Part shown: positions 1 to 64,000 of the stretch, in pieces
How the letters are laid out: each line of letters starts with the position of its first letter
Numbering within the stretch: position 1 is the first letter of the stretch
DNA from: an uncultured Candidatus Poseidoniales archaeon
GTDB taxonomy: Archaea; Thermoplasmatota; Poseidoniia; Poseidoniales; Thalassarchaeaceae
Direction of reading: 5' to 3'
Length of the DNA stretch: 64,000 nt
NCBI GenBank assembly: GCA_902593945.1
Contig: CACJKA010000004.1
Location: forward strand, 13,434-77,433
Notes under the pieces: model-generated
Seen by the model: the letters and a program-made list of their open reading frames with translations, nothing else
Database searches by the model: none
Told to the model about the DNA's origin: nothing
Made by a program: the position numbers and the translations under genes

Positions 1-630
1 AATGTCAAAAGAATCGGTCGGGTCACTCATTTCGTACAAGCGATCATATACACTCCTACCGTCTACAATTCCTGTTGAATGAACTCCTCCCTCATCCTTA
101 GATAGAGACATTGTTCGATCAATCGGTACGATTTTTACAACTACTGATCCTCCAGTTTCTGAACTATGATTTACAGTATCATATGTATTATTTCCAGAAG
201 CCGATACTCGTTCAATTCCATTATTTGAATTATCTATATCTCCGCCCCTACTAATCCAGCTTATCCAAGATTCTTCTTGATCACGAATTGGCCAAAAGTC
301 TCTACCAAAATCTCCGATTATGAAAATCATGTTTTCAGTTCTTGGAGGTGCCAATATTGGCAACGTTTGCGAATCACCTTTTTCCAAATCAATGACGGTC
401 GAGTTTTGAACATAATTGGTACTATCTGCTATAATCAAGTAAGGAATAAAAACTGACATAGAACTAGAGGCGGAGAATTTTACATTTTGGAAAAAACCAC
501 CCTCTAAAATCGCTACATCAACTTCCAAATCGCCTTCTTTAGGCATATTCTCTGAGTCAGCAAAACATCCAGTTAGTGGTGCTGATAACATTAACAGTAC
601 AAGCAAACCAGCGACGCCGTGACGCTCCAT
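1..630 (-). CDS. secreted lipoprotein-like protein, partial (C-terminus runs off the window start)
   Basis: Hand translation of the minus strand from ATG at 630 is open to position 1. The N-terminus MERHGVAGLLVLLMLSAPLTGCFADSE has a hydrophobic signal followed by a lipobox-like LTGC. It is absent from the ORF track because no stop lies inside the window. Confidence 0.5.
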   Translation of the reverse strand, partial: MERHGVAGLLVLLMLSAPLTGCFADSENMPKEGDLEVDVAILEGGFFQNVKFSASSSMSVFIPYLIIADSTNYVQNSTVIDLEKGDSQTLPILAPPRTENMIFIIGDFGRDFWPIRDQEESWISWISRGGDIDNSNNGIERVSASGNNTYDTVNHSSETGGSVVVKIVPIDRTMSLSKDEGGVHSTGIVDGRSVYDRLYEMSDPTDSFDI

Positions 631-694
631 ATCTTCCGGAACACGAATATCTTGTTGAACTAAACGGTCCTATGAAAGAGTACTATTCTGTATT

Positions 695-1270
695 TTAATT
701 ACCAGATTCAGTAATTTGCATCTTCTTAGGTTCCTTCAAGACAACAGCGAATAAACCACCTAGTAACAGGAAGAATACTCCGCAACAAGCTGTAGTCGCG
801 CCTCCTAATGCAGCAAAGAATCCACCAACGGCTTCTCCGCCTTCTTCTAGAATTATATCCCACATTGGCACAAGCTCATAATTTTCATTTGCATCAATAG
901 TATATTCGCCACTGTTATAATCCCAAGATGAAATAGTAGCCATGTGGTACCATCCGCTAGGATCATCCTCCCAGCCCCATGGTTTTTCACCATCATCTTC
1001 ACAGTCAGTCTTTAGATGATTTTCTCCGGTTTCATTTGTCATAGTAATAGTAAATTCATCACATCTCACATCATCACTAACCATTACAAGAATATCTTCG
1101 CCACTAAAAGAATAAGTTGTAGCCTCCGCAGATCCACTGAAATCACTCTTTTCTTCTACATCCCATTGTCCAGCATCGCTTATAGCTGCACCTCCGCCAA
1201 TCGTCATCACAACTCCTGCCAATGTAATTAACACTCCTAGGCCAAGAAAAATTTTACCTGCTATATGCAT
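695..1270 (-). CDS. membrane-anchored hypothetical protein (N- and C-terminal TM helices, acidic ectodomain)
   Basis: 191-aa ORF with hydrophobic N-terminus IFLGLGVLITLAGVVMTIGG and C-terminal TM CCGVFFLLLGGLFAVVL followed by basic residues. No recognisable catalytic motif. Confidence 0.5.
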   Translation of the reverse strand: MHIAGKIFLGLGVLITLAGVVMTIGGGAAISDAGQWDVEEKSDFSGSAEATTYSFSGEDILVMVSDDVRCDEFTITMTNETGENHLKTDCEDDGEKPWGWEDDPSGWYHMATISSWDYNSGEYTIDANENYELVPMWDIILEEGGEAVGGFFAALGGATTACCGVFFLLLGGLFAVVLKEPKKMQITESGN

Positions 1271-1352
1271 ATGAGTATCGACATGATGGCGGAATATAAA
1301 CTAAACCTTGTTTTTTGTTGATTTCTGAATTAATAATGGTATAAAGTATTTA

Positions 1353-2306
1353 GTGCGAACCAGCATCTTTGAGTTAGAAGGTGATGCTATGAGCGAAATA
1401 GTCAGACGAAAAGAAAATATTACCCAGGACTTTGAGAAAAATACATTGAATGGTTTTATCGGAGTATTCCTTCATTTCATTGTTCTCGGTTTTATTAATT
1501 TGTTATTGATGGGTTTGATGGGAGCAGGTGGCGCCATTGGCGGGCTTGCATTTTTAATCACAATATTCACAGGCCCTCTTTGGCTTCTCTATTGGAATAG
1601 TTATATTATCATAGCACCAAATGAAGCAGCTACAGTACAGTTCTTTGGAAAGTATTCCGGAACAGTGAATAAAGAAGGATTCCACTTTTTCCTTAATCCG
1701 TTCTATCAAAAACAAAAAATTTCTTTGCGTATAAGAAATTTTGAATCCGCTAGATTGAAAGTTAACGATGTGAATGCAAACCCCATCGATATAGGTGCAG
1801 TAGTAGTTTGGAGAGTATTTGACGCTGCTGAAGCACTTTTCGAAGTAGATCATTACGATCACTATGTCCAAATTCAAAGCGAGGCAGCACTGCGTGCGAT
1901 GGCAACATCTTACCCATATGACATAATTGAAGACAAAGACGTTGGGGGAATTTCCTTATCTAGCCACCAAGAAGAAATCGCAGAACTCCTACAAGCTTCA
2001 GTAGAAGACAGACTCAAGCAAGCAGGGATAGAAGTTCTTGAAGCAAGAATCAGCCATCTAGCTTACTCTCAAGAAATTGCTCAAGCAATGCTACGCCGCC
2101 AACAAGCTAGCGCAGTGGTAGCTGCAAGAACCGAGATCGTTAAGGGAGCAGTTGGCATGGTTGAGGAAGCTCTGAAACAACTAAGCTCCAAACAAATAAT
2201 TGACCTTGATGAAGATAAAAAGGCAACTATGGTAAGCAATTTACTTGTCGTTCTTTGTTCAGAAACAGACACTACTCCAGTAGTTAATACAGGAACGATA
2301 TACTGA
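1353..2306 (+). CDS. SPFH/Band 7 (stomatin/prohibitin-like) membrane protein
   Basis: N-terminal TM region followed by a Band 7-like core (NPIDIGAVVVWRVFDAAEALFEVDHYDHYVQIQSEAALRAMAT; AQAMLRRQQASAVVAAR). The true start may be the ATG at 1389 (MSEIV) rather than the GTG at 1353. Confidence 0.8.
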   Translation: MRTSIFELEGDAMSEIVRRKENITQDFEKNTLNGFIGVFLHFIVLGFINLLLMGLMGAGGAIGGLAFLITIFTGPLWLLYWNSYIIIAPNEAATVQFFGKYSGTVNKEGFHFFLNPFYQKQKISLRIRNFESARLKVNDVNANPIDIGAVVVWRVFDAAEALFEVDHYDHYVQIQSEAALRAMATSYPYDIIEDKDVGGISLSSHQEEIAELLQASVEDRLKQAGIEVLEARISHLAYSQEIAQAMLRRQQASAVVAARTEIVKGAVGMVEEALKQLSSKQIIDLDEDKKATMVSNLLVVLCSETDTTPVVNTGTIY

Positions 2307-2312
2307 TTGAAG

Positions 2313-2397
2313 TGGTGCAGAGGACAGGATTTGAACCTGCGAAGCACTACGCACTGGGACCTCATCCCAGCCCCTTTGACCACTCGGGTACCTCTGC
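2313..2397 (-). tRNA. tRNA-Leu (anticodon GAG), long variable arm, CCA encoded
   Basis: The reverse complement reads GCAGAGGTACCCGAGTGGTCAAAGGGGCTGGGATGAGGTCCCAGTGCGTAGTGCTTCGCAGGTTCAAATCCTGTCCTCTGCACCA. The acceptor stem GCAGAGG/CCTCTGC is 7 bp, the anticodon stem is CTGGG/CCCAG with loop ATGAGGT, and the T-arm is GCAGG-TTCAAAT-CCTGT. Confidence 0.85.
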
Positions 2398-2459
2398 TTG
2401 GAGACACAGCGACACGCCAATCGTATTTCACAATCTCGGATATCGCGAACTCTTTCGTC

Positions 2460-2948
2460 TCAACTATCATCAAGATAAACTGCATCGCCTACAGAAACAG
2501 ACCCCTCTTCTATAACCGAGGCGGACCATCGAGACCACCCCTCTCTTTTGTTGTGATCGACTCTGGAGAAATTATTCTCGACAAATGACTTTCCGATTTT
2601 ACTGCATGGGGCGCAAGGCTCGCTTAGCCTGATTACGGCAGACCCAAGCCTAATCGTCATACCAACCTCCAATTTCGGCCAATCCATCCCTTCGATAGTG
2701 AAATTCTCTCCAGCGGTGCCAACTTCGATAGGATGACCTTCTTTTTGGAGTTGTAATATCCTCTCCATAGAGAATATGCATACGGCTCTCCCCGGGTCTC
2801 CATTTTTCCTCTCCATTCTGAATCTGTTGTGATCCCCCTCGACTCCCTCGAATTTGACAATCGCTGTTTCCAAAGGAAGCTTCGGTACCCCCCCTAATTC
2901 ACTTACATTAATTGAAACAATAGTTGCCATCCTAATCATTTTCTCCAT
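2460..2948 (-). CDS. MOSC domain protein
   Basis: MOSC-like pattern: GVEGDHNRF, GRAVCIFSMERI, GTAGENFTIEGMDW and the conserved Cys region RLSEPCAPCSKIG. The likely true start is MATIVS at 2930, which avoids overlap with the upstream gene. Confidence 0.75.
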   Translation of the reverse strand: MEKMIRMATIVSINVSELGGVPKLPLETAIVKFEGVEGDHNRFRMERKNGDPGRAVCIFSMERILQLQKEGHPIEVGTAGENFTIEGMDWPKLEVGMTIRLGSAVIRLSEPCAPCSKIGKSFVENNFSRVDHNKREGWSRWSASVIEEGSVSVGDAVYLDDS

Positions 2949-4098
2949 TAACAGTTTCTAGAATTTCCAAAGTTTCTTTTACCATTCTATTTTTATCGAA
3001 TCTTTTCTCAGTAGTCTCTCTTGCGGCGATTGAAATCCTCTTCCTCAATTCTGAATCATTCCCTAATTTTTTAATCCCCGCGATTAACTCTTCTAAGTCG
3101 CCTGGTTTGATGAATAAACCATCTTCGTCATGTGTAATTACATCAGAGTTCCCGCCAATTTTTGAAGAAATTGTGGGAATACCATGAGCCATGGCCTCTA
3201 ATAATGCCAAAGGCAAACCCTCATATCTCATAGTTGGGATTAGGTAAATGTCAGCCTCTGAATAAATTCTTGAAAGATCTTCATCGGATACTCGGCCATG
3301 AAAAATCACTTTATCTTCAACTTTTAATTTCTTTGCCAGTATTTTCAACTCATCAAGATAAGAACCAGTTCCTACTATCCCTAACTCTAGATCCATGTCC
3401 TCAATTTGACTCAATGCCATTATCGCTTTTTGGAAACCTTTCTGCTTATCTGCCCTACCTGTACAAAGCAATTTTATGGCGCCTTTATTTTCAACATATT
3501 CTTTCTTTTCCGGCAATTCTATTCCATTTTCAATAACTTTAACTTTATTTTTTGAAAATAACGAAAAATCTCTTTCTAAAGTGGGAGAAACTAATATTAT
3601 TTTATCCACTTTTCTTCTAGTAGGCATTTCCCATACCAAACATCTTCGAATTAAGTGTAATGGGGTGAGTAACATCCAATGCCAGTGCCGGGGCCTTTTG
3701 TCAGCGGACGAAAGAAATGACAACAACTCAGTCCTCAATGAGCCATGACAAACCAGGACAATTGGAATTCTCTCCTTTTTCGCCCAAGAAAGAACACCCG
3801 TAGAAGCAAATTCGTTACTGTGAATTATATCAATTGGTTTTTTTTCATGTATTTCCTGAATCAATTTCTTTGATTCTTTAAACCACGCTCTTGATAGTTT
3901 TCTTGGCTTCGAAGGGCTAAGAAAATGCACGTCGTAACCTTTTTCATTTATTTTTTGTATTTTTTCGGGATGAGAAGTGGTAATTACAGTAACGTCATGA
4001 CCATTTTCAATAAAACCATCACATAAATCAATGCATTGCCTTTGAAACCCACCAAATCCGTGAGAAAGAGTAGAACGAGTCATCACTAGAATGTGCAT
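2932..4098 (-). CDS. glycosyltransferase, GT4/GT1 family
   Basis: C-terminal Glycos_transf_1 signature RYEGLPLALLEAMAHGIPTISSKIGGNSDVI. The N-terminal HILVMT...GGFQR region is typical of GT4. Confidence 0.8.
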   Translation of the reverse strand: MHILVMTRSTLSHGFGGFQRQCIDLCDGFIENGHDVTVITTSHPEKIQKINEKGYDVHFLSPSKPRKLSRAWFKESKKLIQEIHEKKPIDIIHSNEFASTGVLSWAKKERIPIVLVCHGSLRTELLSFLSSADKRPRHWHWMLLTPLHLIRRCLVWEMPTRRKVDKIILVSPTLERDFSLFSKNKVKVIENGIELPEKKEYVENKGAIKLLCTGRADKQKGFQKAIMALSQIEDMDLELGIVGTGSYLDELKILAKKLKVEDKVIFHGRVSDEDLSRIYSEADIYLIPTMRYEGLPLALLEAMAHGIPTISSKIGGNSDVITHDEDGLFIKPGDLEELIAGIKKLGNDSELRKRISIAARETTEKRFDKNRMVKETLEILETVNGEND

Positions 4099-4222
4099 AT
4101 AACAAACAAATGAAAGGCCTGAGAGTTATAGGTCTATTCTATTAACGAGTTCAAGAACATTATTAATATCTTCCAGCATGTATGATGAAAGTAAAATAAC
4201 ATATGGCTGGTGGTAAATCCGA

Positions 4223-5119
4223 GTGTCACTAATGTCGGAGGTAGATGTTTTTCTTATTGGAGTCCCAAAAGCAGGAACAACTTGGCTCGCACATACACTT
4301 AGTCAACACAAGAAAATAGCCCTCTCTGACCCCAAAGAACCAAACATAATAGCATCTCATAAAGGCACCTTTATTCGTACAGATGAGGAACCCGATTGGG
4401 ACAAATTTAGAATGTGTTTTCGTGAAGAAGGCTTGAAATTAGATGCCTCTATTCATGCGTTCTCTTGCCCTCTAGCGCCTTCTAGAATCAAGCAAAGAAT
4501 CCCGGAAGCAAAGTTTATTCTTTGCCTTAGAGAACCCGTTTCGCGCTCATTCAGTCATTGGAACATGGTATTGAATACTAAAGAATCGGTAGCGAATGGG
4601 GTTGATTGGAGTACCTTTGAAAAAGCTTGGAACGATAATCATTTGAAAGTAGATTCAATGTATGGCACATCAATGAATAATTGGCTAAAAGAATTTGACA
4701 TGAATAATTTTTTAATTATTGATAGCATTAAACTAAGGACTAATCCAAAAGATATTTTGAAAACAATTGAGAGCTTTCTCGAATTGGAACATCATGATTT
4801 CGAAACCACATCAAAACGCCACTCGAATAGTGCAATTTCGAGAAGACCAATTTCTTTCACGGGTAAATTAATTAGGGCATTATTCTCAATAATTCCCAAA
4901 CCAATGAAATCGCCAATCGTTCGTATATTGCAAAAAAGAGATTTCAATATCTATAATCTTCCTCTATTAAGTACCAAAGGGATTACACACGAAATAAATT
5001 CCTCCCACTTCCAAATTTGCGGAAATCAATTAATTGAAGAATTAGAATTATTTGAAGAACTTACTGGATTTAATACCAATCATTGGCGCGAAGAAATAAA
5101 TAATAATCTCAGTAATTGA
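4223..5119 (+). CDS. sulfotransferase family protein
   Basis: PAPS-binding 5'-PSB-like loop FLIGVPKAGTTWL and 3'-PB-like LREPVSRSFSHW. Confidence 0.7.
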   Translation: MSLMSEVDVFLIGVPKAGTTWLAHTLSQHKKIALSDPKEPNIIASHKGTFIRTDEEPDWDKFRMCFREEGLKLDASIHAFSCPLAPSRIKQRIPEAKFILCLREPVSRSFSHWNMVLNTKESVANGVDWSTFEKAWNDNHLKVDSMYGTSMNNWLKEFDMNNFLIIDSIKLRTNPKDILKTIESFLELEHHDFETTSKRHSNSAISRRPISFTGKLIRALFSIIPKPMKSPIVRILQKRDFNIYNLPLLSTKGITHEINSSHFQICGNQLIEELELFEELTGFNTNHWREEINNNLSN

Positions 5120-5980
5120 TTATGGAGTGTATCCAAAAATTCCTAAGATTTCTTTCTTTTCTAAAGCAAAATCACACATTTTTTTGTCCTTTTTGTACGC
5201 AAAGGCACGATCTTTATTTATTGATTTACTTATGCCCTCCAATAGCTCAGAATCCTTTTCTATGCCAACAAAATTCCATATTTCTTCAATAATTGATTCC
5301 GGATTTGTTAGTAAATCTTCATACCGTATTTCTAGGACAGATTCACATTCTCTCAAAATCTTCCTTTCAATAGTCATTTGTTCATACCAAAAATCAAATG
5401 CATGCGATAATGTAGCAGATCTTTGCCCTCTTCTAATAGGTGATTTACTATCTTTCCATTTATACATTTTAACCCATTTAGAAAATCTATTTTCATCCTC
5501 TTCCCAATTTTTTGAACTTCTTGTTTGAAGACTGGCTGCCACATCAACTCCATGACGCGTGACATGAATAATCTTCATCTCCGGCCATATTTCTTTCCAT
5601 ATAGGCAACGCAGGGCCATTTCTAGGATCTTTCCACCCCCATTTAGAATTCATATCAAACAAGCCTTTCTTCATTTTTTTCCCTGAATATTTTTTACTCG
5701 AATTACTAGCAATTCTCAACCTTAAATATTCTTCAACCTTTTTCTTTGCTGGTTTATAATCCATCAATTCCTGAACTGCCAAAGGCCTAGCCCAATCCGC
5801 TCCTGCATTTTCATAAATCCATTTATTCAATCCAATGAAAAATTTTGATTCGTGATCTTCTTGTAAATCTGAACCCATAAAAACTCCAGACCGATCTAAT
5901 ATCTGTGAGACTAAACTCGTGCCACTTCGATGCATCCCGACTATTACGAATGGCCCATTCATATACTTCCGTATTGGCAT
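5120..5980 (-). CDS. sulfotransferase family protein
   Basis: FVIVGMHRSGTSLVSQIL (P-loop-like PSB motif) and HVTRHGVDVAASL. Convergent with and abutting the other sulfotransferase gene. Confidence 0.7.
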   Translation of the reverse strand: MPIRKYMNGPFVIVGMHRSGTSLVSQILDRSGVFMGSDLQEDHESKFFIGLNKWIYENAGADWARPLAVQELMDYKPAKKKVEEYLRLRIASNSSKKYSGKKMKKGLFDMNSKWGWKDPRNGPALPIWKEIWPEMKIIHVTRHGVDVAASLQTRSSKNWEEDENRFSKWVKMYKWKDSKSPIRRGQRSATLSHAFDFWYEQMTIERKILRECESVLEIRYEDLLTNPESIIEEIWNFVGIEKDSELLEGISKSINKDRAFAYKKDKKMCDFALEKKEILGIFGYTP

Positions 5981-6088
5981 TCATGTTAAGTCCTAACGGG
6001 CAAATTAGTACTTTTTCACAATCATTATGCTCACAATCTAAAGATAAACCGAGCATTCATTCAATAACAAGTATGCATTCGTAAAGGC

Positions 6089-6415
6089 ATGGTCGACATT
6101 GCTTCACTTGTGTTAGCAGGATTCCAAGATAGCATCGAGTCTGCGTTTGGGCCGTCTCTTGGATGGGTCATCGGCCACGCGATTGTACTTTTTTTCACAC
6201 TTTCAATAATATGGATTATACAGAACAGAGATCATATTGTCAATAAATCTGGATGGGGTTACCCTAATTTGATAGACATATCAGTAATTACATTACTTAC
6301 TGTAACTCAGTATCTTGTTTTTGTCAATTTACTTAATTTTCCTAGCACGGCATCATGGGGCCTAGCAATATTTTCAACAATGGCATTGAGATGGCATATA
6401 CTAGTATTGGAATAG
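6089..6415 (+). CDS. small integral membrane protein, function unknown
   Basis: 108-aa ORF with 3 predicted hydrophobic helices. No motif recognised. Confidence 0.4.
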   Translation: MVDIASLVLAGFQDSIESAFGPSLGWVIGHAIVLFFTLSIIWIIQNRDHIVNKSGWGYPNLIDISVITLLTVTQYLVFVNLLNFPSTASWGLAIFSTMALRWHILVLE

Positions 6416-6419
6416 ATAA

Positions 6420-7385
6420 TTATTCGTATCCTCGTCCCTTTCTACGATAATAGATAAATCCCACAATAGTAACCAAGAAAATCCCTAAAATCCCCCCAAT
6501 TACTGGTATTTGTTCTTCTGTAAGTCCTAATTGTTCTATAATCGAATCGTTTCCTCCAAGTTCAATACCAAGGCCTATTGATTTCTTCTTAATTTTAATA
6601 TCAACTGTATTTGAATTTGGACAAGAATTCGGCCTAATTTCTCCTACTTCTATAATCACTATACAACCATCCCAATCAGTATCTAAATTGCTAGGCGTCC
6701 CTACTATAAAATTACAATTTTCTCCGGTCTCTCCAACTTTAACTTCTACTTCACAATTACCGCCAATATTTTCAAAGCCACTTGGCCAAGATGAGGAACC
6801 CATATTTTCCTTAATTAGATGTATTTGATAACTCACATCTCCTTCCATATTGCTATTACAATTTATAGCAGCAGAAATAGAAATTTCATCACCACCATCA
6901 AACGTCCCTCCGCCTTGCCCAATTTCAGCACCACAATTCATATATTCAGTAATTGTAATAATTATTTCTTCAGAATCAGAAGTACCTAGTGGATATGGCA
7001 CTCCATTCACTTGCTCTACAGTAGCGGTAACATTAACTTCCATTTCGGCGGGTTCTTCAGCTTCATCTGATCTAAAAACAACTTGAAAATTGCTTGATCC
7101 TCCACCGGCAATTGTGATTGATTCAGGCCCAGCACTTGAAAGCGACCCAGACTGAATTTGTATGGTAATTTTTTCCGAATGCATACTTGGATTTTCCAAA
7201 TCACAATTAATAACCACAGTTCTTGGTGAATTCGGACCCGAGTAAATCTCTCCTTCATCATCACAGGTTATTATTACTTCAGGCAACAATTGTGCCGAAA
7301 CAGGAGTGACGGAATATACCATTGTTGCCAAAATTAGCATAGTACAGACAATGCTAACAGCCTTTGACATAACCCCCTCGAGCAA
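6420..7385 (-). CDS. secreted, C-terminally anchored surface protein
   Basis: N-terminal signal/TM (VSIVCTMLILATMVYSV), a Cys-containing beta-rich acidic ectodomain, and a C-terminal TM IPVIGGILGIFLVTIVGFIYY followed by RRKGRG. Confidence 0.5.
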   Translation of the reverse strand: MLEGVMSKAVSIVCTMLILATMVYSVTPVSAQLLPEVIITCDDEGEIYSGPNSPRTVVINCDLENPSMHSEKITIQIQSGSLSSAGPESITIAGGGSSNFQVVFRSDEAEEPAEMEVNVTATVEQVNGVPYPLGTSDSEEIIITITEYMNCGAEIGQGGGTFDGGDEISISAAINCNSNMEGDVSYQIHLIKENMGSSSWPSGFENIGGNCEVEVKVGETGENCNFIVGTPSNLDTDWDGCIVIIEVGEIRPNSCPNSNTVDIKIKKKSIGLGIELGGNDSIIEQLGLTEEQIPVIGGILGIFLVTIVGFIYYRRKGRGYE

Positions 7386-7478
7386 TCAATTACGGATAGA
7401 ATTATTGCTTATCGAATATTAAAATTCATTAAATTAGTATTCAAAGGTTTCATGACAGCCCATAGTTTCGATTAGTAC

Positions 7479-9050
7479 ATGAGTGATGGGGCGGGACAAC
7501 CTCCGGTTGTGATTGTACCCGAACAAACTAACATAACCAGTGGAACTGCAGTACAAGAAAAACTAATCACTGCCGCAAGGGTTTTTTCAGACCTATTGAA
7601 ACCAACATTCGGGCCAAAGGGCTTGGATAAGATGCTGTACAAGTCAAATGGAACTACAGCAGTAACGAACGACGGAGCAAAAATTGTAGCAGAATTATTA
7701 GTCAAACACCCGGCTGCAAAAATGATGGTTTCAATGGCCAATTCTCAAGAGGAAAACTGTGGAGATGGAGTTACTACAACCATGCTTCTTTGTGGGAGTC
7801 TTCTTCAAGAAGGAAACAATCTCCTCAAGAAAGGATTACACCCTTTGACATTGGTAGAAGGCTTTCGTAAATCTCTTGAAATTGCCAAGCAGCAAATAAT
7901 TTTAGATTCAAGAAAAATTGATGATGAAAAATTATTGGCAGTTGCCGAAACTGCATTAACCGGTAAAGGAACAGAAGGGGCTCTAGATTTATTTTCATCT
8001 ATTATTGTAGAATCTTTAACATCAATATCTGAAACACAGGAAATTCCTAGAGCCGAGAATATTGCTATGTTCAAATCTAATACTGGGAATATTCATGATT
8101 CTAAAATAATTCACGGAGTAGCGTTCCGTCGTAGAGTTTTGATGGATAGCTTGCCAAACAAACTTTCTGATGTTAAGGTAGCAGTTATTTCTGGCGACAT
8201 TAAAATTCGAAAAATGTCACGAACTGCCGAGATTCAGATTACTTCCGCAGATCAATTAGAGGCATTTGTTGATGCCGAGCAAGATAGAAAGAATAGTATT
8301 TCACAGTCGTTAATTGATAGCGGGGCATCGTTAGTTTTGTGTGGTGGAGAAATAGATCGAGATATCCTACATAATCTTGCAGATAATAATATTCTTGCAG
8401 TTGGAGAACTAGACTCATCTGAGATACATAATTCTGCATCTTCAACAGGTGCAAAGGTTGTAGATTCAATATCTGATATCGAAACTAAAGATTTGGGATT
8501 TTGTGGTTCTGTTGTTTGGGAAAGGAACGAAGCAAGCGACATGGTCGAAGATATCATTAGAATAGATGGATGTAAAAAACCAGGATTAGTTACAATAGAT
8601 GTCGGAGGGGCAGGAGATATTGCTACAGAAGAAATAATCCGAGGGCTGCACGACGGCCTTAGGGCAGCATCGTTAGCAATGGAGGACCAAGAAGTCTTAC
8701 CGGGAGGCGGAGCAATACACAGCAGAATTGCTCATGCGGTTAGAATATCTTCTGAATCAGAACCAGGTCGTGCACGTTTAGCAATGGAAGCATTTTCTAG
8801 AGCGATGGAAACAATTCCGGGAGCACTTGTAGAAAACTCAGGTAATGATGCACTCGATAGCATACTCGAATTGAGGGCAGCCACTAGAAACCAAGAACAT
8901 TTTATTGGAATTGACGAGAATGGAAAAGTATCAGTTATAGATAAAGCATGGCATCCTAGGACAATAATTACAGAATCATTACAGTTAGCATGTGAAACCA
9001 CAATTGGAATGCTCAGAATCGACCAAGTCATTTCTTCCCGTGGTGATTGA
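7479..9050 (+). CDS. ths: thermosome subunit (group II chaperonin, Cpn60/TCP-1 family)
   Basis: TCP-1 family signatures: LKPTFGPKGLDKML, TNDGAKI, HPAAKMMV, QEENCGDGVTTT and VLPGGGAIH. Length 523 aa. Confidence 0.95.
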   Translation: MSDGAGQPPVVIVPEQTNITSGTAVQEKLITAARVFSDLLKPTFGPKGLDKMLYKSNGTTAVTNDGAKIVAELLVKHPAAKMMVSMANSQEENCGDGVTTTMLLCGSLLQEGNNLLKKGLHPLTLVEGFRKSLEIAKQQIILDSRKIDDEKLLAVAETALTGKGTEGALDLFSSIIVESLTSISETQEIPRAENIAMFKSNTGNIHDSKIIHGVAFRRRVLMDSLPNKLSDVKVAVISGDIKIRKMSRTAEIQITSADQLEAFVDAEQDRKNSISQSLIDSGASLVLCGGEIDRDILHNLADNNILAVGELDSSEIHNSASSTGAKVVDSISDIETKDLGFCGSVVWERNEASDMVEDIIRIDGCKKPGLVTIDVGGAGDIATEEIIRGLHDGLRAASLAMEDQEVLPGGGAIHSRIAHAVRISSESEPGRARLAMEAFSRAMETIPGALVENSGNDALDSILELRAATRNQEHFIGIDENGKVSVIDKAWHPRTIITESLQLACETTIGMLRIDQVISSRGD

Positions 9051-9097
9051 AAACACTTCTCACAAATACTTCAAGCCCTATGCTCCTACGCCTTGAT

Positions 9098-10690
9098 ATG
9101 GCAGCACCACGCGCCCTACTAAGTGTATGGGAAAAATCAGGAATAGAGTCCCTTGCAACTTCGTTGTCCGAAATGGGTTGGGAAATTCTGTCTACTGGAG
9201 GAACATCTCGAAAACTTAGGGAAGCGGGAATCAATGTAATTGATGTCAGTGAAGCGACAGGGCACCCAGAATGCTTTGACGGGAGAGTCAAAACCCTTCA
9301 CCCCGCTGTACATGGCGGCATTTTAGTGAGAAGAGATAGGGAAGATGATATGAAAACATTGGATGAATTGAATTACTCTACTATTGATTTAGTCTGTGTC
9401 AATCTATATCCATTCGAATCAGTTGCTGCAAAGGATCCTCCGGTACCCAATTCCGAATTAATTGAGATGATTGACATTGGAGGGCCGACAATGATTCGTT
9501 CGGCCGCTAAAAATCATAAAGATGTCTTAGTATTGACCAGCGATAAGCAATATCAAATGGTTATTGATGCACTAAAGGAAACCAACGGAAACCCCTCTCT
9601 AATTAATACGGAAATTAAACAAAAACTGGCTCTGGCTGCCTTCCAATGTACTGCAGCTTATGACGCTGCAGTTAGTACCGAATTAGAGAGACGATTCATA
9701 GGAGGAGAAACTCCGAACCAACTCAATTTCGCCTCAGAAAAAGGAATCCCTTTGAGATATGGTGAAAATCCTCACCAACCCGCATCCTTCTATCCAGCAT
9801 CTTCTTCTGCAGGTCCTAGTGGTTTGGCTGCGGCCATCCAACATGGAGGAAAAGCCCTATCTTTCAATAATTATTTGGATTTAGATGGGGCATTGAGAAT
9901 AGCTCGAGGATTGCTGAGAGATATGGACGAGAGCATGAATCATGGCTGTGTGATAATCAAGCACACAAATCCGTGTGGAGTAGCCATAGATTCCTCACAA
10001 AAAAGTGCTTGGAAAAATGCTTTAGCCAGCGATTCAGAAAGTGCATTTGGATGTGTTGTGGCCTTTACATCAATTGTACAAAAGGAAACAGCAGAAGAAA
10101 TTGGAGGGCATTTCTTAGAATGTATAATTGCACCCGGTTTCAGTGAAGAAGCTTTACAAATTTTATCTTCGAAGAAAAATCGCAGAATGCTTACACTAAC
10201 TAAATTTTTACCTAGAGATGATGAATTACGAATTAGACAGTTAGATGGCGGATGGGTTGCTCAAATCCAAGGCCCACCCAGTATTGACTGGTCATCTGTG
10301 AAATGTGTTACAAAGATACAAAGTTCTCCAGAATTGATATCATTAGCAAGATTTGGTTCAATAGTACTTTCCGAGGTCAAATCAAATTCAATAGTGCTGG
10401 TGTCCCAGACTAATACTGGATTTGCTACAGTAGGAGTCGGGCCTGGGCAAACGAGTAGAGTAGAGGCAGTACGAATAGCTGCAAGAAGAGCGGGCGATAG
10501 AGCGGTTGGCTCAATGATGGTTTCAGATGCCTTTTTCCCTTTCCGAGACGGCATTGACACTGCAAATGAGATTGGCGTCACTACAGTTGTACAACCAGGT
10601 GGCTCAATCAGAGATCAAGAGTGCATAGACGCAGCGAATGAACATGGAATTTCTATGCTCTTTACAGGTCAAAGATTATTTTTACATTGA
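9098..10690 (+). CDS. purH: bifunctional AICAR formyltransferase / IMP cyclohydrolase
   Basis: MGS-like N-terminus RALLSVWEKSGIESLA...STGGTSRKLREAGI, then GRVKTLHPAVHGGIL, DLVCVNLYPF and IDIGGPTMIRSAAKN. The C-terminal AICARFT part has YGENPHQ and FTGQRLFLH. The start was moved to the ATG at 9098 because the track start at 9047 adds an unlikely 17-aa extension overlapping the thermosome stop. Confidence 0.9.
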   Translation: MAAPRALLSVWEKSGIESLATSLSEMGWEILSTGGTSRKLREAGINVIDVSEATGHPECFDGRVKTLHPAVHGGILVRRDREDDMKTLDELNYSTIDLVCVNLYPFESVAAKDPPVPNSELIEMIDIGGPTMIRSAAKNHKDVLVLTSDKQYQMVIDALKETNGNPSLINTEIKQKLALAAFQCTAAYDAAVSTELERRFIGGETPNQLNFASEKGIPLRYGENPHQPASFYPASSSAGPSGLAAAIQHGGKALSFNNYLDLDGALRIARGLLRDMDESMNHGCVIIKHTNPCGVAIDSSQKSAWKNALASDSESAFGCVVAFTSIVQKETAEEIGGHFLECIIAPGFSEEALQILSSKKNRRMLTLTKFLPRDDELRIRQLDGGWVAQIQGPPSIDWSSVKCVTKIQSSPELISLARFGSIVLSEVKSNSIVLVSQTNTGFATVGVGPGQTSRVEAVRIAARRAGDRAVGSMMVSDAFFPFRDGIDTANEIGVTTVVQPGGSIRDQECIDAANEHGISMLFTGQRLFLH

Positions 10691-10757
10691 TATACCCATC
10701 TAAAAATATTGAGATATTATATGGAAAGTAGATTAATACAGGATACTTCCGTAAAAT

Positions 10758-11486
10758 ATGGAGGAGATATTACTCGTATCTTTAGGTGCCTTTTTTGCTG
10801 CTGCACTAACTGTACCTGCAGGTTTTGGTCTTTCCACAATACTAACTCCTTTGGTGCTTTTTTTACTGCCAGTTCATGAGGCAGTTGCAGTTGTAGCAGT
10901 GGTGCACTGTGCTCATAATGCTGGTAAATATGTTGCATTAAAAGAGGCAGTTGATTTTGAAGCGTTTAGAAGATATGGAATCTGGCTAGTTGTGGGATCT
11001 GTAATTGGAGCGTTGTTACAAAACCAAGTCCCTAATGATCCCCTACTCTTGTTAGTAGGGATATTCTTAGTAATATTACCTATTCTTACAATTAGTGAAA
11101 AATGGACGGGATATCGAATACCAGAAGCCAATGACAGATTAGGTGGTTTTGGTTCTGGGTTCATGGGGGGATTATCCGGCCATCAAGGAGCTCTAAGGGC
11201 GATGTTTCTTACAAGAAGATTGCCAGATAAGATGGCATATGCAGCAACAGCCAGTGTGTTAGCACTATGTGTAGATCTTTCAAGAATACCGGTATATTTC
11301 TTTTTCAGAACAGAAGAAATAGGTGATGAAATTACTCTAATAATTGTACTTGTAGTTTCGGCATTGATAGGTGTTAGAGTAGGGAAAAGATGGCTACAAT
11401 CTTTGAAATCAACTCATATTCATAACATGGTGATGTTTGGAATAATTTGTAGTGGAATGTTCTATATCTTTGAAGCGTTAAATTAA
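10758..11486 (+). CDS. TauE/SafE (TSUP, DUF81) family membrane transporter
   Basis: Polytopic membrane protein of 242 aa with a duplicated 4-TM architecture and GFGSGFMGGLSG / GALRAMFL motifs typical of TSUP. Confidence 0.7.
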   Translation: MEEILLVSLGAFFAAALTVPAGFGLSTILTPLVLFLLPVHEAVAVVAVVHCAHNAGKYVALKEAVDFEAFRRYGIWLVVGSVIGALLQNQVPNDPLLLLVGIFLVILPILTISEKWTGYRIPEANDRLGGFGSGFMGGLSGHQGALRAMFLTRRLPDKMAYAATASVLALCVDLSRIPVYFFFRTEEIGDEITLIIVLVVSALIGVRVGKRWLQSLKSTHIHNMVMFGIICSGMFYIFEALN

Positions 11487-11677
11487 TCGCCTCTTTTATT
11501 TTTTAATGCTTTCACCAACTCTTCCAAATTTTCAAAAATTATAGTTACTACACTGATATGATTACAATCTTGACATATGAAACGTTTACCTGTTTCGTAA
11601 CCCATATATGGAACAATCCGAGGGCTAAAGCAGTTTGAACACACTTCAATGTCTCTTAATTCCTTATCAGTCCCCAT
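11483..11677 (-). CDS. small zinc-ribbon protein
   Basis: CSNC...x17...CQDC four-Cys ribbon. The start is placed at MGTDKEL (11677) to avoid overlap with the upstream gene. The track ORF extends to 11749. Confidence 0.4.
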   Translation of the reverse strand: MGTDKELRDIEVCSNCFSPRIVPYMGYETGKRFICQDCNHISVVTIIFENLEELVKALKNKRGD

Positions 11678-11687
11678 ATTATCAGAC

Positions 11688-12488
11688 CTATTCATTAGAT
11701 TGCCTAAATAATCGAACCGCAGACATCTTCTTTTGAATATTTGACTCAATTAAGCTACAAACTTCTTCCACATTTTTTGCTTTCAAGGACAATATTTGAC
11801 CCTCAACAGAATCAATAATTAATGCGGTCAATTTCCATAATGATTTAACATCCGGGCTAGGAAACATATTATTCACTTCATTATCAATGTCAAGATCTGT
11901 AACATCCATCTGATTTATTTGCGCTATAATTTCAATATATGATTTCCAAAGAGAAAGTAAGTAATTCCAGCGTTTAGTATCAATTTCTCCTATGAGATCT
12001 GGTATCAATTCAACAATTCCTCTGACGTATAGTTTCCCTTCAGGAAACTCCTCGATATATTCTTCGACCAGTTCATCAACTGAAGGGAATATGCTATTGA
12101 AGAATTCTGGCTCCAAAGCCGGCTCAATAAGTGAGTTGATACGGAATCTTCTTCCTCCATTTGCTAGATATAGTAAATTAGACCCTTGCTCCTGAAATTG
12201 ATCAATTTCCACCAATACTCCAACATCATAAGGTACAGACACTCCATTCAATTCAGGCATTGATGGATTTGAAATAACATGCCCATAAGGCAACCCGTCC
12301 AACACAATATCATCAAGCATCTGCTTATATCTTGGCTCAAAGACCCTCATCATCATTTGATCTTCTGGCAGAAGAAATGTATCGAGTGTGAACAAAGGAA
12401 CAATGGCCTCCTCTTCTTTCAAGTTAGGTATATTGCTAGAATTAAAAATTTCCATCTTCTGCCCTCCTGCTAACAATCGCCCCCGCAA
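11688..12488 (-). CDS. LON N-terminal (substrate-binding) domain protein
   Basis: IVPLFTLDTFLLPEDQMMMRVFEPRYKQMLDD matches the LON_substr_bdg N-domain pattern (PLFPL...P...L.IFEPRY..M). There is no AAA or protease domain. The start may be the internal ATG at 12455. Confidence 0.7.
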   Translation of the reverse strand: MRGRLLAGGQKMEIFNSSNIPNLKEEEAIVPLFTLDTFLLPEDQMMMRVFEPRYKQMLDDIVLDGLPYGHVISNPSMPELNGVSVPYDVGVLVEIDQFQEQGSNLLYLANGGRRFRINSLIEPALEPEFFNSIFPSVDELVEEYIEEFPEGKLYVRGIVELIPDLIGEIDTKRWNYLLSLWKSYIEIIAQINQMDVTDLDIDNEVNNMFPSPDVKSLWKLTALIIDSVEGQILSLKAKNVEEVCSLIESNIQKKMSAVRLFRQSNE

Positions 12489-12945
12489 TTAATGAAGTAA
12501 CTAGTAACATCATAGAGAAACCAGGTACTGATTTCTCTTCTTTTTTCTCTTCTTCTTCAGTTACTATTATCGGATTAACTATAATTTTCCCAACCATATT
12601 TGCTGACTCATGGGGTTCACAAACAAAATCATAGGTTCCATTTGTTCCAACTTCGAATTTAAATGAATAATCGACATCTCTTTCAGGGTCTCCTGAATCA
12701 AAGATACCATTTTTTTCTACTGCGTTGTGAGCTAAAAGTTGTCCTTGCCAGAAGAAACGAACAATATCTCCTTCAGTAATTGTCACTTCAGAAGGTGAAA
12801 ATTGTAAATTTGTACTATCTACAGTAATGATGACTTCTTCTTCAAGAACAATATTCTCTCCTTCTTCTGATATTACTGAGGTACTAATAGTAGTACTTAA
12901 TAAAAACAAGAGTAGCAAAACATAAGTCAAAAAGACCGATTTCAT
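12442..12945 (-). CDS. type-1 (blue) copper protein, plastocyanin/halocyanin-like, membrane anchored
   Basis: Signal peptide, cupredoxin ligands LLAHNAV ... FVCEPHESANMVGKI (His, Cys, His, Met), and a C-terminal TM FSMMLLVTSLIAGAIV. Confidence 0.75.
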   Translation of the reverse strand: MKSVFLTYVLLLLFLLSTTISTSVISEEGENIVLEEEVIITVDSTNLQFSPSEVTITEGDIVRFFWQGQLLAHNAVEKNGIFDSGDPERDVDYSFKFEVGTNGTYDFVCEPHESANMVGKIIVNPIIVTEEEEKKEEKSVPGFSMMLLVTSLIAGAIVSRRAEDGNF

Positions 12946-13002
12946 ATATACTGAGATTAGAATTGACGTATGAAGTAATGTTTTATTATTTCTGTGAAAA
13001 TT

Positions 13003-13506
13003 TCATTTTCGAGTCTTAACTTTCATTCCGACATACCAAATACCAATTAATCCCACTACCAGTATCGTTGCTGTTCCGAAACCGGGATCTGCTCCATTCC
13101 ATGAAGAAACATTATTCCATGTTCCATCTCCTTTTGTAGACACTAGCCATACAAAATAAGACGAGATAGAAGTCATTACTAAAATCATAATCGCCACACT
13201 ATACTTAGCATGTTTAGGTATTGTTTTCCCCGTAGCATAGTAATCAAAAATGGCATTTCCAAAATAGGGATTAGTCAAAGTTTTTCTAAATAATTTTTCA
13301 CTAGACAATGAAAATAAGAACGCAGCAGGTACTGCCCACGATACCGTAGGCCAACCAGGAACCCATATCCCAATTATTGCAAAAAGAATGAATAATAAGC
13401 CCGTACCTATGTATAATTTGCTTTTCAAAGGGCTGCTAGAAACACAGTATTTTTCGACCACTTGGTCTACAGTTTCTAATCTGTCCATAGAACTCCGACC
13501 TATCAT
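13003..13506 (-). CDS. DUF454 (YbaN-like) membrane protein
   Basis: LLFILFAIIGIWVPGWPTVSWAVPAAFLFSLSSEKLFRKTL resembles the YbaN family N-terminus. About 4 TM helices. Confidence 0.55.
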   Translation of the reverse strand: MIGRSSMDRLETVDQVVEKYCVSSSPLKSKLYIGTGLLFILFAIIGIWVPGWPTVSWAVPAAFLFSLSSEKLFRKTLTNPYFGNAIFDYYATGKTIPKHAKYSVAIMILVMTSISSYFVWLVSTKGDGTWNNVSSWNGADPGFGTATILVVGLIGIWYVGMKVKTRK

Positions 13507-13580
13507 TATGACATAAATGAATATGTTTTAGTTCTCCTACAATTGCAAACTCTCAAGCGGAAACACTCTTTCCGACATGT

Positions 13581-14210
13581 ATGAGTGAACCATACCTACC
13601 CCCTCGTAAAGGTTCAATCAAAAATCCATTACGAATTGCAGTTCTAATTTCTGGTAGTGGTTCAGGTTTACTAGCTTTACTTAATCACCAGCAATCAAAC
13701 CAAAGTCCCCATATTACAAAATTAATTATTTCAGATAATATAAATGCTGGAGGATTACGATATGGGGAAGATTTTGGCATTCCAGCGGTAGCAATTTCTT
13801 TACCAGATTCAGTTTCTAAAATTGAACAGAGAATAATGCATGAGAATTTAATTCATGATAAGTTAATGAATTATGATATTGAACTTGTGGTTTTGAGTGG
13901 CTACATGAGAATTTTGACTTCCACATTCGTAAGCAAGTGGAAAGGTCGGCTGATCAATATTCATCCATCTTTATTGCCAAAATATCCGGGTGCTCATGCT
14001 CACCGAGACGCATTAGCAGATGGTGCTAATATGACTGGTTGTACAGTACATTTAGTCGATGAAGGAGTCGATACCGGGGAGATAATTGCCCAAGAAGAAG
14101 TCGAAATATTAGATGGAGATACAATAGAGGAATTACAGGAGAGGGTTAAAAAAATCGAACATCAATTATACCCAAAAGTTCTGGACACTTTCTGCTCAAA
14201 AGGTGTTTGA
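13581..14210 (+). CDS. purN: phosphoribosylglycinamide formyltransferase
   Basis: IAVLISGSGSGL, VLSGYMRIL, INIHPSLLPKYPGAHAHRDAL and GCTVHLVDEGVDTGEIIAQ. Confidence 0.9.
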   Translation: MSEPYLPPRKGSIKNPLRIAVLISGSGSGLLALLNHQQSNQSPHITKLIISDNINAGGLRYGEDFGIPAVAISLPDSVSKIEQRIMHENLIHDKLMNYDIELVVLSGYMRILTSTFVSKWKGRLINIHPSLLPKYPGAHAHRDALADGANMTGCTVHLVDEGVDTGEIIAQEEVEILDGDTIEELQERVKKIEHQLYPKVLDTFCSKGV

Positions 14211-14211
14211 A

Positions 14212-14970
14212 TTAGAAGCATTTCTGTAAAATCTCTTCTTTAGAAATTTCTTTAAATTTCCCACTTTGTACGTTATAATTTTCTAAAACCAAATCTCCAA
14301 TCGCCAAACGATGTATTGAAACTACATAGTTGCCTAATGTATCGAACATTCTTCGAATCTGCCTTTTCTTTCCTTCATCAATTGTCAATATCGCGGCGTC
14401 CACATCTTGAAGAGTTATTCTAGCGGGCTTTGAAATGTATTCTTCAGTATGATATTCTTCAACTATCTTTATCGCAATTCCTTTTCTAATAGCTGTAATT
14501 TCTTCTTCAGTAATTTCTAAATCGGTTTTAACAAAGTATTTTTTTGGGATATGATTTTCAGGATTTGTTATTTTTTCTACTATTTTTCCATCAGTAGTTA
14601 CCAATAACAGTCCGGTAGTGTCTTCATCTAATCTCCCAACTGTGACTAATGATTGATAGATATTTTTCGATAGTCGGTTTTCAAATAATTCGAATATAGA
14701 TTTTTTCCCCAACTCTTTTTCTTGACTATTCAATCTGGAGCAAATATATCCTGATGGTTTATTTACTAAGAAATAATGGTTTATTGTAGGTAATTTTAGT
14801 ATTTTACCTCGGTAAGATACAATTTTTGTATTCGGATTAAATTCAAACTTAATATTCTTCACTATTGAATTATTAATCTGAATTTCTCCATTCCATATTG
14901 CTTCTTTGATATCTCTTTTAGAGGAAAAATCACCACATTTAGAGAGAAATTGATGTAATCTTATTTTCAT
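14212..14970 (-). CDS. pseudouridine synthase, RsuA/RluB family with S4 domain
   Basis: N-terminal S4-like RLHQFLSKCG..SKRDIKEAIWNGEIQINN, catalytic motif GRLDEDTTGLLLVTTDG, and GKKRQIRRMF. Confidence 0.85.
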   Translation of the reverse strand: MKIRLHQFLSKCGDFSSKRDIKEAIWNGEIQINNSIVKNIKFEFNPNTKIVSYRGKILKLPTINHYFLVNKPSGYICSRLNSQEKELGKKSIFELFENRLSKNIYQSLVTVGRLDEDTTGLLLVTTDGKIVEKITNPENHIPKKYFVKTDLEITEEEITAIRKGIAIKIVEEYHTEEYISKPARITLQDVDAAILTIDEGKKRQIRRMFDTLGNYVVSIHRLAIGDLVLENYNVQSGKFKEISKEEILQKCF

Positions 14971-16451
14971 ATATCGGTACCAAATTCAACTAAATTACCA
15001 ACTGATTCGAACAGGCTCGGGCCACTCCCCAAGTAATACATGGCTCCTGTTTTACTGCGCGAATCTTCTGGTTGAGAATTATTTCCTGTAGCACAAACTC
15101 CGGTACATCCGTCAGCGAATGCAACGTATACCCTGCCATCCTTATCTATATGTAAATCATTAAAATCTAGTAAGTTTCTATTTGATCCGCCAATATCTCT
15201 ACAATCTCCACTATTGAGGCATATGCTTCCGATTTGCACTGGATCAGGAGAAACTCTCATGGTATGGAAAATAGGATTCGCATCTAGCGCATTAAGACTG
15301 TATGTTATATACAAATGATAACTTACATTACTATTGGCGTAATGAGGATTTCCATCCCATTCTTGACCGTCAATATCTAGCCTCCCCAACTCACTTGAGT
15401 TCTCACTACCCAGGTATGTTATTGCAATGCGCCCCGGATCTCCGGCATCAATCTGGGGAAAAGTCGTAGATATTACTTCAATAGGACTGATTCGTGCACT
15501 TTCTTGTTCCCAAGTTTCTCCTGAATCAGTGCTTCTTGACAGATATATGCCAAAATCACCTCCAGTCCAAATATGATAAGCATTAGAAGCTGAATCAGTA
15601 GCAACTTCAGAATTTTTTCTTGGATATGGCGTTCCAACATCTTCACCCATTGTACGAGTTTCCCAAGAGTATCCATTATCCTTTGAGAAAATTATCGCAG
15701 GAGTTTCTACTCTTGGAGTAACATATACTGTGCCATCAGGAGCGGTCGTAATCGCTCCATGCAAACCGCCATCTCCAGTTGCTAATCCAAAAATTTGTCC
15801 ACCAACTTCGAATGTCGCGCCGCCGTTAAAACTGGTATGGCAAAATATACCAAGTAATTTATTGTAACAAAAGTATACTGCCTGCTCATAAATTGGAGAC
15901 AAACCACCTGGAATTCCATATCCTTCATCGACCCAAGGTCCTGTTGCGAGTTTGATGTGGTCATTTAATGGAATTGGGCCGGAATCATGTGGATTACCTA
16001 ACCAACTTTCCCCATCATTATCAGACCACCCTATCCATGTTGATTCCAAACCCATCATGTGTATGTTGAATACACGATCAGTAACTGGGTCGACCCAGCC
16101 ATATGGGTCACTGGTGAACGGTGCTTGAGTGATATCTGCAACATTATTCCAAGTCAGACCATGATCACATGAACGCATTGGCTTTTCTAATGCAATAAAG
16201 AATATACAACCACTAGATGTAATTCCGATACTGGGCTCAGGGCCATCTTCTCCCACATCACTGAATACAAAGTTTAGAGGCAAAGGAGGAAGTTCTACAG
16301 GCAAACCTTCTGAGTTTGTAACGAAAACACGAGTATCTTCTTCAGTTTCATCAATAACTTTTTGATTATCATTATCTAAATGTAAACATCCAGAAAGTGT
16401 CATTGCACACATCATTAGGCTGACAAGAATAGCACGTGTGCGAGAACTCAT
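14967..16451 (-). CDS. secreted BNR/Asp-box repeat (sialidase-fold-like) lipoprotein
   Basis: Signal with lipobox LSGC. Repeated Asp-boxes: SCDHGLTW, SDNDGESW, SFNGGATF, SKDNGYSW and STDSGETW. Confidence 0.7.
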   Translation of the reverse strand: MSSRTRAILVSLMMCAMTLSGCLHLDNDNQKVIDETEEDTRVFVTNSEGLPVELPPLPLNFVFSDVGEDGPEPSIGITSSGCIFFIALEKPMRSCDHGLTWNNVADITQAPFTSDPYGWVDPVTDRVFNIHMMGLESTWIGWSDNDGESWLGNPHDSGPIPLNDHIKLATGPWVDEGYGIPGGLSPIYEQAVYFCYNKLLGIFCHTSFNGGATFEVGGQIFGLATGDGGLHGAITTAPDGTVYVTPRVETPAIIFSKDNGYSWETRTMGEDVGTPYPRKNSEVATDSASNAYHIWTGGDFGIYLSRSTDSGETWEQESARISPIEVISTTFPQIDAGDPGRIAITYLGSENSSELGRLDIDGQEWDGNPHYANSNVSYHLYITYSLNALDANPIFHTMRVSPDPVQIGSICLNSGDCRDIGGSNRNLLDFNDLHIDKDGRVYVAFADGCTGVCATGNNSQPEDSRSKTGAMYYLGSGPSLFESVGNLVEFGTDI

Positions 16452-16549
16452 ATCACTGCCCTGATAGAGGATTATGTTATTCTTTCCTTTTTGGGTTATT
16501 CTGTCGTGCAGGGGATTGCTTCTTAAGTAATTGATTATTCGTTTTTAAT

Positions 16550-18058
16550 ATGAATAGAATAATCGTTGCCTTAGCCAGTCTTTTAATTGTGACAACACCT
16601 CTTGCTGGATGCCTTGATGAAGCTACTTTGGAAGAAATAATCGACGATATTGTCGGTTGTATGGATACTCAAGCAAAAAACTATGATGAAAACGCTACTA
16701 CAGAACTTGTAGGTAACTGTATTTATGCAGCATCGATGGAAGCGTTCATGGATGCAATGAACCAAGAGATAGACATTCAATCCATGCTGAATCAAAGCAC
16801 AACTGCAGGTTATTCAATGTCAATGACGGCCCCCATGGGCGATGAATTGGAAGGTATGGGTGACGTACTAATTGAAGAAACTGTGATGGTCAATATGTCT
16901 GCAAATGCAGCGCACGTCTCTATTGCAATGAGTATCCCAATGGTATTTTCTTCTACAACAACAATGATACAAGTTGGAGAGGTTGTTAATGTGCATCACA
17001 AGTTGGATGGCGCGTTGGTTACTGAAATGGACGCAGAAACTATTGATGAAAAATATCAGACTAGAGACATGGTCCCTAATGTAATGGATTGGGTGATTCC
17101 AATGTTAGCTGACTCAATGGCTAGTGACATGGGCAGCGATTCAGAAGATACAGAAGACGATTTATTTGATGATGATTGGGATATGGATTCTGCAACAATT
17201 TCAGTAAGTTTCGATTCAGTAACAAACAGCCAAACAATGGACTTATCCACAGCTATGGATAATGGATCTATGATGAATCTTTCAGTTAAGATTGATGAGA
17301 ACTCAGAATTAATGTCATATTCGATGGTTATGACTGACGAAAATGGTTCTTCTATGCATATGTCTTATGCTTTGATGTGGGGCGATGCTGTAGTAATTAC
17401 AGTAGATCAAACTCTCCCGAAGACAGCAATTCCAGTACACTGGGATGGCTTGCCTGATTTCAATAATCATGATGATGACTGGGACGATGATGACGACGAG
17501 CCCGATATGTTCGTTTGCGATAATGGAAATGAGATTCCAATGGACTGGGTAAATGATGGAATGGATGATTGTGGTGATAATTCAGATGAGTATGATAACG
17601 ATGATTCAGATGACGGCGATCATGACCATGATAATGACGACGGTGATGAAGACGACTGGAATGAAGAACCTAGAGATTTATTCCTTACTGTAGCCAACAA
17701 TCAAACCTTTGAGGCACCGTTGAGTGACTTCTCCATCCAATTCTTATCTTGTCATTCAGACGCTAGATCTGATTGTAATGTTGAAGAGAGCTCAAGTTTG
17801 ACTGAACTAACAGGTCAAATGGGTGATTCTAACTATACTTATGTAGATGTAGATGCAGATGGTATGATTTCCGCAGGAGATACATTAGAGATTACAAGCA
17901 TGGATCCAAGCTATGACTTTGATTTGTATGATTCTTGGTCTGATAGTTATGTTTCTGATTCAGGCGTCAATGGACCAAATATGCCTGGATTTGGAGGTAT
18001 TCTTGCAACTATCAGTATGCTAGCTGCAGCATTTTTACTACCACGAAGAGATGATTGA
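16550..18058 (+). CDS. highly acidic secreted protein with LDL-receptor-class-A-like Ca-binding motif and PGF-CTERM anchor signal
   Basis: Lipobox-like LAGC at the N-terminus. Poly-Asp tracts DDDWDDDDDEPD and DNDDSDDGDHDHDNDDGDEDD. CDNGNEIPMDWVNDGMDDCGDNSDE matches the D-x-x-D-C-x-D-x-S-D-E cage. C-terminal MPGFGGILATISMLAAAFLLPRRDD matches PGF + TM + basic tail. Confidence 0.65.
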   Translation: MNRIIVALASLLIVTTPLAGCLDEATLEEIIDDIVGCMDTQAKNYDENATTELVGNCIYAASMEAFMDAMNQEIDIQSMLNQSTTAGYSMSMTAPMGDELEGMGDVLIEETVMVNMSANAAHVSIAMSIPMVFSSTTTMIQVGEVVNVHHKLDGALVTEMDAETIDEKYQTRDMVPNVMDWVIPMLADSMASDMGSDSEDTEDDLFDDDWDMDSATISVSFDSVTNSQTMDLSTAMDNGSMMNLSVKIDENSELMSYSMVMTDENGSSMHMSYALMWGDAVVITVDQTLPKTAIPVHWDGLPDFNNHDDDWDDDDDEPDMFVCDNGNEIPMDWVNDGMDDCGDNSDEYDNDDSDDGDHDHDNDDGDEDDWNEEPRDLFLTVANNQTFEAPLSDFSIQFLSCHSDARSDCNVEESSSLTELTGQMGDSNYTYVDVDADGMISAGDTLEITSMDPSYDFDLYDSWSDSYVSDSGVNGPNMPGFGGILATISMLAAAFLLPRRDD

Positions 18059-18059
18059 A

Positions 18060-18533
18060 CTATTCATCATCGAATACTTCGATCTCTGCGTTACGTTTCA
18101 CTAGATCTGTAAATTTGGAAGTGTAGCGGGTGGCTCTAACAACATGATTATCAATCCAGTGATAGTTTCCTCCACGTGGTTTCCCCATTAGTAATGAATG
18201 ATAGTTGAATCCTTTTTCATGAAGCCACTTTTCTGTGACATTTCTATGATCTTCAGTCCTCGCCGTAAAGAAGCAGATATGGTGACCTTCAATGTACCAT
18301 CTGTTAATAGTTTCAATGGCATCTGGATAAGCTTCTGCTGTTACCATTCTTTCAGGCTCTTCATTTGGTATATCTTCACCTACTGTTCCATCAATATCGA
18401 TAAGATAATTCTTTTTCCCAGCAGGTAATATAGGGCTTACTCTATTTCCTCCCTCATCCAAGGTCTCTACTAGCTTATTCATACTTAGCGCCCTGTAATA
18501 GTGTTCTTGAATTAGACCATTCATGGGTATCAA
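18060..18533 (-). CDS. HAD-superfamily phosphatase-like protein
   Basis: DxDGT nucleophile motif LIDIDGTVG, FFTARTE (motif II Thr region) and MGKPRGG...IDN. Confidence 0.55.
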   Translation of the reverse strand: MIPMNGLIQEHYYRALSMNKLVETLDEGGNRVSPILPAGKKNYLIDIDGTVGEDIPNEEPERMVTAEAYPDAIETINRWYIEGHHICFFTARTEDHRNVTEKWLHEKGFNYHSLLMGKPRGGNYHWIDNHVVRATRYTSKFTDLVKRNAEIEVFDDE

Positions 18534-19422
18534 AATTACCGTTTTATGGAAATCAACATTCCTGATAATTACATTTTATATCCGCATTCCGAAGCATTAT
18601 GAACGGAACCTGAGACGGAGTGCCGTGCCAGGAGCATATGACAGGAGCCGTAAATCTGCTGTAGTCAGAAGTATTTCTTCTAATTTCAGCAAAGCTCTCT
18701 CTAGTTATTTCGGCACAAAAACACCTAACCAAGAAGAAGCCAAAGGGTCTCATAATGCATATGTCACCGCTCTTAGAGCCCACGGAACAGAAGTAACTGT
18801 TTTACCAGAATTATCCGCTTTTCCAGATAGTTGTTTCGTTGAGGATACTGCTGTAATGGTGGACGGTAAGGCAATAATACCCAACATGGGGCACCCCTCT
18901 AGGGAAGGAGAACAACAGGCAGTAATGGATCACATGAGTAATTTTGCTGAAATTATTCGAATGCCGAAGGGAGCAAAATTAGATGGTGGAGACATAGTAT
19001 TCTTTGATGACAGATACCTTGTCGGTATTTCAACAAGAACAAATAAAGAAGGTGCAGATTTCCTTTCTAATTTTATCAAAGAGGACGGATATGATGTCGA
19101 ATTAATCAATGTCCCCGAGACTACTTTACATTTGACAACAGTGTGTTCATCTCCTAGAGAAGGTACTATTATTGCTGCAGAAGGACATCTCAAAGAAAAT
19201 CAGATTTCACACTTTGCTGAAGAAATTATTTGGATACCAAATAACGAAAGTTATGCATCTAACACGATTGGATATTCAAATGATAGGCTAATTGTTGCAG
19301 GAGGTTTCCCTAAAACAAAGAATATTCTTCAAAATGAGGGCTTCAGACTGATGTCCGTTGATATGGAACCAATAATGCAAGCAGACGGTTCACTTACGTG
19401 CCTATCTGTTTTCACTTCTTGA
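18523..19422 (+). CDS. dimethylarginine dimethylaminohydrolase / amidinotransferase family protein
   Basis: FVEDTAVMVDGKAII, DGGDIVFFDDRYLVGISTRTN, LHLTTVCS and the C-terminal catalytic Cys context DGSLTCLSVF. The N-terminal 30 aa of the track ORF look non-native, so the true start is uncertain. Confidence 0.7.
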   Translation: MGIKITVLWKSTFLIITFYIRIPKHYERNLRRSAVPGAYDRSRKSAVVRSISSNFSKALSSYFGTKTPNQEEAKGSHNAYVTALRAHGTEVTVLPELSAFPDSCFVEDTAVMVDGKAIIPNMGHPSREGEQQAVMDHMSNFAEIIRMPKGAKLDGGDIVFFDDRYLVGISTRTNKEGADFLSNFIKEDGYDVELINVPETTLHLTTVCSSPREGTIIAAEGHLKENQISHFAEEIIWIPNNESYASNTIGYSNDRLIVAGGFPKTKNILQNEGFRLMSVDMEPIMQADGSLTCLSVFTS

Positions 19423-19423
19423 A

Positions 19424-19840
19424 TCATTCCAACATATTGGTTGGGACAGCACCATATGCGTTTTCTCCCGCATCGCCTTCTTGAACGAACAGATAAATTA
19501 GGTAAATTGCTCCTATTAATGGAACCAAAGCAACGAACCACATCCAACCGGACATTCCTAGATCATGTAACCTTCTAACAACAAGAGTTATCGAACCAGG
19601 TACTAACAGAATCGGTGCTAACGCCATTAATGCAGGTAAAACAGGAATATCTATTATTGCTAAAATTATTGAACCAATGAACATCACCATAAAAAAGATA
19701 TTTCCGCCTAAAACCCAGAACCAATATTCTGATCTAGATGCTCTTCCAGAGAGTGTAAATGAGTTTTTGAAACCGCTTTTCATAGCGTCCATAAACGGCA
19801 TCATATTTGCAGGCCTACCAGATGTGTTTTCTTCCATCAT
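19424..19840 (-). CDS. DUF805 family membrane protein
   Basis: GRASRSEYWFWVL ... VRRLHDLGMSGWW is the characteristic DUF805 pattern. Confidence 0.7.
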   Translation of the reverse strand: MMEENTSGRPANMMPFMDAMKSGFKNSFTLSGRASRSEYWFWVLGGNIFFMVMFIGSIILAIIDIPVLPALMALAPILLVPGSITLVVRRLHDLGMSGWMWFVALVPLIGAIYLIYLFVQEGDAGENAYGAVPTNMLE

Positions 19841-19889
19841 ACATCTCAGATTATCTTTCTACATATCAAGTTATACCCGACATATTTCT

Positions 19890-20453
19890 CTACAAGTCCC
19901 TTTCTGTGTTTATATTTTTAATCAAATTATTATCTACCATCAATAGAGAATGAGGAATTTCAAGAAACATTTTGTGTAAAGGCAATCCGTCCCAATCCTC
20001 TAACGAATTAAGTAGTAATTTCGGCCGAATTAATGAAAGCAAAGGTTGCAAAACATCCCCATCTGTTGGCATTATTACTTCATCTTTTTTTGATATGGAA
20101 TCTTCTAAGCTAGAAAATACTTCAGGAGTTATCCAAGGTACATCTACCGTTGCAAGTTGAATGGTATCCTGCTCTAAACAAAAAGGATCATTTAGATTTT
20201 CAATTATTGCATCTACAGGGCCTGCGTGTTGTTTTGAATCTAATACCCATTCAATACTATAATTGGAATCAATTACAGCTGCATATTCTTCCATTTTTTC
20301 AGGATTAGCAACAGCAATCCTGATTGGTTCCCTATCTGCCTTTACTAAAGCTTCAACCACTCTTGTAATCATTGCCTTTCCATCAATTTCGATTAATGCC
20401 TTGTCCCGTCCCATTCTTCGAGATCTTCCGCCGGCAAGAAGCAAAGATCGCAC
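19890..20453 (-). CDS. mobA: MobA-like molybdenum cofactor nucleotidyltransferase
   Basis: N-terminal LLLAGGRSRRMGRDKALIEIDGK signature. 187 aa. Confidence 0.7.
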   Translation of the reverse strand: MRSLLLAGGRSRRMGRDKALIEIDGKAMITRVVEALVKADREPIRIAVANPEKMEEYAAVIDSNYSIEWVLDSKQHAGPVDAIIENLNDPFCLEQDTIQLATVDVPWITPEVFSSLEDSISKKDEVIMPTDGDVLQPLLSLIRPKLLLNSLEDWDGLPLHKMFLEIPHSLLMVDNNLIKNINTERDL

Positions 20454-20457
20454 ATTC

Positions 20458-20667
20458 TCACCTTAATTCATTAAGTCGATTTAAGGCATACTGAATTTCA
20501 TCCATTAAATCCATAGCTCTATTCAATAAAACCTGCCTATCTCTTCTTATTTCAGCAGTTTCCATCCATCTCATTAGTTGTGTAATATCTTTTGAATCTC
20601 TTTTAATCGTCCATTCTAGAACCTCTTCTGCAATAGGGTCATCAGAGGGCAATAGACGTTCGACCAT
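20458..20667 (-). CDS. hypothetical small protein
   Basis: 69-aa ORF lying 4 nt upstream of mobA on the same strand. No motif. Confidence 0.35.
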   Translation of the reverse strand: MVERLLPSDDPIAEEVLEWTIKRDSKDITQLMRWMETAEIRRDRQVLLNRAMDLMDEIQYALNRLNELR

Positions 20668-20704
20668 AGGTGCCGGACATAGTCATCAGCAATCAGTTAT
20701 ACGC

Positions 20705-21349
20705 CTAACTCTCAACTAATTTACTCTTTATCCTAGTTAAAATTGAATCTCCAGATGGAATTTCAATTACAATAATTTTTTCAATTAATTCTTTAGAGAA
20801 CTCATGTCCATGAATTTTCCCTGAGCAAGTAACTATTATAGACAAATGTTGTTCAATTTTTCGCCCATTTATCCATTTTAAAATTAAATCCTCTCTAGGG
20901 GGTTCACGTTTTGCTCTGAATAATTCTTCAATATTCAGTAATAATGAATCGACCGACTCTACAGGATGGATAGAATCTTCTAAAATTTCCCAAGGATTCG
21001 TACCCATTCCTTTATGATCAATATTAGCAAGTAAGATGGCCGCTAAAGCAATATCCTCTCTTCCATGTCTTTTCCAAAGTCGTCTTATCAATTTTAACAA
21101 AACTCTATGAGTATTTCCCGCTTCTGTAATTAGCCAAGATGCTAGATTTCTAAGAAGCTCATCGGGAGTGCCTAGAATGAATGAGTAACCCGACGACACC
21201 ATCATCCTATCTGTACTAGATTTCATTATCAATGCAGGAACTCCAATCGGGTAAGCATTTCTAACTAAATTAGCCAAGGCTCTATCTGACGAATGTATAT
21301 TTTTTGATTGACTATTCAGAAATTCATCAAGATTTTTTCCAGAACTCAT
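20705..21349 (-). CDS. hypothetical helical-repeat protein
   Basis: 214-aa ORF with helical composition. A faint resemblance to HEAT-like DNA alkylation repair proteins is not enough to call. Confidence 0.4.
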   Translation of the reverse strand: MSSGKNLDEFLNSQSKNIHSSDRALANLVRNAYPIGVPALIMKSSTDRMMVSSGYSFILGTPDELLRNLASWLITEAGNTHRVLLKLIRRLWKRHGREDIALAAILLANIDHKGMGTNPWEILEDSIHPVESVDSLLLNIEELFRAKREPPREDLILKWINGRKIEQHLSIIVTCSGKIHGHEFSKELIEKIIVIEIPSGDSILTRIKSKLVES

Positions 21350-21358
21350 CCAAATCCC

Positions 21359-21832
21359 TTATTTCTGCACTCTAATGTTATCGACAATCTCCGACAACCT
21401 ATCCATAGTCCCTTTTAATTCATATCTTATATTTTGGCGGACATTTCGATGTACAATTTCTTCTAATTGACGATCTAGGCTTCTAAGAATTGCTCTATGT
21501 TCAGAATCACTTAGCCCAAACACTTTCCTCAAGTATGCTATAATTCTTAACTCATCATCAGTTTTATCTGTATGTATTAGAAAAGTTTCTAGAACTTGTT
21601 CATAGGTTGAGATTTTTTCACTATTAGTCAAAGAAACCCCTTCTTCAATATCATTGTCTTGTATAATTGAATCATAGATTATCTTTGGTTCCTCATCTCC
21701 CAATCTTAAAGCCCTAGCGAGTTTTGTAATCAACCTTTTTTCACCAAATGTAAGGTTTCCATCATTAAGGGCAAGACTGACAACTCCTCGAAAAACAACT
21801 CGCCTATCCGAGGAGGGTTCGACCATGAACAT
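21359..21832 (-). CDS. hypothetical protein, possibly TerB-like
   Basis: Two copies of a D..L...E...I..LA..L.L pattern (NDGNLTFGEKRLITKLARALRL; DDELRIIAYLRKVFGL), as in the tellurite-resistance TerB fold. Weak. Confidence 0.35.
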   Translation of the reverse strand: MFMVEPSSDRRVVFRGVVSLALNDGNLTFGEKRLITKLARALRLGDEEPKIIYDSIIQDNDIEEGVSLTNSEKISTYEQVLETFLIHTDKTDDELRIIAYLRKVFGLSDSEHRAILRSLDRQLEEIVHRNVRQNIRYELKGTMDRLSEIVDNIRVQK

Positions 21833-21942
21833 CGTCGACGGTTCTATGACTTAATCTCTATCCCCATTAATTTTAACAACTATAGAAAATATGAAAGTAG
21901 AACCATTTATGCAATATTAGTCCTAATTCCCGTATAATCATA

Positions 21943-22078
21943 GGAGCCTTCATGAAGGGTGTAACCGCGGGTATGGGTTGGTAATCAGCCACACTCGCGG
22001 GCGTTTTGCGCCCATCCAACCCAGAAACCTACTAGGTTATTGGGAGTGAAGCCCCTCTAGTTGGGCCGAAAACCGGAA
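21943..22078 (+). ncRNA. candidate structured RNA or structured 5' leader upstream of dnaG (class unknown)
   Basis: A G+C-rich patch in an otherwise AT-rich intergenic region. Nested helices: GGGTTGG (21975-21981) pairs with CCAACCC (22016-22022) and encloses hairpin GGGCG-TTTTG-CGCCC (21999-22013). CCCAAC/GTTGGG offers an alternative pairing further downstream. No ORF. The strand is assumed from the dnaG orientation. Confidence 0.3.
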
Positions 22079-22088
22079 AGGAATTATT

Positions 22089-23258
22089 ATGTCAAATACT
22101 GAAGGAAAATATATCATACACGCAACAATTCGTTGTGACGGAACAGTCGCCAGAAAAGACGTCGTTGGGGCCATATTTGGTCAAACAGAAGGACTTCTTG
22201 GAGACCAGTTGCAACTAAGAAAATTACAAAGAACTGGCCGCATCGGACATGTCGACGTATCTCTGAATCAGAATAAAGGAAAAGTACAAGGAGAAATCTC
22301 ACTTTCTTCATCTATTGATCAGGTTAGTACGGCAGTCATTGGAGCGGCATTAGAAACCATAGATCGCATAGGCCCATGTAAAGCGGTAATAAAAGTCAAA
22401 GGGATTGAGAATATTAGATCTGCAAAGAGAGATAACGTGATTGATCGCGCTAAGACTCTATTGTTGAATATGGTAAACTCAGGCCAAGACGAATCTAAGA
22501 ATATACTAGACGAGGTGCGTTCTGTTCTAACTTTAGATACAGAAAAAGACATTTCTGGAATGACCGCGGGACCTAAAGTCGCAGATGGTAGCGCAATCAT
22601 TATTGTAGAAGGACGAAATGATGTTAAGAATCTACTAAAGTTTGGTATTAAGAACGCTATAGCAACTATGGGCTCCGGTATTCAAGACGAATTAGTTGCA
22701 CTTGCTCAATCCAAAACAATGGTGACTGCATTCGTCGATGGCGATAGAGGTGGAAAACTTCTACTGATGGAACTCAGCGGTAAGTTGGGTAAATCACTAA
22801 CGCATGTGGCTTTAGCTCCGCAAAGTCGCGAGGTAGAGCACTTAGAAGGAAAAGTAATCACCAAATGTCTAGCTCAAAAAGAACCTGCTAACAAACTAGT
22901 ATCTCGCATTCAGGCGGAGTTAGCGAAAGAAGACGATGCTGCTGTAGGCCGCGGAGAAGAAATTCTTGAAGCACCAGATGAGATCAAAGGCTGGGCAGGT
23001 ATGTTGGAAGGTCTGAAAAGAAATCAAGCTGTTATTGTGAATGAAGATGGATCAGGTAGTGAACCAATTGGGGCCAGCTCATTAGAAGCCAAACTTGCAG
23101 AATCGGAGGGAGCCAAAGGTCTAGTATTTGCTGGTAAAGTAACCGATAGAATTTTTACTTTAGCGGCAGGTGCAGGCATAGATAGCGTAGTGGCATCCTC
23201 AGTAGGAAAAGTGACTAGGAAATCTGGAGTACAAGCCTACTCAGCATCAGATATGTAA
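22089..23258 (+). CDS. dnaG: archaeal DnaG-type primase / exosome-associated Toprim protein
   Basis: Archaeal DnaG N-terminus KYIIHATIRCDGTVARKDVVGAIFGQTEGLLGDQLQLRKLQRTGRIG and a Toprim core IIIVEGRNDV ... AFVDGDRGGKLL. Confidence 0.9.
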   Translation: MSNTEGKYIIHATIRCDGTVARKDVVGAIFGQTEGLLGDQLQLRKLQRTGRIGHVDVSLNQNKGKVQGEISLSSSIDQVSTAVIGAALETIDRIGPCKAVIKVKGIENIRSAKRDNVIDRAKTLLLNMVNSGQDESKNILDEVRSVLTLDTEKDISGMTAGPKVADGSAIIIVEGRNDVKNLLKFGIKNAIATMGSGIQDELVALAQSKTMVTAFVDGDRGGKLLLMELSGKLGKSLTHVALAPQSREVEHLEGKVITKCLAQKEPANKLVSRIQAELAKEDDAAVGRGEEILEAPDEIKGWAGMLEGLKRNQAVIVNEDGSGSEPIGASSLEAKLAESEGAKGLVFAGKVTDRIFTLAAGAGIDSVVASSVGKVTRKSGVQAYSASDM

Positions 23259-23360
23259 GATTTTTACCCTATTGGCGAAAATTAATTACATTAAAAAAGC
23301 CATTCTAAGGCCACTCATCAGTAGAAGCCATCAAAAGTCCTACATTCCCGCTCGCAAGGG

Positions 23361-25661
23361 ATGGAGCAGTCGACGTCGATAATTCTAGCGTTGTATGGCT
23401 TGGTCGGAATCGTGTTAGCAACACTTTGGTTACGGCACCAATCAGTGCTAAGACAACGAGACGAAATGCGTGCAAAACTTGGCAATTTACAAGGTAACTT
23501 AGCCAGTACCTCTAATCGTCTTGATTTACTTTCCAGAGGAGTCGACACTATTCTTGGAGAAACTCCAGAAGTACATGAATTATTGTCGGTACATAAATCT
23601 CTAGAATCAGCAGAATCATTACTTTTCGAGCAGGATGTAACTATTAGCTCCAGTGAATCTTGTGCTATAGCAACTCATGCAGCAAGATCAATTCTTTCCA
23701 ATTACCAGAGTGATACAGAAGCGGAAGGAAGTGAAAATATACTACCAGGAATAATCCCCTTGGTATTAAGACTAGATGCAATTCTTACTGAAGCGGAAAT
23801 GAAATCTGAAGATTTAGAACTTAATGGCGATGAACAAAGAGGCCTCGGGGAATTATTCCACGAATCAGGAAAGTTCGATAGAGCGGCAGATTTCTATCGA
23901 AGAGCAAATTTACTTTCTCCCGAAAGCTCCTCTATTCTCTTATCACTGGCATCGATACAAAGAGATGAGGCTGATCTTGAATCTTTAGATAGAACATTGG
24001 AACGTTTGATAGCAATTAATCCAGACGATGTGGATGTACTAAAAGAACAAGCAATTTTGCTTTCTGGAAGTGAAGATGAACGGTTGAACCGGAACATTAG
24101 GAGATTGGATGCTTTGGGTGTTGATTTTCAATTAACAGAAGGCGATAAAGATATTTCAAATATTGTTGACAGAGCAAATATTGTGCAGAATCAAATAAAT
24201 CCACACCTTAAGGAACCATCAACCTCGGAAGGTTGGGTTTCAAAATCTTCCAAATTGATGCAATTAGGAGAAATAAGAGCCGCTTTAGAGTCTATTGAAA
24301 AGGCACTATATCTTGATGCTTCTAATTCTGAAGCGTGGCTATTGAAGGCAAAATTATTGGCTGCAGGTGAAAACCAATCCAAAGAAGCTCTTCAAGCAGT
24401 TCGCCGAGCATCAGGATTAGGAGAATATACAGTTCTGATAGAGAGTAAGATACTTGAGAATGAAGAAAAGTTAGACTCTGCCAGAGCAGTTTTAGAAGAA
24501 TGGTTAGATGTCAACCCTGCTGATGCAGAAGTTAGAGGCAGATTAAGCCTAGTCCTATTCCGAGCAGGAGCTATAGAATGGTCTAAGAGAGTACTGGAAG
24601 AAGCACCCGAGGAATCTTGGGAAAACTCCTCATTGCATGTTATGCAAGGTCGATTGCATTTATTGGCTGCTGATGAGCACAGAGATAGGACTGGAGAACA
24701 CGATCATATTCTGTTATTAGATGCAACCATTTCTTTCGACTTAGCAATAGAAAAAGATAGAGAATCCGGTCTTGCATGGCTCGGCAGGTCTCGTGCATTA
24801 AGATATCAAGGTTCAATAAAAGAGGCAGAAGTAGCTTTGATAAGAGCAAGAAGACTCATACCCGATCATCCTTCGATATCTTTAGAGGAAGCACATTTAT
24901 GCTTAGAAATGGGTAAATTAGATCAGGCCAATGCATTAGTTTCCGAAGCATCGACTAATGTGCGAAGCCACCCATCCATTCCATTCATTAGAGGTATGAT
25001 TGCAGCGAGACAGGGGCGTTTCATAGAGGCAAAAACGTTTTTCTCCAAAGTTCTTACATCGGAACCGAATCACATCAGAGCGAGATTGAATAGGTGTTCA
25101 GCTTCATTATTGGCTGATGACTTAGTCACTGCTCTCGATGATGCAAATTCACTTATTGAATTAGCACCCGAACTAAATCTAGCAAGGCAAAGACGTTCTG
25201 AGATTTTAATGAATCTTGGAGACTGGAAAGAAGCAGAAAACGAATTGCGCACACTACTTTCCCAAGATCCTGAGCATATTATGGCGCTAGTACACTTGGG
25301 TGCTTGTATGATTGCAATGGATAAGTCAGAACAGGCAGAAAAGCCGTTAAATGAAGCGATTCGATACGACCCTACACATTCCGAAGCATGGTATCAAAGA
25401 GGTTTGTTATATCTCGACTTTGGAAGAATAGATGAGGCCAAATCAGACTTTGAGGCTGCAGCTAAATATGATAAGAAGCATATTGATGCAAGATTGAGAA
25501 TTGCAGCAATTCTCCATGATGGTGAAAACGTGAATGAATCTGTTATTGCATGGAGAAAAGTACTCGACATAGATCCAGAGCATAAATTGGCCAGAAGAAG
25601 ATTACAAGAATCGGTTGATAGACAAGAAAACATGAAGCAGAAGATTTCTCCAAAGGGTTGA
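23361..25661 (+). CDS. TPR-repeat protein with N-terminal membrane anchor
   Basis: N-terminal TM IILALYGLVGIVLATLWL, then many 34-aa TPR-like units (e.g. AWLLKAKLLAAGENQSKEALQAVRRA; AWYQRGLLYLDFGRIDEAKSDFEAAAKYDKKH). Confidence 0.75.
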   Translation: MEQSTSIILALYGLVGIVLATLWLRHQSVLRQRDEMRAKLGNLQGNLASTSNRLDLLSRGVDTILGETPEVHELLSVHKSLESAESLLFEQDVTISSSESCAIATHAARSILSNYQSDTEAEGSENILPGIIPLVLRLDAILTEAEMKSEDLELNGDEQRGLGELFHESGKFDRAADFYRRANLLSPESSSILLSLASIQRDEADLESLDRTLERLIAINPDDVDVLKEQAILLSGSEDERLNRNIRRLDALGVDFQLTEGDKDISNIVDRANIVQNQINPHLKEPSTSEGWVSKSSKLMQLGEIRAALESIEKALYLDASNSEAWLLKAKLLAAGENQSKEALQAVRRASGLGEYTVLIESKILENEEKLDSARAVLEEWLDVNPADAEVRGRLSLVLFRAGAIEWSKRVLEEAPEESWENSSLHVMQGRLHLLAADEHRDRTGEHDHILLLDATISFDLAIEKDRESGLAWLGRSRALRYQGSIKEAEVALIRARRLIPDHPSISLEEAHLCLEMGKLDQANALVSEASTNVRSHPSIPFIRGMIAARQGRFIEAKTFFSKVLTSEPNHIRARLNRCSASLLADDLVTALDDANSLIELAPELNLARQRRSEILMNLGDWKEAENELRTLLSQDPEHIMALVHLGACMIAMDKSEQAEKPLNEAIRYDPTHSEAWYQRGLLYLDFGRIDEAKSDFEAAAKYDKKHIDARLRIAAILHDGENVNESVIAWRKVLDIDPEHKLARRRLQESVDRQENMKQKISPKG

Positions 25662-25671
25662 ACAACACGGT

Positions 25672-26241
25672 ATGGCTGCATCACATATGCCCAACTCACT
25701 TGGAATAGAGCCAGGACAAGTAGCTCCAGATTTTGAATTACCTAACGCCAATAAAAATCTAGGTAAAGACATTTTATCTCTAAGTGAAATTATGGGCGAT
25801 AATGGCGCAATAATCACTTTCACTTGCAATCATTGTCCTTATGTCGTTGGTTCAGAATCTAGAATTGAGAAGATGGCTATGAAGGCCAGAGAGAACAATA
25901 TTGGTTTCATTGGAATTAATTCAAATGATCCCGTTAATTATGAATCCGACTCTTGGCCTAATATGGTAAAAAGAGCATCAAGGGGAATGTCATATGCTTA
26001 CTTACACGATGCGGATCAATCTATTGCAACACTTTATGGTGCCGAAAGAACTCCCGAATTTTATCTTATCAACGCGTCTGGAAATGTAGTTTATAGGGGC
26101 CGTCTTGACGATTCACCAAGAGACCCTGCTCATGCAACAACTTCAGAACTTTCAGACGCAATTGATTTGTTAGTAGCAGGAAAAGAAATCACAGATAATA
26201 GAACCCAAAGCATCGGGTGCTCAGTTAAATGGAAAGTTTAG
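25672..26241 (+). CDS. thioredoxin-fold (redoxin/AhpC-TSA family) protein
   Basis: APDFELPNA...ITFTCNHCPYV CxxC-type motif and ERTPEFYLINASGNVVYRGRLDD. Confidence 0.7.
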   Translation: MAASHMPNSLGIEPGQVAPDFELPNANKNLGKDILSLSEIMGDNGAIITFTCNHCPYVVGSESRIEKMAMKARENNIGFIGINSNDPVNYESDSWPNMVKRASRGMSYAYLHDADQSIATLYGAERTPEFYLINASGNVVYRGRLDDSPRDPAHATTSELSDAIDLLVAGKEITDNRTQSIGCSVKWKV

Positions 26242-27068
26242 GTGAAAAGATGTCCATGGGAATTCCAGCTAGAATATTTGCTACTATACTCAAGTATTCT
26301 CCTGCCTCTGTACAGAATAGATTATGGAAATGGTGGTATCAACGGATATCTAAAGCACACAATAAGGTAGACTTTAGATTTATGAATTATGGATTTGTGG
26401 ATGAAGACGGCCCTGTTTTAGACTTGGTAGACGAACCTTATCGATTATTCATACAACTATATCATATGAATATAAGAGATGTTGATTTAAACAACAAGCA
26501 AGTATTAGAAGTAGGTTCTGGAAGGGGAGGGGGCGCTAGTTGGATTGCTAAGTCTAAGTCTCCATCTTCTTTAATCGGAGTAGATTTTTCAAAGGAGGCG
26601 GTTACTTTATGCAATGATTGGTATGAACAGGAGAATCTGAATTTTATAGAAGGAAACGCTCAAGATTTACCATTCGATGCTGACAGTTTCGACATCGTCT
26701 ATAACGTTGAATCTTCCCATTGCTATGGCGATATCAACAAGTTCGTTAGCGAAGTTTTTCGAGTTTTGAGAAAAGATGGATACTTTTGTTGGACTGATTT
26801 CCGGGACGAAGAAACTATGAAGAAGACAGAAGAAATATTTCAAAATGTTGGCTTTTCAGTAGCATCAAAGAAAGAAATCACTGATGAAGTAGTCGATGCT
26901 TTAGATATGATAAATGACGCTAAGAAAGAAAGAATCACCGAACTTGTTCCAAGAACTATTAGACGTAGTTTCGAAACCTTTGCAGGAGTCCAAGGAACGC
27001 CTGTTTATGATTCATTTAAGTCTGGTAAGTTGAAGTATTACAGATATCAAATGGTCAAAAAGAATTAG
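26229..27068 (+). CDS. class I SAM-dependent methyltransferase
   Basis: Motif I VLEVGSGRGGGASWIA and motif post-I/II GVDFS...LPFDADSFDIVYNVES. The start may be MSMGIP at 26250. Confidence 0.75.
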   Translation: MESLGEKMSMGIPARIFATILKYSPASVQNRLWKWWYQRISKAHNKVDFRFMNYGFVDEDGPVLDLVDEPYRLFIQLYHMNIRDVDLNNKQVLEVGSGRGGGASWIAKSKSPSSLIGVDFSKEAVTLCNDWYEQENLNFIEGNAQDLPFDADSFDIVYNVESSHCYGDINKFVSEVFRVLRKDGYFCWTDFRDEETMKKTEEIFQNVGFSVASKKEITDEVVDALDMINDAKKERITELVPRTIRRSFETFAGVQGTPVYDSFKSGKLKYYRYQMVKKN

Positions 27069-27487
27069 TATTGCTCTAAGACTAATTCTGTTTGCGTTGA
27101 AGTTATTTCTCCCGGTGCGGCTAACCACATACGATCTAATAAATTTCTTAATGAAACAGTATCATCAACGTGAACAATAGCAACTAAATCCGCGTCCCCA
27201 CTAATCTCGTAAATACACTCAACTCCTGCCCATCCTGAATATTCTCCAGCAAGACTTCCAATCTCTACTCCAGAACCAACTTTGAGCCGTATTAGTGCAG
27301 TCAAACCTATACCAGCTTCTCTGATTGTATAACCCCTAATCACTCCAATATCTTCCATTCTTTTCATACGAGTCCTTACAGTACGTTCAGTAACATCTAC
27401 CTTTTTTGCAATATCTACAAATGGGGCTCTACCGGCATCTCTGAGGTAAGCGAGAATGGCTCTATCAAGTGAATCTACGTTAACCAT
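27065..27487 (-). CDS. Lrp/AsnC family transcriptional regulator
   Basis: HTH LDRAILAYLRDAGRAPFVDIAKKVDVTERTVRTRMKRMEDIGVIRGYT plus a C-terminal RAM/AsnC_trans_reg domain. The start is trimmed to the ATG at 27487 (MVNVDSLD). The track ORF has an implausible 32-aa extension. Confidence 0.85.
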   Translation of the reverse strand: MVNVDSLDRAILAYLRDAGRAPFVDIAKKVDVTERTVRTRMKRMEDIGVIRGYTIREAGIGLTALIRLKVGSGVEIGSLAGEYSGWAGVECIYEISGDADLVAIVHVDDTVSLRNLLDRMWLAAPGEITSTQTELVLEQY

Positions 27488-27641
27488 GATTAATCCGCAA
27501 AGCGAACCCTTTTTGATTGTTATTGTCGTTTTGAGCAGCAATATCTCAAGCAATTTTTCCGTTTTCAGGTAATAATTATACATTTAGTTTCATGATTGAA
27601 ATTAAGTTGCATTCAAATGAGTCGGCGATTTCTGACAATAC

Positions 27642-28076
27642 ATGCCAGAGGATGATGCGACAGCCAATCTTCGAGTTCAGGAGTATTTAGATGATGTTTC
27701 GAATCTTAATCTTTCAATCTCAAAATCTCAGTGGTATAATGTAGATGTGGCGACACTTCTAGTCAATTGTAAAGTAGTAGGCCATGATATCGATCATTCC
27801 ACAGGGGCATCATTGATATTTCTAGAGAAAAGTGTGTTGATGTGTTGTTGTAATTCTGGCAAAATGCATCATTATCCAAAACATCTTCTACATTGTTTTG
27901 TAGATGATAAGAGAGATAGTCATGATAATCTGGACGGAGTGATATTCAAGGCTGAGTTATTTTCAATATCTCCTTCTGAAGAACAACTTTGCTGGGAAGA
28001 AGTCTGCCATTCCGAAATTCAAGTTCCCGAAGTTCAGAATAAAGTATCTCGTTGGCTTAGTTGGTTAAATTCCTAG
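27642..28076 (+). CDS. hypothetical protein
   Basis: 144-aa ORF, Cys/His rich, no recognised motif. Confidence 0.4.
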   Translation: MPEDDATANLRVQEYLDDVSNLNLSISKSQWYNVDVATLLVNCKVVGHDIDHSTGASLIFLEKSVLMCCCNSGKMHHYPKHLLHCFVDDKRDSHDNLDGVIFKAELFSISPSEEQLCWEEVCHSEIQVPEVQNKVSRWLSWLNS

Positions 28077-28123
28077 TTTGACCACAGTAACATTCAGACC
28101 ATAATTGCTCTTCGAAGTAATTA

Positions 28124-29374
28124 ATGGGCGGCATAATAACCGATCTTAAGGCGCGCGCAATCATTGATTCACGTGGCAATCCGACCGTAGAAGTCGATTG
28201 TTTTGTAGATGGAATTCTAATGGGCCGCGCAGCGGTTCCTTCCGGAGCAAGTACAGGTAGTCATGAAGCCGTTGAATTAAGAGATGGAGGAAAAGATTGG
28301 ATGGGTAAAGGTGTATCTAAAGCCGTCCACAATGTCAATGAAGAAATTAGAAATTTGTTAGTAGGATTAGACGTTTCTAATCAAGAAGAAATAGATGCAT
28401 CAATGTTAATATTAGATGGTACTCCGAATAAAGGTAGATTAGGTGCCAATGCAATCTTAGGAGCATCAATGTCAGTAATTCGTGCCGCGGCAAAGCAATC
28501 AGAAAAATCACTATGGTCTTATATTTCAACAAAAAATGAGAATAAATTACCTGTTCCATTGATGAATATACTCAACGGAGGAGCACACGCAGCTTCAAAT
28601 GTCGACGTTCAAGAATTCATGGTAGTCCCTCACGGATTTGATAGTTTCTCTGATGCCTTACAGGCCGGAACAGAAATTTATCATTCATTGAAATCTGTAT
28701 TGAAAGATGAGGGCTTACTCGGAGGTGTTGGAGATGAAGGAGGGTTTGCGCCAAACTTACCTTGTAATGAAGATGGGCTTAGATATTTGATGGGTGCGAT
28801 AGAAAAAGCCGGCTATTCCCCAGGGGACCAAATCTCAATTGCTCTAGATGTAGCCGCCCAAGAATTCTTTGACGGAGAAAATTATCACATTGATAATAGA
28901 GTAATTAGTGGAAAAGACCTCACATCGTTGTATTCATCTTGGTTAGATAACTACCCAATAGTATCTATGGAAGACCCATTTGGAGAAGATGACTGGGAAT
29001 CTTGGAAAGATTTTACAAAATTAGAGAGCCATAGGGTGCAAATTGTTGGAGATGATCTGTATGTTACAAATCCAGAACGTCTCAAAAAAGGTATAGTCGA
29101 AAGAGCATCAAATGCAATATTAATCAAATTAAATCAGATAGGAACAGTTACAGAAACTCTCCAAGTCATTGAAATGGCTCGCAAAGCCAATTTTGGAATT
29201 ATTATCTCACATAGATCTGGTGAAACATCAGACGATATAATTGCAGATATCTCAGTTGGAACAAACGCGGGGCAAATAAAAACCGGTGCACCTGCTAGAA
29301 GTGACAGAACAGCAAAATATAATCAATTACTAAGAATAGCTGAAGAATGTCCGAATTATAGTGATTTATTCTAA
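28124..29374 (+). CDS. eno: enolase (phosphopyruvate hydratase)
   Basis: DSRGNPTVEVD, SGASTGSHEAVELRDG, VGDEGGFAPN, IVGDDLYVTN, LIKLNQIGTVTE and SHRSGETSD. Confidence 0.95.
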   Translation: MGGIITDLKARAIIDSRGNPTVEVDCFVDGILMGRAAVPSGASTGSHEAVELRDGGKDWMGKGVSKAVHNVNEEIRNLLVGLDVSNQEEIDASMLILDGTPNKGRLGANAILGASMSVIRAAAKQSEKSLWSYISTKNENKLPVPLMNILNGGAHAASNVDVQEFMVVPHGFDSFSDALQAGTEIYHSLKSVLKDEGLLGGVGDEGGFAPNLPCNEDGLRYLMGAIEKAGYSPGDQISIALDVAAQEFFDGENYHIDNRVISGKDLTSLYSSWLDNYPIVSMEDPFGEDDWESWKDFTKLESHRVQIVGDDLYVTNPERLKKGIVERASNAILIKLNQIGTVTETLQVIEMARKANFGIIISHRSGETSDDIIADISVGTNAGQIKTGAPARSDRTAKYNQLLRIAEECPNYSDLF

Positions 29375-30322
29375 TGATGCTAATAGCAATGGCAACACAA
29401 TAGTCGCATCAGATTCAATTACAAATTGAGGGGTGTTTGTGTCTATCTTCTCCCAACTAATTTTCTCATTCGGAGGTGCTCCTGAATATCCTCCATAAGA
29501 TGCACTAGACTCAGAAATTTGAGCAAACCAAGACCAAAGGGAAACATCAAGGCCCACATCCTGTCTTAGCATAGGTACAACACATATTGCAAAATCTCCT
29601 GCAATCCCACCTCCGACTTGTAGTAGACCTGTTGGTGAATCATCTTCCCTATACCAGTCTGCTAATGATTGCATGGCATGCAACCCTCCTAATACTATGT
29701 CTGGGGACGGAATTGTACAATCAATAACTCTCGCTGTAAGTATGTTTCCTAATGTCGAGTCTTCCCAACCTGGGACAAATATAGGTAGATTAGCATCTGC
29801 TGCTGCTAGTAACCACGAGTCTTTTGGATTAGCATCAAATTCAAGATTTCCATGCAATAATAAATCGTATAGATATTCGTGAGGAAATCTCCTATCTCCA
29901 ACCTCTGCAGCATCCTTCCAAAGCTCCAATAGAGGCTTCTCAATATTCCTAATCGCTTCTTCCTCGGGGATTGCAACATCTGTAACTCGATTCATACCTC
30001 TCTTTTGTAATTCCTTGTCATCTTCAGCAGTCCAGTTTCTCCAATCTTTTATTTTCTCATATGATGATTTTGCAACTAAATTGAACAAATCTTCTTCAAG
30101 ATTTGCACCGGTACAACAAATTGCATGTATTTTCTGAGACCGAATTGCAGGAGCCAGAGACCTCCCTATCTCTGCAGTCGACATAGCACCTGCCAATGTG
30201 ATCAACATTCGCCCATCATTTTCTAGAAATTCTTGTAAAGATTTACTACATTCAGCAAGGGCACCAGCATTGAAATGTTTGTAATGATATTCAATGAATT
30301 TATTAACATCCATATCAATCAC
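29366..30322 (-). CDS. dys: deoxyhypusine synthase
   Basis: DHS family features: LTLAGAMSTAEIG, CCTGANLEEDLF, and PIFVPGWEDSTLG. 318 aa. This is an archaeal/eukaryal enzyme. Confidence 0.85.
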   Translation of the reverse strand: MIDMDVNKFIEYHYKHFNAGALAECSKSLQEFLENDGRMLITLAGAMSTAEIGRSLAPAIRSQKIHAICCTGANLEEDLFNLVAKSSYEKIKDWRNWTAEDDKELQKRGMNRVTDVAIPEEEAIRNIEKPLLELWKDAAEVGDRRFPHEYLYDLLLHGNLEFDANPKDSWLLAAADANLPIFVPGWEDSTLGNILTARVIDCTIPSPDIVLGGLHAMQSLADWYREDDSPTGLLQVGGGIAGDFAICVVPMLRQDVGLDVSLWSWFAQISESSASYGGYSGAPPNEKISWEKIDTNTPQFVIESDATIVLPLLLASLE

Positions 30323-30326
30323 CTTA

Positions 30327-30698
30327 CTACCTAAATCTTAGAATTTCATCCTTGCCGACAACTTTGATATTTTCCATTTCAGAGACCAATCTTTTATTGA
30401 TAATATCGATAATTATATTCGGATCCGAATCACCACAAGTGAAAGCATCAATTGCTAGTATACCCTTATCATAGTAACAATGCGCGCTAACATGACTTTC
30501 GTCTAACAATACAACTGCTGCGAATCCAGCCGGACTTTTGCTCCCATCAAACTCTTCGACGTGGGAGTGAACTTCTCTTACTTTTGCAGAATTTACAGCA
30601 TAACGCATCAACTCTAACATCCAGGAACCATCTCGAACCTCATTAAAATCACAATGTGAATAATCTACACAAACTTGTTTTCCATGTGAGTTAGTCAT
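30327..30698 (-). CDS. speH: S-adenosylmethionine decarboxylase proenzyme (class 1, pyruvoyl)
   Basis: Self-cleavage motif context VVLLDESHVSAHCY (E-S cleavage site). 123 aa. Adjacent to dys, which fits the spermidine/hypusine pathway. Confidence 0.8.
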   Translation of the reverse strand: MTNSHGKQVCVDYSHCDFNEVRDGSWMLELMRYAVNSAKVREVHSHVEEFDGSKSPAGFAAVVLLDESHVSAHCYYDKGILAIDAFTCGDSDPNIIIDIINKRLVSEMENIKVVGKDEILRFR

Positions 30699-30815
30699 GC
30701 TTATTCTTCCTGTATTTTCTTCAAACTTGCAACTTACGCCGGTCGCTTACTGTAGTATGTGCAACGCTTCCCTTTTGAAATGTCGGCCATTACCATGTTA
30801 ATTTTAATTTTTGAT

Positions 30816-32009
30816 TTAAATTAACCATTTTTTCAAACGCTTTAAACCTTCAAAGATAACTTTCTCATCTGCTGCATAAGAAATTCTTACAAATCCTTCT
30901 CCGCCTTTAATCAGGGACGCTGGAATTAACTGAACCCCTGCTTCTAGAGCGCCATCCGCGAATTCAATATCGCTCATCCCCGTTCCTGTGACGTCTACGA
31001 ATGCATAGAATGCACCTTCTAGGTCGCCAATTCTTAAACCCGGAATTTCAGACAAACCTTCCTTTATAATACTCCTTCTCTTCAAATATTCAGAATTAAA
31101 TTCTTCCACATAATTGTCGCAAGAAAGTGCAACTCTTGCTGCTTCCATCATGAATGTAGGTACGTGGGATGCAGAATTAGCTTGTGATTTAATAGCCGCT
31201 TTCATAGCGTTTTCAGGCCCTGTAAGAAACCCCAATCTCATCCCAGTCATCGCCCAAGATTTAGACCAACCATTGATTACTAATGTTCTTTCTTTTCCTC
31301 CTGGGCAAGTTGCAGGAGAGATATGAGGATAATCAGTCCAGTTTAGTCTAGCGTAGATTTCGTCAGAAACGATCCACAAATCATATTCTACAGCAATTTT
31401 GACAATTTCAGAAATTTCTTCAGGAGTAAATACCGCTCCTGTGGGGTTATTCGGTGAGTTCAACAAAATCATTGTTGTTTTCTCATTAACAGCAGATCTA
31501 ATTGCATCAATATCTGGATGAAAATTATCTTTTCTTACAGGTACGTGTACAGGAACTGCACCAATAAATTCTAACATTGGTTCATATGAAGCCCAAGACG
31601 GTGCTAACAGTATTGCTTCGTCCCCAGGCATTGTAGTGATCATAAATGAATATAGCAATGCCTGTTTAGCCCCAGGGGTAATAACAACGTTTTCTGCATT
31701 AGTTTCTATTCCATGTTTTTCAAAAAGATAATCTGCTACTGATTGACATAACTCCATTGAACCAGCACCTCTAGTATACTTTGTATTTTTTTCATTTAAC
31801 TCGTTAATGGCCGCATCAATTATTTCCGAGGGAGTATCGAATCCCGGCTCTCCAACAGTCCACCTTACTACTTCTGGGCCAGGCGGCTGTAGATAGGGTG
31901 CGAACCCCACCCCTAATCCATCATAGCGCGATGAAACGTTCGGCATGATGTCTAGGAGGAGTACCAACACCATCAAGATTTTTGACACTCTCTTTCGAAG
32001 AATATTCAA
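30816..32009 (-). CDS. class I/II pyridoxal-phosphate aminotransferase (aspartate aminotransferase-like)
   Basis: LLNSPNNPTGAVF and PLP-lysine context NGWSKSWAMTGMRLGF. The true start may be the internal ATG at 31946 (MPNVSSRY). Confidence 0.85.
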   Translation of the reverse strand: MNILRKRVSKILMVLVLLLDIMPNVSSRYDGLGVGFAPYLQPPGPEVVRWTVGEPGFDTPSEIIDAAINELNEKNTKYTRGAGSMELCQSVADYLFEKHGIETNAENVVITPGAKQALLYSFMITTMPGDEAILLAPSWASYEPMLEFIGAVPVHVPVRKDNFHPDIDAIRSAVNEKTTMILLNSPNNPTGAVFTPEEISEIVKIAVEYDLWIVSDEIYARLNWTDYPHISPATCPGGKERTLVINGWSKSWAMTGMRLGFLTGPENAMKAAIKSQANSASHVPTFMMEAARVALSCDNYVEEFNSEYLKRRSIIKEGLSEIPGLRIGDLEGAFYAFVDVTGTGMSDIEFADGALEAGVQLIPASLIKGGEGFVRISYAADEKVIFEGLKRLKKWLI

Positions 32010-32036
32010 AGATAAAGTCTGTTACGGCTATTCAAC

Positions 32037-32110
32037 GCATGGGTGGCAGAGTAGCTATGCAGCGGACTGCAAATCCGCGGACCTGGGTGCAAATCCCGGC
32101 CTGTGCTCCA
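32037..32110 (+). tRNA. tRNA-Cys (anticodon GCA), CCA encoded
   Basis: Acceptor stem GCATGGG/CCTGTGC (2 G-U pairs), anticodon stem GCGGA/TCCGC with loop CTGCAAA, T-arm CTGGG-TGCAAAT-CCCGG, and terminal TCCA. Confidence 0.85.
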
Positions 32111-32135
32111 ATTGAATTGTTTTAGCGGATGCTTT

Positions 32136-32567
32136 TTATTTCCATTCCATATCATAATGAGGCCCTATATTTTCAATCTCAAAAATATCTGACACAATTT
32201 CAAAACCACATCTTGCATACATTGGTACTGCTCTGATTCTTGCATTGCACCATATTCCCGTATTTTCTTCACCTGCTTTCCTTTGTAATTCTTTGACAAT
32301 CTCAGAACCTATTCCTTTATTTCGATATTCTGAGTCTACGGCCATACCTCTTATTCGATATTTACAGCCTTTTCTTGAATCAACCTGAAGAGTAGAACAT
32401 CCAACCATTTTTTCGCCAATATAGGAACAAAGGAATTTTGTCCTAGGGTCATTGTCTACCTTAGGATAATGTTCAGTTCCTCTTGGCATACCTATTCTTA
32501 GAACTCTAAATCTTAAATCAAGATGATCTTTATTCATTGAATCCGACCAAACTAATCGGTGCTCCAT
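32136..32567 (-). CDS. GNAT family N-acetyltransferase
   Basis: Acetyl-CoA binding motif A: IRGMAVDSEYRNKGIGSEIVKEL. Confidence 0.8.
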   Translation of the reverse strand: MEHRLVWSDSMNKDHLDLRFRVLRIGMPRGTEHYPKVDNDPRTKFLCSYIGEKMVGCSTLQVDSRKGCKYRIRGMAVDSEYRNKGIGSEIVKELQRKAGEENTGIWCNARIRAVPMYARCGFEIVSDIFEIENIGPHYDMEWK

Positions 32568-32643
32568 AATTGTGCGAGTTACTATTACATCAAGAACCCA
32601 TCTTTAGGGTTGGTTTGAAATCACTTAACGTCTTGGTATTGTT

Positions 32644-33054
32644 ATGACCGAGGAGAACCCGCCGGATTGGCGCATCTATTTTTTCTTAGGTTCAATGCTT
32701 TTAATCAATACAATTTTCATAAAAATTTCATTTTCTTGGCCTTGGGATTCAGAATCTTTTACTCTTGGAGTAATGGGGCTTATTGGATTAACAATGTGGT
32801 ATGTCTCTTGGTATCGATTTACATTCAAAAGACGCGGATTAGTTCCATGGTTGGACTTATGGATAAATCCTGAGAGCTCCTCAAAAAAATTATTTTTATT
32901 TTCATTTACTATTCTTATACTATCATATCTTTTAGGACAAGACCAGCTTTTTTTCCCAGATCCAACATCATTGATTTTTTCTTTGGTAGCATTATTGACG
33001 TTTATTCAAGCAACCTATGTGTTTCTCAGTGTAACAATTCTTTCAGATGATTGA
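32644..33054 (+). CDS. integral membrane protein, function unknown
   Basis: 136 aa with 4 hydrophobic segments. Confidence 0.45.
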   Translation: MTEENPPDWRIYFFLGSMLLINTIFIKISFSWPWDSESFTLGVMGLIGLTMWYVSWYRFTFKRRGLVPWLDLWINPESSSKKLFLFSFTILILSYLLGQDQLFFPDPTSLIFSLVALLTFIQATYVFLSVTILSDD

Positions 33055-33055
33055 A

Positions 33056-33595
33056 TTATCTTTTCCCAGGTTTCCAGAATTGTAATGGTAATGCTTCTTT
33101 TCCTTGCATTGCACGGAATGCTAAATGGTCGGCTCTTTCATTCCAACGATGCCCTCTATGTGCTCTAACATGTTCCTTACTTAAATCACGAAGAGAAGAA
33201 ACTTCTTTCCATAACTTCTGAACATTCAACGCCAATTCTTTATTTGCTTTAGCTTTCCAAATGCCTGAACCAATATTCAGGGCATATTGGGAATCTCCTC
33301 TAATCACTGCGGGTTCATTGCCCCCCTCAATTAGTAGCCATTTTAGTGCATGAGCAAGAGCGCATAACTCAGCAGTATTATTCGACCCAACTTCTGAACC
33401 AATATATTCACTTGATGTTTTTTTTGTGATTACTGGCCCACTTTTTTCCGTGATGATTTCTCCTTGTCCTTTTCCCAAACCAGTATCTCCTATCACTACA
33501 CAAAACCCCCATCCAGCAGGAGTATCGGATGATACATTTCTGTTTTCTTCACAAGAACCATCAACATAAATTGAAATCTTGCGATGAATAGTCAT
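33056..33595 (-). CDS. rnhA: ribonuclease HI
   Basis: DEDD residues in context: IYVDGSC, NNTAELCALAHAL, IRGDSQYAL and HRGHRWNERADHLA. Confidence 0.85.
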   Translation of the reverse strand: MTIHRKISIYVDGSCEENRNVSSDTPAGWGFCVVIGDTGLGKGQGEIITEKSGPVITKKTSSEYIGSEVGSNNTAELCALAHALKWLLIEGGNEPAVIRGDSQYALNIGSGIWKAKANKELALNVQKLWKEVSSLRDLSKEHVRAHRGHRWNERADHLAFRAMQGKEALPLQFWKPGKR

Positions 33596-33598
33596 TAC

Positions 33599-33994
33599 TT
33601 ATTCCTCAATTAGAGACTTGTATGCTGCAGCATCAAGAAGAGCATCAAGTTCTCCAGAATCCTCCATTCTCATTTTACAGATCCAACCGTCGCCATAAGG
33701 GTCGGTATTTACTGTTTCAGGAGCATCCTCTAAATCTTCATTTATTTCTGTAACTTCGCCGGAAACCGGAGCATAGATTTCACTCACTGACTTAACAGAT
33801 TCAACATTTGCAAACGATTCCATTGATTTTACAGAGACTCCTAGTTCCGGTAATTCTACCCAAACAACATCGGTCAAAGCATTCTGAGCATAGTCAGTAA
33901 TTCCGACAACAATTTCATTTCCTTCGACTCTAATCCATTCATGCTCTTTAGTATAAATCAGTTCTTCAGGTATTTCGCTCATGGGTATCGCCAA
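33599..33994 (-). CDS. gcvH: glycine cleavage system protein H
   Basis: YTKEHEWIRVEG..VVGITDYAQNAL.DVVWVELPE, lipoyl-lysine context ANVESVKSVSEIYAPVSGEV, and DPYGDGWI. Confidence 0.9.
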   Translation of the reverse strand: MAIPMSEIPEELIYTKEHEWIRVEGNEIVVGITDYAQNALTDVVWVELPELGVSVKSMESFANVESVKSVSEIYAPVSGEVTEINEDLEDAPETVNTDPYGDGWICKMRMEDSGELDALLDAAAYKSLIEE

Positions 33995-34033
33995 CCCTTA
34001 CGAGGGTATTCCAAGAGTCAAGGTTTCGCTTCA

Positions 34034-34423
34034 TCATTCTTCTTCTAATTTGATTTCCAAATGCTTTTTTTCCATTTCAGACCAACCCGAACCCATATTA
34101 TCTCCGCTAGCATCTAGTTGTTCTTGTTTGAGTCTAGCTCTCATTTCATCTTCTTCTTCTCTACTAATCCATCTATCCAGAATGCCTTTCTCATGTTCTT
34201 TTCCTTTAGAAAAGTGCAATAATAAGTACAAAGTAATACTAAGGGAAAGAATTATTGGAAATATTAATGTGAAATTATCTTTTTCTACACATTCACTACC
34301 TTCACAACCCAATATTCGAATTAAACCTTCAGATATTGCTAGAGCAGTCATTAGCGAGAATGATAAAATTACTCCAATCAAAATTCTTTGAACTCTATTT
34401 GCTGGTGAATCCATAAAAATCAC
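34034..34423 (-). CDS. small membrane protein with acidic/coiled C-terminus
   Basis: 129 aa with two TM helices. No motif. Confidence 0.4.
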   Translation of the reverse strand: MIFMDSPANRVQRILIGVILSFSLMTALAISEGLIRILGCEGSECVEKDNFTLIFPIILSLSITLYLLLHFSKGKEHEKGILDRWISREEEDEMRARLKQEQLDASGDNMGSGWSEMEKKHLEIKLEEE

Positions 34424-34456
34424 CTTCGGAGGATATATATTATCTCATACATTAGT

Positions 34457-35032
34457 TTACTCCAATAATTTATGAATCTTGTATGGTAAAAGTGCCCTAT
34501 TAACCGGCGTCACCTCTAACACCCTGCCATCGTCTCTTCTACGAATATCTTGTAATAATGGGTGCCTACTCTTTTTGTGTAAAGTCATCAAAGTTGGTTT
34601 ATCATATTCCAAAGCAGCACGAACAGCCGCAACAAAACCTTCACTTTCAACTGAAAATTTACCAACTTCATCAATTACTAAAACTTCACATTCATCCAAT
34701 GCATCAAGTATTGCAGGTACCGCAACTCTATCTAGTTCAGTCGGGTCAATTCCATATCCTAATATACGAGTTCTAGAATCTATATTTCGGTGTGCAATAA
34801 CGCCTTTCTCGCCAGTTCTTACATCTACACAAGCATACCCTACTCTTTCGCCATTTTCCATTATGGCTTCTGTTTGCACTCCTCCAATAATATCTTTGTA
34901 CATTTTTCTAGAGTTATTTTTTCTTTCGTCCTGCACCATCTGCATCACTTTTTGTAATACTGCTGATTTACCAGATCTAGGTAACCCTGTAATGCCAATT
35001 TTTGGATATATTCCCATATTACAAACCTTCAT
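34457..35032 (-). CDS. THEP1/NTPase-1 family nucleoside triphosphatase
   Basis: Walker A KIGITGLPRSGKSAV and Walker B-like LVIDEVGKFSVES. The start is probably MGIYPK. The 210-aa plus-strand ORF at 34479..35111 is an antisense shadow. Confidence 0.75.
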   Translation of the reverse strand: MKVCNMGIYPKIGITGLPRSGKSAVLQKVMQMVQDERKNNSRKMYKDIIGGVQTEAIMENGERVGYACVDVRTGEKGVIAHRNIDSRTRILGYGIDPTELDRVAVPAILDALDECEVLVIDEVGKFSVESEGFVAAVRAALEYDKPTLMTLHKKSRHPLLQDIRRRDDGRVLEVTPVNRALLPYKIHKLLE

Positions 35033-35166
35033 TTCTTTGCTTTGCGATGCAAGACGGTTTCACCGAGGTCAAGCGTATGTATTAATGGGTTTGGTATTTT
35101 TTAGTCATTAAAACCGAACAAAGGAAAATAATTACCGGAAACCGAAACCATCTTTTCCGGATTACG

Positions 35167-37188
35167 TTATTGTATTGCTATTGAACGTATTTTATTCGGT
35201 TTAGGGAATGGAAGATTTTCAATTTCATAATTATTTACATTGTTGTTAGCAGCCCATGCTCGAGACCAAAGATCTAATGTTTCTGAATTTAGATGTATTG
35301 CTAACCAATTCAATCCTTTATCTACTGAGCCATGCTCTTCCGCAATTCTCTCCATTACTTCATTTGGTAGTTCTAAGAAGTTCACCGAATTTCCTAAAAC
35401 ACAATCTGAAGGTACTACGGCCCACCTTAATCTCCTTTCTAATTGAGCATTGACAATAGCTTGACAAGCAAGCCTAGGTTTTCCTTTCGGTCTAATCGAA
35501 CCATTCCATTTCGCTTGTGTTCTCTGAACAGAATCTTCCTTTAGGCCACTTACATATGCTGGATGGATTATACTGATATCATCACCTTTAGTTGAGAAAT
35601 GAGTGCCTCTAATGAAGGCAGTACCTCTTGAACCAGGTTTCCAATCCGTAATTTCTTCTGACCAGTTTGTTTGATCGATTTCGCCTACTCTTACTCGAAT
35701 AGGTTTACCGGTAGGATTTAACCAATTATTTTCTTCAGAAAGTTTTGGCTGTTCGGCCAATTCAGTAATGGCTCTGACAATTCTCCTCCTATCATATTCA
35801 TCTCTGGGCATTCTAGGAACTGACCAATTTCCATCGGTCCAACTACTCCATGATTTTCGAACCATGTCAAAAGTTGGTACGCTTTTTGCTAATCCGTTTT
35901 GTGGAGTAATTTCGTTGGTATGCAGAGGCCCATAACTAGTCATAGCTTCTGTCTCTCCACCTTTTGTTATACCTATAACTAAAACACCCTGTGAAACACC
36001 TGGGAAAATTCGTTGATTCTCTGGGAATGACCAAGAAGAATTCCATCTATTTTTCTCAACCATCAATTTACGGAGAGGAATACTACTCTTTTCCCGTAAT
36101 AGTGAGTCAGGAACAATCATTCTTACTCGTCCATCTTTTCTGACGAGTTGCATTCCTCTTTCTAAGAATAAACGATAGAGATTCACATTTCCTCTTAGTG
36201 TTGAAAATCTTCTAGTTCCATCTTTATTTGTAGTATTTCTCAATTGCCGAGATAATTCTTTTCTCAGCTCACTACCCTCTGGATGCCCTCTAAACCGATC
36301 TTTTATTCTCAACCACGGAGGCCTACAAACCAACAGTCCCGGTTTCTCATCCCATGGCCACTCTCCTCTCAGAGCATCTCCGTATCGAACTGATTTCTCT
36401 AGAATTTTTTCAACATCTTTTCTTCCAATCTTTCCGACATCTCCTTTACCATCTAAATCCACTAAATCGCACCTTGAAAGAGCAATTAAGATTCTTCGGC
36501 GTGCACATTTGATTGCAACTTCTGAGTTATCTAACATCTGAAAACCGTTTAGTAAAAGTAAAGTATCCTTTTTTCTTTCCGCAGGAGTGAATTTCTCACT
36601 TCTATCTGCATGTATCCGAATCAGTCTAGCCGCGAAGACACCCGCACTTACTGAGGGGTCAGCGAAAGGTATTGCAATCCCTGTACGTGTTTGTAGGCCA
36701 TTGTTGTCATTGCCAGAATCATCATTCTTTTCTTCTGTTACATCTTGATTAAATTTCTGAGCGTATGCTCTAAAGCTAGGTGGTAAAGCAGAAAGTGAAA
36801 GTGCAGCAGAAGGCTCTTTCGAAGTTTCTTCTTTTGTATCTTTCAGTTCGTCTGAGAGTATAGATTCTGCAAATTTAGCAGGAGTGGCATAAGCCCCTCT
36901 AGGAGATCGCCCATCGCTTTCGGCTTCATTCCGTGCTAATAGATGATCAAGAACTGCACCAGGGTCTGAAAGGAGTCCAGCCGGTAATGTCGGCCAATGA
37001 TTTGGTAAAGTAGCTGCAATCGGGATTCCGTGGCGAGTAGCTTCTTCCCAAGAATCTAACCAAGTATCTAGTTGTTCAACCCTATCGGAACACTCTCTGT
37101 CAAGCCTTGCGTACCAACCGGATGCGTCACTAACCATAGAAATACAGAGGTCGCGACAAGGGTTCCCTCTTTGAAGGAGTCGGCTCAA
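35167..37188 (-). CDS. Eco57I/Alw26I-family N6-adenine DNA methyltransferase homolog with degenerate motifs I and IV
   Basis: Family hallmarks in order: RGAYATPAKFAESIL (GxYYTP-like), FADPSVSAGVFAARL in place of DPACGSG.F, LLVCRPPWLRIK in place of (N/D)PP(Y/W), NLYRLFLERGMQLVRKDGRVRMIVPDSLL, and C-terminal NNYEIENLPFP. Confidence 0.6.
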   Translation of the reverse strand: MSRLLQRGNPCRDLCISMVSDASGWYARLDRECSDRVEQLDTWLDSWEEATRHGIPIAATLPNHWPTLPAGLLSDPGAVLDHLLARNEAESDGRSPRGAYATPAKFAESILSDELKDTKEETSKEPSAALSLSALPPSFRAYAQKFNQDVTEEKNDDSGNDNNGLQTRTGIAIPFADPSVSAGVFAARLIRIHADRSEKFTPAERKKDTLLLLNGFQMLDNSEVAIKCARRRILIALSRCDLVDLDGKGDVGKIGRKDVEKILEKSVRYGDALRGEWPWDEKPGLLVCRPPWLRIKDRFRGHPEGSELRKELSRQLRNTTNKDGTRRFSTLRGNVNLYRLFLERGMQLVRKDGRVRMIVPDSLLREKSSIPLRKLMVEKNRWNSSWSFPENQRIFPGVSQGVLVIGITKGGETEAMTSYGPLHTNEITPQNGLAKSVPTFDMVRKSWSSWTDGNWSVPRMPRDEYDRRRIVRAITELAEQPKLSEENNWLNPTGKPIRVRVGEIDQTNWSEEITDWKPGSRGTAFIRGTHFSTKGDDISIIHPAYVSGLKEDSVQRTQAKWNGSIRPKGKPRLACQAIVNAQLERRLRWAVVPSDCVLGNSVNFLELPNEVMERIAEEHGSVDKGLNWLAIHLNSETLDLWSRAWAANNNVNNYEIENLPFPKPNKIRSIAIQ

Positions 37189-37211
37189 AACGGGGTCTCT
37201 TACCTATCGTT

Positions 37212-37874
37212 TTATATGTCTAAAGCAAAATGATCTTGTTCCAACTCAATAACAATTTGTTTTTGAAGTAGCCAAGTTATTGCCTCATCAACCTCATCAT
37301 CTCTTATTCCAATTTCACTTAATTCTTGTAATAATAAGTCAAAGTGTACAGATGTAAGTCCTTTAGAATTTAATAATTCCATTACATGAATAATATGTTC
37401 TGAAACAATTGCTAGCAAAGGATCATCTCCAAACTCTAGATTTGTGTAGTCAACTGCTGGAAACCCATCAACATCATCTTCATTTTTTCCAATTTCAATT
37501 CCATGTTTATTTTCAGTTTCATAGATATCGAATAGATTTTTCTGATGCGGGTCTTTTCGTATAACTCCTTCAGCAATTTCTCGTTGCCTCTTGAGGCGTT
37601 TTGCTAAAGTCTCTAATCTGTGTAATCTTTGTTCAAGGCGTAATTTCTCCCTTCCTAATTGCCCTTCAATAAGTTGCAATTCTTCCTTTGCTCTTTCATC
37701 CAACCACATTGATATATCCCATGAGGGGTCAAGTCTGAGCATCGTTTCCCATAATTCTGCAATAGAATCAGGCAAAGTTTTGACGTCTATTCGAGGACTC
37801 CCTTCACTATCATCGGAACTGTGTTCCATACCGTCTGATTTGTAGTGGACCTCTATCAAGTATCGTATCCTCAA
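37212..37874 (-). CDS. hypothetical coiled-coil protein, upstream partner of the methyltransferase-like gene
   Basis: 220-aa ORF lying 23 nt upstream of 35167..37188 on the same strand. Central coiled coil (EELQLIEGQLGREKLRLEQRLHRLETLAKRLKRQREIAEG). The start is probably MEHSSDD. Confidence 0.45.
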   Translation of the reverse strand: MRIRYLIEVHYKSDGMEHSSDDSEGSPRIDVKTLPDSIAELWETMLRLDPSWDISMWLDERAKEELQLIEGQLGREKLRLEQRLHRLETLAKRLKRQREIAEGVIRKDPHQKNLFDIYETENKHGIEIGKNEDDVDGFPAVDYTNLEFGDDPLLAIVSEHIIHVMELLNSKGLTSVHFDLLLQELSEIGIRDDEVDEAITWLLQKQIVIELEQDHFALDI

Positions 37875-37897
37875 TTGTCAATTGTCGAATAGTTGGA

Positions 37898-39112
37898 TTG
37901 ATGAAGGAAAAGCATCTGCCACGTGTCATGGCCGAGTATCGAGTGACAGTATTGCCCGGAGACGGAACTGGCAAAGAAGTCATGGCTGAGGCCATGCGTG
38001 TACTATCAGTATTCGAGAAAAACAGCCCAATATCATTTAAAATCACAGAAATTCCTTGTGGAGGAGAATATTATCTTGAAACGGGCAAAGAATGGCCTGA
38101 AGGTTCATTTGAACATTGTAGAGATAATTCAGACGCCATACTGCTCGGCGCTATAGGATGGCCAGGCGCACGTCTCCCGAATGGCGATCTTGCAGGCGGA
38201 CAAGTAATTCTAGGCCTTCGTTCCGGATTAAACCTCTATGCTAATGTTCGGCCAGTTAAGTTATTTCAGGGTGTGAAGCATAAAGTCCATGGTATTCACA
38301 AAGATATATGGGATCCGAATCTTGTAGATATGGTCATGGTTAGAGAAAATACTGAAGGATTATACCATTCATTATTGAGACGTATGTCGCAGAAGGCGAT
38401 AGGTGAGAAAGACGAGAAAATGGTCATAGAAAAGTTTCCGGGATTAGATGGTGAGGTGGCTTGGGACCCCCGACCAATTTCAAGAATAGGTAGTGAGCGT
38501 GTAATTAAATTCGCCTTTGACTTAGCAGAACACCGCCAAAGGAAACTTGGCCGGCCACAAAAAGTCACTTGTGTTGACAAATCCAATGTAACGCGCGGAT
38601 GTCAATTATTCCGGAAAGTATTTCATGAGATAGCTGAGGAAAAATATCCAGACATTGAGATTAATGAAGCGTATATCGATGCCTTTACAATGTGGCTAAT
38701 AAGAGATCCTGAATCGTTGGATGTTGTAGTTCTACCAAATATGTTTGGAGATATTGCTACTGATTTGGCCTCGGTTCTTCAAGGAGGAATGGGCATGGCA
38801 GGAAGCGCAAATCTAGGCCCCAAGCACATGTTATTCGAACCTGTACACGGTTCTTCTCCAAAGCACGCGGGAAAAAATACAGTAAATCCAATGGCAACTC
38901 TTTCGTCTCTACAAATGATGTTTGAAGCCCTTGGTTTCCGTAAAAATGATTCAGATTTAGATAAATGTGCCGACATTCTAATGCAGGCTATGGAAGAGCA
39001 CTTTGCAGAGGGAGGATGTGTAACTTACGATCTTGGTGGAACAGCATCAACTAGTGACGTTGGAACCGCTATCGCAGAGCGTTGTGAGAATTTATTGAAA
39101 GAACACTTCTAG
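37898..39112 (+). CDS. isopropylmalate / tartrate / isocitrate dehydrogenase family protein
   Basis: VLPGDGTGKEV, NLYANVRP, VRENTEGLY, NMFGDIATDLAS, GSANLG and EPVHGSSPKHAGKNTVNPMA. The start may be MAEYRV at 37928. Confidence 0.85.
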   Translation: MMKEKHLPRVMAEYRVTVLPGDGTGKEVMAEAMRVLSVFEKNSPISFKITEIPCGGEYYLETGKEWPEGSFEHCRDNSDAILLGAIGWPGARLPNGDLAGGQVILGLRSGLNLYANVRPVKLFQGVKHKVHGIHKDIWDPNLVDMVMVRENTEGLYHSLLRRMSQKAIGEKDEKMVIEKFPGLDGEVAWDPRPISRIGSERVIKFAFDLAEHRQRKLGRPQKVTCVDKSNVTRGCQLFRKVFHEIAEEKYPDIEINEAYIDAFTMWLIRDPESLDVVVLPNMFGDIATDLASVLQGGMGMAGSANLGPKHMLFEPVHGSSPKHAGKNTVNPMATLSSLQMMFEALGFRKNDSDLDKCADILMQAMEEHFAEGGCVTYDLGGTASTSDVGTAIAERCENLLKEHF

Positions 39113-39131
39113 TTCTATTACTGGTGAAATA

Positions 39132-39908
39132 ATGAGGGATTTTGAATTAGAAAAAATTCTCCAATCAACAATTGATAACGGGAACTCAGTTTGGGTTATT
39201 GGCGATATACACGGATACAATGAGACATTTGATGCATTAATTAAGAAATTAAGTATAACTGACCAAGATATTATTTTATGTTTAGGGGATTTAATTGACA
39301 AAGGCCCAGGAAGTTTAGAAGTTTTGAAAAAAGTTAGTGGCTCTAGTCAAATATTCTCTATTCGAGGAAATCATGAAGAAATGATGAGATTATCAGTTTC
39401 GCCTAAACACGGAAGAATGATGAAAAGTTGGCTTAAGTACGGAGGCCTAATTACTCTTGAATCATTTTCTAAAGATGAAACTAATCAAATCGAAGAAGCA
39501 AGAAAATGGTTATCATTTATTGAGAATCTACCTACTGAAATCGTTCTAGACAAATATAGAATAGTGCATGCCGGATATGATGATTCGGAACCTCTGGACG
39601 ATCAAAACAATCAACAAAAAATGTGGGGTCGTACAATTTTCCAGATAGAAAAATCTCTCGATAATAATAGACAAATTATTGTTGGGCACACACCTGTTCA
39701 GACTTTAAATCGTTTAGGTAAACAAGATATTTGGAAAAGCGAAATTAAATTGGTTGACAATCGTCCTTCTGTATTAGGTATTGATACAGGGGTGTTTCTT
39801 GAAGAAAAATCATGCCCAAGATTGACAGCATTGAATTTGACCGATGGTAAAATAATATCTCAAGAAAGGCTAGAGAATTACTTTTTTGATTCTCTAGCAA
39901 TTAATTAA
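39132..39908 (+). CDS. metallophosphoesterase (PPP-type Ser/Thr phosphatase / ApaH-like)
   Basis: VWVIGDIHGYNETF, CLGDLIDKGPGS, IRGNHEEMM, VHAG and VGHTP. Confidence 0.8.
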   Translation: MRDFELEKILQSTIDNGNSVWVIGDIHGYNETFDALIKKLSITDQDIILCLGDLIDKGPGSLEVLKKVSGSSQIFSIRGNHEEMMRLSVSPKHGRMMKSWLKYGGLITLESFSKDETNQIEEARKWLSFIENLPTEIVLDKYRIVHAGYDDSEPLDDQNNQQKMWGRTIFQIEKSLDNNRQIIVGHTPVQTLNRLGKQDIWKSEIKLVDNRPSVLGIDTGVFLEEKSCPRLTALNLTDGKIISQERLENYFFDSLAIN

Positions 39909-40020
39909 TATTCATTTCGAAACCACATTTTCGGCAACTACCATGAGTCCCCATTCCAAATTGTTTTACTAACAAACTAATACTTCCACATCCTGGGCAT
40001 TCTTCTTTCCATGAATTCAT
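39901..40020 (-). CDS. 39-aa zinc-ribbon mini-protein (not in ORF track)
   Basis: Hand translation gives MNSWKEECPGCGSISLLVKQFGMGTHGSCRKCGFEMNIN with a CxxC...CxxC ribbon. It overlaps the convergent stop of the phosphoesterase gene by 8 nt. Confidence 0.35.
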   Translation of the reverse strand: MNSWKEECPGCGSISLLVKQFGMGTHGSCRKCGFEMNIN

Positions 40021-40230
40021 GTAAATTAAAATCCTTAACTGTATATAAATTAGAAAATTTATCTATAATTAAAATTTAGAGATCTTAAACTATCGTCTTT
40101 ATCGAGTGCTGGATTAGGTGGGTCTAACAAGGCCCACTACGAACCCTCGAATTGAGATTAGATTATCAAACAGATTCTTATATCCAACCAACATCGTGAA
40201 TGAAGAAATATTTACTGAAATTATGTATGC

Positions 40231-43200
40231 CTAAAGATAGTTAAACTTCAAACAGTCAGTGATGCAAGTATCGGGATTCTCTAAAAAATCCGAGAAATGA
40301 AGCCTCGTCGTTTCGGCACAGTTTTCGAGAGCAATGGAAAAATCTCGCCTAAAATCAACGGGTTTCAGAGAACCTGCTCTTTTGGCCGCAAACTTCCTAC
40401 ATTTGGTATAACGCATATCTAAAGAACCATCTTTCTTATAATATTTGGAAGGTAGTTTCTCAGATTGTACTTCTAACTCATGAGCATTAGTATTATAGCG
40501 TCCCAAAAGGTCAATTAAATGTACATAAAAGATAGCTGCATAAACATCGTGATTTGCGATTTTCTCATGACTCCCAACTAATAACTTTAGGTCCTGAAAG
40601 TGTGTCTCTGTACTAGGAATGCCATATATCTCTGATAACCTCGCCATCCAATAAAATAATCGAATTTTCACAGGAAGAGGACTTTTAAGAGCAATTTTTC
40701 GTGCTTTCTGAATCAAATGTTCGCATTCATCTTTTTCGAGGGTATGGCTTTCGGAATCAGATCTCAATGAATGGTACTTCAAAGCAGCAGGCCACCAAAA
40801 TAGTTCCTCTTCTTCACCTTCTCCTGTGGCAAAATAATATTTTATATCTACAAATAAACGTTGATGTGCTTGCTCATACCACTTAGCATCATGCTGGGCA
40901 CAATCAATTGCGAACTCTCCGCCATAAATACAATGTCTTCTATTATCTCGCCGGTGTTTCCACTCAAACTTGGCCAAAACCTCATTGCTTTTCCATAGAG
41001 ACTCTCTCAATGAAGTATCTTTTAATCCTTGAAGCGCGAAAGAGGAGAAGAAAGTTCCTAAAATTGATAAATTCTTATTTGTCAAAGCACTCTTATCTTG
41101 TAAGATATTTTCCATGTCAGGAGGTGTTAATCTAGGATAATCAAAGATTCCACTTTCAGATAAAAGATTACTATCGGTATTAAAATCAAAGAAATTTTGT
41201 CTATTTGCAAAAATTAATCGCACTAAAGAAAGTTGATAACGTTCTGGACAAGTCTCGGGATTGAGCCAGTCTGGAGAGATTTGTTCGATAATCGGTGATA
41301 TATTCCCTCCTTGTTGTTCCGTTGCCCATCCTAATGTCAAGCACATATTTACACGGTCGCCATCAGTAGGTAATTGTTTCAACAATTCAGGGAGTTTTGG
41401 GACGGCCCAATTAGTAACCTGTTCAGCAATAATTCTTCCAGTATGTCTACTTTGCTCTTGCTCCATTAATTTGTTAAAACTAACCCAATCAATTGGTGAA
41501 AAGCGTTCACATGCGTGATGAATCATTCCGGAAATAATATGATTCATGTATGCATACACGTCTTTACTATCTAATCCGCACAATCGTTCTAAAAACGAAA
41601 TCGGTTTTTTACTAAGAAGTTCCGCTAACTTCGGGAAATCATTATTCAAGAAACTAAGATGTATTGGCAAAATCTTGATTGAATCATTTATTTTCTTTTC
41701 GATATTTTCTAGAGACTTTGGCAAGGAGTCATTGGTCATGAAACCCATGGCATCTGCGTATGGTAACCAAGGGTGATCCAACTTTCCAACGATTTCATGA
41801 CCTTTAATCCTAAATTTCCCTCGACCTCTTGCGGACACGTGGTCAAAGTAGTCATGCCCAATCATATTGAGGAAGCCCTTAGATGGATTCGCCCCTGTTT
41901 CTAACCATCCCCATTGTTCAGATATGGTACTTATTACACACTCAAAATCGTCATTTTTAATCGTATGTTGGCTAATATACTCAAAAAGGAGAGGTAAAGT
42001 GGCCTTCAAAACGGTTGCTGATGGAGATATATTTCCATCAGACATTTTTTCATCATCATCTAAATACTTGTCCGCCTCGAAAATAAAAGTGATCAACCTT
42101 GGCTCGGGAGCTTCGACTAGATTATTAAGCACTCGAATGTGTTCTCTTCCAAAATACTCCTGGTCCATCGCGTGAAAATCTGAAGCAATCTGTGTTGGAA
42201 ATATTTCCGGAGGAATTAATACCCAAATGTAAGCAAATTTTTTCGCATTTTTATTTCTAATTAGCACATTCGATTTGATTAATTCTTTTCCTACACCCGT
42301 CTCATCTCCAAGAAGTAACCATCGATTTGAGGGATGATGCGGTTTCTTCCAATCGTCCAAAAGATATCCCAATGCGAGGTCGTGAACAAGTCCACGAGCA
42401 GAATGAAACCAACAGAATCCAAAATTTTGATTCCTCAACGTTGCCTTTGGAGGCATGTAAATAGGGAAACTTCTAACATATGCAGCACCTTTCTCAGGTT
42501 TAATCCCTGAAGGAGGCCCCTCATCAACATAAGCCAAACACCAAGACCGAATATATTTGTAGGTAGTTGGCCATTTTGATTCCTTGTCTTTTATGTCAAA
42601 CACAATCTTGAAACCTAATTTTCGGGAGACATTTTCCATTGCTTTGATAAAATCAGGCTCAGAGTGCCATTCATTAACCAATCCAACTAAACTCATTGGG
42701 AGTTTTTGAAGGTCAATATCTCCCTTTTCATCCATAATTGCGCCCCTAACCTGCTCTTCAATTTGTTGCAATTTCTTTTGACAGGAAATGACTAAAGGAA
42801 TTGGTAAATCTTCCCGTAGGGGGAGGGAAGGAATGCCAGTTGAGATGTGATTTGGTAATATGCGTCCACCATCATCGTATGTGTACGAATCAAATCGAAT
42901 ACTATTTCCCACAACAAGAGTTCCATCAATATTCGTGCTATCGCTTTTTTTTATCACAAATTGCGGAAATCCGGGGGAGACTCCCCAGTATACATTTGTG
43001 CGCTCATGCGTGATAACGCCTGCTCGAAAAGATTGTTCTGCGGGCGACTCCTTATCAATTGATTCCGACCATGCTAGAAATATTTCTGCAAGAGAATAAA
43101 ATTTATCCTTCGGAGAATTGAGTGTGATTCGAAACATTTCTGCAAGTTTTGTTAAAGGCCAAGATAAATATCCACCTATCTTACCATTCGGCTTAACCTT

Positions 43201-43956
43201 CAATTTTTCTAATAGCGATGGTGTAAAGTATCTAAATAATAACTTTTTTTTCCCATCTTTGTTCGACCACTTGAATAGAGAAGTGGGATCAATCAAGATT
43301 GATTCGAACCTTTCATGTAGAGCATCTTTTTCTGATTGGGTCATTTCTACATCTTCTTCAGCCTTTACCTTCTTTTTTGGCCCAGAAGTTCTTGTTTGTT
43401 GTTGCTGTGGCTTCTGTTGCTGTGGCTCCTGTTGCTGTTGCTCTTTTGGTACAGGCTTTTGGGTTGCCAGCCATTCATCAAAGGGTTGCTTATTCCCCTC
43501 TTTCAGTTTATCAAATATTTCCGGTGGAATCTGCGTTTTTCGCCCGACTTTTTTGTTCTTCTCATTTATTGCATTCCTGGCAGTCTCAGGGAGACGGTCT
43601 CTTGACCTTCTCCTTGCCTTTCTCTTCATCACACCTCCGGCGGCTTTCAGATCCTCAACGGATAGGCTGGATTCCTCGATGGGAGTCGGTGGGGGCGTTT
43701 TTTCCTCCACTTCGATTATTATCCAGTATTGTTCGTCCCGACGATTGCTCATCCCAAACTCCCTCCAGCGAATTTGAAAGTTGATTTGCGTCGTTTTAAT
43801 AGCCTCGAGCCATTTACTCCTGACTTTTTTCCCAAATGAAAAAACTTTTGTATCAATCTCAATATTATCATGATCGAATGTTAACCTATTGTTTTCTAAA
43901 TCCAATTCAATTAAATCGGGGGAGATATTCTCAAAACTCCACTTTATTGCCGCCAC
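40231..43956 (-). CDS. 1241-aa orphan protein (GTG start) with a basic/Q-rich disordered linker and no recognisable catalytic domain
   Basis: Uninterrupted 3.7-kb ORF, the longest in the window. Residues ~90-210 are low complexity (KRKARRRSRDR; QQQQEPQQQKPQQQQ; KKKVKAEED). A DUF3800-like RWLLLGDETG element lies mid-protein, but the resemblance is weak. The plus-strand ORFs at 43118-43784 are antisense shadows. Confidence 0.7.
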   Translation of the reverse strand: MAAIKWSFENISPDLIELDLENNRLTFDHDNIEIDTKVFSFGKKVRSKWLEAIKTTQINFQIRWREFGMSNRRDEQYWIIIEVEEKTPPPTPIEESSLSVEDLKAAGGVMKRKARRRSRDRLPETARNAINEKNKKVGRKTQIPPEIFDKLKEGNKQPFDEWLATQKPVPKEQQQQEPQQQKPQQQQTRTSGPKKKVKAEEDVEMTQSEKDALHERFESILIDPTSLFKWSNKDGKKKLLFRYFTPSLLEKLKVKPNGKIGGYLSWPLTKLAEMFRITLNSPKDKFYSLAEIFLAWSESIDKESPAEQSFRAGVITHERTNVYWGVSPGFPQFVIKKSDSTNIDGTLVVGNSIRFDSYTYDDGGRILPNHISTGIPSLPLREDLPIPLVISCQKKLQQIEEQVRGAIMDEKGDIDLQKLPMSLVGLVNEWHSEPDFIKAMENVSRKLGFKIVFDIKDKESKWPTTYKYIRSWCLAYVDEGPPSGIKPEKGAAYVRSFPIYMPPKATLRNQNFGFCWFHSARGLVHDLALGYLLDDWKKPHHPSNRWLLLGDETGVGKELIKSNVLIRNKNAKKFAYIWVLIPPEIFPTQIASDFHAMDQEYFGREHIRVLNNLVEAPEPRLITFIFEADKYLDDDEKMSDGNISPSATVLKATLPLLFEYISQHTIKNDDFECVISTISEQWGWLETGANPSKGFLNMIGHDYFDHVSARGRGKFRIKGHEIVGKLDHPWLPYADAMGFMTNDSLPKSLENIEKKINDSIKILPIHLSFLNNDFPKLAELLSKKPISFLERLCGLDSKDVYAYMNHIISGMIHHACERFSPIDWVSFNKLMEQEQSRHTGRIIAEQVTNWAVPKLPELLKQLPTDGDRVNMCLTLGWATEQQGGNISPIIEQISPDWLNPETCPERYQLSLVRLIFANRQNFFDFNTDSNLLSESGIFDYPRLTPPDMENILQDKSALTNKNLSILGTFFSSFALQGLKDTSLRESLWKSNEVLAKFEWKHRRDNRRHCIYGGEFAIDCAQHDAKWYEQAHQRLFVDIKYYFATGEGEEEELFWWPAALKYHSLRSDSESHTLEKDECEHLIQKARKIALKSPLPVKIRLFYWMARLSEIYGIPSTETHFQDLKLLVGSHEKIANHDVYAAIFYVHLIDLLGRYNTNAHELEVQSEKLPSKYYKKDGSLDMRYTKCRKFAAKRAGSLKPVDFRRDFSIALENCAETTRLHFSDFLENPDTCITDCLKFNYL

Positions 43957-44224
43957 GAGAGTTGCTATTTCCAGTTACTTATCAAATACTCTACTAATTC
44001 ACTATGATTTTCAAGATGAACGCATCAAATGGTTGCAGGACTTTGATATTCAAAAGAGGTTTGATCGACTTGATTGCAACTTATGCGCAACTAGTTATGG
44101 CCTTTGATGAGACGAACAAATAGCAGATTTGAGAAAGCGAAAACGTCTGAATAACTAAGATCAAATTCATAATTGTACAAATGCCAGGGCATCCATTGTT
44201 GGTATCGAGTTAATCAATTCTTAC

Positions 44225-44253
44225 TTTATATACAGATAGTATATTGATTAGTC
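44225..44253 (+). promoter_or_regulatory. island promoter copy 1: TATA box TTTATATA 21 nt upstream of the ATG (leaderless)
   Basis: ctTTTATATAcagatagtatattgattagtcATG. TATA at 44225-44232 and ATG at 44254. Confidence 0.55.
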
Positions 44254-44832
44254 ATGCCAGAAAAAATTAGGATGAATAACCCACGAAGAAACCTTTTGCA
44301 ATTATTACGTAAGAGTGTACCAGCCGGTACTTATCACGTAGATCGTGATGCTCTACGTAAAGCTAGAGCAAAAGTGCCCAAGGGAGAATACCATGTAGAT
44401 CGTGATGCTCTACGTAAAGCTAGAGCAAAAGTGCCCAAGGGAGAATATCATTCTAAACATGCGAAGGAAATTTTCTTTCTACACGATATAAGGGAAATTA
44501 AGTATGCCAACCGAGAGGGCTATATTTATGCTAATGAAAAATTCATAGATCCCGACGGTAGAGAATATGAATTACACTACTATACGAATTATGATGGAAC
44601 CAATGCTAATGCATATTGTATATCTAATCCTTGGGACAGTGCAAATCGTTCTGCTGGAACAGATTATTTCTCTTCTCATATTGATGACGATGGATTTCTA
44701 TGTCTTGCTGAAAATTCATGTAGGTCAACCAAGGAATCTCCTTATGGTCTAGAATATGCAATTTTGAGAGCAAGGTTTTGGGCAGTTGGATTTTCAAGTT
44801 TTATGGAAACAGGCACTTTCCCAAATGCTTAG
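44254..44832 (+). CDS. E2 (UBC)-like small protein, paralog 1, with N-terminal 19-aa tandem duplication
   Basis: The C-terminal core YELHYYTNYDGTNANAYCISNPW...SSHIDDDGFLCLAEN...ILRARFWAVGFSSFMETGTFPN is shared with 44844..45242 and 49087..49851. H-x3-DGFLCL resembles the UBC HPN...G-x-I-C-L active-site region. Confidence 0.5.
   Translation: MPEKIRMNNPRRNLLQLLRKSVPAGTYHVDRDALRKARAKVPKGEYHVDRDALRKARAKVPKGEYHSKHAKEIFFLHDIREIKYANREGYIYANEKFIDPDGREYELHYYTNYDGTNANAYCISNPWDSANRSAGTDYFSSHIDDDGFLCLAENSCRSTKESPYGLEYAILRARFWAVGFSSFMETGTFPNA
44332..44445 (+). repeat. in-frame tandem duplication, 2 x 57 nt
   Basis: Units 44332-44388 and 44389-44445 differ only at two synonymous positions (tat/tac, cac/cat). 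They encode YHVDRDALRKARAKVPKGE twice. Confidence 0.9.
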
Positions 44833-44843
44833 AGGTGATTATT

Positions 44844-45242
44844 TTGACTGAAAAATCAATTTCTGATAAAATTATGGATTGTATAAACCCTCATGCTCTG
44901 AAAGGCAGAGAAGGAAATAATGCAGTATATATCGAAGATGTATGGGATTGTCAGGAGGACGCCCGAATATACAGGATTGAATATGTGTCTACATTAGATG
45001 GGAGGCATGCTATAGCTTACTGTCGTTCCAATCCCTGGAACCGAACAGAGGTAAATTGTGGGTATTCATTTTCATCAGGGCACGTTCATAGCGATGGATT
45101 CATTTGTATAGGCGGCAATTCAGGCTATAGCAGAAATGCTTCCGAATCTAATTTAGATCTAAATACTGTTGTTGAGAGGGCAAGGTTTTGGTGTCTCGCA
45201 TTTAGTGTACTAAAAGAAACAGGTAATTTTCCACAACCATAG
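44844..45242 (+). CDS. E2 (UBC)-like small protein, paralog 2
   Basis: YRIEYVSTLDGRHAIAYCRSNPW...SSGHVHSDGFICIGGN...VVERARFWCLAFSVLKETGNFPQP. The start is set at the TTG at 44844, 5 nt after the SD-like AGAGGTGA (44831-44838). The track start at 44778 lies inside the previous gene. The ATG at 44874 is an alternative. Confidence 0.5.
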   Translation: MTEKSISDKIMDCINPHALKGREGNNAVYIEDVWDCQEDARIYRIEYVSTLDGRHAIAYCRSNPWNRTEVNCGYSFSSGHVHSDGFICIGGNSGYSRNASESNLDLNTVVERARFWCLAFSVLKETGNFPQP

Positions 45243-45247
45243 GAGAG

Positions 45248-46210
45248 ATGAATATGTCAAAAAATAGCGAAAAAAACAACAAACGAAGAGATATAATAAA
45301 GATTGACCACAATTTGAGTAAATTCAAGAATCGAGTATTCGTCAGAAGATATCCTGCTGGTGATAGATCTGATTTGGAAATGTGTTTCAGCCCCAAAGCG
45401 CTCAAAAGATGCCTCGAAACAGTTGGTTCAAAAAGACCTGAAACTGGGGCAAAAGGTTTCTCTGCAGTAATTTCTGATAATCCGGACGAGAATACAGTAA
45501 GAATTGGCTTCGATATCATAGAATATGATAAGATTGGTTCCCAAAATGCAAGCGGTGTAATGTATAGTCCAAATTTGGAGTGGAGTACTCAAAGGGTCAA
45601 TTACCATATGGGTGCCAAAGATGGTCGTTTTTGGGTAGGGGATATTCATAGTCATCCCGGCTATAGTGGCAAGCCATCGGGCGATTACGGAGATGGTAGA
45701 GGTGATTTGGGATATGTAAGAAAAATCTTTGAAACTTATCCATTCCCATTAGATTTTTTTCTTTTACCTATAATTACTCTTGAAGATGGAAAAATTATAA
45801 TTCATCCTTGGATAATCGACAGGAAAAACCCCACCAAACCTCTACTCGCTAAAGTAAGAGTTTGTGATCCTTCTAACTTCCCTGTAGTGGAACTATCTGA
45901 TACGGTGGCTAATCTAGCCCCAACTATTGACGGAATGTATGATTTATTTAACGACCAATCAGATAGAATAGATGAACTCGAAAAGATGATTGAAGAACTT
46001 CAGAAGTTGGTAAATGATAAACTCTCAAAGCAGCTCGAGTCTAGACTTGCTGAAGAGAGGGATATGAAGAAAGATCTAGCGGAGAAGGCTGAATACGATA
46101 CCCGAACTGAGGCATCTGTTCCCAAAGAAGAGTTTGCTGAACGGGAAGAAAAAGAGTCAAGCGATTCGCGCTCGGACTATCAATGGGCATTTGCAGCTTT
46201 GGAGGTATAA
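45248..46210 (+). CDS. JAB/MPN+ (JAMM) metalloprotease with long acidic coiled-coil tail
   Basis: Upstream Glu in KRPETGAKGF and JAMM core GDIHSHPGYSGKPSGDYGD (HxH-x7-S-x-D). SD-like AGGAGAG precedes the start. The C-terminal 100 aa are E/K-rich coiled coil. Confidence 0.7.
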   Translation: MNMSKNSEKNNKRRDIIKIDHNLSKFKNRVFVRRYPAGDRSDLEMCFSPKALKRCLETVGSKRPETGAKGFSAVISDNPDENTVRIGFDIIEYDKIGSQNASGVMYSPNLEWSTQRVNYHMGAKDGRFWVGDIHSHPGYSGKPSGDYGDGRGDLGYVRKIFETYPFPLDFFLLPIITLEDGKIIIHPWIIDRKNPTKPLLAKVRVCDPSNFPVVELSDTVANLAPTIDGMYDLFNDQSDRIDELEKMIEELQKLVNDKLSKQLESRLAEERDMKKDLAEKAEYDTRTEASVPKEEFAEREEKESSDSRSDYQWAFAALEV

Positions 46211-46212
46211 GA

Positions 46213-47121
46213 ATGACTAGGAAAGATGTACCAGATAGTGAAAAATATGAATGTTACAGATCTCGACTCAATGGGGTAATATCTACTTCGTTTTCGAAAA
46301 AACGCATATTAGTTATTGGAACAGGTGCCGGTTCAATAATGTGTATTAATTTAGCTCGGCAAATGCCTGCAAAATTGACTTTAGTGGATTTTGATGAGGT
46401 AGAATTGCATAACCTCAGCCGAACCGCGTTCGGTTACAGCGATATAGGGAAAAAGAAAGTCAACGCACTTAAAGAAAGGATATTAGATGCAAACCCTTTC
46501 ATTTCTGTAGAATGTGTCGATTATGATGTTACAAGCTTAGATAATAAGAAAATGGATTTTCTATTTGATGTTGATATGATTATTGCAGGCACAGACTCTG
46601 CTAAAGCACAGCGTTTCATTAACGAAAAATCACTTCACTACCAAGTCCCGGCTATTTTTATTGGGATTCATCAACGAGGAAGAGGTGGCAGAATTACATT
46701 TGTAGAGCCAGGACAGGCTTGCTATAGATGTATTAGGCCTGATAGATATGAAGAAGATTTGGAACAAGAACTAGATCTTAATGGAGAGACTGGAAGTCTT
46801 TCGTCGTGTCAATTAATTGATAATTTAGCAATGGATATCCTGATTTCATTTTTGGAAAAGAATGAAAATTCCGAATTTGGAGGTAAATGGGATTTAACAT
46901 ACAAAAACAGTAATGATTTTGAAATTCAATTATCCCATATGTCAGAATTAGAAGCTACTTTTGATGTGATACATGATAGTGCCCAGCACGTAGACCAAAA
47001 TCACCGCCAAGAATTAGATAAATTATTTGCAGGTCCACGTATCATTACTTATCAAGAACCTAAAAAAGAAGACTGTCCGTGCTGTTCTTCTGTTGAAATG
47101 GAAAATCTCTTATTGAGATAA
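46213..47121 (+). CDS. ThiF/MoeB/E1-like adenylyltransferase
   Basis: Rossmann loop ILVIGTGAGSIMC, LVDFDEVELHNLSRTAF (Arg finger), DIGKKKVNALKERILDANP and IAGTDSAKAQRFIN. Two Cys pairs, CYRC and CPCC, form a Zn-site-like pattern. The start is set at the ATG at 46213 after GGAGGT. The track start at 46183 overlaps the JAB gene. Confidence 0.8.
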   Translation: MTRKDVPDSEKYECYRSRLNGVISTSFSKKRILVIGTGAGSIMCINLARQMPAKLTLVDFDEVELHNLSRTAFGYSDIGKKKVNALKERILDANPFISVECVDYDVTSLDNKKMDFLFDVDMIIAGTDSAKAQRFINEKSLHYQVPAIFIGIHQRGRGGRITFVEPGQACYRCIRPDRYEEDLEQELDLNGETGSLSSCQLIDNLAMDILISFLEKNENSEFGGKWDLTYKNSNDFEIQLSHMSELEATFDVIHDSAQHVDQNHRQELDKLFAGPRIITYQEPKKEDCPCCSSVEMENLLLR

Positions 47122-47136
47122 TATCTAATTAATTTC

Positions 47137-47165
47137 TTTATATACAGTTAGTAATATGTATAGGT
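47137..47165 (+). promoter_or_regulatory. island promoter copy 2: TTTATATA 21 nt upstream of an ATG
   Basis: aatttcTTTATATAcagttagtaatatgtataggtATG. 19 of 24 positions between the TATA and the ATG are identical to copy 4. Confidence 0.55.
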
Positions 47166-47231
47166 ATGACTACGCAAATTAATGCTATAATGACTCTAGA
47201 AGAAGTAACTACAATGGAGGAAGAGCAATGA
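47166..47231 (+). CDS. 21-codon leaderless mini-ORF (speculative)
   Basis: The ATG sits at the predicted transcription start of promoter copy 2. It encodes MTTQINAIMTLEEVTTMEEEQ. Its stop overlaps the next start (caATGa at 47228-47231). Confidence 0.25.
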   Translation: MTTQINAIMTLEEVTTMEEEQ

Positions 47232-47671
47232 ATAATAAGAATGAAATCCCACAGGAATTAATGGATGAAAAGCTAGCAGAGATAAGTATAACTACGAGTC
47301 TTCTGAACACACCAGAGACCGATATGAGATTCGGTATCAAGGGTACGTTTAATCTGTTTTCGACTGGTATGAAGGCTAATTATGGAATACCCGATTTAGA
47401 AATGCGCGGTATTCCTGGAATGCTAATAAATTCCGCTGCTCAGACCATTAATGAAATAAATGCCTGCAGATTAATTCCCGATCAACTAATTCTTGTGAAT
47501 CAGAAAATAACTTGGACACACGGTGACATACTAACAGAACAAGGAGACGATTGGGATGGCGGAGTGAAGTGGAAAGCGGAAGATATGATTCGCCTGACCA
47601 GTGCTCAAACCACAATAGACCAGACCACTTGTGAATGCTGTGAATCCAAAAGGGCAGGAATTGATGAATAA
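47228..47671 (+). CDS. hypothetical protein, DUF4262-like
   Basis: FSTGMKANYGIPDLEMRGIPGMLINSAAQTINEIN resembles the DUF4262 pattern (Y.vGl...g.PEl...GlP......ll). C-terminal CECC and an acidic end ...AGIDE. Confidence 0.35.
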   Translation: MNNKNEIPQELMDEKLAEISITTSLLNTPETDMRFGIKGTFNLFSTGMKANYGIPDLEMRGIPGMLINSAAQTINEINACRLIPDQLILVNQKITWTHGDILTEQGDDWDGGVKWKAEDMIRLTSAQTTIDQTTCECCESKRAGIDE

Positions 47672-47687
47672 TCTAGAAAATTATTTC

Positions 47688-47716
47688 TTTATATAGAGTT
47701 GAATGGAAGTATTGTT
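47688..47716 (+). promoter_or_regulatory. island promoter copy 3: TTTATATA 21 nt upstream of the ATG
   Basis: ttatttcTTTATATAgagttgaatggaagtattgttATG. The spacing argues for the ATG at 47717 rather than the TTG at 47699. Confidence 0.55.
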
Positions 47717-49084
47717 ATGTTTACAGAAGAAGAATTAACGGAGTTTGAAGAGGAAGGAAGCTTGCTTATCGAAAGAATGGAATTGCAATCGGACTTCAAT
47801 CCACAAATTACTGACTTATTGATAGAAAAATCAGAAGATTTGCCAGGAATAATAGAAGTTTTCATCGACTCCCGTGTTGACTATGGAGGTAATAACACGA
47901 TACTTTCTGACATAATTCAAGGACCAGAGTATGAGTTTGCTGGAGACTGTAGAAGGGTATTACTGATTTCTTGCGACCTAACTGAAATAGGTGAAGAATT
48001 GATCGATATGGATTTATTAACAGGAAATAGAGTTTCTAAAAGTGAAACGATTAATCACACGATCGCATTACCGGAAGTTGATGAAATAACAGATTTAAAA
48101 AAGATTAACAAAAGTATTGCTAAATCAGATTTTGAAAGAATTATTCTAAACCCAAAACAAATCAAAGATTGCCTTGGAAAGAAAATAATCGGTCAAAAAC
48201 AACCTGTTCGAGTGATAGCTAATACATTATCTTCTCATATTGCCAAAACAGCACCTTCGCGCCCCTTAGTATTCTTTGCATTAGGGCCTACAGGCGTTGG
48301 AAAAACTCGAACCACAGAAGTAATTCCTAGTATTATCAAGGAACTCGAAGAGGGCCTGTCAGTTGGCCATTTAAGATTTGATATGAATGAATTCAAAGAA
48401 AATCATAGGGTCAGTCAGATTCTTGGCGCCCCCCCTGGTTATGTAGGTTATAGCCCGAAATCCATAGTTTCGGACGTTGTCGAGTCAAATGATATCACCG
48501 TCCTCGTATTTGATGAAATAGAAAAAGCCCACCCTGACTTCCTTCAGGTTTTGATGAATGCGATTGATACAGGAAGGCTGTCTACCGGTTCCGGAACAGT
48601 TAATCTTCGTAAATCAATAATTATGTTCACGTCTAATATTGGAGTAAATGAAGGTGTTAATTGGACCCAAGAAAATGCGGAGGAAACAGATCAGTTCGAA
48701 ATTAATCAGCATTGTCGTGGCCTACTTATCGAGCAAGGTGTCCCGATAGAGATAGTCGGCCGAGTCCAAGATTTCTTACTATACGGGACTTTAACTCAGA
48801 AACATAGAGCCGAAATTCTCGTACAATCAATTCAGGAGTATCTAGCTGAGTTTGAATTAAATGTACAGCATATAGATCCTGATTTGATTATTAATTTTCT
48901 TAATTCCAAAGGATTATCATCGCCGTTTGGTGGCAGGCAATATCGAGCGGCAATAGGCGAATCTTTACAGCCAGAAATAAATAATTTCTTCTCTCAAAAT
49001 CCGTCTTATAGAGGTCCTATATTTATTGATGTATCCGGTACTATTTCAATATCTCAACCGCTAGGGCAATCGGAGGAGGAATAA
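47717..49084 (+). CDS. single-module ClpA/ClpB-D2-type AAA+ ATPase with an acidic N-terminal domain of unknown fold
   Basis: IIGQKQPVRVIANTL...RPLVFFALGPTGVGKTRTTEV (Walker A), RFDMNEFKENHRVSQILGAPPGYVGY, VLVFDEIEKAHPDFLQVLMNAIDTGRLS (Walker B / sensor region) and IIMFTSNIG. No second AAA module or middle domain. Confidence 0.8.
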   Translation: MFTEEELTEFEEEGSLLIERMELQSDFNPQITDLLIEKSEDLPGIIEVFIDSRVDYGGNNTILSDIIQGPEYEFAGDCRRVLLISCDLTEIGEELIDMDLLTGNRVSKSETINHTIALPEVDEITDLKKINKSIAKSDFERIILNPKQIKDCLGKKIIGQKQPVRVIANTLSSHIAKTAPSRPLVFFALGPTGVGKTRTTEVIPSIIKELEEGLSVGHLRFDMNEFKENHRVSQILGAPPGYVGYSPKSIVSDVVESNDITVLVFDEIEKAHPDFLQVLMNAIDTGRLSTGSGTVNLRKSIIMFTSNIGVNEGVNWTQENAEETDQFEINQHCRGLLIEQGVPIEIVGRVQDFLLYGTLTQKHRAEILVQSIQEYLAEFELNVQHIDPDLIINFLNSKGLSSPFGGRQYRAAIGESLQPEINNFFSQNPSYRGPIFIDVSGTISISQPLGQSEEE

Positions 49085-49086
49085 AA

Positions 49087-49851
49087 ATGTCTCAAATAAA
49101 ATCTAAGAAACCGAATTATAAATTCCCATGTAAGGCAGTTAGAAGATACCGTAATTCCGGCGGTCTTGGTAAATTTAAAATGATGAGTAAAAGAAAAGTA
49201 TCCTTTTCTGAGAAATATTCTCTTAATGGTACTAATTATACGATCGAAATAATCAGTACTGGTTTCGGCGACAAAGCTATTTCCACAATAACTAATCCGA
49301 ATATCAAGGCCAACGAAAAAGGAATTAATGAAGACGGCATTATAATTTTAGATTTCGATACCTTGACTCCTAATTTGAAAAATTCAACTACGGATATTAT
49401 CGATACCTGGTATAGGGCACGATTTTGGTGTTGGGCTAGAGAAAACAACTGTGACGTAAACTCTCGGGCCGCTTGGACATTTTTCAAAAATAGCGACCCA
49501 TCAGGACAGGAGGGTAATAATTGGTCATATGAAAAATCCCAAAGGTTTGAGAAATTTTACGAAGATATAAACGTGGGAGGGTATTATTTAACCATAACAT
49601 ATGTATCTACTGAATGCGGCGAATATTCTCTTTCCTATTGCCGCGATGGTCTCGATTATATTGACGACGGAGTAAATAGTGAAGACGGCCATTTATTTCG
49701 TTCCGGGACTATTTGTTTAGGTTATTCTAGTGGTGGAAACAGTGGGGTTTATGATTCAGGTCAGCCACTAGAATGGGTAATACCACGATCCAGATATTGG
49801 GCAGTTGCATTTGCTTATTGGTGCGAATATGGCAATTGGATGGATCCTTGA
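49087..49851 (+). CDS. tandem E2-like protein: N-terminal Cys-less (UEV-like) copy plus C-terminal Cys-containing copy
   Basis: N-half: YTIEIISTGFGDKAISTITNP...INEDGIIILDF...TWYRARFWCWAREN. C-half: YLTITYVSTECGEYSLSYC...GHLFRSGTICLGYS...IPRSRYWAVAFAYWCEYGNWMDP. Both halves align with the 44254 and 44844 cores. Confidence 0.5.
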   Translation: MSQIKSKKPNYKFPCKAVRRYRNSGGLGKFKMMSKRKVSFSEKYSLNGTNYTIEIISTGFGDKAISTITNPNIKANEKGINEDGIIILDFDTLTPNLKNSTTDIIDTWYRARFWCWARENNCDVNSRAAWTFFKNSDPSGQEGNNWSYEKSQRFEKFYEDINVGGYYLTITYVSTECGEYSLSYCRDGLDYIDDGVNSEDGHLFRSGTICLGYSSGGNSGVYDSGQPLEWVIPRSRYWAVAFAYWCEYGNWMDP

Positions 49852-49912
49852 TTGCAAAAAGAAGATTCATAAAGGACATCCTGCTAGCCTGTAATGGATT
49901 CATCCCTCGCGA

Positions 49913-50953
49913 ATGCGCGATTATGAATGCCAACACGAGCCCCTTAACCGGGGAGTATATACTAGCGAAAGCCAGAAATCACATTACTGCGAGCAATGTG
50001 GTTCAACCGAAACCCCAGAAAGAAATGAAATAAGAGGTGAAATTTTCTGCCCTACTTGTGGTATGATTTCTGTTGAGAAACTGTATGATGAACTTAATCC
50101 AAAAACTCATGCAAATACTAATGATAATAACTCTGGGAGAGGCACTCTCGGCCCTTCAAAACCATTCGGAATAAAAGATCATACGGGGGCGGCAATCTCG
50201 TCAAAACATAGGAAGAAATGGGCACGTTTGAATAAAATTAACACAACTATCCACAGGGATGCTGAAGATAGTAATAAGGTAGTCGAAGAGAGCATCGAAC
50301 AATTGAAAAAACTCAATTATACACTGAGTAAAAGTAAAGAGAAAGAGTATCGTAAATTATTGATGGACACATTGAAAACCAAGGAGGGAGATAACCTGTT
50401 TAAGACGGGCACTCAATACAATGCTATTGCTTGTGCATTGGTTCTACATTCCGATATTGATAGAAGGATGTTTTTCGAAATGTTAAGAGATTATGCGAAA
50501 GCGAATAATTTGGATAAAAGAGCGAAAAAGAGTATAAGAAGAAGAGGTTTGCAAATCAGAGGAATTTTGAATAGTAAATTGGGCAACCATTCTAATCAAC
50601 GAGCCCCAGTATATCCCCATATAATAGATGTTAATAGCAGACCTAGTGAAATCCATGAAGCTTTTATCGCGCAGTGGTGGGGGAAGAAGATAGGTGCCAT
50701 TAGGACGTATTCGGAACCTCCAAAGTATCATGTAATTATCAAATTAATTAATACAATTTTAGACAAACCAGAGATATTAGAATTAAAAGGTGGTGAGATG
50801 CTAGAACCTATTTTAGATGCTTGCTTACTAATATCTATGACTCATAATTGTCCTTCAAGGACATCAGGTAATGTTACGGAAAAACTCTCATTGACAGCTA
50901 AGTCAAGAAACTATAGTGTCCGCTTGAAGACTTTCTTGGATCAAGATTGTTGA
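49913..50953 (+). CDS. TFB/TFIIB-like transcription factor paralog
   Basis: N-terminal zinc ribbon CEQCGSTETPERNEIRGEIFCPTCGMI (TFB pattern CPECGS...D..GE.VC..CG.V) and a linker resembling the B-reader/linker region (KDHTGAAISSKHRKKWARLNKINTTIH). 346 aa with a helical C-terminal region of cyclin-fold size. Confidence 0.55.
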   Translation: MRDYECQHEPLNRGVYTSESQKSHYCEQCGSTETPERNEIRGEIFCPTCGMISVEKLYDELNPKTHANTNDNNSGRGTLGPSKPFGIKDHTGAAISSKHRKKWARLNKINTTIHRDAEDSNKVVEESIEQLKKLNYTLSKSKEKEYRKLLMDTLKTKEGDNLFKTGTQYNAIACALVLHSDIDRRMFFEMLRDYAKANNLDKRAKKSIRRRGLQIRGILNSKLGNHSNQRAPVYPHIIDVNSRPSEIHEAFIAQWWGKKIGAIRTYSEPPKYHVIIKLINTILDKPEILELKGGEMLEPILDACLLISMTHNCPSRTSGNVTEKLSLTAKSRNYSVRLKTFLDQDC

Positions 50954-50957
50954 TTTC

Positions 50958-50986
50958 TTTATATACGGTTAGGGAGATGTATAGGC
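50958..50986 (+). promoter_or_regulatory. island promoter copy 4: TTTATATA 21 nt upstream of the ATG
   Basis: tgatttcTTTATATAcggttagggagatgtataggcATG. Confidence 0.55.
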
Positions 50987-52276
50987 ATGTCAGCCAAAAT
51001 TGATAGTAGTGTAAAACCAGAAGATGCAGTAACTTGCCCAGATTGTGGGGCCGAATTCGATATAGCAGATCGTTTACGATCACATATTGAGTCCAGTATT
51101 AGAATAGAAATGGCACAAAAATATGAAGAAGAACGTGAGAATGACTTAGCTATCCACAACGCAGAAATTGAAAAACAACGTGCCCAGATCAATGATCTCC
51201 GCAAAGCTAAGATTGATTTTGATAACTTATTGGCAGAACAGGATATTGCCATTCAAGAGGCTAAGGCTCAGGGGGCCATAGATAAGGCCAAGGAAATGTC
51301 TTCCGAACTCAACATACTCCGTCAAACCAAAATAGATCATGATAACTTATTGGCAGAACAGGATATTGCCATTCAAGAGGCTAAGGCCCAAGGTGCTAGA
51401 GAAGCAATGAAATTAGCTAATCAAGGACTTGAAGAAAAGGTGTCCCAAAGAGCAAAAGAAATAACTTCAGAAAAAGATTTAGAGATTAGTAGACTTGAAC
51501 TCGAAGCAACGAGAAAGAACGAGATTATAGAAAGACTTCAACAACAGTCAAAGTCTGGCGAACTAGAGGGAGAAGTGCTTGAGTTAGCGGTCGAAAATCA
51601 ACTCCGAAACTTACATCCAAGAGACAATATTAAGGAAGTCAAGCGTGGAAATTATGGTGCAGATATTGAACAGTCTGTGCTGACGAATACTGGCAGTATT
51701 GCAGGAAAGATACTCTGGGAATGCAAGAAACATAAGAAATGGCAAAACTCCTGGCTTAATACAATTAGAAAAAACGCATTAGAATTCAATGCAGATACAA
51801 TGGTTATAGTCACCACCACTATGCCAAAAGGGATGGAAACATTCGGTAAAATAGATGATGTATTTATCTGTAAATATTCTGAAGTTCCAGTAGTTTCTCA
51901 GCTACTGAATCATGCAGTGTTGAAAGCTCATCGAGATAATCAAAGAGGAGAACACATGATGTCAATCCATGAGAGAGTATCAGAATATATCAGCGGTCCA
52001 GAATTCGCTATGTTGATGCGTGTTGTGATTAAGGCATACGAGGACTTTGAGGATGATCTAAGAAAAGAGGAGCAGTATATGAAGACTAGATGGAAATCCC
52101 GTCGTATCTATCTAAGTGAAGTGATAGACTCACTTTCTTCACTGGCTGGAAAATTAGAATATCTAGGGGCAGGCCATTTTGAAGTAATGCAAGAAATAGG
52201 AAGTCAAGTTCCTCCTGCGTTGCCCGAACCTGTAATAATAGAGGATATCGAAATAGAGGAGGTTGAAGAGGAATGA
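50987..52276 (+). CDS. DUF2130-like protein: zinc ribbon, coiled coil and PD-(D/E)xK-like C-terminal domain
   Basis: N-terminal CPDCGAEFD, a long coiled coil with an internal duplication, and a C-terminal GADIEQSV...GKILWECKKHKKWQNSWLNTIRKNALEFNADTMVIVTT, as in DUF2130 (G.D....ilwE.K....W...W..KL......a...vlV). Ends in EEVEEE. Confidence 0.6.
   Translation: MSAKIDSSVKPEDAVTCPDCGAEFDIADRLRSHIESSIRIEMAQKYEEERENDLAIHNAEIEKQRAQINDLRKAKIDFDNLLAEQDIAIQEAKAQGAIDKAKEMSSELNILRQTKIDHDNLLAEQDIAIQEAKAQGAREAMKLANQGLEEKVSQRAKEITSEKDLEISRLELEATRKNEIIERLQQQSKSGELEGEVLELAVENQLRNLHPRDNIKEVKRGNYGADIEQSVLTNTGSIAGKILWECKKHKKWQNSWLNTIRKNALEFNADTMVIVTTTMPKGMETFGKIDDVFICKYSEVPVVSQLLNHAVLKAHRDNQRGEHMMSIHERVSEYISGPEFAMLMRVVIKAYEDFEDDLRKEEQYMKTRWKSRRIYLSEVIDSLSSLAGKLEYLGAGHFEVMQEIGSQVPPALPEPVIIEDIEIEEVEEE
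51221..51387 (+). repeat. in-frame internal duplication, period 120 nt
   Basis: The 47-nt stretch gataacttattggcagaacaggatattgccattcaagaggctaaggc occurs identically at 51221-51267 and 51341-51387. It encodes DNLLAEQDIAIQEAKAQGA twice. Confidence 0.9.
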
Positions 52277-52473
52277 AAACCATAATGAGTAGTATGACAC
52301 AAAGTGTATACGCCAAGAAAAGAAAGAACGGTGGTAAGCCCCGAACTTTTATCGGCGGTATACGAATGAACTACTCTAAGTATAAAGATTAAAGACAGAA
52401 AGTTTGGCGGTATACCAATTTAATATATTCTCTCTGGACAAAAACCTCATTTGTAACACCCAAATCACAGAAC

Positions 52474-53694
52474 GTGGCTAAAGTCCCCTTGTTAGAAGGC
52501 GAAGAAATCATTTCTTCAGTCAAACTACCTAAAGAAAAAACAACTCTGATGCTGACGAATGATGGATGGATCGTAATTCCAGTAGTGCACAGTATTCCAA
52601 ATATTAGTAATCTTAGTCGACTATTTCACGTTAATAGTATAAAAAAAATCGAGATGGGTTACCATCCATGGCGAGACCAAGTTTATTCCAATATTATTAA
52701 TTTATTATGTATTAGTTCTATTTTTTATGCATGTTACATATATGTTGGTACTTTTGGGCCTACAAATCTTTTTACTTCTCAAGAATTTTTCGATGCGTGG
52801 ATGGATTATCAACCAATTACTGATAAGATTTTTCTACATCTTTTTTTGCTACCCCTTATGTTAATCATTATTCAGCGCTTCATGATCGGCAAAGAGGAAT
52901 TGCACATAGATTATATCGACAAAGATTCCGCAATATCATCTATCGCTGTGAGTCATCCTCACCGAAGCATACTGACCGCTCTAATATCTATATTCGTCAT
53001 TTATGGTATTGGCTTTTGGATTTTTGCAGAATCGATATTTTCACTTCGCATGACTCACATTCTCGTCATTGGCGCCCTCATTATAATAACTTCAAATGGA
53101 AGGAAGATTTTAGAAGAAATTTTATTTTGGAGACCTAAAAAACGATTTTTTGTCAGAGACTCCGTATATCAAACAAGCAACATTGTAAACTTCTATAAAA
53201 AAATAAATATTTTTTTACCAATACATGAACGTGATGGGAAACAAATCATCGACAGATCCCAAACGGATTTTGTTAAATCATTACCTCCTGAATTTCATAA
53301 ATTAAGAAAGAGAGTCGAAGCTCATGATGCTATTCTATCCCAAATTGTGGAAGATTACAATTATATTTTCAATTCTTCTAAAGCCTTTGTAGGTGGTTCA
53401 ATAGTGAGAACCAGTACAGAAAAACTGTTGAGCTTTAGAGTTAAGAAAATATTACCAAAAGCACAAAAAAATAAAAACTTATCTGATTTCAGAAATCTTC
53501 TAAATAAGCATGATGACTCTTTGACAGATAATATCCTAAGAGATATAGATCAGATAAGCGTTTTAGGAAATAACGCGACACACAACATGCAATCATCAAC
53601 TTCAGATTTTATGAGTATATTAGAAAAATTTGTCAATGTTGTTGAATGGCATATATCTAATCCTCCTGTTAGCATTATCGAGCGTGAGGATTAG
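52474..53694 (+). CDS. membrane protein: N-terminal bPH-like domain, TM helices and a C-terminal DUF4145-like domain
   Basis: LLEGEEIISSVKL...LMLTNDGWIV (bacterial PH-like), about 4 hydrophobic helices (residues ~70-210), and a C-terminal ...LRDIDQISVLGNNATHN typical of DUF4145 (..ir..GN.a.H). GTG start. Confidence 0.5.
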   Translation: MAKVPLLEGEEIISSVKLPKEKTTLMLTNDGWIVIPVVHSIPNISNLSRLFHVNSIKKIEMGYHPWRDQVYSNIINLLCISSIFYACYIYVGTFGPTNLFTSQEFFDAWMDYQPITDKIFLHLFLLPLMLIIIQRFMIGKEELHIDYIDKDSAISSIAVSHPHRSILTALISIFVIYGIGFWIFAESIFSLRMTHILVIGALIIITSNGRKILEEILFWRPKKRFFVRDSVYQTSNIVNFYKKINIFLPIHERDGKQIIDRSQTDFVKSLPPEFHKLRKRVEAHDAILSQIVEDYNYIFNSSKAFVGGSIVRTSTEKLLSFRVKKILPKAQKNKNLSDFRNLLNKHDDSLTDNILRDIDQISVLGNNATHNMQSSTSDFMSILEKFVNVVEWHISNPPVSIIERED

Positions 53695-53700
53695 GACAAC

Positions 53701-54726
53701 ATGACATATTGGTCAATTCCTTTGACAGGTATTCGTGGCAAGAGACCAAGAAATGCAGAATGGAAGAATGCATATAAACACGATACTAGAATAATAGTGG
53801 ATGGGGATTGTCCTAGTGTAATCAATTTACCTGATTTCCCTGGGATGTCTTTATGCCATTATGAATACAATGGGGAGGATTTAACCTCTAAGTTCCAAGG
53901 TAATTATGATTTCAATTATTTATTACCACACCTTCCAACTACATATTGTGAAATAATTATTGATGATTCCGAATGGAAGTGGCCCTTTATGCCAGACTAT
54001 CCTAGGCATAACGAAGATCAAAAACTACAGACAATAATGACGGCTAGTTCGACATTAGTTGCATCATTAAGATTGATTGGATTTAATCAATTCATCACCC
54101 CCTGTATTTTGAAAAATGCTACGTTGTCAACAGCCGTAAACAGTGATGAGAAAAGTATAGAATTTATACCAACAAATGCATTTTTATTCCCGACACCACT
54201 TTTAGAAGTAACAAAAGCCAGAATCTCCAAATCGGATTTTGAGTGGGTATGTAAGTCTCATATCACACTTCATCAAATGTCTTACACCGTAGATATAACA
54301 CCTGCAATGTCTGCTATGAGATATTACTATCAAGATATGCCAACAAGAGCTAGAATGACGATTATTTGGGCTGCAATTGAAGATTTGTTAAAACCTAAAG
54401 GTGATAAAATTCGATTTGGTATACGCGCCAGAGGTGCTATGTTATTAGGGCGAACCGATGAAGAAGTTGAGATATTGTTCAAACAAATTGGTAACCTCTA
54501 TGGAAAACGTTCAGCGGCAACCCATGGTCGAAGATTTACATATATGCAGGGCCTTGAACCAAATCTTAGTGATAATAGACTAAAGACAGATATTAGGGCT
54601 TTAATGACTTCATACCAGCTTCTTTGCGAGCTATTAATAAAAATCATTGATAGAGGTTCATTATTTAATGAATTAGAATTGCAGGAACTGGAAGAATCTT
54701 ATTCGGAAAAATTCCCATCAGAATGA
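53701..54726 (+). CDS. HEPN-like (Apea-type) protein
   Basis: C-terminal IWAAIEDLL...RARGAMLLG...LFKQIGNLYGKRSAATHGRRF contains the Rx4H HEPN motif in an Apea-like context (lY..RS...HG). It lies 6 nt downstream of the previous gene. Confidence 0.45.
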   Translation: MTYWSIPLTGIRGKRPRNAEWKNAYKHDTRIIVDGDCPSVINLPDFPGMSLCHYEYNGEDLTSKFQGNYDFNYLLPHLPTTYCEIIIDDSEWKWPFMPDYPRHNEDQKLQTIMTASSTLVASLRLIGFNQFITPCILKNATLSTAVNSDEKSIEFIPTNAFLFPTPLLEVTKARISKSDFEWVCKSHITLHQMSYTVDITPAMSAMRYYYQDMPTRARMTIIWAAIEDLLKPKGDKIRFGIRARGAMLLGRTDEEVEILFKQIGNLYGKRSAATHGRRFTYMQGLEPNLSDNRLKTDIRALMTSYQLLCELLIKIIDRGSLFNELELQELEESYSEKFPSE

Positions 54727-54782
54727 AGTATTTACAAGGTAGATAAATCAATTAAGCAGTTTTAACTCTTGCTTAGGAAGAA

Positions 54783-54797
54783 TTTTTTTTATTTTTT
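54783..54797 (+). terminator. oligo-T tract (T8-A-T6), archaeal intrinsic-terminator-like
   Basis: ttttttttatttttt lies 57 nt after the stop of the last island gene. Confidence 0.5.
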
Positions 54798-54908
54798 ACG
54801 TGGCGCATTTGAACGACCCTTACCCGAGGGTCTACCAGTAGTACTAGGCCTATTTGCTCTGTTAGATTTAGCTATTTAATCACCTCCTTTTTACTTGAAG
54901 AATTGGGT

Positions 54909-54974
54909 GGTGGTAGAGAGTGTTATGACAAAAGAGACAAACAACACGAATATACCCACTAACTCTCTACCACC
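54909..54974. other. 13-bp perfect inverted repeat with 40-nt spacer at the island edge
   Basis: ggtggtagagagt (54909-54921) and actctctaccacc (54962-54974). A competing helix tacccact/agtgggta overlaps the right arm. Confidence 0.6.
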
Positions 54975-55037
54975 GTCACAGGAGATAAGTGGGTACATCG
55001 ATATACTATTGACTTAAGAGTATATAAAATATGAAAA

Positions 55038-55838
55038 TTATAAATCGCCAGTTTCAGATATAACTTTCAAAGATTCTTTCAGGGCCAGATCATTATCCCA
55101 TTCTGTGACGTCTGATGAATTTTTTATTACATATTCGAGTAGTAAATCCGCCGCTCTTGCCACTTCATCAACTATTGTTACTGTAGCCATCTTCGCACTT
55201 CTGGAAAGTGGATTTAGGTCTACAACTAATACAACCTTGCCTAGAGAAACCAAAACCTCACACCTATCTCCATCTTCAAGAGGGACCAAAATCACATCCG
55301 CTTTTTCAATTCCTTCAGCTGAACATATTGCCCTAGGTCCCTCTAAACCCTCAATTCTTCCATCTTCTTCCTTTCCAAGAATTTCAACAGACATTACTGC
55401 AGCCTCCCAATCACCCATCCAATCCAAAGGATTTTCTTCTTTTGACACCTCAATTCTCTGTAATTCTAAAAAATCGTAAAGTAATTTCATTCTTTTCTCT
55501 GTTCTATAATAGATATTGATTTCAATAGGACATTGTAATACTGCAGCGACCCGAATTAGAGATTTTCCTGCTAGGACAACCGTATTTCCATTCACAGAAA
55601 TTACAGGATGTTTTGCTGCAATTAATCTAGCAGCTGACTCTTTGATAGACAGTCTTGCTATTTCACTAGTTTTTTCTCCTAACAAGTAATCAAAAGCCTC
55701 TCCTCTGCCATGTGCAATCATTGCAGAGTCTGCAAGTAAACCCTGTTTTGTAGCCTCAACAATTATCTTTCTAGAAATTAATGAGTTTCTTCTTGGATGA
55801 CTTTCGGGGATTTCTACCATCTTATTCAACTCCATCAA
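55038..55838 (-). CDS. archaeal 4-phosphopantoate--beta-alanine ligase (phosphopantothenate synthetase)
   Basis: IPESHPRRNSLISR...MIAHGRGEAFDYLLGEKT...AAKHPVISVNGNTVVLAG...CPIEINIYYRTEKR matches the archaea-specific PPS (COG1701) pattern. Confidence 0.8.
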   Translation of the reverse strand: MMELNKMVEIPESHPRRNSLISRKIIVEATKQGLLADSAMIAHGRGEAFDYLLGEKTSEIARLSIKESAARLIAAKHPVISVNGNTVVLAGKSLIRVAAVLQCPIEINIYYRTEKRMKLLYDFLELQRIEVSKEENPLDWMGDWEAAVMSVEILGKEEDGRIEGLEGPRAICSAEGIEKADVILVPLEDGDRCEVLVSLGKVVLVVDLNPLSRSAKMATVTIVDEVARAADLLLEYVIKNSSDVTEWDNDLALKESLKVISETGDL

Positions 55839-56757
55839 TTATCAGTGAAATATCCAAAGAGCTAACTCCTCTATTCATTGCTGATGTTGAAATCAAATCA
55901 ACACCACTAGATGCCCACTCTGAAATTGAATCTTTAGTAATTCCTCCAGAACCTTCCAATATACACCATTCTCTCAATCCTAGTTTTTCTAGCTCTGTAA
56001 CAACCTCTCCTGCTTTTGAAGGTCCCATATTATCGAGTAATAACACAACAGAATCAGTTTTCGAATTATTCATTTGTTCTTCCGACCATGCCTTAGCAGC
56101 TAATATTGCTTCATCTAAATTCTGGACTTCTATAACAGTAAACTTGGAGTTTTTCTCCATATCTATATTTGAAATTAGTTTTCTCATAGCATCTGTTTGG
56201 CTTTCACCACTTTTTCTTATAGATGCAAAATCATTTTCTTTCAACATTAATGCATCAGATCGATATAATCTGTGTGTCAAACCACCACCCACATGAACTG
56301 CCCACTTATCCAAAATCCCCCATTCAGTTTTTCTTGTACAAGCAAATTGGATATTATCAGAGGTTGAAACCCATTCTGCAGTTTTTGTAGCAATTCCCGA
56401 AAGCCTACCAAGTAAATTTAACATAACTCGTTCTACTTTCAATATTTCAGTGGATTTTCCAACAATGTGTAATAAGTCATCCTTTTCTTCTACTGAATCT
56501 CCTTCATGAATCTTCCAATCATATGAGCAGTTCTTGGCATGTTTGTCTAACAGTCTATTAATTACGAATTGCCCACAAATTATTCCATTTTCCTTTGCTA
56601 TCAATTTGGCCTTAACCAAGTTGTTAACTGATTCTTGTCCACTATTATCATCGGCCAACATTGTTTCAATCCAACGGTCCATTGATTCGGAAAAAATTTT
56701 GGTTGGAAATCCTTCATCAACCAATAGTCGCGACCTATCATGAGGAAGGGTCATCAT
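55822..56757 (-). CDS. nadC: nicotinate-nucleotide (quinolinate) pyrophosphorylase-like protein
   Basis: CTRKTEWGILDKWAVHVGGGLTHRLYRSDALMLKEND (RKT.PG.R...K.AV..GGG..HR..L.D..LIK.NH) and LLLDNM. Confidence 0.75.
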   Translation of the reverse strand: MMTLPHDRSRLLVDEGFPTKIFSESMDRWIETMLADDNSGQESVNNLVKAKLIAKENGIICGQFVINRLLDKHAKNCSYDWKIHEGDSVEEKDDLLHIVGKSTEILKVERVMLNLLGRLSGIATKTAEWVSTSDNIQFACTRKTEWGILDKWAVHVGGGLTHRLYRSDALMLKENDFASIRKSGESQTDAMRKLISNIDMEKNSKFTVIEVQNLDEAILAAKAWSEEQMNNSKTDSVVLLLDNMGPSKAGEVVTELEKLGLREWCILEGSGGITKDSISEWASSGVDLISTSAMNRGVSSLDISLIIDGVE

Positions 56758-57017
56758 AGTATCGCGTACCTAACATCTCACTTCAACCGTCCGAAACACG
56801 GATTTACCCAAGACTTATTGATAATCGAACTAATCATAGATTATTTTGTATAATTAATTTTTTAGTTTAAGTAAGGTTAGTCTGATGTATTGATGATTAA
56901 AATGGATAAGGAATACGAAATAAAAATGGCAGCAAGAATTTTTCTATCAGGCACAAGAAGTCTTAACGAGAGTAAGGACAATAGTATGAAAAATGAATAA
57001 TAACAGTTCCATATTCA

Positions 57018-57266
57018 TCATTCATTGATTGCATTCAAAGTAGATTCTATTGCCCCCAAGCATGCTAATAAATCATCAACAGTAGAGCGTACACTTCCTA
57101 GAGATTCTCCTACAACTTTAATTCTCAGCTGCCATGTCCCCTCTATTTCCTTGATTTCGGCACTGAATGTGTCAGGATCATCAGCAGAAATACCCGCTAA
57201 TAGAGCTTCAATATGGCTGCGTGAACCATTCAATACTAGAGTCGTAGCAACACTTTCCATGGACAT
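57018..57266 (-). CDS. pcc1: Pcc1-like KEOPS subunit (tentative)
   Basis: 82 aa. WQLRIKVVGESLGSVRSTVDDLLACLGAIESTL resembles the Pcc1 pattern L.I...A.d...LR.t.ns.L..l. Confidence 0.45.
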   Translation of the reverse strand: MSMESVATTLVLNGSRSHIEALLAGISADDPDTFSAEIKEIEGTWQLRIKVVGESLGSVRSTVDDLLACLGAIESTLNAINE

Positions 57267-57310
57267 CGGAGGACCCTAACGCATATCTTTCCTCTTGTTA
57301 CCCGTTCTTT

Positions 57311-58675
57311 GTGAGTGGCGACCCTGTGCCTGATGTTCCTTTGTTAGCGGGTATGGGTGGAGTTAATTCATCGGAAACCCAAAGTATTCATTTTGGACGT
57401 AAAGCGATAATTCTTTCTCGAGAAAATAATACGAAAGAAATGACATCTTTAGCCCAAACAATGGGTATAGAAATTGTAGATACCGTTTTTCAAAAAGGAA
57501 AACCTAACTCTAACACATATTTAGGAACTGGTAAATTACAAGAGATTTCAGAAGAGTTATCGATGGCAGGGAAAGGGCATGCTTGGGAGAAAGTTGACCT
57601 TATTTTGATACATAGTAATCTTAAACCTAGTCAGTTAGTTAACATTAATGATTTAACTTCAATTGAAACTTGGGATAGAGTGAGATTATTGTTGGAATTA
57701 TTCACAATACACGCTTCCTCGGTTGAGGCTAGAGTCCAGGTTCGCATTGCCCGATTATTAGCAGATCGTTCAATCCTAAGAGAACTCATTCATCGTGAAC
57801 ATACTGGAGAACGACTTGGTTTTGGGGCAGGGGGACAGACTGGTTGGAGTAATATTATGACTGCTGTGGGCCATGAAATAGCCAAACTTAGACGCAAACT
57901 GAAGAAAATGGATTCATCACTTTCAGAAAGAAGAAGACAGAGATCAAAATCGGGGGCCCTGACTGTAGGATTGGCAGGTTATACTAATGTGGGCAAATCA
58001 AGTTTATTTTCTGCTCTCTCGGGAAAACCAGTACTAATCAAAAACCAATTATTTTCAACTCTTGAAACTACAGTAGGAAGAATGGCTGATCAGCCTAGAA
58101 TATTGATGGTAGATACAATTGGATTTATTGATAATATTCCGGCAGAACTCTTAGATTCTTTTTCCGCCACATTACAAGAATCATTATCTTGTGATATGTT
58201 ATTGCTACTAGTCGATGCCTCAGATGAATCAGAGGAGATCCGTCGAAAACTCGCAACATCACGTAGGGAATTATTCGGAAGAATTGACGATGGAGACAGT
58301 CACAATACAATAGTGGTTCTCACAAAAATAGATCTTTGCACAGATGAAAAAATTCTCGAAGCAAAGGAGATAATACATTATTACAGTACTTTTGAATCTA
58401 TAGCAGTTAGTGCAATAAGTGGGCAAGGAATAGATGACCTTAGGTCAGGAATAATGACAATGTTACACGGTCCTCCAGTTAAAATTAGTGTGAATCCTCC
58501 ACAGAAAGAAGGAGATTTAGAATTAGTTGAGTTAATTGCCAGGATATATCGAGAAGCTTTAGTTATTAGTGTAGAAGTTAATTCAGAAAACACCCAAATA
58601 TCAGGTTGGATGGGTAAAGCAAATATGGCGAGAATAACAAAAGAACATCCGGTACAAATTCGAATAGCTAATTAG
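57311..58675 (+). CDS. hflX: GTPase HflX
   Basis: HflX N-domain followed by G1 VGLAGYTNVGKSSLF, G3 VDTIGFI and G4 VLTKIDL. GTG start. Confidence 0.85.
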   Translation: MSGDPVPDVPLLAGMGGVNSSETQSIHFGRKAIILSRENNTKEMTSLAQTMGIEIVDTVFQKGKPNSNTYLGTGKLQEISEELSMAGKGHAWEKVDLILIHSNLKPSQLVNINDLTSIETWDRVRLLLELFTIHASSVEARVQVRIARLLADRSILRELIHREHTGERLGFGAGGQTGWSNIMTAVGHEIAKLRRKLKKMDSSLSERRRQRSKSGALTVGLAGYTNVGKSSLFSALSGKPVLIKNQLFSTLETTVGRMADQPRILMVDTIGFIDNIPAELLDSFSATLQESLSCDMLLLLVDASDESEEIRRKLATSRRELFGRIDDGDSHNTIVVLTKIDLCTDEKILEAKEIIHYYSTFESIAVSAISGQGIDDLRSGIMTMLHGPPVKISVNPPQKEGDLELVELIARIYREALVISVEVNSENTQISGWMGKANMARITKEHPVQIRIAN

Positions 58676-59445
58676 ATATTAGAGAGAACTTGCATTCTAT
58701 TGTACCATGGCCAGATAATATTATGATTTTCAACGATGTCAAAACCATTCAAACCCTGCATTGATCTTAGAATTCCATAGTTAGCAAAATCAGCACCATT
58801 AGGGCCCTCGCCTCCGAAGAATTCTCCCTCTATGCCTGAAGACATAGAATCCAATTGAGTTTGTAAGTTTGTCCGTGGTGGTTCATCAAACATTTTTGCT
58901 CGACTTCTACCAATCATTCTCATAACAATAGCGCCTAACCATTTGCTCACAACCCGGTCCTTTAAACTGAATTTATCTACCTTAGTTACATAGTCCAATG
59001 CCTGTAATGATGTGCGATAATTTTTGTAAATCACGGCAACAATACTTTTGCCTAAAATATCATTTGAAAAGTTCATCCATTTATCTTGCTCAATATCTTC
59101 TCCTTCTCTAGGAAATTTGTTTCCATGTTTTTCATCAATGTAGTGTAAGATATCATTAGAATCGTTTACGTGTGTCCCATCGCTATCTACAAAAACTGGT
59201 ACCTTTTTCCAATCTGACCATTTTAATTCAGTCTTTTTCATAGGGTCAACTTCGACATTTGAGAAATCAACATTTCTTGATTTCAATAAAGACTTTACTT
59301 TCAATGAAAACGGACATGTTGCATAAGTGTAAATCGTCGGTTTCCCATCCATTGATTTTTCAGGAACTTTGTTTGGCTGCACTCCTCCAAAAGGCTCGTT
59401 TTCCACTTCTTTCTTCTTGGCCATGATTTTGCGAAGGCAAACCAT
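58672..59445 (-). CDS. glutaredoxin/GST-fold protein (PGES2-like)
   Basis: N-terminal thioredoxin-fold PTIYTYATCPFSLKVKSLL...KKVPVFVD and a helical GST-C-like C-terminus. Confidence 0.6.
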   Translation of the reverse strand: MVCLRKIMAKKKEVENEPFGGVQPNKVPEKSMDGKPTIYTYATCPFSLKVKSLLKSRNVDFSNVEVDPMKKTELKWSDWKKVPVFVDSDGTHVNDSNDILHYIDEKHGNKFPREGEDIEQDKWMNFSNDILGKSIVAVIYKNYRTSLQALDYVTKVDKFSLKDRVVSKWLGAIVMRMIGRSRAKMFDEPPRTNLQTQLDSMSSGIEGEFFGGEGPNGADFANYGILRSMQGLNGFDIVENHNIIWPWYNRMQVLSNI

Positions 59446-59570
59446 ATGTCAATGTTCTGTATTAGATGTTTACCGAAAAAGTAAATCTAGATATTACAAT
59501 TATCTTTAACTGCTATTTCAGACGGCACTTTATGAAATCCTATGAAGGAGAAACGTTCGCCTCTTCTATT

Positions 59571-60812
59571 ATGGCTACGTTGTTCACTTCTGAATCGGTA
59601 TCGGCAGGCCATCCAGACAAAGTTTGTGATGCTATTTCGGATGCTATAGTTGATGCTTGCCTTTCTATTGATCCAATGTCTAGAGTGGCTGTTGAAACTA
59701 TGGTAAAAGGCAAGTCAGATAAGGCAATAATAATTTTAGCAGGAGAAGTTAGTCTATCAGGAAAACCTCCAAACTATGAGAAAATTGCTAGAGATACTGC
59801 TGCAAAAATCGGTTACACTTCTCATGAAATAGGAATGGATGCAACTAGTCAAGAATTATGCGATGTTCAAGTACATATTACTACTCAATCACCAAATATT
59901 TCTCAAGGAGTTGACGGAGATTCTGATGATGATGTAGGTGCTGGTGACCAAGGCATGATGTTCGGATATGCATGTAATGAAACAGAATTTGAAGATGAAT
60001 TAAGTGGCAGATATTTCCCTCTTCCAGCAGCATTGGCACAGAGAATATGTCGTAGATTAGACATGATTGTTCAAAACAACGAAATTCCATGGATTAGGCC
60101 CGATGGAAAAAGCCAAGTTACCGTAGAATATGACGATTCAGGTAACCCTAGCCATGTTCATACAGTTGTAGTTGCTGCACAACATGATTCTAAACTTAAG
60201 GATAGATTCGACGGAAGTGAAGAATCGGAACACCGTTTTGTTACAGATGAAATTCGTAAACATGTTGTTGAGCACGCTATCCCTTCTCATTGGTTAAGAA
60301 ATGGGTACCGACTTGTAGTTAATGGAACAGGGCGATTTGCAGATCCAGGGGGGCCATATTCAGATGCAGGAATAACGGGCCGAAAAATCATCGTTGATAC
60401 TTACGGTGGAATGGGGCGCCATGGAGGAGGGGCATTTAGCGGCAAAGATCCAACGAAAGTCGATCGTTCAGCTGCTTACTATTCTCGATGGGCGGCCAAA
60501 CATATAGTTGCCTCAGGTTTAGCAACAAGATGTGAAATCCAAGTCGCATACGTAATCGGAGTTTCACAACCCGTGAGTTTGCACGTGAATAGCTTTGGTA
60601 CCGGTTCGGTAAGTGATAAAGAATTAGAACAAAAAATTAACACTGTATTCGATTTTAGACCTTCAGCTATTGTACGTGATTTAAAATTAAATGAGCCGCG
60701 CTATAGCATAACTTCCTCAGGCGGACATTTTGGACGACCCTACGATTCAGAAGGCCATTTTGAATGGGAAAGGCTAGATGAGAACAGAATTAATGCTCTG
60801 AAATCCAATTAG
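59571..60812 (+). CDS. metK: S-adenosylmethionine synthetase, bacterial/eukaryal (MetK) type
   Basis: LFTSESVSAGHPDKVCDAISDAIVDA, GAGDQGMMFGYA, GRFADPGGPYSDAGITGRKIIVDTYGG and GGGAFSGKDPTKVDRSAAY. The start is trimmed to the ATG at 59571. Confidence 0.9.
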   Translation: MATLFTSESVSAGHPDKVCDAISDAIVDACLSIDPMSRVAVETMVKGKSDKAIIILAGEVSLSGKPPNYEKIARDTAAKIGYTSHEIGMDATSQELCDVQVHITTQSPNISQGVDGDSDDDVGAGDQGMMFGYACNETEFEDELSGRYFPLPAALAQRICRRLDMIVQNNEIPWIRPDGKSQVTVEYDDSGNPSHVHTVVVAAQHDSKLKDRFDGSEESEHRFVTDEIRKHVVEHAIPSHWLRNGYRLVVNGTGRFADPGGPYSDAGITGRKIIVDTYGGMGRHGGGAFSGKDPTKVDRSAAYYSRWAAKHIVASGLATRCEIQVAYVIGVSQPVSLHVNSFGTGSVSDKELEQKINTVFDFRPSAIVRDLKLNEPRYSITSSGGHFGRPYDSEGHFEWERLDENRINALKSN

Positions 60813-60875
60813 TTCCTTTACAAATTACATATTTACAACCGATGGGCACTTGAATAGGTTGTATGCCGGAGTGTC

Positions 60876-62531
60876 ATGGTTCGAGAGCTGGTAAGGCTAG
60901 AAGAGATACACCGAACCTTTGGCCCGTTGACAATTTTAGAAGGAGTCAATCTCCGAATTGACGAAGGCGATAGGATAGGAGTTGTTGGCCATAATGGCGC
61001 AGGAAAGACCACACTATTGAGGACTATTTCTAATCAGGATCAGGATATGGGGGACATCACTTTTGCTCCAGGATTACGCTTAGCGTTTCTAACTCAAATT
61101 AGAGATTTGGATGAAGATGCGACTTTAGGTGCTGAACTAAATCGACGAGGACGTCAGTTTCAAGAACTTGTAGATGAGATCACAGATATAGAAGCGCAAA
61201 TGGCGCTCCCATCTTTTTACGAAGGTGATTGGCAACCGACTATGGAAAGATATCAAGAGTTACAAGCATTGATGGCACGTTCAGGTGGAGGAGATGTTGC
61301 AGGGCATGCTCAAGAGATTTTGAAAGCTTTAGATTTGGCTCATCACCCTATGGAAACGAAACTTTCTTCTCTTTCTGGTGGTGAAAAAGCCAAAGTCGCA
61401 CTTGCTAGACAATTGGTTGGTTTGAAAGAGATAGATTTGTTATTTTTAGACGAACCAACAAATCATCTAGATTTACAAACACTTGACTGGCTAGAAAATT
61501 TTCTCCTAAGTTTCCAAGGGGCTTTATTGGTGGTAAGTCACGATAGATATTTCCTTGATAGAGTATGTAACAATATCGTTGAGATTCAGGATGCACACTC
61601 AAAAGGCTATCCTGGGAATTATACATCTTATCTTAAACAGAAGGAATTGTTCCTTCAAACTTTAGAAGATAGAATTGACAAGACACAGAAAGAATTGAAG
61701 AGATTAAAGGGTGCTATGAGGTCAATGAAAAGCAATAACAAATATGACAAATCAATTTCACAGAAACATTTCATGATAATGCGTTCTGAGCGTGAATTAA
61801 AATGGTTGAAATCGATAAAACCAAGACAGAGAAGAATGCTTAATTTCTCTTTGCAGGCAACAGAAAAATCTAGTCTTGAAGTACTAGATTTTCACAAAGC
61901 TCATTTGAGTTTTGAGGGTATGAAAAGACCAATTCTTCACGGACTTGACGTTGGAGTTAGGCGCGGACAAAAGATAGGTATCGTAGGGCCAAATGGTGCA
62001 GGAAAAACTAGTATTTTAAGGACAATTATTGGCGAGTTAAAATTAGATTCAGGGCAAATAGATGTCCGACCAGGGGTGCAAATAGGGTATTTCCATCAAG
62101 ATCATCGTTCTCTTGATTTTGAGAAAACACCTATAGAACAGATTCAGCAATTAAAACCTCGAATGGAATATAAGAATATCAGGGCTATGCTTGGACAATT
62201 CCAATTTACTAGTGATATGGTAAATACAAAACTGAAAAAATTAAGTGGGGGTGAAAGAGCAAGGATTGCTATGCTCAAACTTCTCCTCGAAGAAAATAAT
62301 ATGCTACTATTGGATGAACCCACAAACCATCTTGATACCGACGCCAAAGAAGCTTTGGAATATGCTCTAGAAGAATATGATGGAGGAATAATTACTGTCA
62401 GTCACGATAGATGGTTTTTAGATAAGATATGTGATACTATTTGGGAACTTCCTGGAGATGGTAGCCTCTGGGTATGGCCAGGTAATTATTCTGAATATAT
62501 CAAACGCAAAGAAAGTATGAAAAACAGATAA
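60876..62531 (+). CDS. ABC-F family ATPase (two ABC cassettes, no TM domain)
   Basis: Cassette 1: GHNGAGKTTLL, LSGGEKAKVALA, LLFLDEPTNHLD. An interdomain basic linker follows. Cassette 2: GPNGAGKTSIL, LSGGERARIAML, LLLLDEPTNHLD. Confidence 0.9.
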   Translation: MVRELVRLEEIHRTFGPLTILEGVNLRIDEGDRIGVVGHNGAGKTTLLRTISNQDQDMGDITFAPGLRLAFLTQIRDLDEDATLGAELNRRGRQFQELVDEITDIEAQMALPSFYEGDWQPTMERYQELQALMARSGGGDVAGHAQEILKALDLAHHPMETKLSSLSGGEKAKVALARQLVGLKEIDLLFLDEPTNHLDLQTLDWLENFLLSFQGALLVVSHDRYFLDRVCNNIVEIQDAHSKGYPGNYTSYLKQKELFLQTLEDRIDKTQKELKRLKGAMRSMKSNNKYDKSISQKHFMIMRSERELKWLKSIKPRQRRMLNFSLQATEKSSLEVLDFHKAHLSFEGMKRPILHGLDVGVRRGQKIGIVGPNGAGKTSILRTIIGELKLDSGQIDVRPGVQIGYFHQDHRSLDFEKTPIEQIQQLKPRMEYKNIRAMLGQFQFTSDMVNTKLKKLSGGERARIAMLKLLLEENNMLLLDEPTNHLDTDAKEALEYALEEYDGGIITVSHDRWFLDKICDTIWELPGDGSLWVWPGNYSEYIKRKESMKNR

Positions 62532-62539
62532 AAATCAAG

Positions 62540-62555
62540 TTTTTTTTGGATTTTT
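62540..62555 (+). terminator. oligo-T tracts (T8, T5) after the ABC-F stop
   Basis: agttttttttggattttt begins 9 nt after the stop codon. Confidence 0.45.
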
Positions 62556-62604
62556 GGACCTGTCCGGTTATCTTACTATGTGTGCAGACCTTTCTCGGAG
62601 AAAT

Positions 62605-64000
62605 ATGTCTCATAGTCCCGTAGTAATGAAATATGATAATTTATCTTCAGTCAGTAATACAGAAAATAGGTACAAATCTAGATTATCTATTGCTCTAACA
62701 TTGATAATGTTTCTATCGGTAATGGCGCCGAGTCTTTCTCCATCAATTGATAATTTAGATAAAGAGCAAGATATACAATATACTGCAAATGGGACACTCG
62801 ATGACACATCTACATCTACCTTACTTTCCAATCTTAATGCGTCCAATCCAATCGAAGTAATTGGCGTAATGGACGATTCTCAGAGAGTACATCTTGTATG
62901 GATAGAAAATGGGACCAATCCTCAGTTATACTTTGCTTTAATCTCGACAAGTGGAATTGATACAGTACTCATAGATGCTACTGCAGTAGGTAATAATTCT
63001 ACAACAGCATTATCAAGCCCTTCTTTAGTAATCGACTCTAATTATAGAACACATATTGTTTGGGCTATTACAGATCTTGAGATTCTTTACACGATAATCG
63101 ACTCTTCATTAGACGATCAAGATGGAGATGCTGGAGACATTGCCTCAATGACACTTGTTTCTGATTATACGGTTGCCGTTGGAACTGGAGTAAGAAATGA
63201 CCCTGACATAGCTATCGATTCATTTGATGCAACCCATATAGTTTGGGTAGATACTTATGACCCTCAAAGTACATTCTTTGGCGCATCACTGATTTATTAT
63301 GCAATGTTTGCATTCAATACATCTGGTTCAAATTCAATTTCTACAATGATTAGCAACACAATCATAACTCCAGCGATTGGATACAAAGGTAGCCCTGCAA
63401 TTTCTATGGGAGTTAACAATACAGTAATTGTAGTATGGGAAGATACACGTGGCAGTTTAATAGAATATGTCGGTTTGATTGATTCTTCAGGCTCTATGAC
63501 TACAGAGTGGCTAGATATGTGCGCGGTATTTTATGGAGGCAATCTGAGTAGTGGAGAGTATTTCCAAGGGGTCAAACCTATGCTAGAATCGGCAAGCATT
63601 ACTGTTCTTGAGACACTTTATGCTCTAAGTGGCCAGATGAGTTTTGCAAGTGGGCAAAAAAATTGTGAGGATGCATACGAAATAGGCGGTTATGGGGATG
63701 GCCCAAGAGATTTGTCTCTAGGCCAAAATTCTACTGATACATCAGGTGGGATAAGGGCATTATCTGATGTAATGTATAACGGTTCAAGTTACAATATTCC
63801 GTCCGATTGGGGTTACAATAGTGAGATGTGGGGCCCTGGGTCTACATGGGCATGCCTTTCTTGGAGAGATAATGCAGGAAATATACCTGGCAATCCTGCA
63901 ACGCCGAATGACCATCAATGGAACCCTAATGCTACTAGATTGATAATTCCTGTATCAGATGAAGGACCATTTGGTGGAGACCCATCACAGGAATCTGATG
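62605..64000 (+). CDS. large secreted protein with repeated beta-strand units and a VWA-like MIDAS motif, partial (continues past the window end)
   Basis: Hand translation from the ATG at 62605 is open to 64000. N-terminal TM/signal LSIALTLIMFLSVMAP. Recurring H(L/I)VW(I/A/V) units. VGLIDSSGSMTTEW matches the DxSxS motif of VWA domains. It is absent from the ORF track because it has no stop. Confidence 0.55.
   Translation, partial: MSHSPVVMKYDNLSSVSNTENRYKSRLSIALTLIMFLSVMAPSLSPSIDNLDKEQDIQYTANGTLDDTSTSTLLSNLNASNPIEVIGVMDDSQRVHLVWIENGTNPQLYFALISTSGIDTVLIDATAVGNNSTTALSSPSLVIDSNYRTHIVWAITDLEILYTIIDSSLDDQDGDAGDIASMTLVSDYTVAVGTGVRNDPDIAIDSFDATHIVWVDTYDPQSTFFGASLIYYAMFAFNTSGSNSISTMISNTIITPAIGYKGSPAISMGVNNTVIVVWEDTRGSLIEYVGLIDSSGSMTTEWLDMCAVFYGGNLSSGEYFQGVKPMLESASITVLETLYALSGQMSFASGQKNCEDAYEIGGYGDGPRDLSLGQNSTDTSGGIRALSDVMYNGSSYNIPSDWGYNSEMWGPGSTWACLSWRDNAGNIPGNPATPNDHQWNPNATRLIIPVSDEGPFGGDPSQESD

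Follow-up and report, generated by a model that had tools for sequence, protein, structure and literature searches.

Gene content and layout of the locus

Open reading frame calling places seven plus-strand module genes at positions 44254-49851 of the window, the 64,000-nucleotide stretch of DNA that was analysed here. The module belongs to a Poseidoniales (MGII) archaeon and lies within a variable island of ~15 kb. Its genes encode a pair of E2-fold paralogues, a peptidase of the JAB/JAMM type, a ThiF/UBA5-type E1, an orphan protein, an AAA+ protein and a tandem E2-like protein. The gaps listed below agree with those given by an earlier reading of the letters alone (hereafter the sequence-only reading).

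44254..44832, + strand: g1, EYH-repeat region fused to an E2-like domain (E2a); 192 aa; His142, Cys150 (ORF)
44317..44451, + strand: EYH repeat in g1, 57-bp unit, 2.0 copies (TRF); candidate peptide modifier/precursor
44844 (TTG)..45242, + strand: g2, E2-like protein (E2b); 132 aa from TTG; His80, Cys88; gap of 11 nt after g1
45248..46210, + strand: g3, JAB/JAMM metallopeptidase; 320 aa; gap of 5 nt after g2
46213..47121, + strand: g4, compact ThiF/UBA5-type E1 adenylase; 302 aa; gap of 2 nt after g3
47228..47671, + strand: g5, orphan; 147 aa; lineage-specific accessory
47717..48148, + strand: g6 N-domain, system-specific, ~110-140 aa; candidate tag/conjugate receptor
48149..49084, + strand: g6 AAA+ module, ClpB-D2-type ring (whole g6, 47717-49084)
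49087..49851, + strand: g7, tandem E2-like protein; gap of 2 nt after g6
49183-49503, + strand: g7 N-terminal copy, lacking His and Cys; UEV-like
49504-49848, + strand: g7 C-terminal copy; His202, Cys210
49913-50953, + strand: gene for a TFIIB-type zinc-ribbon protein (Zn_Ribbon_TF 3.8e-4, under the Pfam cut-off)
50987-52276, + strand: gene for a DUF2130 protein (DUF2130 at 1.8e-38)

The zinc-ribbon and DUF2130 genes are co-linear with the module in L001-L005, L011, L021, L022 and L024. This pairing is confined to Poseidoniales and is missing at the bacterial loci. Copies of g5 are identical across many marine contigs, yet L011 and L021-L023 have no g5 between E1 and AAA+; as an accessory gene, it is not shared by close relatives. 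Its earlier description as DUF4262-like found no support, as g5 has no match in Pfam, NCBIfam, PHROGs, PADLOC or PDB.

E2-like proteins

The proposed paralogy of g1 and g2 holds (35-37% identity; reciprocal phmmer E ~1e-22), and both carry the core H-x4-G-F-(I/L)-C ... RARFW ... ETGxFP. Structure prediction followed by Foldseek, which the sequence-only reading had suggested for the small proteins, returned a UBC fold with E2 enzymes as top matches. Residues 68-188 of the g1 AF2 model have UBC-core topology at pLDDT >90, and E2 enzymes fill the first six places among its PDB matches, namely CBASS CdnG-E2 (8hsb_B, E 6.7e-3, prob 1.00) followed by five UFC1 entries. The best match of the g2 model is likewise a CBASS E2. 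The only PADLOC models touched by the family are E2 or E1-E2 models. Using hhalign, the E2-like Cys aligns onto the catalytic Cys of canonical E2s, and it is retained in 135 of 161 distinct E2-like domains. A near-invariant Gly is found in 137/161, with the proteins ending at a fixed distance beyond it, in a conserved tail of fixed length (ETGxFPxP-stop).

Both copies in g7 are matched by the family HMM, and the protein matches PADLOC E2 model PDLC00862 at 2e-4. The earlier count of three E2-like genes with four domains was correct as to the tandem g7, but one of the four is catalytically dead: the N-terminal copy reads ..INEDGIIIL.. and has lost His and Cys, which leaves three Cys-bearing E2 domains and one UEV-like pseudo-E2. 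L003, L011, L021 and L022 have a single-domain g7 counterpart. The Foldseek and HMM results for E2 and JAB are consistent, each weak (E 1e-2 to 1e-4) and with no Pfam match.

JAB peptidase and E1-type adenylase

The assignment of g3 as a JAB/MPN+ protein is borne out by JAMM residues (Glu65, His134, His136, Ser144 and Asp153) that are invariant across 10 homologues and by PADLOC, where JAB models are the sole matches (best 3e-4). Similarity to Pfam Prok-JAB is weak (0.04-0.07), and the C-terminal tail is acidic and coiled-coil-like. Most bacterial relatives have JAB and E1 in one fusion protein, and P0071 joins JAB to an E2-like domain.

By its sequence, g4 is unambiguously a ThiF-fold adenylase, as the earlier ThiF/E1 call had it (ThiF PF00899 at 5e-32); its nucleotide site is intact, and four Cys make up a zinc site. 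Conservation over 19 sequences marks GxGxxG at 36-41, Arg70, Asp128 and the zinc ligands Cys170/173/288/291; Cys199 is not conserved among them. The best PDB matches are UBA5 (3e-11), MoeB and ThiF. Taken alone, the NCBIfam ranking, led by ThiF and MoeB models that all score well under their cut-offs (82 bits vs 159-275), would suit an ordinary sulfur-carrier locus for molybdopterin or thiamine with unrelated neighbours. We consider this extremely improbable, given that no MoaD, ThiS, rhodanese domain, thiamine or Moco genes lie nearby, that E2-like genes are always adjacent to an E1 that is mostly joined to JAB, and that PADLOC E1-E2 models score g4 as high as ThiF models do.

AAA+ protein and its N-domain

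The reading of g6 as a single-module Clp-type AAA+ protein was confirmed by AAA_2 (4e-28) and by ClpB D2 in PDB (1e-37). Walker motifs and pore loop are intact (Walker A Lys196, Walker B Glu267, pore-loop GAPPGYVGY Tyr242, sensor-1 Asn307). The module has no ClpP-docking IG(F/L) loop, and AAA+ C-termini are not conserved.

The N-domain has no Pfam or PDB relative and no similarity to E2/RWD. It is found in 18 loci other than the window and is kept in every relative with downstream sequence except L006. Its partner may be a D2-only AAA+, a D1+D2 two-ring ClpB-like AAA+ or a DnaJ J-domain (HPD motif; DnaJ Pfam 2.9e-11). That one N-domain is swapped among a D2 ring, a two-ring ATPase and a J-domain indicates that chaperone coupling is a core feature of the system. 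The AAA+ coupling noted earlier is conserved far outside this genome.

Relatives and distribution

The ~35 related loci that we detected come from Poseidoniales and from bacteria of at least four phyla. Their common order is a small repeat protein, one or two E2-like proteins, JAB and E1 (fused or separate) and an N-domain protein, an order that Poseidoniales share with bacterial MAGs of several phyla. Since this E2/JAB/E1/chaperone arrangement recurs in dozens of independent contigs, as the proposed neighbourhood survey revealed, it is not due to chance. The host is archaeal as supposed, but the system is not archaea-specific, and its diversity is higher in bacteria.

The interpretation of the locus as an E1/E2/DUB system is supported by the E1 adenylase, the E2-fold matches, the aligned and conserved Cys and the JAB-E2-like fusion. 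The contrary outcomes named in the sequence-only reading (a non-UBC fold with the Cys buried or non-conserved, grouping of the E1 with MoeB/ThiF enzymes next to moaD/thiS, or a gene order conserved in no relative) were not observed. No entry in Pfam, NCBIfam, PADLOC, PDB sequences or the literature describes the system. This rare, scattered system is an undescribed form of prokaryotic ubiquitin-like conjugation, and its class of tag is possibly new as well. Phage, plasmid and IMG/VR collections yielded no instance of the system, which is neutral as to defence, and the bacterial loci are flanked by genes without a clear defence assignment.

The EYH repeat

The sequence-only reading reported no Ubl. 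A beta-grasp Ubl is indeed missing, but a conserved tandem peptide repeat at g1 residues 22-66, the best modifier candidate, had been overlooked. It is laid out as VPAGTYH-VDRDALRKARAK-VPKGEYH-VDRDALRKARAK-VPKGEYH, and its two 57-bp copies are 98% identical (TRF). The 19-aa consensus, EYHVDxxALRxARxxxPxG, is basic and helical and is common to archaeal and bacterial relatives; in bacteria, repeat and E2a are encoded as separate genes. The repeat ends in the motif PxGE[YF]H, which precedes the first E2, or is joined to it, in 21 of the 28 loci with upstream sequence; the background, a six-frame translation of 703,660 aa, has 0 matches. The strict motif is missing in the other seven, among which L007 is degenerate, L012 apparently rearranged and L017 apparently truncated. 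The repeat protein terminates 0-6 residues past the motif in 10 listed loci (nine distinct, L034 and L035 having the same sequence); elsewhere a CCHC zinc knuckle or E2a follows. Zinc-knuckle extensions lie behind the repeats in L007, L013, L025 and L026. Copy number ranges from 2 to 5 and differs between near-identical strains. Codon differences between units are mostly synonymous (synonymous vs other: 92 to 35, 17 to 2, 25 to 8, 29 to 9 and 22 to 0), which indicates purifying selection on every unit.

A multi-copy precursor with conserved unit boundaries is also what a RiPP-like peptide-maturation cluster would encode. On that view, the E1-like enzyme would be a modifier of peptide C-termini in the manner of MccB and PaaA, leader or core cleavage would fall to JAB, and a small peptide, either secreted or kept inside the cell, would result. 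Similarity of g4 to MccB and PaaA is detectable (E ~1e-6), but UBA5, MoeB and ThiF outscore both. The loci have no conserved exporter or immunity gene, and neither UBC-fold proteins with a catalytic Cys nor an obligatory Hsp100 or J-domain partner belongs to known RiPP pathways. We regard such a cluster as improbable.

A stronger competitor keeps the same E1/E2/JAB-unfoldase machine and makes the EYH-repeat protein a regulator, adaptor, decoy substrate or nucleic-acid sensor, with E1 activating another C-terminus. A basic, helical repeat followed in some bacteria by a zinc knuckle could instead be a nucleic-acid-binding regulator or adaptor. The ETGxFPxP-stop tail of the E2-like proteins might be the activated C-terminus instead, in keeping with their fixed end past the Gly; other possible sources of that C-terminus are the chaperone-linked protein and proteins of the host or of a virus. 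There is precedent in CBASS, the source of the nearest structural match of the E2-like fold, where E1/E2 uses the C-terminus of a non-Ubl protein (PMC10097602, PMC11153139): Cap2 acts on that of the cyclase. Against this stand the placement of the motif right at the C-terminal end of small proteins that lack other features, the polyubiquitin-like copy-number variation with purifying selection on all units, the fusion to an E2 N-terminus, which parallels BubAB of Bub, and the unconserved AAA+ C-termini. The bacterial repeat units of L013, L016, L025, L036 and L038 have no Lys, which counts against the repeat as acceptor. On balance, a non-modifier role seems rather unlikely.

Proposed mechanism and role

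The best explanation is a horizontally mobile system whose conjugation output is passed to a protein unfoldase. We are highly confident in E1/E2/JAB conjugation coupled to an unfoldase, while the repeat peptide as modifier is put forward tentatively, at somewhat less than even chance. The modifier would be the EYH-repeat peptide and not a beta-grasp Ubl, and its precursor, like polyubiquitin, would string together 2-5 units of nineteen residues. JAB would cleave at the PxG|E(Y/F)H junctions, freeing E2a and exposing a C-terminal Gly, and the E1 dimer would adenylate the C-terminus of the peptide. The acyl group would pass to an E2 Cys (g1 Cys150, g2 Cys88 or g7 Cys210); as E1 has no invariant catalytic Cys, E2 could attack the adenylate directly. 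From E2 the tag would move onto target proteins, with Cys-less E2-like copies as UEV-like partners. The AAA+ N-domain may then read the tag, and the ClpB-type ring would thread and unfold the tagged protein via its GYVG pore loop, or J-domain variants would pass it to Hsp70. JAB may double as the conjugation-reversing enzyme. Cleavage site, activated residue and acceptor are all placed where we infer them, and the mechanism as a whole (mobile conjugation system, peptide tag, unfoldase output) is plausible at a little under even odds.

The patchy distribution, the island location and the roles of Type II CBASS and Bil (demonstrated) and Bub (proposed) suggest that the system neutralises viral or other foreign proteins. 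We judge the chances for and against a defence role to be roughly equal.

Comparison with known systems

In Type I Bub (6E.1/DUF6527; BubAB, BubCD, BubE), the JAB-E1 fusion BubCD cuts the Ubl-E2 fusion BubAB after a conserved Gly (PMC11601596). Most bacterial relatives of our system have a JAB-E1 fusion of the same domain order, and the candidate modifier likewise lies just upstream of, or fused to, the E2 N-terminus with a conserved Gly at the junction. The candidate is a 19-aa repeat here and a beta-grasp domain in Bub, the E2 Cys is mostly kept whereas Bub uses a Ser oxyester, a DUF6527 protease is missing (no Pfam match), and the N-domain-chaperone gene has no counterpart in Bub.

Type II CBASS (Cap2/Cap3) and the stand-alone CdnG-E2 (PDB 8hsb, 8yjy) provide the closest structure to the E2-like fold, and CBASS-derived PADLOC E2, E1-E2 and JAB models are the only HMMs that touch the E2-like and JAB proteins. 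Conjugation without a beta-grasp Ubl is a trait of CBASS too. Unlike CBASS, our loci have no CD-NTase or cyclic-nucleotide effector, E1 and E2 are separate, JAB is the fusion partner of E1, E2 paralogues are multiple and a chaperone serves as output. Bil (6C/6D; BilABCD) has the identical order modifier-E2-DUB-E1 (PMC10557695) and, like our system, no E3. BilA is a (di)beta-grasp Ubl, however, BilB has a CEHH signature, and BilD, an E1 of several domains, includes a mobile Cys domain, in contrast to the 300-aa single-domain E1 found here, which has no invariant Cys.

The UFM1 pathway supplies the best solved-structure match of E1 (UBA5) and Foldseek ranks 2-6 for the E2 fold (UFC1), and in both systems E1 and E2 are minimal and non-canonical. 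Our system has no UFM1-like beta-grasp protein or UFL1-type E3, and E2 identity is only 11-14%. In the Pup-Mpa/ARC-proteasome system of actinobacteria, an AAA+ unfoldase recognises a short non-beta-grasp tag with its N-terminal domain before threading the protein that bears it, and Pup is ligated by the glutamine-synthetase-like PafA via a side-chain carboxylate. This is a functional analogue in concept (short tag, N-terminal reader, unfoldase), whereas our system has E1/E2 chemistry, a JAMM protease and a Clp/Hsp100 D2-type unfoldase, and encodes no protease partner. With ClpB/Hsp104, g6 shares a D2 ring (30-35% identity to ClpB D2), the pore loop and all ATPase motifs, but it replaces the ClpB N-domain, D1 ring and M-domain with a system-specific N-domain, which some relatives carry on a J-domain instead of a ring.

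Gene layout and genomic setting

The module comprises seven closely spaced plus-strand genes between window positions 44254 and 49851. It encodes an E1 adenylase, E2-fold proteins bearing a Cys, a JAMM peptidase and a chaperone-coupled reader, which are inherited as one cassette, and its framework is very probably an E1/E2/JAB conjugation pathway coupled to an unfoldase. ORF calling reproduced all the coordinates, spacings and motifs of the sequence-only reading, whose interpretation as an E1/E2/DUB system was essentially right: the module is real and conserved.

Genes of the module (window positions)
44254–44832, plus strand: g1, 192 aa, EYH repeat (19-aa tandem unit) followed by the E2-like domain E2a
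44844 (TTG)–45242, plus strand: g2, 132 aa, E2-like protein E2b, 11 nt past g1
45248–46210, plus strand: g3, 320 aa, JAB/JAMM protein, after a gap of 5 nt
46213–47121, plus strand: g4, 302 aa, E1, after a gap of 2 nt
47228–47671, plus strand: g5, 147 aa, orphan
47717–49084, plus strand: g6, 455 aa, N-domain and AAA+ ring
49087–49851, plus strand: g7, 254 aa, tandem E2-like protein, after a gap of 2 nt

The close relatives of g2 and the genome locus L011, one of the related loci gathered around module homologues, are labelled Candidatus Poseidoniales, marine group II, which supports the archaeal host named earlier. The module lies in a ~15-kb insert (40231–54726) with housekeeping genes on both sides. 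To its left are an isocitrate/isopropylmalate dehydrogenase gene and a metallophosphatase gene (39132–39908), and to its right pantothenate-pathway and NAD genes, including a phosphopantothenate synthetase gene (55038–55838). Sister contig L002 shares the right flank and the module, but its cargo past DUF2130 differs (an 870-aa protein encoded on the other strand), which places the module in a strain-variable island; the insert looks like a hot-spot for such islands in Poseidoniales.

A 1241-aa protein is encoded divergently upstream of the module (40231–43956, minus strand). The N-terminal third is Q/P/K-rich and of low complexity, and the protein matched nothing in Pfam, NCBIfam, PADLOC or PHROG. 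Among the loci it is confined to contigs whose module proteins are nearly identical (L001, L019), and in L011 it does not neighbour the module; it probably belongs to the island as cargo of its own. Two more island genes (52474–54726, plus strand) encode a membrane-spanning protein of 406 aa, also linked to the module in L011, and a 341-aa protein with an R-x4-H stretch, KRSAATHG, which by eye is reminiscent of HEPN motifs; neither had a family match. A second indication that defence genes may be plentiful here comes from a 673-aa protein (35167–37188, minus strand) encoded a few kb upstream of the island, in which a methylase domain of the Eco57I restriction-modification type was matched at 2e-9. 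The tRNA-Leu(GAG) gene at 2313–2397 (minus strand) and the tRNA-Cys(GCA) gene at 32037–32110 (plus strand) do not adjoin the island, and there is thus no evidence for tRNA-targeted integration.

The E1 and JAB enzymes

The g4 product is a single ThiF-fold adenylation domain (PF00899 at 5e-32) with an intact nucleotide site, and its best relatives among solved structures are UBA5, MoeB and ThiF. The GxGxxG loop, Arg70, Asp128 and the four zinc cysteines (CYRC, CPCC) are invariant across 19 homologues, which bears out the assignment of an E1-type enzyme with CYRC and CPCC pairs. No invariant catalytic Cys was found at the UBA5-like position in these 19 sequences, and the alignment column of Cys199 in the window protein holds C, G, S, T or I. 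That the module is instead a MoeB/ThiF sulfur-carrier locus is excluded for practical purposes, since the NCBIfam ThiF and MoeB matches to g4 fall far under their cut-offs and neither the window nor the related loci have a MoaD/ThiS carrier or cofactor-biosynthesis gene beside the E1.

The JAMM residues of g3 (E65, H134, H136, S144, D153) are invariant in ten homologues. Against PADLOC its JAB domain matched JAB models only (eight different ones, best 3e-4), against Pfam it gave a weak Prok-JAB match (0.04–0.07), and its profile had no true match among PDB sequences. The motif and the PADLOC matches uphold its earlier description as a JAB/MPN+ protein. In one protein representative (P0071) the JAB domain is fused to an E2-like domain.

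The E2-like proteins

The E2-like family represented by g1, g2 and g7 is small: only 91 members were recovered when its profile was run exhaustively against 1.84 billion representatives. These proteins matched no Pfam, NCBIfam or PHROG model, 43 members had no Pfam family (Prok-E2 included), and the family profile had no true match among PDB sequences. The E2-like and JAB assignments therefore rest on fold searches, PADLOC, motifs and context. The weak HMM matches of the E2-like proteins were to seven PADLOC E2 or E1-E2 models and to no others. Alignment with hhalign to four canonical E2s placed the family Cys on the catalytic Cys at an E-value of 0.0015 and a probability of only 16.5%, with the family His two residues off the His of HPN.

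Predicted structures point the same way as the seven models. For an AF2 model of g2 (pLDDT 72), the top Foldseek match was the CBASS CdnG-E2, with the Tsg101 UEV domain fourth. The AF2 model of full-length g1 (19 sequences) has an E2 domain with pLDDT above 90 and an alpha1-beta1-4-loop-alpha2 UBC core, and its six best PDB matches are all E2 enzymes: 8hsb_B (E 6.7e-3, prob 1.00, TM 0.52), followed by five UFC1 entries. The proposal that these small proteins would model as UBC folds is thus confirmed for g1. The family signature is H..G.(I/L)C..RARxW, in which the Cys is kept in 135 of 161 distinct domains (84%) and the His in 144 of the 161. The earlier count of three E2-like genes with four domains holds as far as the fold and the conserved Cys are concerned; it needs amendment for the N-terminal copy of g7, which lacks both His and Cys, as do some second paralogues elsewhere. 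Such copies are, by their residues, UEV-like, and the g7 copy a predicted pseudo-enzyme.

Nearly all E2-like proteins end five or six residues past an almost invariant Gly (..ETGxFPxP-stop; 44806–44829 and 45216–45239 in the window). A conserved C-terminal tail of fixed length is unusual for an E2, and it could be a tail docking on the E1 or the N-domain, or an alternative activation site.

The EYH repeat

Residues 22–66 of g1 read VPAGTYH-VDRDALRKARAK-VPKGEYH-VDRDALRKARAK-VPKGEYH, encoded by 2.0 copies of a 57-bp unit at 98% identity. The bacterial relatives have the same 19-aa unit (as YHVDxxALRxARxGxPxG) in 2–5 copies, within a separate small protein directly upstream of the first E2-like gene; fusion to E2a is found in Poseidoniales only. 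The terminal motif PxGE[YF]H is present in 21 of the 28 loci with at least 250 nt of upstream sequence, and nowhere else in the 703,660 residues of the six-frame translation of all loci. In 10 listed loci (nine distinct, the L034 and L035 sequences being identical) the repeat protein ends 0–6 residues past this motif, in one case exactly at ...GEYH. The motif is followed in some loci by a CCHC zinc knuckle and in Poseidoniales by the first helix of E2a. The divergent loci L008 and L015 carry one copy each (PYGEFH..., TPRGEYHG-stop).

Near-identical Poseidoniales strains differ in copy number, with two copies in the window and five in L019, where the g1 orthologue (498–1250) holds 57-bp copies that differ from each other only synonymously. 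At the repeat in L011 there is a run of N, probably an assembly collapse. Where the units of one gene differ in their codons, the change is mostly synonymous (92 to 35, 17 to 2, 25 to 8, 29 to 9 and 22 to 0), so each unit is under purifying selection as a peptide. AF2 predicted, at low confidence, one short helix per unit.

The EYH-repeat peptide is the only conserved small partner in the module loci, and it is possible, if somewhat short of an even chance, that it is the modifier. The statement that the module has no Ubl stands for the ORFs of 122 aa or more that were run against profile libraries, among which no beta-grasp Ubl was found, but it had overlooked this conserved polyubiquitin-like repeat. 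ORF lists were read down to 20 aa, and the operon might still hold a small beta-grasp ORF. A rather less probable reading keeps the same machine and makes the repeat protein a regulator, adaptor or nucleic-acid binder, with the E1 activating another C-terminus. Candidates for that C-terminus are the fixed ETGxFPxP-stop tail of the E2-like proteins or a foreign protein, and CBASS does activate another C-terminus, that of its cyclase.

The N-domain and its chaperone partners

The AAA+ part of g6 aligned to the second ring of ClpB at 1e-37 (query 154–429 against ClpB 558–828), and D2 was the only part of ClpB to align. Its Walker A, Walker B, sensor-1 and GAPPGYVGY pore loop are all intact, and the ClpP-docking loop is absent, as read from the ClpB alignment. 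The description of g6 as a single-module Clp-type AAA+ protein is therefore correct. Residues 1–150 form a novel domain, whose profile matched nothing in Pfam or PDB. The motif LPxxFxPxxTDVVFL hinted at an E2/RWD/UEV fold, which we rejected after hhalign comparisons with canonical E2s and the E2-like family came back empty. Of the loci that extend far enough downstream, only the divergent L006 lacks this ~110-aa N-domain, which is joined to three kinds of chaperone part.

Chaperone parts joined to the N-domain
ClpB-D2 ring alone: window, L007, L013, L025, L026
Two-ring ClpB-like ATPase: L012, L015, L016, L038
DnaJ J-domain with HPD motif (PF00226 at 2.9e-11): L014/L034/L035 and L033, two distinct sequences

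The exchange of an Hsp100 ring for a J-domain that recruits Hsp70 on one and the same domain is strong evidence that the N-domain is a recognition module and that the output of the system is ATP-driven protein unfolding or remodelling. The retention of an N-domain–chaperone gene across loci, L006 excepted, also substantiates the proposed coupling of an AAA+ protein to the conjugation genes; judged from gene content, this coupling appears to be obligatory and modular, a core feature of the system. In L006, the place of the chaperone gene is taken by a Band_7 (SPFH) protein and proteins without assignment, so the output part of the system may be open to exchange. An additional large AAA-type ATPase, of the sigma54-activator type or classic AAA, lies beside the system in L007 (5572–8322, minus strand), L025 (1950–4058, plus strand) and L038 (5488–7194, plus strand), an association that may be recurrent.

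Distribution and gene order

Exact-protein look-ups, a genome scan and a metagenome scan yielded 42 loci, which were profiled with HMMs from the window proteins. The recurrent order is a small repeat protein, one or two E2-like genes, JAB and E1, and a protein starting with the N-domain. JAB and E1 are fused in most bacteria and some Poseidoniales and are separate genes in the window. The E2-JAB-E1-N-domain order is kept in Poseidoniales and in bacteria, so the conservation for which the sequence-only reading proposed a survey extends beyond the archaea; the system is a bacterial-archaeal mobile cassette. Labelled bacterial genomes with the system comprise Enterobacterales MAGs, Verrucomicrobiota, Vulcanimicrobiota and one unclassified bacterium; in Planctomycetia there is a locus that appears to be a remnant. 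No relatives indicating a virus- or plasmid-borne origin were found in IMG/VR or among INPHARED phages, and PLSDB plasmids gave generic ThiF similarity only.

Other parts of the module vary. The g5 gene, confined to a subset of Poseidoniales, is missing from L011 and L021–L023, and as its product has no detectable relative in any library searched, the earlier label of a DUF4262-like gene is unsupported. Several Poseidoniales strains have a version of g7, the third E2-like gene, with one domain only, and the TFIIB-zinc-ribbon and DUF2130 genes downstream of the module are found in Poseidoniales only.

Some loci show individual elaborations. In the L007 fusion (2144–4117), a CBM20 starch-binding-type domain (Pfam 9.5e-5) sits between JAB and E1 and may be a targeting module. 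The Vulcanimicrobiota locus L016 (11218–11823 and 8766–10256) has a second, shorter JAB paralogue past E1, a ~280-aa C-terminal extension with hydrophobic segments on its first JAB, and an Asp replacing the Cys in its second E2-like copy. A distant subfamily (L006 1–6052, L008 2269–4965) has E2-like genes, a JAB-E1 fusion and small ORFs upstream that end in PxGEFH plus 1–8 aa.

Proposed mechanism and role

In the mechanism that we propose, the EYH repeat would be a modifier encoded like polyubiquitin. Cleavage of PxG|E(Y/F)H junctions by the JAB would, in this archaeon, also free E2a; the JAB domain of BubCD cleaves the Ubl-E2 fusion BubAB after a conserved Gly (PMC11601596). The new C-terminus would be adenylated by the E1, the acyl group would move to the E2 Cys and the tag would then be placed on targets, with the Cys-less E2 copies acting as UEV-like partners. 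The N-domain would bind the tag, and the tagged protein would be unfolded by the ClpB-type ring or, through the J-domain, by Hsp70, while the JAB would also de-conjugate.

Taken as a whole, the proposal is tentative: an undescribed class of tagging system in bacteria and archaea, in which E1, E2 and JAMM enzymes conjugate an encoded 19-residue peptide and a receptor domain delivers the product to Hsp100 or to J-domain/Hsp70. If true, the tag would not be a beta-grasp protein: a tandem precursor resembling polyubiquitin, or a fusion of precursor and E2, would release it as a peptide, and the pathway would be a minimal 'tag-and-unfold' route that draws on both ubiquitin-Cdc48/proteasome and Pup-Mpa. 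The tandem units would also fit a RiPP-like pathway, in which a multi-core precursor undergoes chemistry of the MccB/PaaA type. Because the E2 folds have a catalytic Cys, the chaperone partner is obligatory and exporters are absent, we regard this alternative as very improbable. Independently of the peptide-modifier hypothesis, the coupling of conjugation to an unfoldase or to an Hsp70 recruiter would hard-wire ubiquitin-proteasome/Cdc48 logic into a six-component cassette. The candidate peptide tag would add a non-beta-grasp modifier encoded in the manner of polyubiquitin, and all components are small and soluble.

We put the chances of an anti-viral or conflict role at even, on account of the sporadic, HGT-like distribution, the variable-island location and the analogy with CBASS, Bil and Bub. 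The flanks of the bacterial loci (FtsK, an ABC binding protein, sigma54-type AAA and unassigned proteins) are uninformative on defence, so a defence role would draw on analogy and on the variable-island position in Poseidoniales. Poseidoniales rank among the most abundant archaea of the surface ocean, so a module in one of their strain-variable islands may have a bearing on how viruses and hosts interact in those waters.

Comparison with known systems

The system is new within the known prokaryotic E1/E2/JAB conjugation systems. Neither Pfam nor NCBIfam has a model for four of its families (E2-like, JAB, N-domain and repeat), which makes it invisible to current annotation and defence-finder pipelines. 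In the literature searched, whose coverage was incomplete, we found no account of an E1/E2/JAB system that is combined with a ClpB-type protein, a J-domain protein or an EYH repeat. To our knowledge, all described prokaryotic E1/E2/DUB systems carry a beta-grasp Ubl or conjugate an enzyme. CBASS Cap2/Cap3, Bil and Bub have recently proved to be working conjugation machines; CBASS and Bil have a demonstrated antiviral role, and one has been proposed for Bub.

With types 6a–6e of Iyer et al. (2006) the module shares a ThiF E1, a UBC-fold E2 and a JAB, and it has no detected beta-grasp Ubl of the kind in types 6c–6e. Type I Bub (6E.1) resembles it in the JAB-E1 fusion of most bacterial relatives and in a candidate modifier ahead of the E2. 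However, the repeat-E2a fusion here is confined to Poseidoniales and the repeat is not a Ubl, JAB and E1 are separate in the window, no beta-grasp Ubl was detected, and neither the window proteins nor the flanks matched DUF6527 (PF20137), the serine protease BubE. The Type I Bub E2 uses a Ser (oxyester), whereas the E2-like proteins here mostly keep a Cys; the E1 here likewise lacks an invariant catalytic Cys.

CBASS Cap2/Cap3 and CdnG-E2 are closest to the E2 fold and JAB of the module. Unlike Type II CBASS, it has no CD-NTase or effector match (PADLOC, Pfam), and its E2 and E1 are separate rather than a Cap2 fusion. The Bil gene order matches that of the module, although BilA, a CEHH-type E2 and a multidomain IAD-AAD-CYS E1 are absent here. 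Compared with ClpB/Hsp104, g6 has the D2 ring only, without the ClpB N-domain, D1 ring or M-domain coiled coil. Among eukaryotic enzymes, UBA5 and UFC1 of the UFM1 pathway are most like the E1 and E2 described here, and the nearest functional analogues are ubiquitin-Cdc48/proteasome and Pup-Mpa.

Follow-up and report, generated by a model that had tools for sequence, protein, structure and literature searches.

We wanted to understand why a single octamer, TTTATATA, recurs in front of genes in an island of an uncultured marine archaeon and what it might do there. The sequence-only reading of the 64-kb stretch of DNA analysed here (the window) had placed TTTATATA at 44225, 47137, 47688 and 50958, each copy followed by exactly 21 nt (N21) and an ATG, and these coordinates proved exact: octamers 44225-44232, 47137-47144, 47688-47695 and 50958-50965 lead to ATGs at 44254, 47166, 47717 and 50987, respectively. 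The total of exact octamers in the 64 kb is six rather than four, the two overlooked copies lying on the minus strand at 40049 (N21) and 55028 (N22). The bare octamer shows no enrichment in the window (6 found, 6.8 expected); the composite TTTATATA-N21-ATG was observed 5 times with 0.11 expected, a number reached in 0 of 100 shuffles, and a repeat search independently recovered the four-copy family (D1). The statement that the motif is absent outside the island holds only in part: the octamers are all confined to the region from 40.0 to 55.0 kb, yet copy 6 belongs to conserved backbone by the PPS_PS gene. When viral contigs were scanned for ATTTCTTTATATACNGTT, 25 single matches were found, none with N21-ATG, which is chance level and thus indicates no link to known viral contigs. 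Scans of the window for bacterial sigma-70 promoters and intrinsic terminators revealed no enrichment, as expected for an archaeon.

The genomic context is a hypervariable, defence-like island. The host belongs to the Thalassarchaeaceae (Marine Group IIb), the proteins of the window clustering with Candidatus Thalassarchaeaceae or Euryarchaeota archaeon names, and a thermosome is encoded in the window; the host is archaeal and so has archaeal TBP, TFB and RNA polymerase. The products of the island, whose cargo differs among strains, include E2-like, JAB-like, E1, AAA+, TFB-like and DUF2130 proteins. E1 has a ThiF-type adenylation domain (PF00899, 5.2e-32; PADLOC E1-E2, 2.1e-23), the C-terminal half of the 49087 protein matches PADLOC E2 weakly (2e-4) and the 45248 protein matches PADLOC JAB weakly (7.7e-3); the distant relative L121 has a Prok-JAB+ThiF fusion. 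With its ThiF-type E1 and weak E2 and JAB matches, the island resembles CBASS Cap2/Cap3 and Bil-type E1/E2/JAB conjugation operons, and it shares a strain-variable location with E1/E2/JAB defence operons. The likeness is, however, one of cargo and not of motif, as the host and promoter logic of the island are archaeal and the E2 and JAB assignments are weak. The AAA+ protein is ClpB-like and resembles DolB and PDC-M37B, and its matches among genome contigs were generic ClpB-like bacterial proteins alone, with no island relatives. The DUF2130 protein had no exact database match, and a literature search on DUF2130 returned nothing useful.

On the plus strand, copy 1 (44220-44256) consists of CTTAC, TTTATATA, 21 nt and the ATG of the first E2-like gene (44254-44832), which is followed by a second E2-like gene, the JAB-like gene and the E1 gene. 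The copy 1 promoter is identical in L122, has no Shine-Dalgarno sequence and carries C at -1. The public start of the first gene lies 18 nt downstream, and the promoter spacing rule argues for 44254 as the probable start. Copy 2 (47132-47168; ATTTC, TTTATATA, 21 nt, ATG at 47166) opens an ORF of merely 21 codons (47166-47231) and is kept in L122-L128, L140 and L150. Copy 3 (47683-47719; ATTTC, TTTATATA, 21 nt, ATG at 47717) would drive the AAA+ gene (47717-49084) and, behind it, the double E2-like gene (49087-49851); the TFB-like gene (49913-50953) is probably driven as well. A re-annotation of the AAA+ start to 47717 had been proposed; there was nothing to change, given that the public call (P0001, 455 aa, 100% identity and coverage) already begins at this ATG. 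Copy 4 (50953-50989; ATTTC, TTTATATA, 21 nt, ATG at 50987) drives the DUF2130 gene (50987-52276), and its ATTTC comes directly after the stop codon TGA of the TFB-like gene (50951-50953), the final A being common to both. Six distinct TATA-bearing variants of copy 3 and six distinct variants of copy 4 were seen in relatives, with N21 throughout. On the minus strand, copy 5 (40018-40054; TTTATATA at 40049-40042, 21 nt, ATG at 40020) drives a 39-aa zinc-ribbon ORF (40020-39901), which is called as a gene in L122 behind an identical promoter. In copy 6 (54996-55033; TTTATATA at 55028-55021), a G separates the 21 nt from the ATG at 54998 (N22); the first base after N21 is a purine preceded by C, and the relative L123 has N21. 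Behind copy 6 lies a conserved element of ~225 nt (54999-54775), either a 35-aa ORF or a non-coding RNA, which adjoins PPS_PS even with different island cargo. Conservation of this element extends past the 35-aa ORF, and it gave no Rfam match and a folding z of -0.4.

Every copy (6/6) is an exact 8-bp, A/T-rich TATA box of the archaeal consensus. In five copies the box occupies positions -29 to -22 relative to the A of the ATG, with its center at -25.5; in copy 6 it is displaced by 1. This geometry, which the sequence-only reading had taken to be leaderless, fits the distance expected for leaderless archaeal genes, in which the promoter box lies ~26 nt upstream (PMC6028130). No Shine-Dalgarno sequence precedes the genes behind the motif; GGAG, GGAGG or GAGG is found 2-11 nt upstream of the internal genes at 45248, 46213, 47228, 49087 and 53701, and the internal genes at 49913 (TFB-like) and 52474 (406-aa) have neither a Shine-Dalgarno sequence nor a TATA box at N21. 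Within ~50 kb of flanking sequence, which is a portion of the whole genome, the box was not found at host genes or at either tRNA gene, and of 42 host ORFs, a single one shows a 7/8 match at leaderless spacing.

This dual pattern, with TATA-N21 on first genes that lack a Shine-Dalgarno sequence and GGAG(G) upstream of most internal ones, corresponds to the "group D" of GeneMarkS-2, in which leaderless first genes have an archaeal promoter box and internal genes a ribosome-binding site; 11 of 11 Thermoplasmata fall into this group (PMC6028130). Unlike in that group, the "first genes" here stand head to tail, their coding sequences only 33-45 nt apart and no terminator between them, which implies that the promoters are internal to the cluster and not at operon heads. 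In Haloferax volcanii, 72% of transcripts are leaderless, i.e. have a leader of 0-5 nt (PMC4983044), and the leaderless units of this species and of Sulfolobus solfataricus likewise display a fixed TATA distance, a predicted start 0-2 nt from the ATG and first genes without a Shine-Dalgarno sequence. Haloarchaea have a weak TTWT box, whereas the island has a perfect TTTATATA; further, in contrast to the Haloferax and Sulfolobus units, the host, an uncultured Marine Group IIb archaeon, does not carry the island box at its own genes in the window. A literature search on Marine Group II and Poseidoniales yielded neither promoter nor start-site data. The promoter type is an ordinary, textbook archaeal design, which is unusually clean and well conserved at the island.

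The sequence-only reading had also suggested a comparison with homologous loci, and the octamer and N21 are unchanged in the relatives. Both are invariant across 12 sequence-distinct variants of the AAA+ and DUF2130 promoters (AAA+ 82-91% identical), although the relatives are mostly close and copies 2 and 4 are paralogous, so that the promoter families are not fully independent samples. The spacer differs at up to ~10 of its 21 positions among relatives, and the upstream flanks are unrelated. Position -1 is a pyrimidine (C or T) and +1 a purine in every variant, as in an initiator; where the ATG is shifted (copy 6 in the window, N22; the first gene of L086, N23), the base directly after N21 is still a purine with a pyrimidine before it. 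In L082, the AAA+ ortholog (71% identity) begins at the same ATG without a TATA box and with GAGGA 7 nt upstream, and the distant L121 uses GGAGG throughout. The ATTTC reported upstream of three copies is indeed found immediately 5' of copies 2, 3 and 4, and no other exact match to ATTTCTTTATATA exists in the window. In the BRE position, copies 2-4 and their orthologs have ATTTC, CTTTC, ATTTG or ATTTA, and copies 1, 5 and 6 have CTTAC, TCTAA and CATAT. Known archaeal BREs are purine-rich, e.g. CGAAA (PMC4983044). The proposal that ATTTC is a BRE therefore stands with regard to position but not as a canonical BRE, since the sequence is pyrimidine-rich, unlike CGAAA; the Marine Group II consensus may differ. 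Its reverse complement, GAAAT, does resemble a BRE but was rejected as a canonical one, because on neither strand is it located on the correct side of the TATA box.

The reading that we prefer, and regard as probably correct, is that the repeated element serves as a strong archaeal core promoter with a perfect TATA box, at which the polymerase, judging by the geometry, would begin transcription at the A of the start codon or 1-2 nt upstream of it, and that the fixed 21-nt spacer together with the perfect TATA box would yield leaderless mRNAs; nesting of the promoters and the duplication that gave copy 2 are parts of this explanation. No T5+ runs are found in the three internal junctions, and the sole intergenic oligo-T on the plus strand of the cluster, T8AT6 at 54783-54797, is likely to be the common terminator of the nested transcripts. 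Thus, of the earlier description of the island as four co-regulated leaderless units, we keep the leaderless geometry, and co-regulation as a possibility, but not the separate units (nor the number, there being six copies), as the lack of oligo-T between units points to nested internal promoters in one cluster. The four plus-strand promoters, arranged head to tail, would each add a leaderless transcript of their own to read-through from upstream, and most genes within the units would be translated via GGAG(G) Shine-Dalgarno sites or stop/start overlaps.

The similarity previously described between the spacers of copies 2 and 4 (16/21, which equals 19/24 with the ATG) was reproduced and continues into the coding sequence: at +3 to +48, 24/45 positions agree in the window and 30/45 when L125 is compared with L124, with background levels beyond, and the repeat search recovered a 75-nt repeat (D5). 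The alignment indicates that this similarity stems from a segmental duplication reaching ~45 nt into the coding sequence and not from shared regulation alone. GGAGG occurs within the 21-codon ORF behind copy 2 (MTTQINAIMTLEEVTTMEEEQ and a stop codon), whose stop codon shares bases with the following start (ATGA). This ORF is, by its composition, a relic that joins the N-terminal ~15 codons to the C-terminal tail of a DUF2130 paralog, and DUF2130 of L123 ends in exactly this tail, GGAGGAAGAGGAATGA. Copy 2 arose when the promoter unit of DUF2130 was duplicated and the gene lost its interior, which left a leaderless ORF of 21 codons overlapping, by its stop, the start of the 147-aa cassette gene (47228-47671, function unassigned, GGAGG 7 nt upstream), so that the translation of the two may be coupled; the relic ORF would in this way let a promoter that is bound to its ATG express a foreign gene. 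The 147-aa gene behaves as a cassette, which is found in some relatives but missing from L081, L085-L094 and L120, and relatives without it have a single promoter between the E1 and AAA+ genes. A 23-codon ORF in L140 was considered as a "promoter capture" of a new gene and rejected: it is an internal DUF2130 deletion with the downstream small gene kept.

The duplication raises the question whether the repeats are mainly recombination scars or substrates at cassette boundaries, conserved by recent common descent and not for promoter function. Direct repeats (copies 2 and 3) lie on both sides of the 147-aa cassette, relatives without it have a single junction, copies 2 and 4 are true paralogs across 75 nt, internal DUF2130 deletions are recurrent (L140) and the island cargo varies between strains, all of which would suit such a role. 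What has been kept while the neighbors change, however, is the exact TATA consensus, N21 to the ATG, the pyrimidine at -1 and the absence of a Shine-Dalgarno sequence, for which a scar gives no reason; we consider it quite unlikely that recombination is the main role, and the two roles are not mutually exclusive. It is also conceivable, but very improbable, that the T-rich ATTTCTTTATATA serves mainly to terminate or attenuate transcription of the upstream gene, with downstream expression by read-through or from other starts. Archaeal terminators are U-rich tracts, and the element lies 0-16 nt after the upstream stop codon; yet its T runs are just 3+3 in junctions that lack T5+, copies 1, 5 and 6 are not close behind a co-directional gene and are also without ATTTC, and the fixed N21 to the ATG is left unexplained.

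The remaining alternative concerns the divergent TFB/TFIIB-like protein (346 aa), whose gene on the plus strand is preceded at 39 nt by a weak TTCATAAA box, the distance being equal in L120. Its zinc ribbon was recognized by comparing a profile of 7 homologs with Pyrococcus furiosus TFB (1pft, E=4.7e-6) and with residues 22-117 of yeast TFIIB (E=0.014); residues 18-106 match NF001658 (1.2e-4), and the match to Pfam PF08271 (3.8e-4) is below its cut-off. A sequence search for the TFB core (cyclin-fold repeats) gave no match, leaving the zinc ribbon alone recognizable, and phmmer, run against 1.84 billion proteins, returned only 6 representative clusters, with no canonical TFB among them. The AF2 model (pLDDT 72, pTM 0.38) is all-helical from residue 100; in Foldseek against the PDB, its top 11 matches are TFIIB or the related Brf1, with TFB at ranks 15 and 17, and the scores are weak (best E-value 5.9e-3, TM 0.22-0.40). 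Archaea carry extra TFB and TBP paralogs, e.g. the multiple TFBs of haloarchaea, some of them plasmid-borne. Similarly, the island has a TFB-family protein beside genes with a distinctive common promoter, but this protein is far more divergent than the extra archaeal TFBs and the promoter link is hypothetical. The TFB-like protein could read the promoters via ATTTC and/or a conserved yAGTTA 3' of the TATA box, semi-autonomously from the host TFB. The TFB-type zinc ribbon and the TFIIB or TFB identity of the best Foldseek matches are in keeping with such a factor, as are the lack of the box at host genes in the window, the conservation of ATTTC despite its unlikeness to known BREs and L082, which has neither the TFB-like gene nor a TATA-N21 promoter. 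The co-occurrence argument comes, however, from one lineage, the fold evidence is weak (TM 0.25-0.40, pLDDT 72), a perfect TATA box requires no special factor and copy 6 sits in backbone that is retained whatever the cargo. Further, the distant contig L139 has a TFB-like homolog with p406 and p1241 homologs but no E1, E2 or AAA+ genes and no such promoters, which suggests that the primary partnership of the TFB-like protein lies elsewhere. We therefore think it unlikely that this protein reads the promoters, and doubtful that the island carries its own initiation module composed of a divergent TFB paralog and an extended promoter (ATTTC, perfect TATA box, yAGTTA). If it did, a defence-type cluster would be expressed independently of, or in competition with, the general TFB of the host, e.g. 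when a virus subverts transcription.

Read as a set of nested leaderless core promoters, the locus offers a clean, comparatively validated example of promoter grammar in Marine Group II archaea, which are abundant in the surface ocean and uncultured. The elements of this grammar are TTTATATA, a spacer of 21 nt, an initiator (pyrimidine-purine) at the ATG and, for most internal genes, a Shine-Dalgarno sequence. The locus also illustrates how a leaderless promoter may be re-used, with a relic ORF retained and a new gene coupled to its stop codon. The grammar can be applied to start-codon annotation, where it would favor 44254 for the first gene and reveals small ORFs at 40020 and 52273. The latter (52273-52392, plus strand) encodes a basic 39-aa product with homologs in L123 and L140, and its start overlaps the DUF2130 stop (ATGA), the same stop/start arrangement as that between the relic ORF and the 147-aa gene.

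The TATA-box octamer TTTATATA had been reported in the sequence-only reading at 44225, 47137, 47688, and 50958 on the + strand, in each case followed by 21 nt (N21) and an ATG (44254, 47166, 47717, and 50987, respectively; copies 1–4). All four are exact in sequence and spacing, but the true total is six, two copies on the - strand having been overlooked. Copy 5 (40049..40018, -) has the arrangement TTTATATA-N21-ATG before a 39-aa zinc-ribbon ORF (40020..39901), whose gene is also called in a related contig, and copy 6 (octamer 55028..55021, -) is exact with 22 nt to the ATG (N22), the spacing being exactly 21 nt in a relative, contig L123. ATTTC indeed lies directly 5' of copies 2–4, and we found no exact match to ATTTCTTTATATA elsewhere in the window. 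The bare octamer is not enriched in the window (6 found versus 6.8 expected); the composite TTTATATA-N21-ATG was found 5 times versus 0.11 expected (5 or more in 0/100 shuffles), and the motif family was picked up independently by a repeat search of the window. All six octamers lie within 40.0–55.0 kb, in keeping with the view that the motif is confined to the island, but copy 6 is in backbone DNA, which persists whatever the island cargo, so the motif is not strictly a property of the cargo.

The island is a strain-variable region bounded by a metallophosphatase gene (39132–39908) and by the PPS_PS and NadC genes (from 55038); the PPS_PS flank is common to other contigs, but different genes adjoin there. 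By the cluster names of its housekeeping proteins (Candidatus Thalassarchaeaceae or Euryarchaeota archaeon), the window comes from Marine Group IIb, order Poseidoniales. The island products are a 1241-aa protein (-), two E2-like proteins, a JAB-like protein, a ThiF-type E1 (Pfam 5e-32), a 147-aa protein, a ClpB-like AAA+ protein, a double E2-like protein, a TFB-like protein (49913–50953, +), DUF2130, a 406-aa protein, and a 341-aa protein.

Related islands were taken from marine metagenomes, and the relatives whose AAA+ protein is 82–91% identical provided twelve sequence-distinct versions of the AAA+ and DUF2130 promoters. Motif and spacing are conserved at these homologous loci: all 12 versions have the exact TTTATATA, 21 nt to the ATG, and a pyrimidine at -1, with spacers that differ at up to about ten of the 21 positions and upstream flanks that are unrelated. 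Where the ATG is displaced (copy 6, N22; the first gene of the related contig L086, N23), the first base 3' of the 21-nt spacer is still a purine with a pyrimidine before it. The distance from box to predicted start is therefore constant, with a leader of 0–2 nt. The box, at -29 to -22, fits the leaderless start that had been proposed, the distance reported for leaderless archaeal genes being ~26 nt (PMC6028130). The same study assigned all 11 of its Thermoplasmata genomes to the leaderless-rich "group D" (PMC6028130), and 72% of Haloferax transcripts have leaders of 0–5 nt (PMC4983044). We conclude with good confidence that the copies are real, well-conserved archaeal core promoters, most likely giving leaderless transcripts. 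Promoters of this kind are already well known; this instance is new for an uncultured lineage.

No Shine-Dalgarno sequence was found before the motif-driven genes, and GGAG, GGAGG, or GAGG occurs 2–11 nt upstream of the internal genes at 45248, 46213, 47228, 49087, and 53701; the TFB-like gene (49913) and the 406-aa gene (52474) have neither a Shine-Dalgarno sequence nor a TATA box at N21. The AAA+ ortholog of contig L082 (71% identity) has the same ATG without the TATA box and with GAGGA 7 nt upstream, and at the distant locus L121 (58% GC) GGAGG precedes every gene, a contrast that supports the leaderless-promoter reading of the motif. The AAA+ start does not need to be moved to 47717, as had been suggested, for the public call is already there (P0001, 455 aa, identical). 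For the first gene, the spacing rule favours 44254; the public start is 18 nt further downstream. In the stretch 46183–46215 (+), ATG 46213 is a more likely start of the E1 (ThiF) gene than ATG 46183 of the longer ORF and has GGAGGT 6 nt upstream, as in contig L120.

Within the window, the motif is not the generic host promoter: outside the island, one of 42 host ORFs (695..1270, -) has a 7/8 box at leaderless spacing, the other 41 have no box or only 6/8 matches at alternative starts, and the A/T-rich boxes before the thermosome gene and both tRNA genes differ from the motif and are weaker. A scan of the JGI metagenome collection for TTTCTTTATATAYRGTTR-N15-ATG returned 20 matches, of which 11 lie before orthologs of AAA+, DUF2130, or the short ORF behind copy 2, eight have no real ORF behind them, and one is followed by an unrelated ORF, on the virus-like contig L154; because the pattern was built from the island's own promoters, the scan shows only that the extended form is in no other gene family. 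The L154 match (7897–8624; Ga0208019_1000095, 43.5 kb) is the sole non-island one with a long ORF behind it, and the contig seems to be of viral or mobile origin: its first ORF is primase-like, and several of its small ORFs are paralogs that end in NYRGG. ATTTC, noted in the BRE position, is pyrimidine-rich, unlike known BREs such as CGAAA; relatives have CTTTC, ATTTG, or ATTTA, and copies 1, 5, and 6 lack it.

The TFB-like protein (346 aa; 49913–50953, +) carries a zinc ribbon of the TFIIB type: a profile built from seven homologs matches P. furiosus TFB (1pft; 4.7e-6) and yeast TFIIB residues 22–117 (0.014), and NF001658 matches residues 18–106. Its AlphaFold model (pLDDT 72) is helical from residue 100 on, and in a Foldseek search of the PDB the model hits TFIIB or the related Brf1 in the first eleven places and Pyrococcus TFB in places 15 and 17, all with weak scores (best E = 5.9e-3, TM 0.22–0.40). 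The family is tiny (six representative clusters among 1.84 billion proteins). A link between this protein and the island's distinctive promoters would fit the absence of both from L082, but a distant contig, L139, has a TFB-like homolog with 406-aa and 1241-aa homologs and without E1, E2, AAA+, or such promoters; we consider the link unlikely. In L139 (55% GC), the TFB-like homolog (9747–10823) adjoins those of the 406-aa (26% identity) and 1241-aa (23% identity) proteins, a neighbourhood that points to a conserved trio of genes distinct from the E1/E2/JAB/AAA+ module. In the window (49860–49912, +) and in L120 (3090–3142), the TFB-like ATG is preceded at a distance of exactly 39 nt by a weaker box, TTCATAAA, the sequence from box to ATG having diverged between the two; it may be a separate, leadered promoter of the TFB-like gene.

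Of the proposal that the island comprises four leaderless units, the leaderless geometry stands, but with no oligo-T between them the units are probably not separate. No T5+ runs were found in the three internal junctions (33–45 nt from stop to next ATG), and the sole intergenic oligo-T on the + strand is T8AT6 at 54783–54797; the four + strand copies thus read best as internal promoters nested within a single cluster. The ORF opened by copy 2 (47166–47231) has only 21 codons. The likeness noted between copies 2 and 4 is real, but it goes on through the first ~45 nt of coding sequence (24/45 positions identical within the window, 30/45 between variants, background beyond), and the repeat search pairs the two copies over 75 nt at 72%. 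Because of this coding-sequence likeness, and because its tail, GGAGGAAGAGGAATGA, is the 3' end of DUF2130 in L123, we infer that the ORF is a relic: a DUF2130 unit was duplicated, and the copy lost its gene body; in contig L140, an independent internal DUF2130 deletion left a 23-codon relic. The stop of the relic ORF overlaps the start of the 147-aa gene (ATGA; 47228–47671), and GGAGG lies inside the relic ORF. The 147-aa gene is a cassette; in relatives that lack it, only one promoter lies between E1 and AAA+. The relic ORF would allow the leaderless promoter to be re-used for another gene. The DUF2130 stop likewise overlaps the next start (ATGA), that of a 39-aa basic ORF (52273–52392, +; MKTIMSSMTQSVYAKKRKNGGKPRTFIGGIRMNYSKYKD), which is below the 50-aa cut-off of the ORF listing; a 41-aa ortholog and a 50-aa paralog, with a shared K.KP..F.GGI motif, follow DUF2130 in L123 and L140.

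The first E2-like gene contains a 57-nt tandem duplication (98%, 2.0 copies; 44338–44451, +) that repeats 19 residues (VDRDALRKARAKVPKGEYH). The two small E2-like genes and the double E2-like gene share a C-terminal (R)AR(F/Y)W...F motif (44749–44793, 45159–45203, and 49768–49812, +), and the island therefore has at least four paralogous E2-like domains, of which only one is matched, weakly, by PADLOC E2. In several relatives, JAB-like and E1 form a single fusion protein of 608–614 aa. For the 1241-aa protein (40231–43956, -), Pfam and PADLOC gave no match; a low-complexity stretch rich in Q and P lies near residue 180. Its gene has a GTG start with a TTTGATAA box 22 nt upstream, a spacing that may make it one more leaderless unit, its box being weaker. 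Behind copy 6, an element of ~225 nt (54775–54999, -) is kept next to PPS_PS despite different island cargo. Its conservation extends past a 35-aa hydrophobic ORF, the stop of which is not kept in L123. A 13-bp perfect hairpin and a GGAGGTGAT stretch lie within the element. Rfam gave no match, and the fold z-score is -0.4. The element may encode a small membrane protein or be a non-coding RNA.

Follow-up and report, generated by a model that had tools for sequence, protein, structure and literature searches.

A pseudo-E2-like domain fused to an intact E2-like domain in a rare conjugation-type operon of Poseidoniales

The 254-aa product of one gene in an uncultured Candidatus Poseidoniales archaeon consists, by sequence comparison, of two homologous minimal E2-like domains in tandem, the second intact and the first lacking both the Cys and the His of the family. 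The DNA analysed, called the window here, is a 64,000-nucleotide stretch of contig CACJKA010000004.1 (assembly GCA_902593945.1). The protein, E2c, is the third E2-like protein of a rare conjugation-type operon, and we consider it fairly probable that its C-terminal domain is charged on Cys210 while its N-terminal domain serves as a non-catalytic adaptor. A sequence-only reading of this DNA had proposed that E2c is a covalently fused pair of a Cys-less E2 fold (UEV) and an active E2, an unusual prokaryotic analog of the eukaryotic pairs formed by Mms2 and Uev1a. E2c is a real prokaryotic pseudo-enzyme fused to its enzyme; the reading as a UEV-E2 pair is partly supported, in its architecture, and what we say of the function of its two domains is drawn by analogy.

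The gene and its subdivisions are listed in Table 1 together with the operon. The open reading frame and every peptide quoted in the sequence-only reading are present. E2c starts at an ATG 2 nt beyond the stop codon of the AAA+ gene, and a Shine-Dalgarno-like GGAGGAGG falls within the final AAA+ codons (window 49069-49089), 6-13 nt 5' of that ATG; this short gap and motif suggest translational coupling of the two genes. The protein begins with a tail whose motif, with C15 inside it, is invariant among tandem forms and has no counterpart in the other paralogues, and for which the full-length AlphaFold model predicts a short helix and the first strand. The dead core that follows has three to four strands, a loop in which DGIIIL replaces the DGF[IL]CL of the family, and a helix with the family signature R-A-R-F-W-C. 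The linker and helix alpha-1 are kept in tandem and 150-aa single-domain forms alike. In the intact domain four strands lead into a loop that carries H202 and C210, and a long helix closes the C-terminus; the domain retains the nearly invariant family residues C185, H202, G207, C210, R234 and W238.

Table 1. Positions in the window of the E2c gene, its parts and the other operon genes
Feature	Position	Strand	Size or remark	Basis
E2a, intact E2-like paralogue	44254..44832	+	N-terminal basic repeats	
E2b, intact single-domain E2-like paralogue	44778..45242	+		
JAB/MPN-like protein	45248..46210	+	320 aa, HSHP motif	all matches weak
ThiF-type E1-like adenylyltransferase	46183..47121	+	312 aa	Pfam ThiF 5e-32
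p147, orphan between E1 and AAA+	47228-47671	+	147 aa	no family match
ClpB-D2-like AAA+ ATPase	47699..49084	+	461 aa	AAA_2 4e-28
E2c gene, pseudo-E2-like then intact E2-like domain	49087..49851	+	254 aa	
E2c N-terminal tail	49087..49191	+	residues 1-35, motif FPCKAxRRYxNxGGxGKF	
Dead E2-like domain core	49192..49452	+	residues 36-122	homology, alignment, model
Ile68 codon	49288..49290	+	position of the family's first invariant Cys	alignment A7
Gly79 codon	49321..49323	+	position of the family's invariant His	alignment A7
Ile87 codon	49345..49347	+	at the family's invariant active-site-position Cys	alignment A7
Linker and helix alpha-1 of second domain	49453..49497	+	residues 123-137 (DVNSRAAWTFFKNSD)	
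Intact E2-like domain	49498..49848	+	residues 138-254	alignments, AlphaFold model
His202 codon	49690..49692	+	8 residues upstream of Cys210	
Cys210 codon	49714..49716	+	predicted thioester-forming residue	

Profile and pairwise comparisons agree that the small domain occurs twice in E2c. BLASTP matches the N-terminal half to E2b (p154) at E 6e-6 and to its own C-terminal half at 1e-3, and the C-terminal half to E2b at E 1e-17. When a profile of three N-domain sequences was compared with a family profile made without the E2c (p254) clade, hhalign returned 96.3% probability (E 1.6e-9 over 87 columns). As a control, the real N-core scored 23.7 bits against a family HMM likewise made without that clade, and the best of 5000 shuffles scored 9.2 bits. 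Over the whole genome, which is 65% complete, the family HMM finds exactly four domains, namely E2b, E2a and the C- and N-terminal halves of E2c, the last being the fourth match at E 2.5e-6. The same HMM matches the N-terminal half of every tandem homologue (i-E 1e-5 to 1e-7). In a MAFFT alignment built from cut N-cores (A7), the N-domain aligns to the same domain along its whole length and shares the family's E42, G61, A64, G84, R110, R112, W114 and E119. It is strongly diverged (23-30% identity, with a branch of 4.0 changes per column). The sequence-only reading had allowed that its two halves might turn out not to be homologous folds; the hhalign result and alignment A7 speak for homology. 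A giant repeat protein, P0012 (5347 aa), also gave a weak match to E2c residues 48-86 (E 8e-6), at about 998-1036 and in nine further stretches, which is probably a compositional or chance resemblance to a beta-hairpin repeat.

Ile68, Gly79 and Ile87 of the N-terminal half stand where the C-terminal half has C185, H202 and C210. This bears out what had been read by eye, that the second copy keeps the His and Cys positions and that the first has Ile at the Cys and no His. Conservation of the Cys or Ile among homologues had been put forward as a check, and Ile occupies the Cys position in all nine tandem loci (the window, L016, L018, L002, L022, L020, L015, L019 and L021), with no homologue restoring an aligned Cys. 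These loci represent three sequence types, 52-61% identical in the N-terminal half, all of which read G-[IH]-I-I-L-D-F; Ile68 of the window is Val in the other tandem forms. H202 and C210 are invariant in an alignment of 14 family sequences and, at 90% or more, nearly so in another of 20 sequences, and both are kept in the bacterial members, with no Pro-Asn after the His. Intact members of the family carry two invariant cysteines. Every intact member also ends 5-7 residues past an invariant Glu-x-Gly (..ETGxFPxP, ..EYGNWMDP), which gives the C-terminus a constant length; this could be structural, or could reflect a processed tail.

The family is rare, with 13 matches at E <=1e-3 among 1.84 billion representative proteins and seven matches among 5.8 billion clusters. 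The domain had been called island-specific, which does not hold, as one MAG of Planctomycetaceae and one of Enterobacterales contain intact members. A separate dead E2 gene as a general theme of the family was considered and rejected; both Planctomycete paralogues keep Cys and His.

The case that the family is an E2 is reasonable but not proven, and is based on a moderate AlphaFold model, weak CBASS-E2 matches and gene context. The model of the C-terminal half has helices at residues 127-136 and 228-248 and strands at 146-149, 152-161, 164-174 and 181-187, with a loop before the second helix (pLDDT 70-85), and its core topology of alpha-1, four-strand antiparallel sheet, Cys loop and crossover alpha-2 fits an E2. 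Foldseek against the PDB placed about 30 UFC1 entries at probability 0.84-0.99, but with E 7e-3, TM 0.41 and 11-13% identity; CBASS CdnG-E2 (probability 0.63) and the Vps23 UEV (0.13) were weaker matches. No HMMs other than CBASS E2 models touch the E2-like domain. The PADLOC CBASS-E2 HMM matches residues 198-254 of E2c at E 2e-4, and two PADLOC CBASS E2 models are matched by 4/14 and 2/14 family members, all below threshold (E 2e-4 to 3e-3). Scans of E2c and 14 family members gave no Pfam (UQ_con, Prok-E2_A-E) or NCBIfam match, and profile searches of PDB sequences gave no real match, returning a chance resemblance to an immunoglobulin 'YYC' region only.

For the N-domain, homology and an alignment-dependent model point to an E2 fold without the catalytic Cys. 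In the full-length AlphaFold model both halves consist of strands, a loop and a long helix, with the preceding alpha-1 in the C-terminal half; residues 2-104 fall short of pLDDT 50, and the pTM is 0.57. Modelled with the family alignment, the N-domain reaches pLDDT 79.5, and in Foldseek it comes closest, over the whole domain, to the UEV-like domain of VPS37A (TMq 0.51, probability 0.75, E 0.58). This model is not independent evidence, because its input alignment already assumes homology, and Foldseek on the N-domain model alone gave nothing significant. Neither the UEV nor the UQ_con model of Pfam matches the N-domain, which is most closely related to the E2-like paralogues of its own operon. 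Judged by these similarities, the dead domain derives from the local prokaryotic E2-like family and stands outside the UEV clade.

The operon runs E2a, E2b, JAB, E1, (p147), ClpB-like AAA+ and E2c, followed by a TFB-like gene, all tightly packed on the plus strand; the true start of E2b is probably a TTG at 44844. Its E1 is closest to CBASS Cap2-type E1 models (PADLOC, E 2e-23). In every locus seen the AAA+ gene lies directly upstream of E2c. E1, JAB and AAA_2 ATPase genes are adjacent in the window, in six syntenic archaeal loci and in five further tandem loci, and the operon includes a ThiF E1 in the window, in 11 other archaeal loci and in two bacterial loci. The bacterial loci (Planctomycetaceae MAG L024, 5974-11009; Enterobacterales MAG L026, 6001-10353) encode, next to the E2-like genes, a 577-597-aa E1-domain protein followed by a ClpB-like ATPase; a weak JAB match of the E1 protein is seen in L024 only, which also has two adjacent intact E2-like genes. 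In the archaeal locus L019 (about 1266-2888) JAB and E1 share one 611-aa open frame, as in the bacterial fusions, and in the window they are two overlapping genes. The orphan p147 occurs only in the window and L018 (88% identical) and is absent from L003-L008 and L019-L021; a link between it and the dead domain was rejected, since L019-L021 are tandem loci without it.

No gene for a ubiquitin-like protein (Ubl) was found in or beside the operon in at least 12 archaeal and two bacterial loci, nor were poly-Ubl or zinc-finger genes among the ORFs and Pfam matches of the operon or related loci. A 95-aa ORF before E2c in locus L015 was considered as a Ubl and rejected, being the split C-terminus of the AAA+ protein. 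The gene content suggests a conserved Ubl-less E2-JAB-E1-ClpB system common to bacteria and archaea. Besides the operon itself, the island includes DUF2130, a TFB paralogue and a HEPN-like gene. When window 40231-54726 was compared with 301 species genomes of the order, E2c was present in one, the window's own genome, and yet metagenomic contigs carry the island at the same chromosomal site, adjoining PPS_PS and QRPTase genes. This pattern suggests a rare accessory island whose role is probably defence.

In its commonest form the island has no tandem. There a 150-aa single-domain E2c directly follows the AAA+ gene (L001 1460-1912; L003 9982-10434; L004-L008), with no room upstream for a lost ORF; this form is represented by 24 contigs for one neighbouring protein. 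The 150-aa proteins open with '..RARFRNWA.NNCD...AAWIFFKNSDPS', a stretch made up of the dead domain's final helix and the linker. In E1 and AAA+ trees rooted on bacterial relatives, the tandem operons L019, L021, L020 and L002 are basal, and the tandem pair of the window and L018 is sister to the single-domain clade (support 97/100 and 100/100 in the E1 and AAA+ trees). The tandem form is thus ancestral in the Poseidoniales island and one lineage deleted the dead sheet and loop. The trees and protein ends together place the dead domain in the island ancestor, with a single later deletion that left its last helix only. Because that sister lineage dropped the dead domain and kept the rest of the operon, the domain is not indispensable. 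Across tandem forms it has nevertheless been maintained by purifying selection, as dN/dS is 0.14-0.20 for the N-domain (0.04-0.15 for the C-domain) and 67 alignment columns of the N-terminal half are invariant among forms about 60% identical overall. The domain tree is silent on the source paralogue of the dead copy because both clades sit on very long branches (4.0 changes per column for the N-clade, 2.9 for the C-clade).

Conservation bears directly on one rival explanation, that the N-terminal half is a functionless duplication relic or a beta-rich extension of unrelated origin with a chance resemblance to the domain. Such a view is encouraged by the great divergence of the N-half (23-30% identity and the branch of 4.0), its deletion in the commonest island form and the absence of a significant Foldseek match for it, but the shuffle control and profile statistics exclude chance, dN/dS of 0.14-0.20 speaks against drift, and the 67 invariant columns include the tail motif that is unique to the N-domain, so that we regard it as very unlikely. 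A second rival has better standing, and we still hold it improbable: that the family is some other Cys/His domain working with the E1, such as a sulfur-relay or acyl-transfer module, or one whose own C-terminal tail is activated, with the N-half as its dead copy. The UFC1 entries that top Foldseek (probability up to 0.99), with CBASS E2 and UEV structures also among the matches, argue against this, as do the weak HMM matches, which all fall on CBASS E2 models, the His-x7-Cys spacing and order of secondary structure, which suit an E2 core, and the similarity of the E1 to CBASS Cap2-type models (E 2e-23). On its side are the absence of any curated E2 profile or PDB sequence match, two invariant cysteines instead of one, the C-terminus of fixed length with its Glu-x-Gly five residues before the end, and the missing Ubl.

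The fused UEV-E2 pair of the sequence-only reading, taken strictly, is the remaining rival: the dead domain orients an acceptor Ubl and the active domain builds one chain linkage, as in Mms2/Ubc13. Here the part of the claim that survives is the architecture, a Cys- and His-less copy joined to an intact one; the dead domain is outside the UEV family, and with no Ubl in the operon or related loci there is nothing for a UEV to orient. A dead E2 fold next to a live one, selection on the dead domain, a UEV-like domain (VPS37A) as its best whole-domain neighbour, at probability 0.75 but E 0.58, and a JAB protein in the operon that could process or remove a modifier would all suit strict equivalence. 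Against it are the lack of a Ubl gene in at least 12 archaeal and two bacterial loci, a full-length model with no confident interface (pLDDT <50 over residues 2-104) and the loss of the dead domain in one lineage with the operon otherwise unchanged. We give it a small chance.

We therefore return to E2c as an enzyme with a built-in adaptor. In this proposal the operon's E1 would activate a carboxyl group and the C-domain of E2c would accept it on Cys210. The dead domain would act, by analogy with UEV and RWD domains, as a non-catalytic E2-fold adaptor within the same chain and may hold a partner beside the active domain, whether a modifier, a substrate or target, the E1 or the AAA+ ATPase. Because one lineage manages without it, the role of the dead domain is more likely to adjust specificity or coupling than to make catalysis possible. 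A bolder version is that E2c is a single-chain prokaryotic UEV-E2 (or RWD-E2) equivalent in a Ubl-less E2-JAB-E1-ClpB system, whose dead domain and tail (FPCKAxRRY, Cys15) select or position a modifier or target. This we find rather doubtful; if true, the dead domain might even relay the modifier or target, which would make E2c an E2/E3-like hybrid that passes its output to the neighbouring AAA+ unfoldase.

The classical example of an E2 with a UEV partner, in two chains, is Ubc13-Mms2. Like E2c, Ubc13-Mms2/Uev1a pairs an active E2 fold with a Cys-less one, but it consists of two polypeptides and E2c of one chain, and the dead domain of E2c comes from a local prokaryotic family, in an operon without a known Ubl modifier. 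The single-chain arrangement is known from UBE2Q1 and UBE2Q2, which join an N-terminal RWD and a C-terminal UBC domain and whose N-terminal domain has been suggested to aid substrate recognition (bioRxiv 10.1101/2023.03.05.531151). The order is the same as in E2c, a non-catalytic E2-superfamily domain and then a catalytic one; UBE2Q, however, is eukaryotic and of independent origin and has the complete UBC core, including the HPN motif and the C-terminal helices, whereas each E2c domain is a minimal core with alpha-2 as its last helix. Among prokaryotes, inactive RWD-like E2 domains were predicted in 2006 by Iyer, Burroughs and Aravind in bacterial polyUbl/JAB/E1 operons (class 6e; PMC1779556). 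These too are Cys-less E2 folds alongside E1-like and JAB proteins and were predicted to bind rather than catalyse, but the class 6e operons encode poly-ubiquitin-like and zinc-finger proteins and show no fusion of the inactive domain with an active E2, whereas the E2c operon has no Ubl and combines three E2-like genes with a ClpB-like AAA+ ATPase.

Two further systems are close to the operon or to the fold. The E1 of the operon is nearest to the Cap2-type models of CBASS type II (Cap2/Cap3, and a stand-alone CBASS E2 in CdnG-E2, PDB 8hsb), and CBASS also does without a separate Ubl, as the C-terminus of its cyclase is conjugated. The E2c operon, unlike CBASS, has no CD-NTase or CBASS-type effector, keeps E1 and E2 separate, has several E2 genes and includes an AAA+ protein. 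UFC1, the minimal E2 for UFM1 and the best structural neighbour, also has a minimal core that lacks the canonical C-terminal helices. Its match to the model is a marginal one (TM 0.41), and it differs in carrying TAK where HPN would stand and in having a known Ubl and E1 (UBA5). E2c shares the principle of a pseudo-E2 with an E2 with Ubc13-Mms2, UBE2Q and class 6e and belongs to none of these families, because its dead domain arose from the local E2-like family. As for the unusual prokaryotic analog of the sequence-only reading, a prokaryotic pseudo-enzyme fused to its enzyme is indeed what we find, and the novelty is tempered by class 6e and by UBE2Q1/2. Our literature searches found no description of the E2-like family, the tandem form, the E2-JAB-E1-ClpB operon or E2-like proteins in Poseidoniales.

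The pairing of E2s with UEV and RWD pseudo-enzymes is held to be a refinement that eukaryotes brought to ubiquitin signalling. E2c would mean that an accessory island of an archaeon has reached the same solution independently, through internal divergence of a minimal E2-like domain. The sister lineage without the dead domain is a natural control, which offers a 254-aa and a 150-aa protein as a pair for what a dead E2 adds. The analysis also delimits a rare E2-like family, of 13 clusters among 1.84 billion representative proteins and with none in Pfam. The Ubl-less E2-JAB-E1-ClpB gene set, present in bacteria and archaea, is probably a more important lead than E2c itself.
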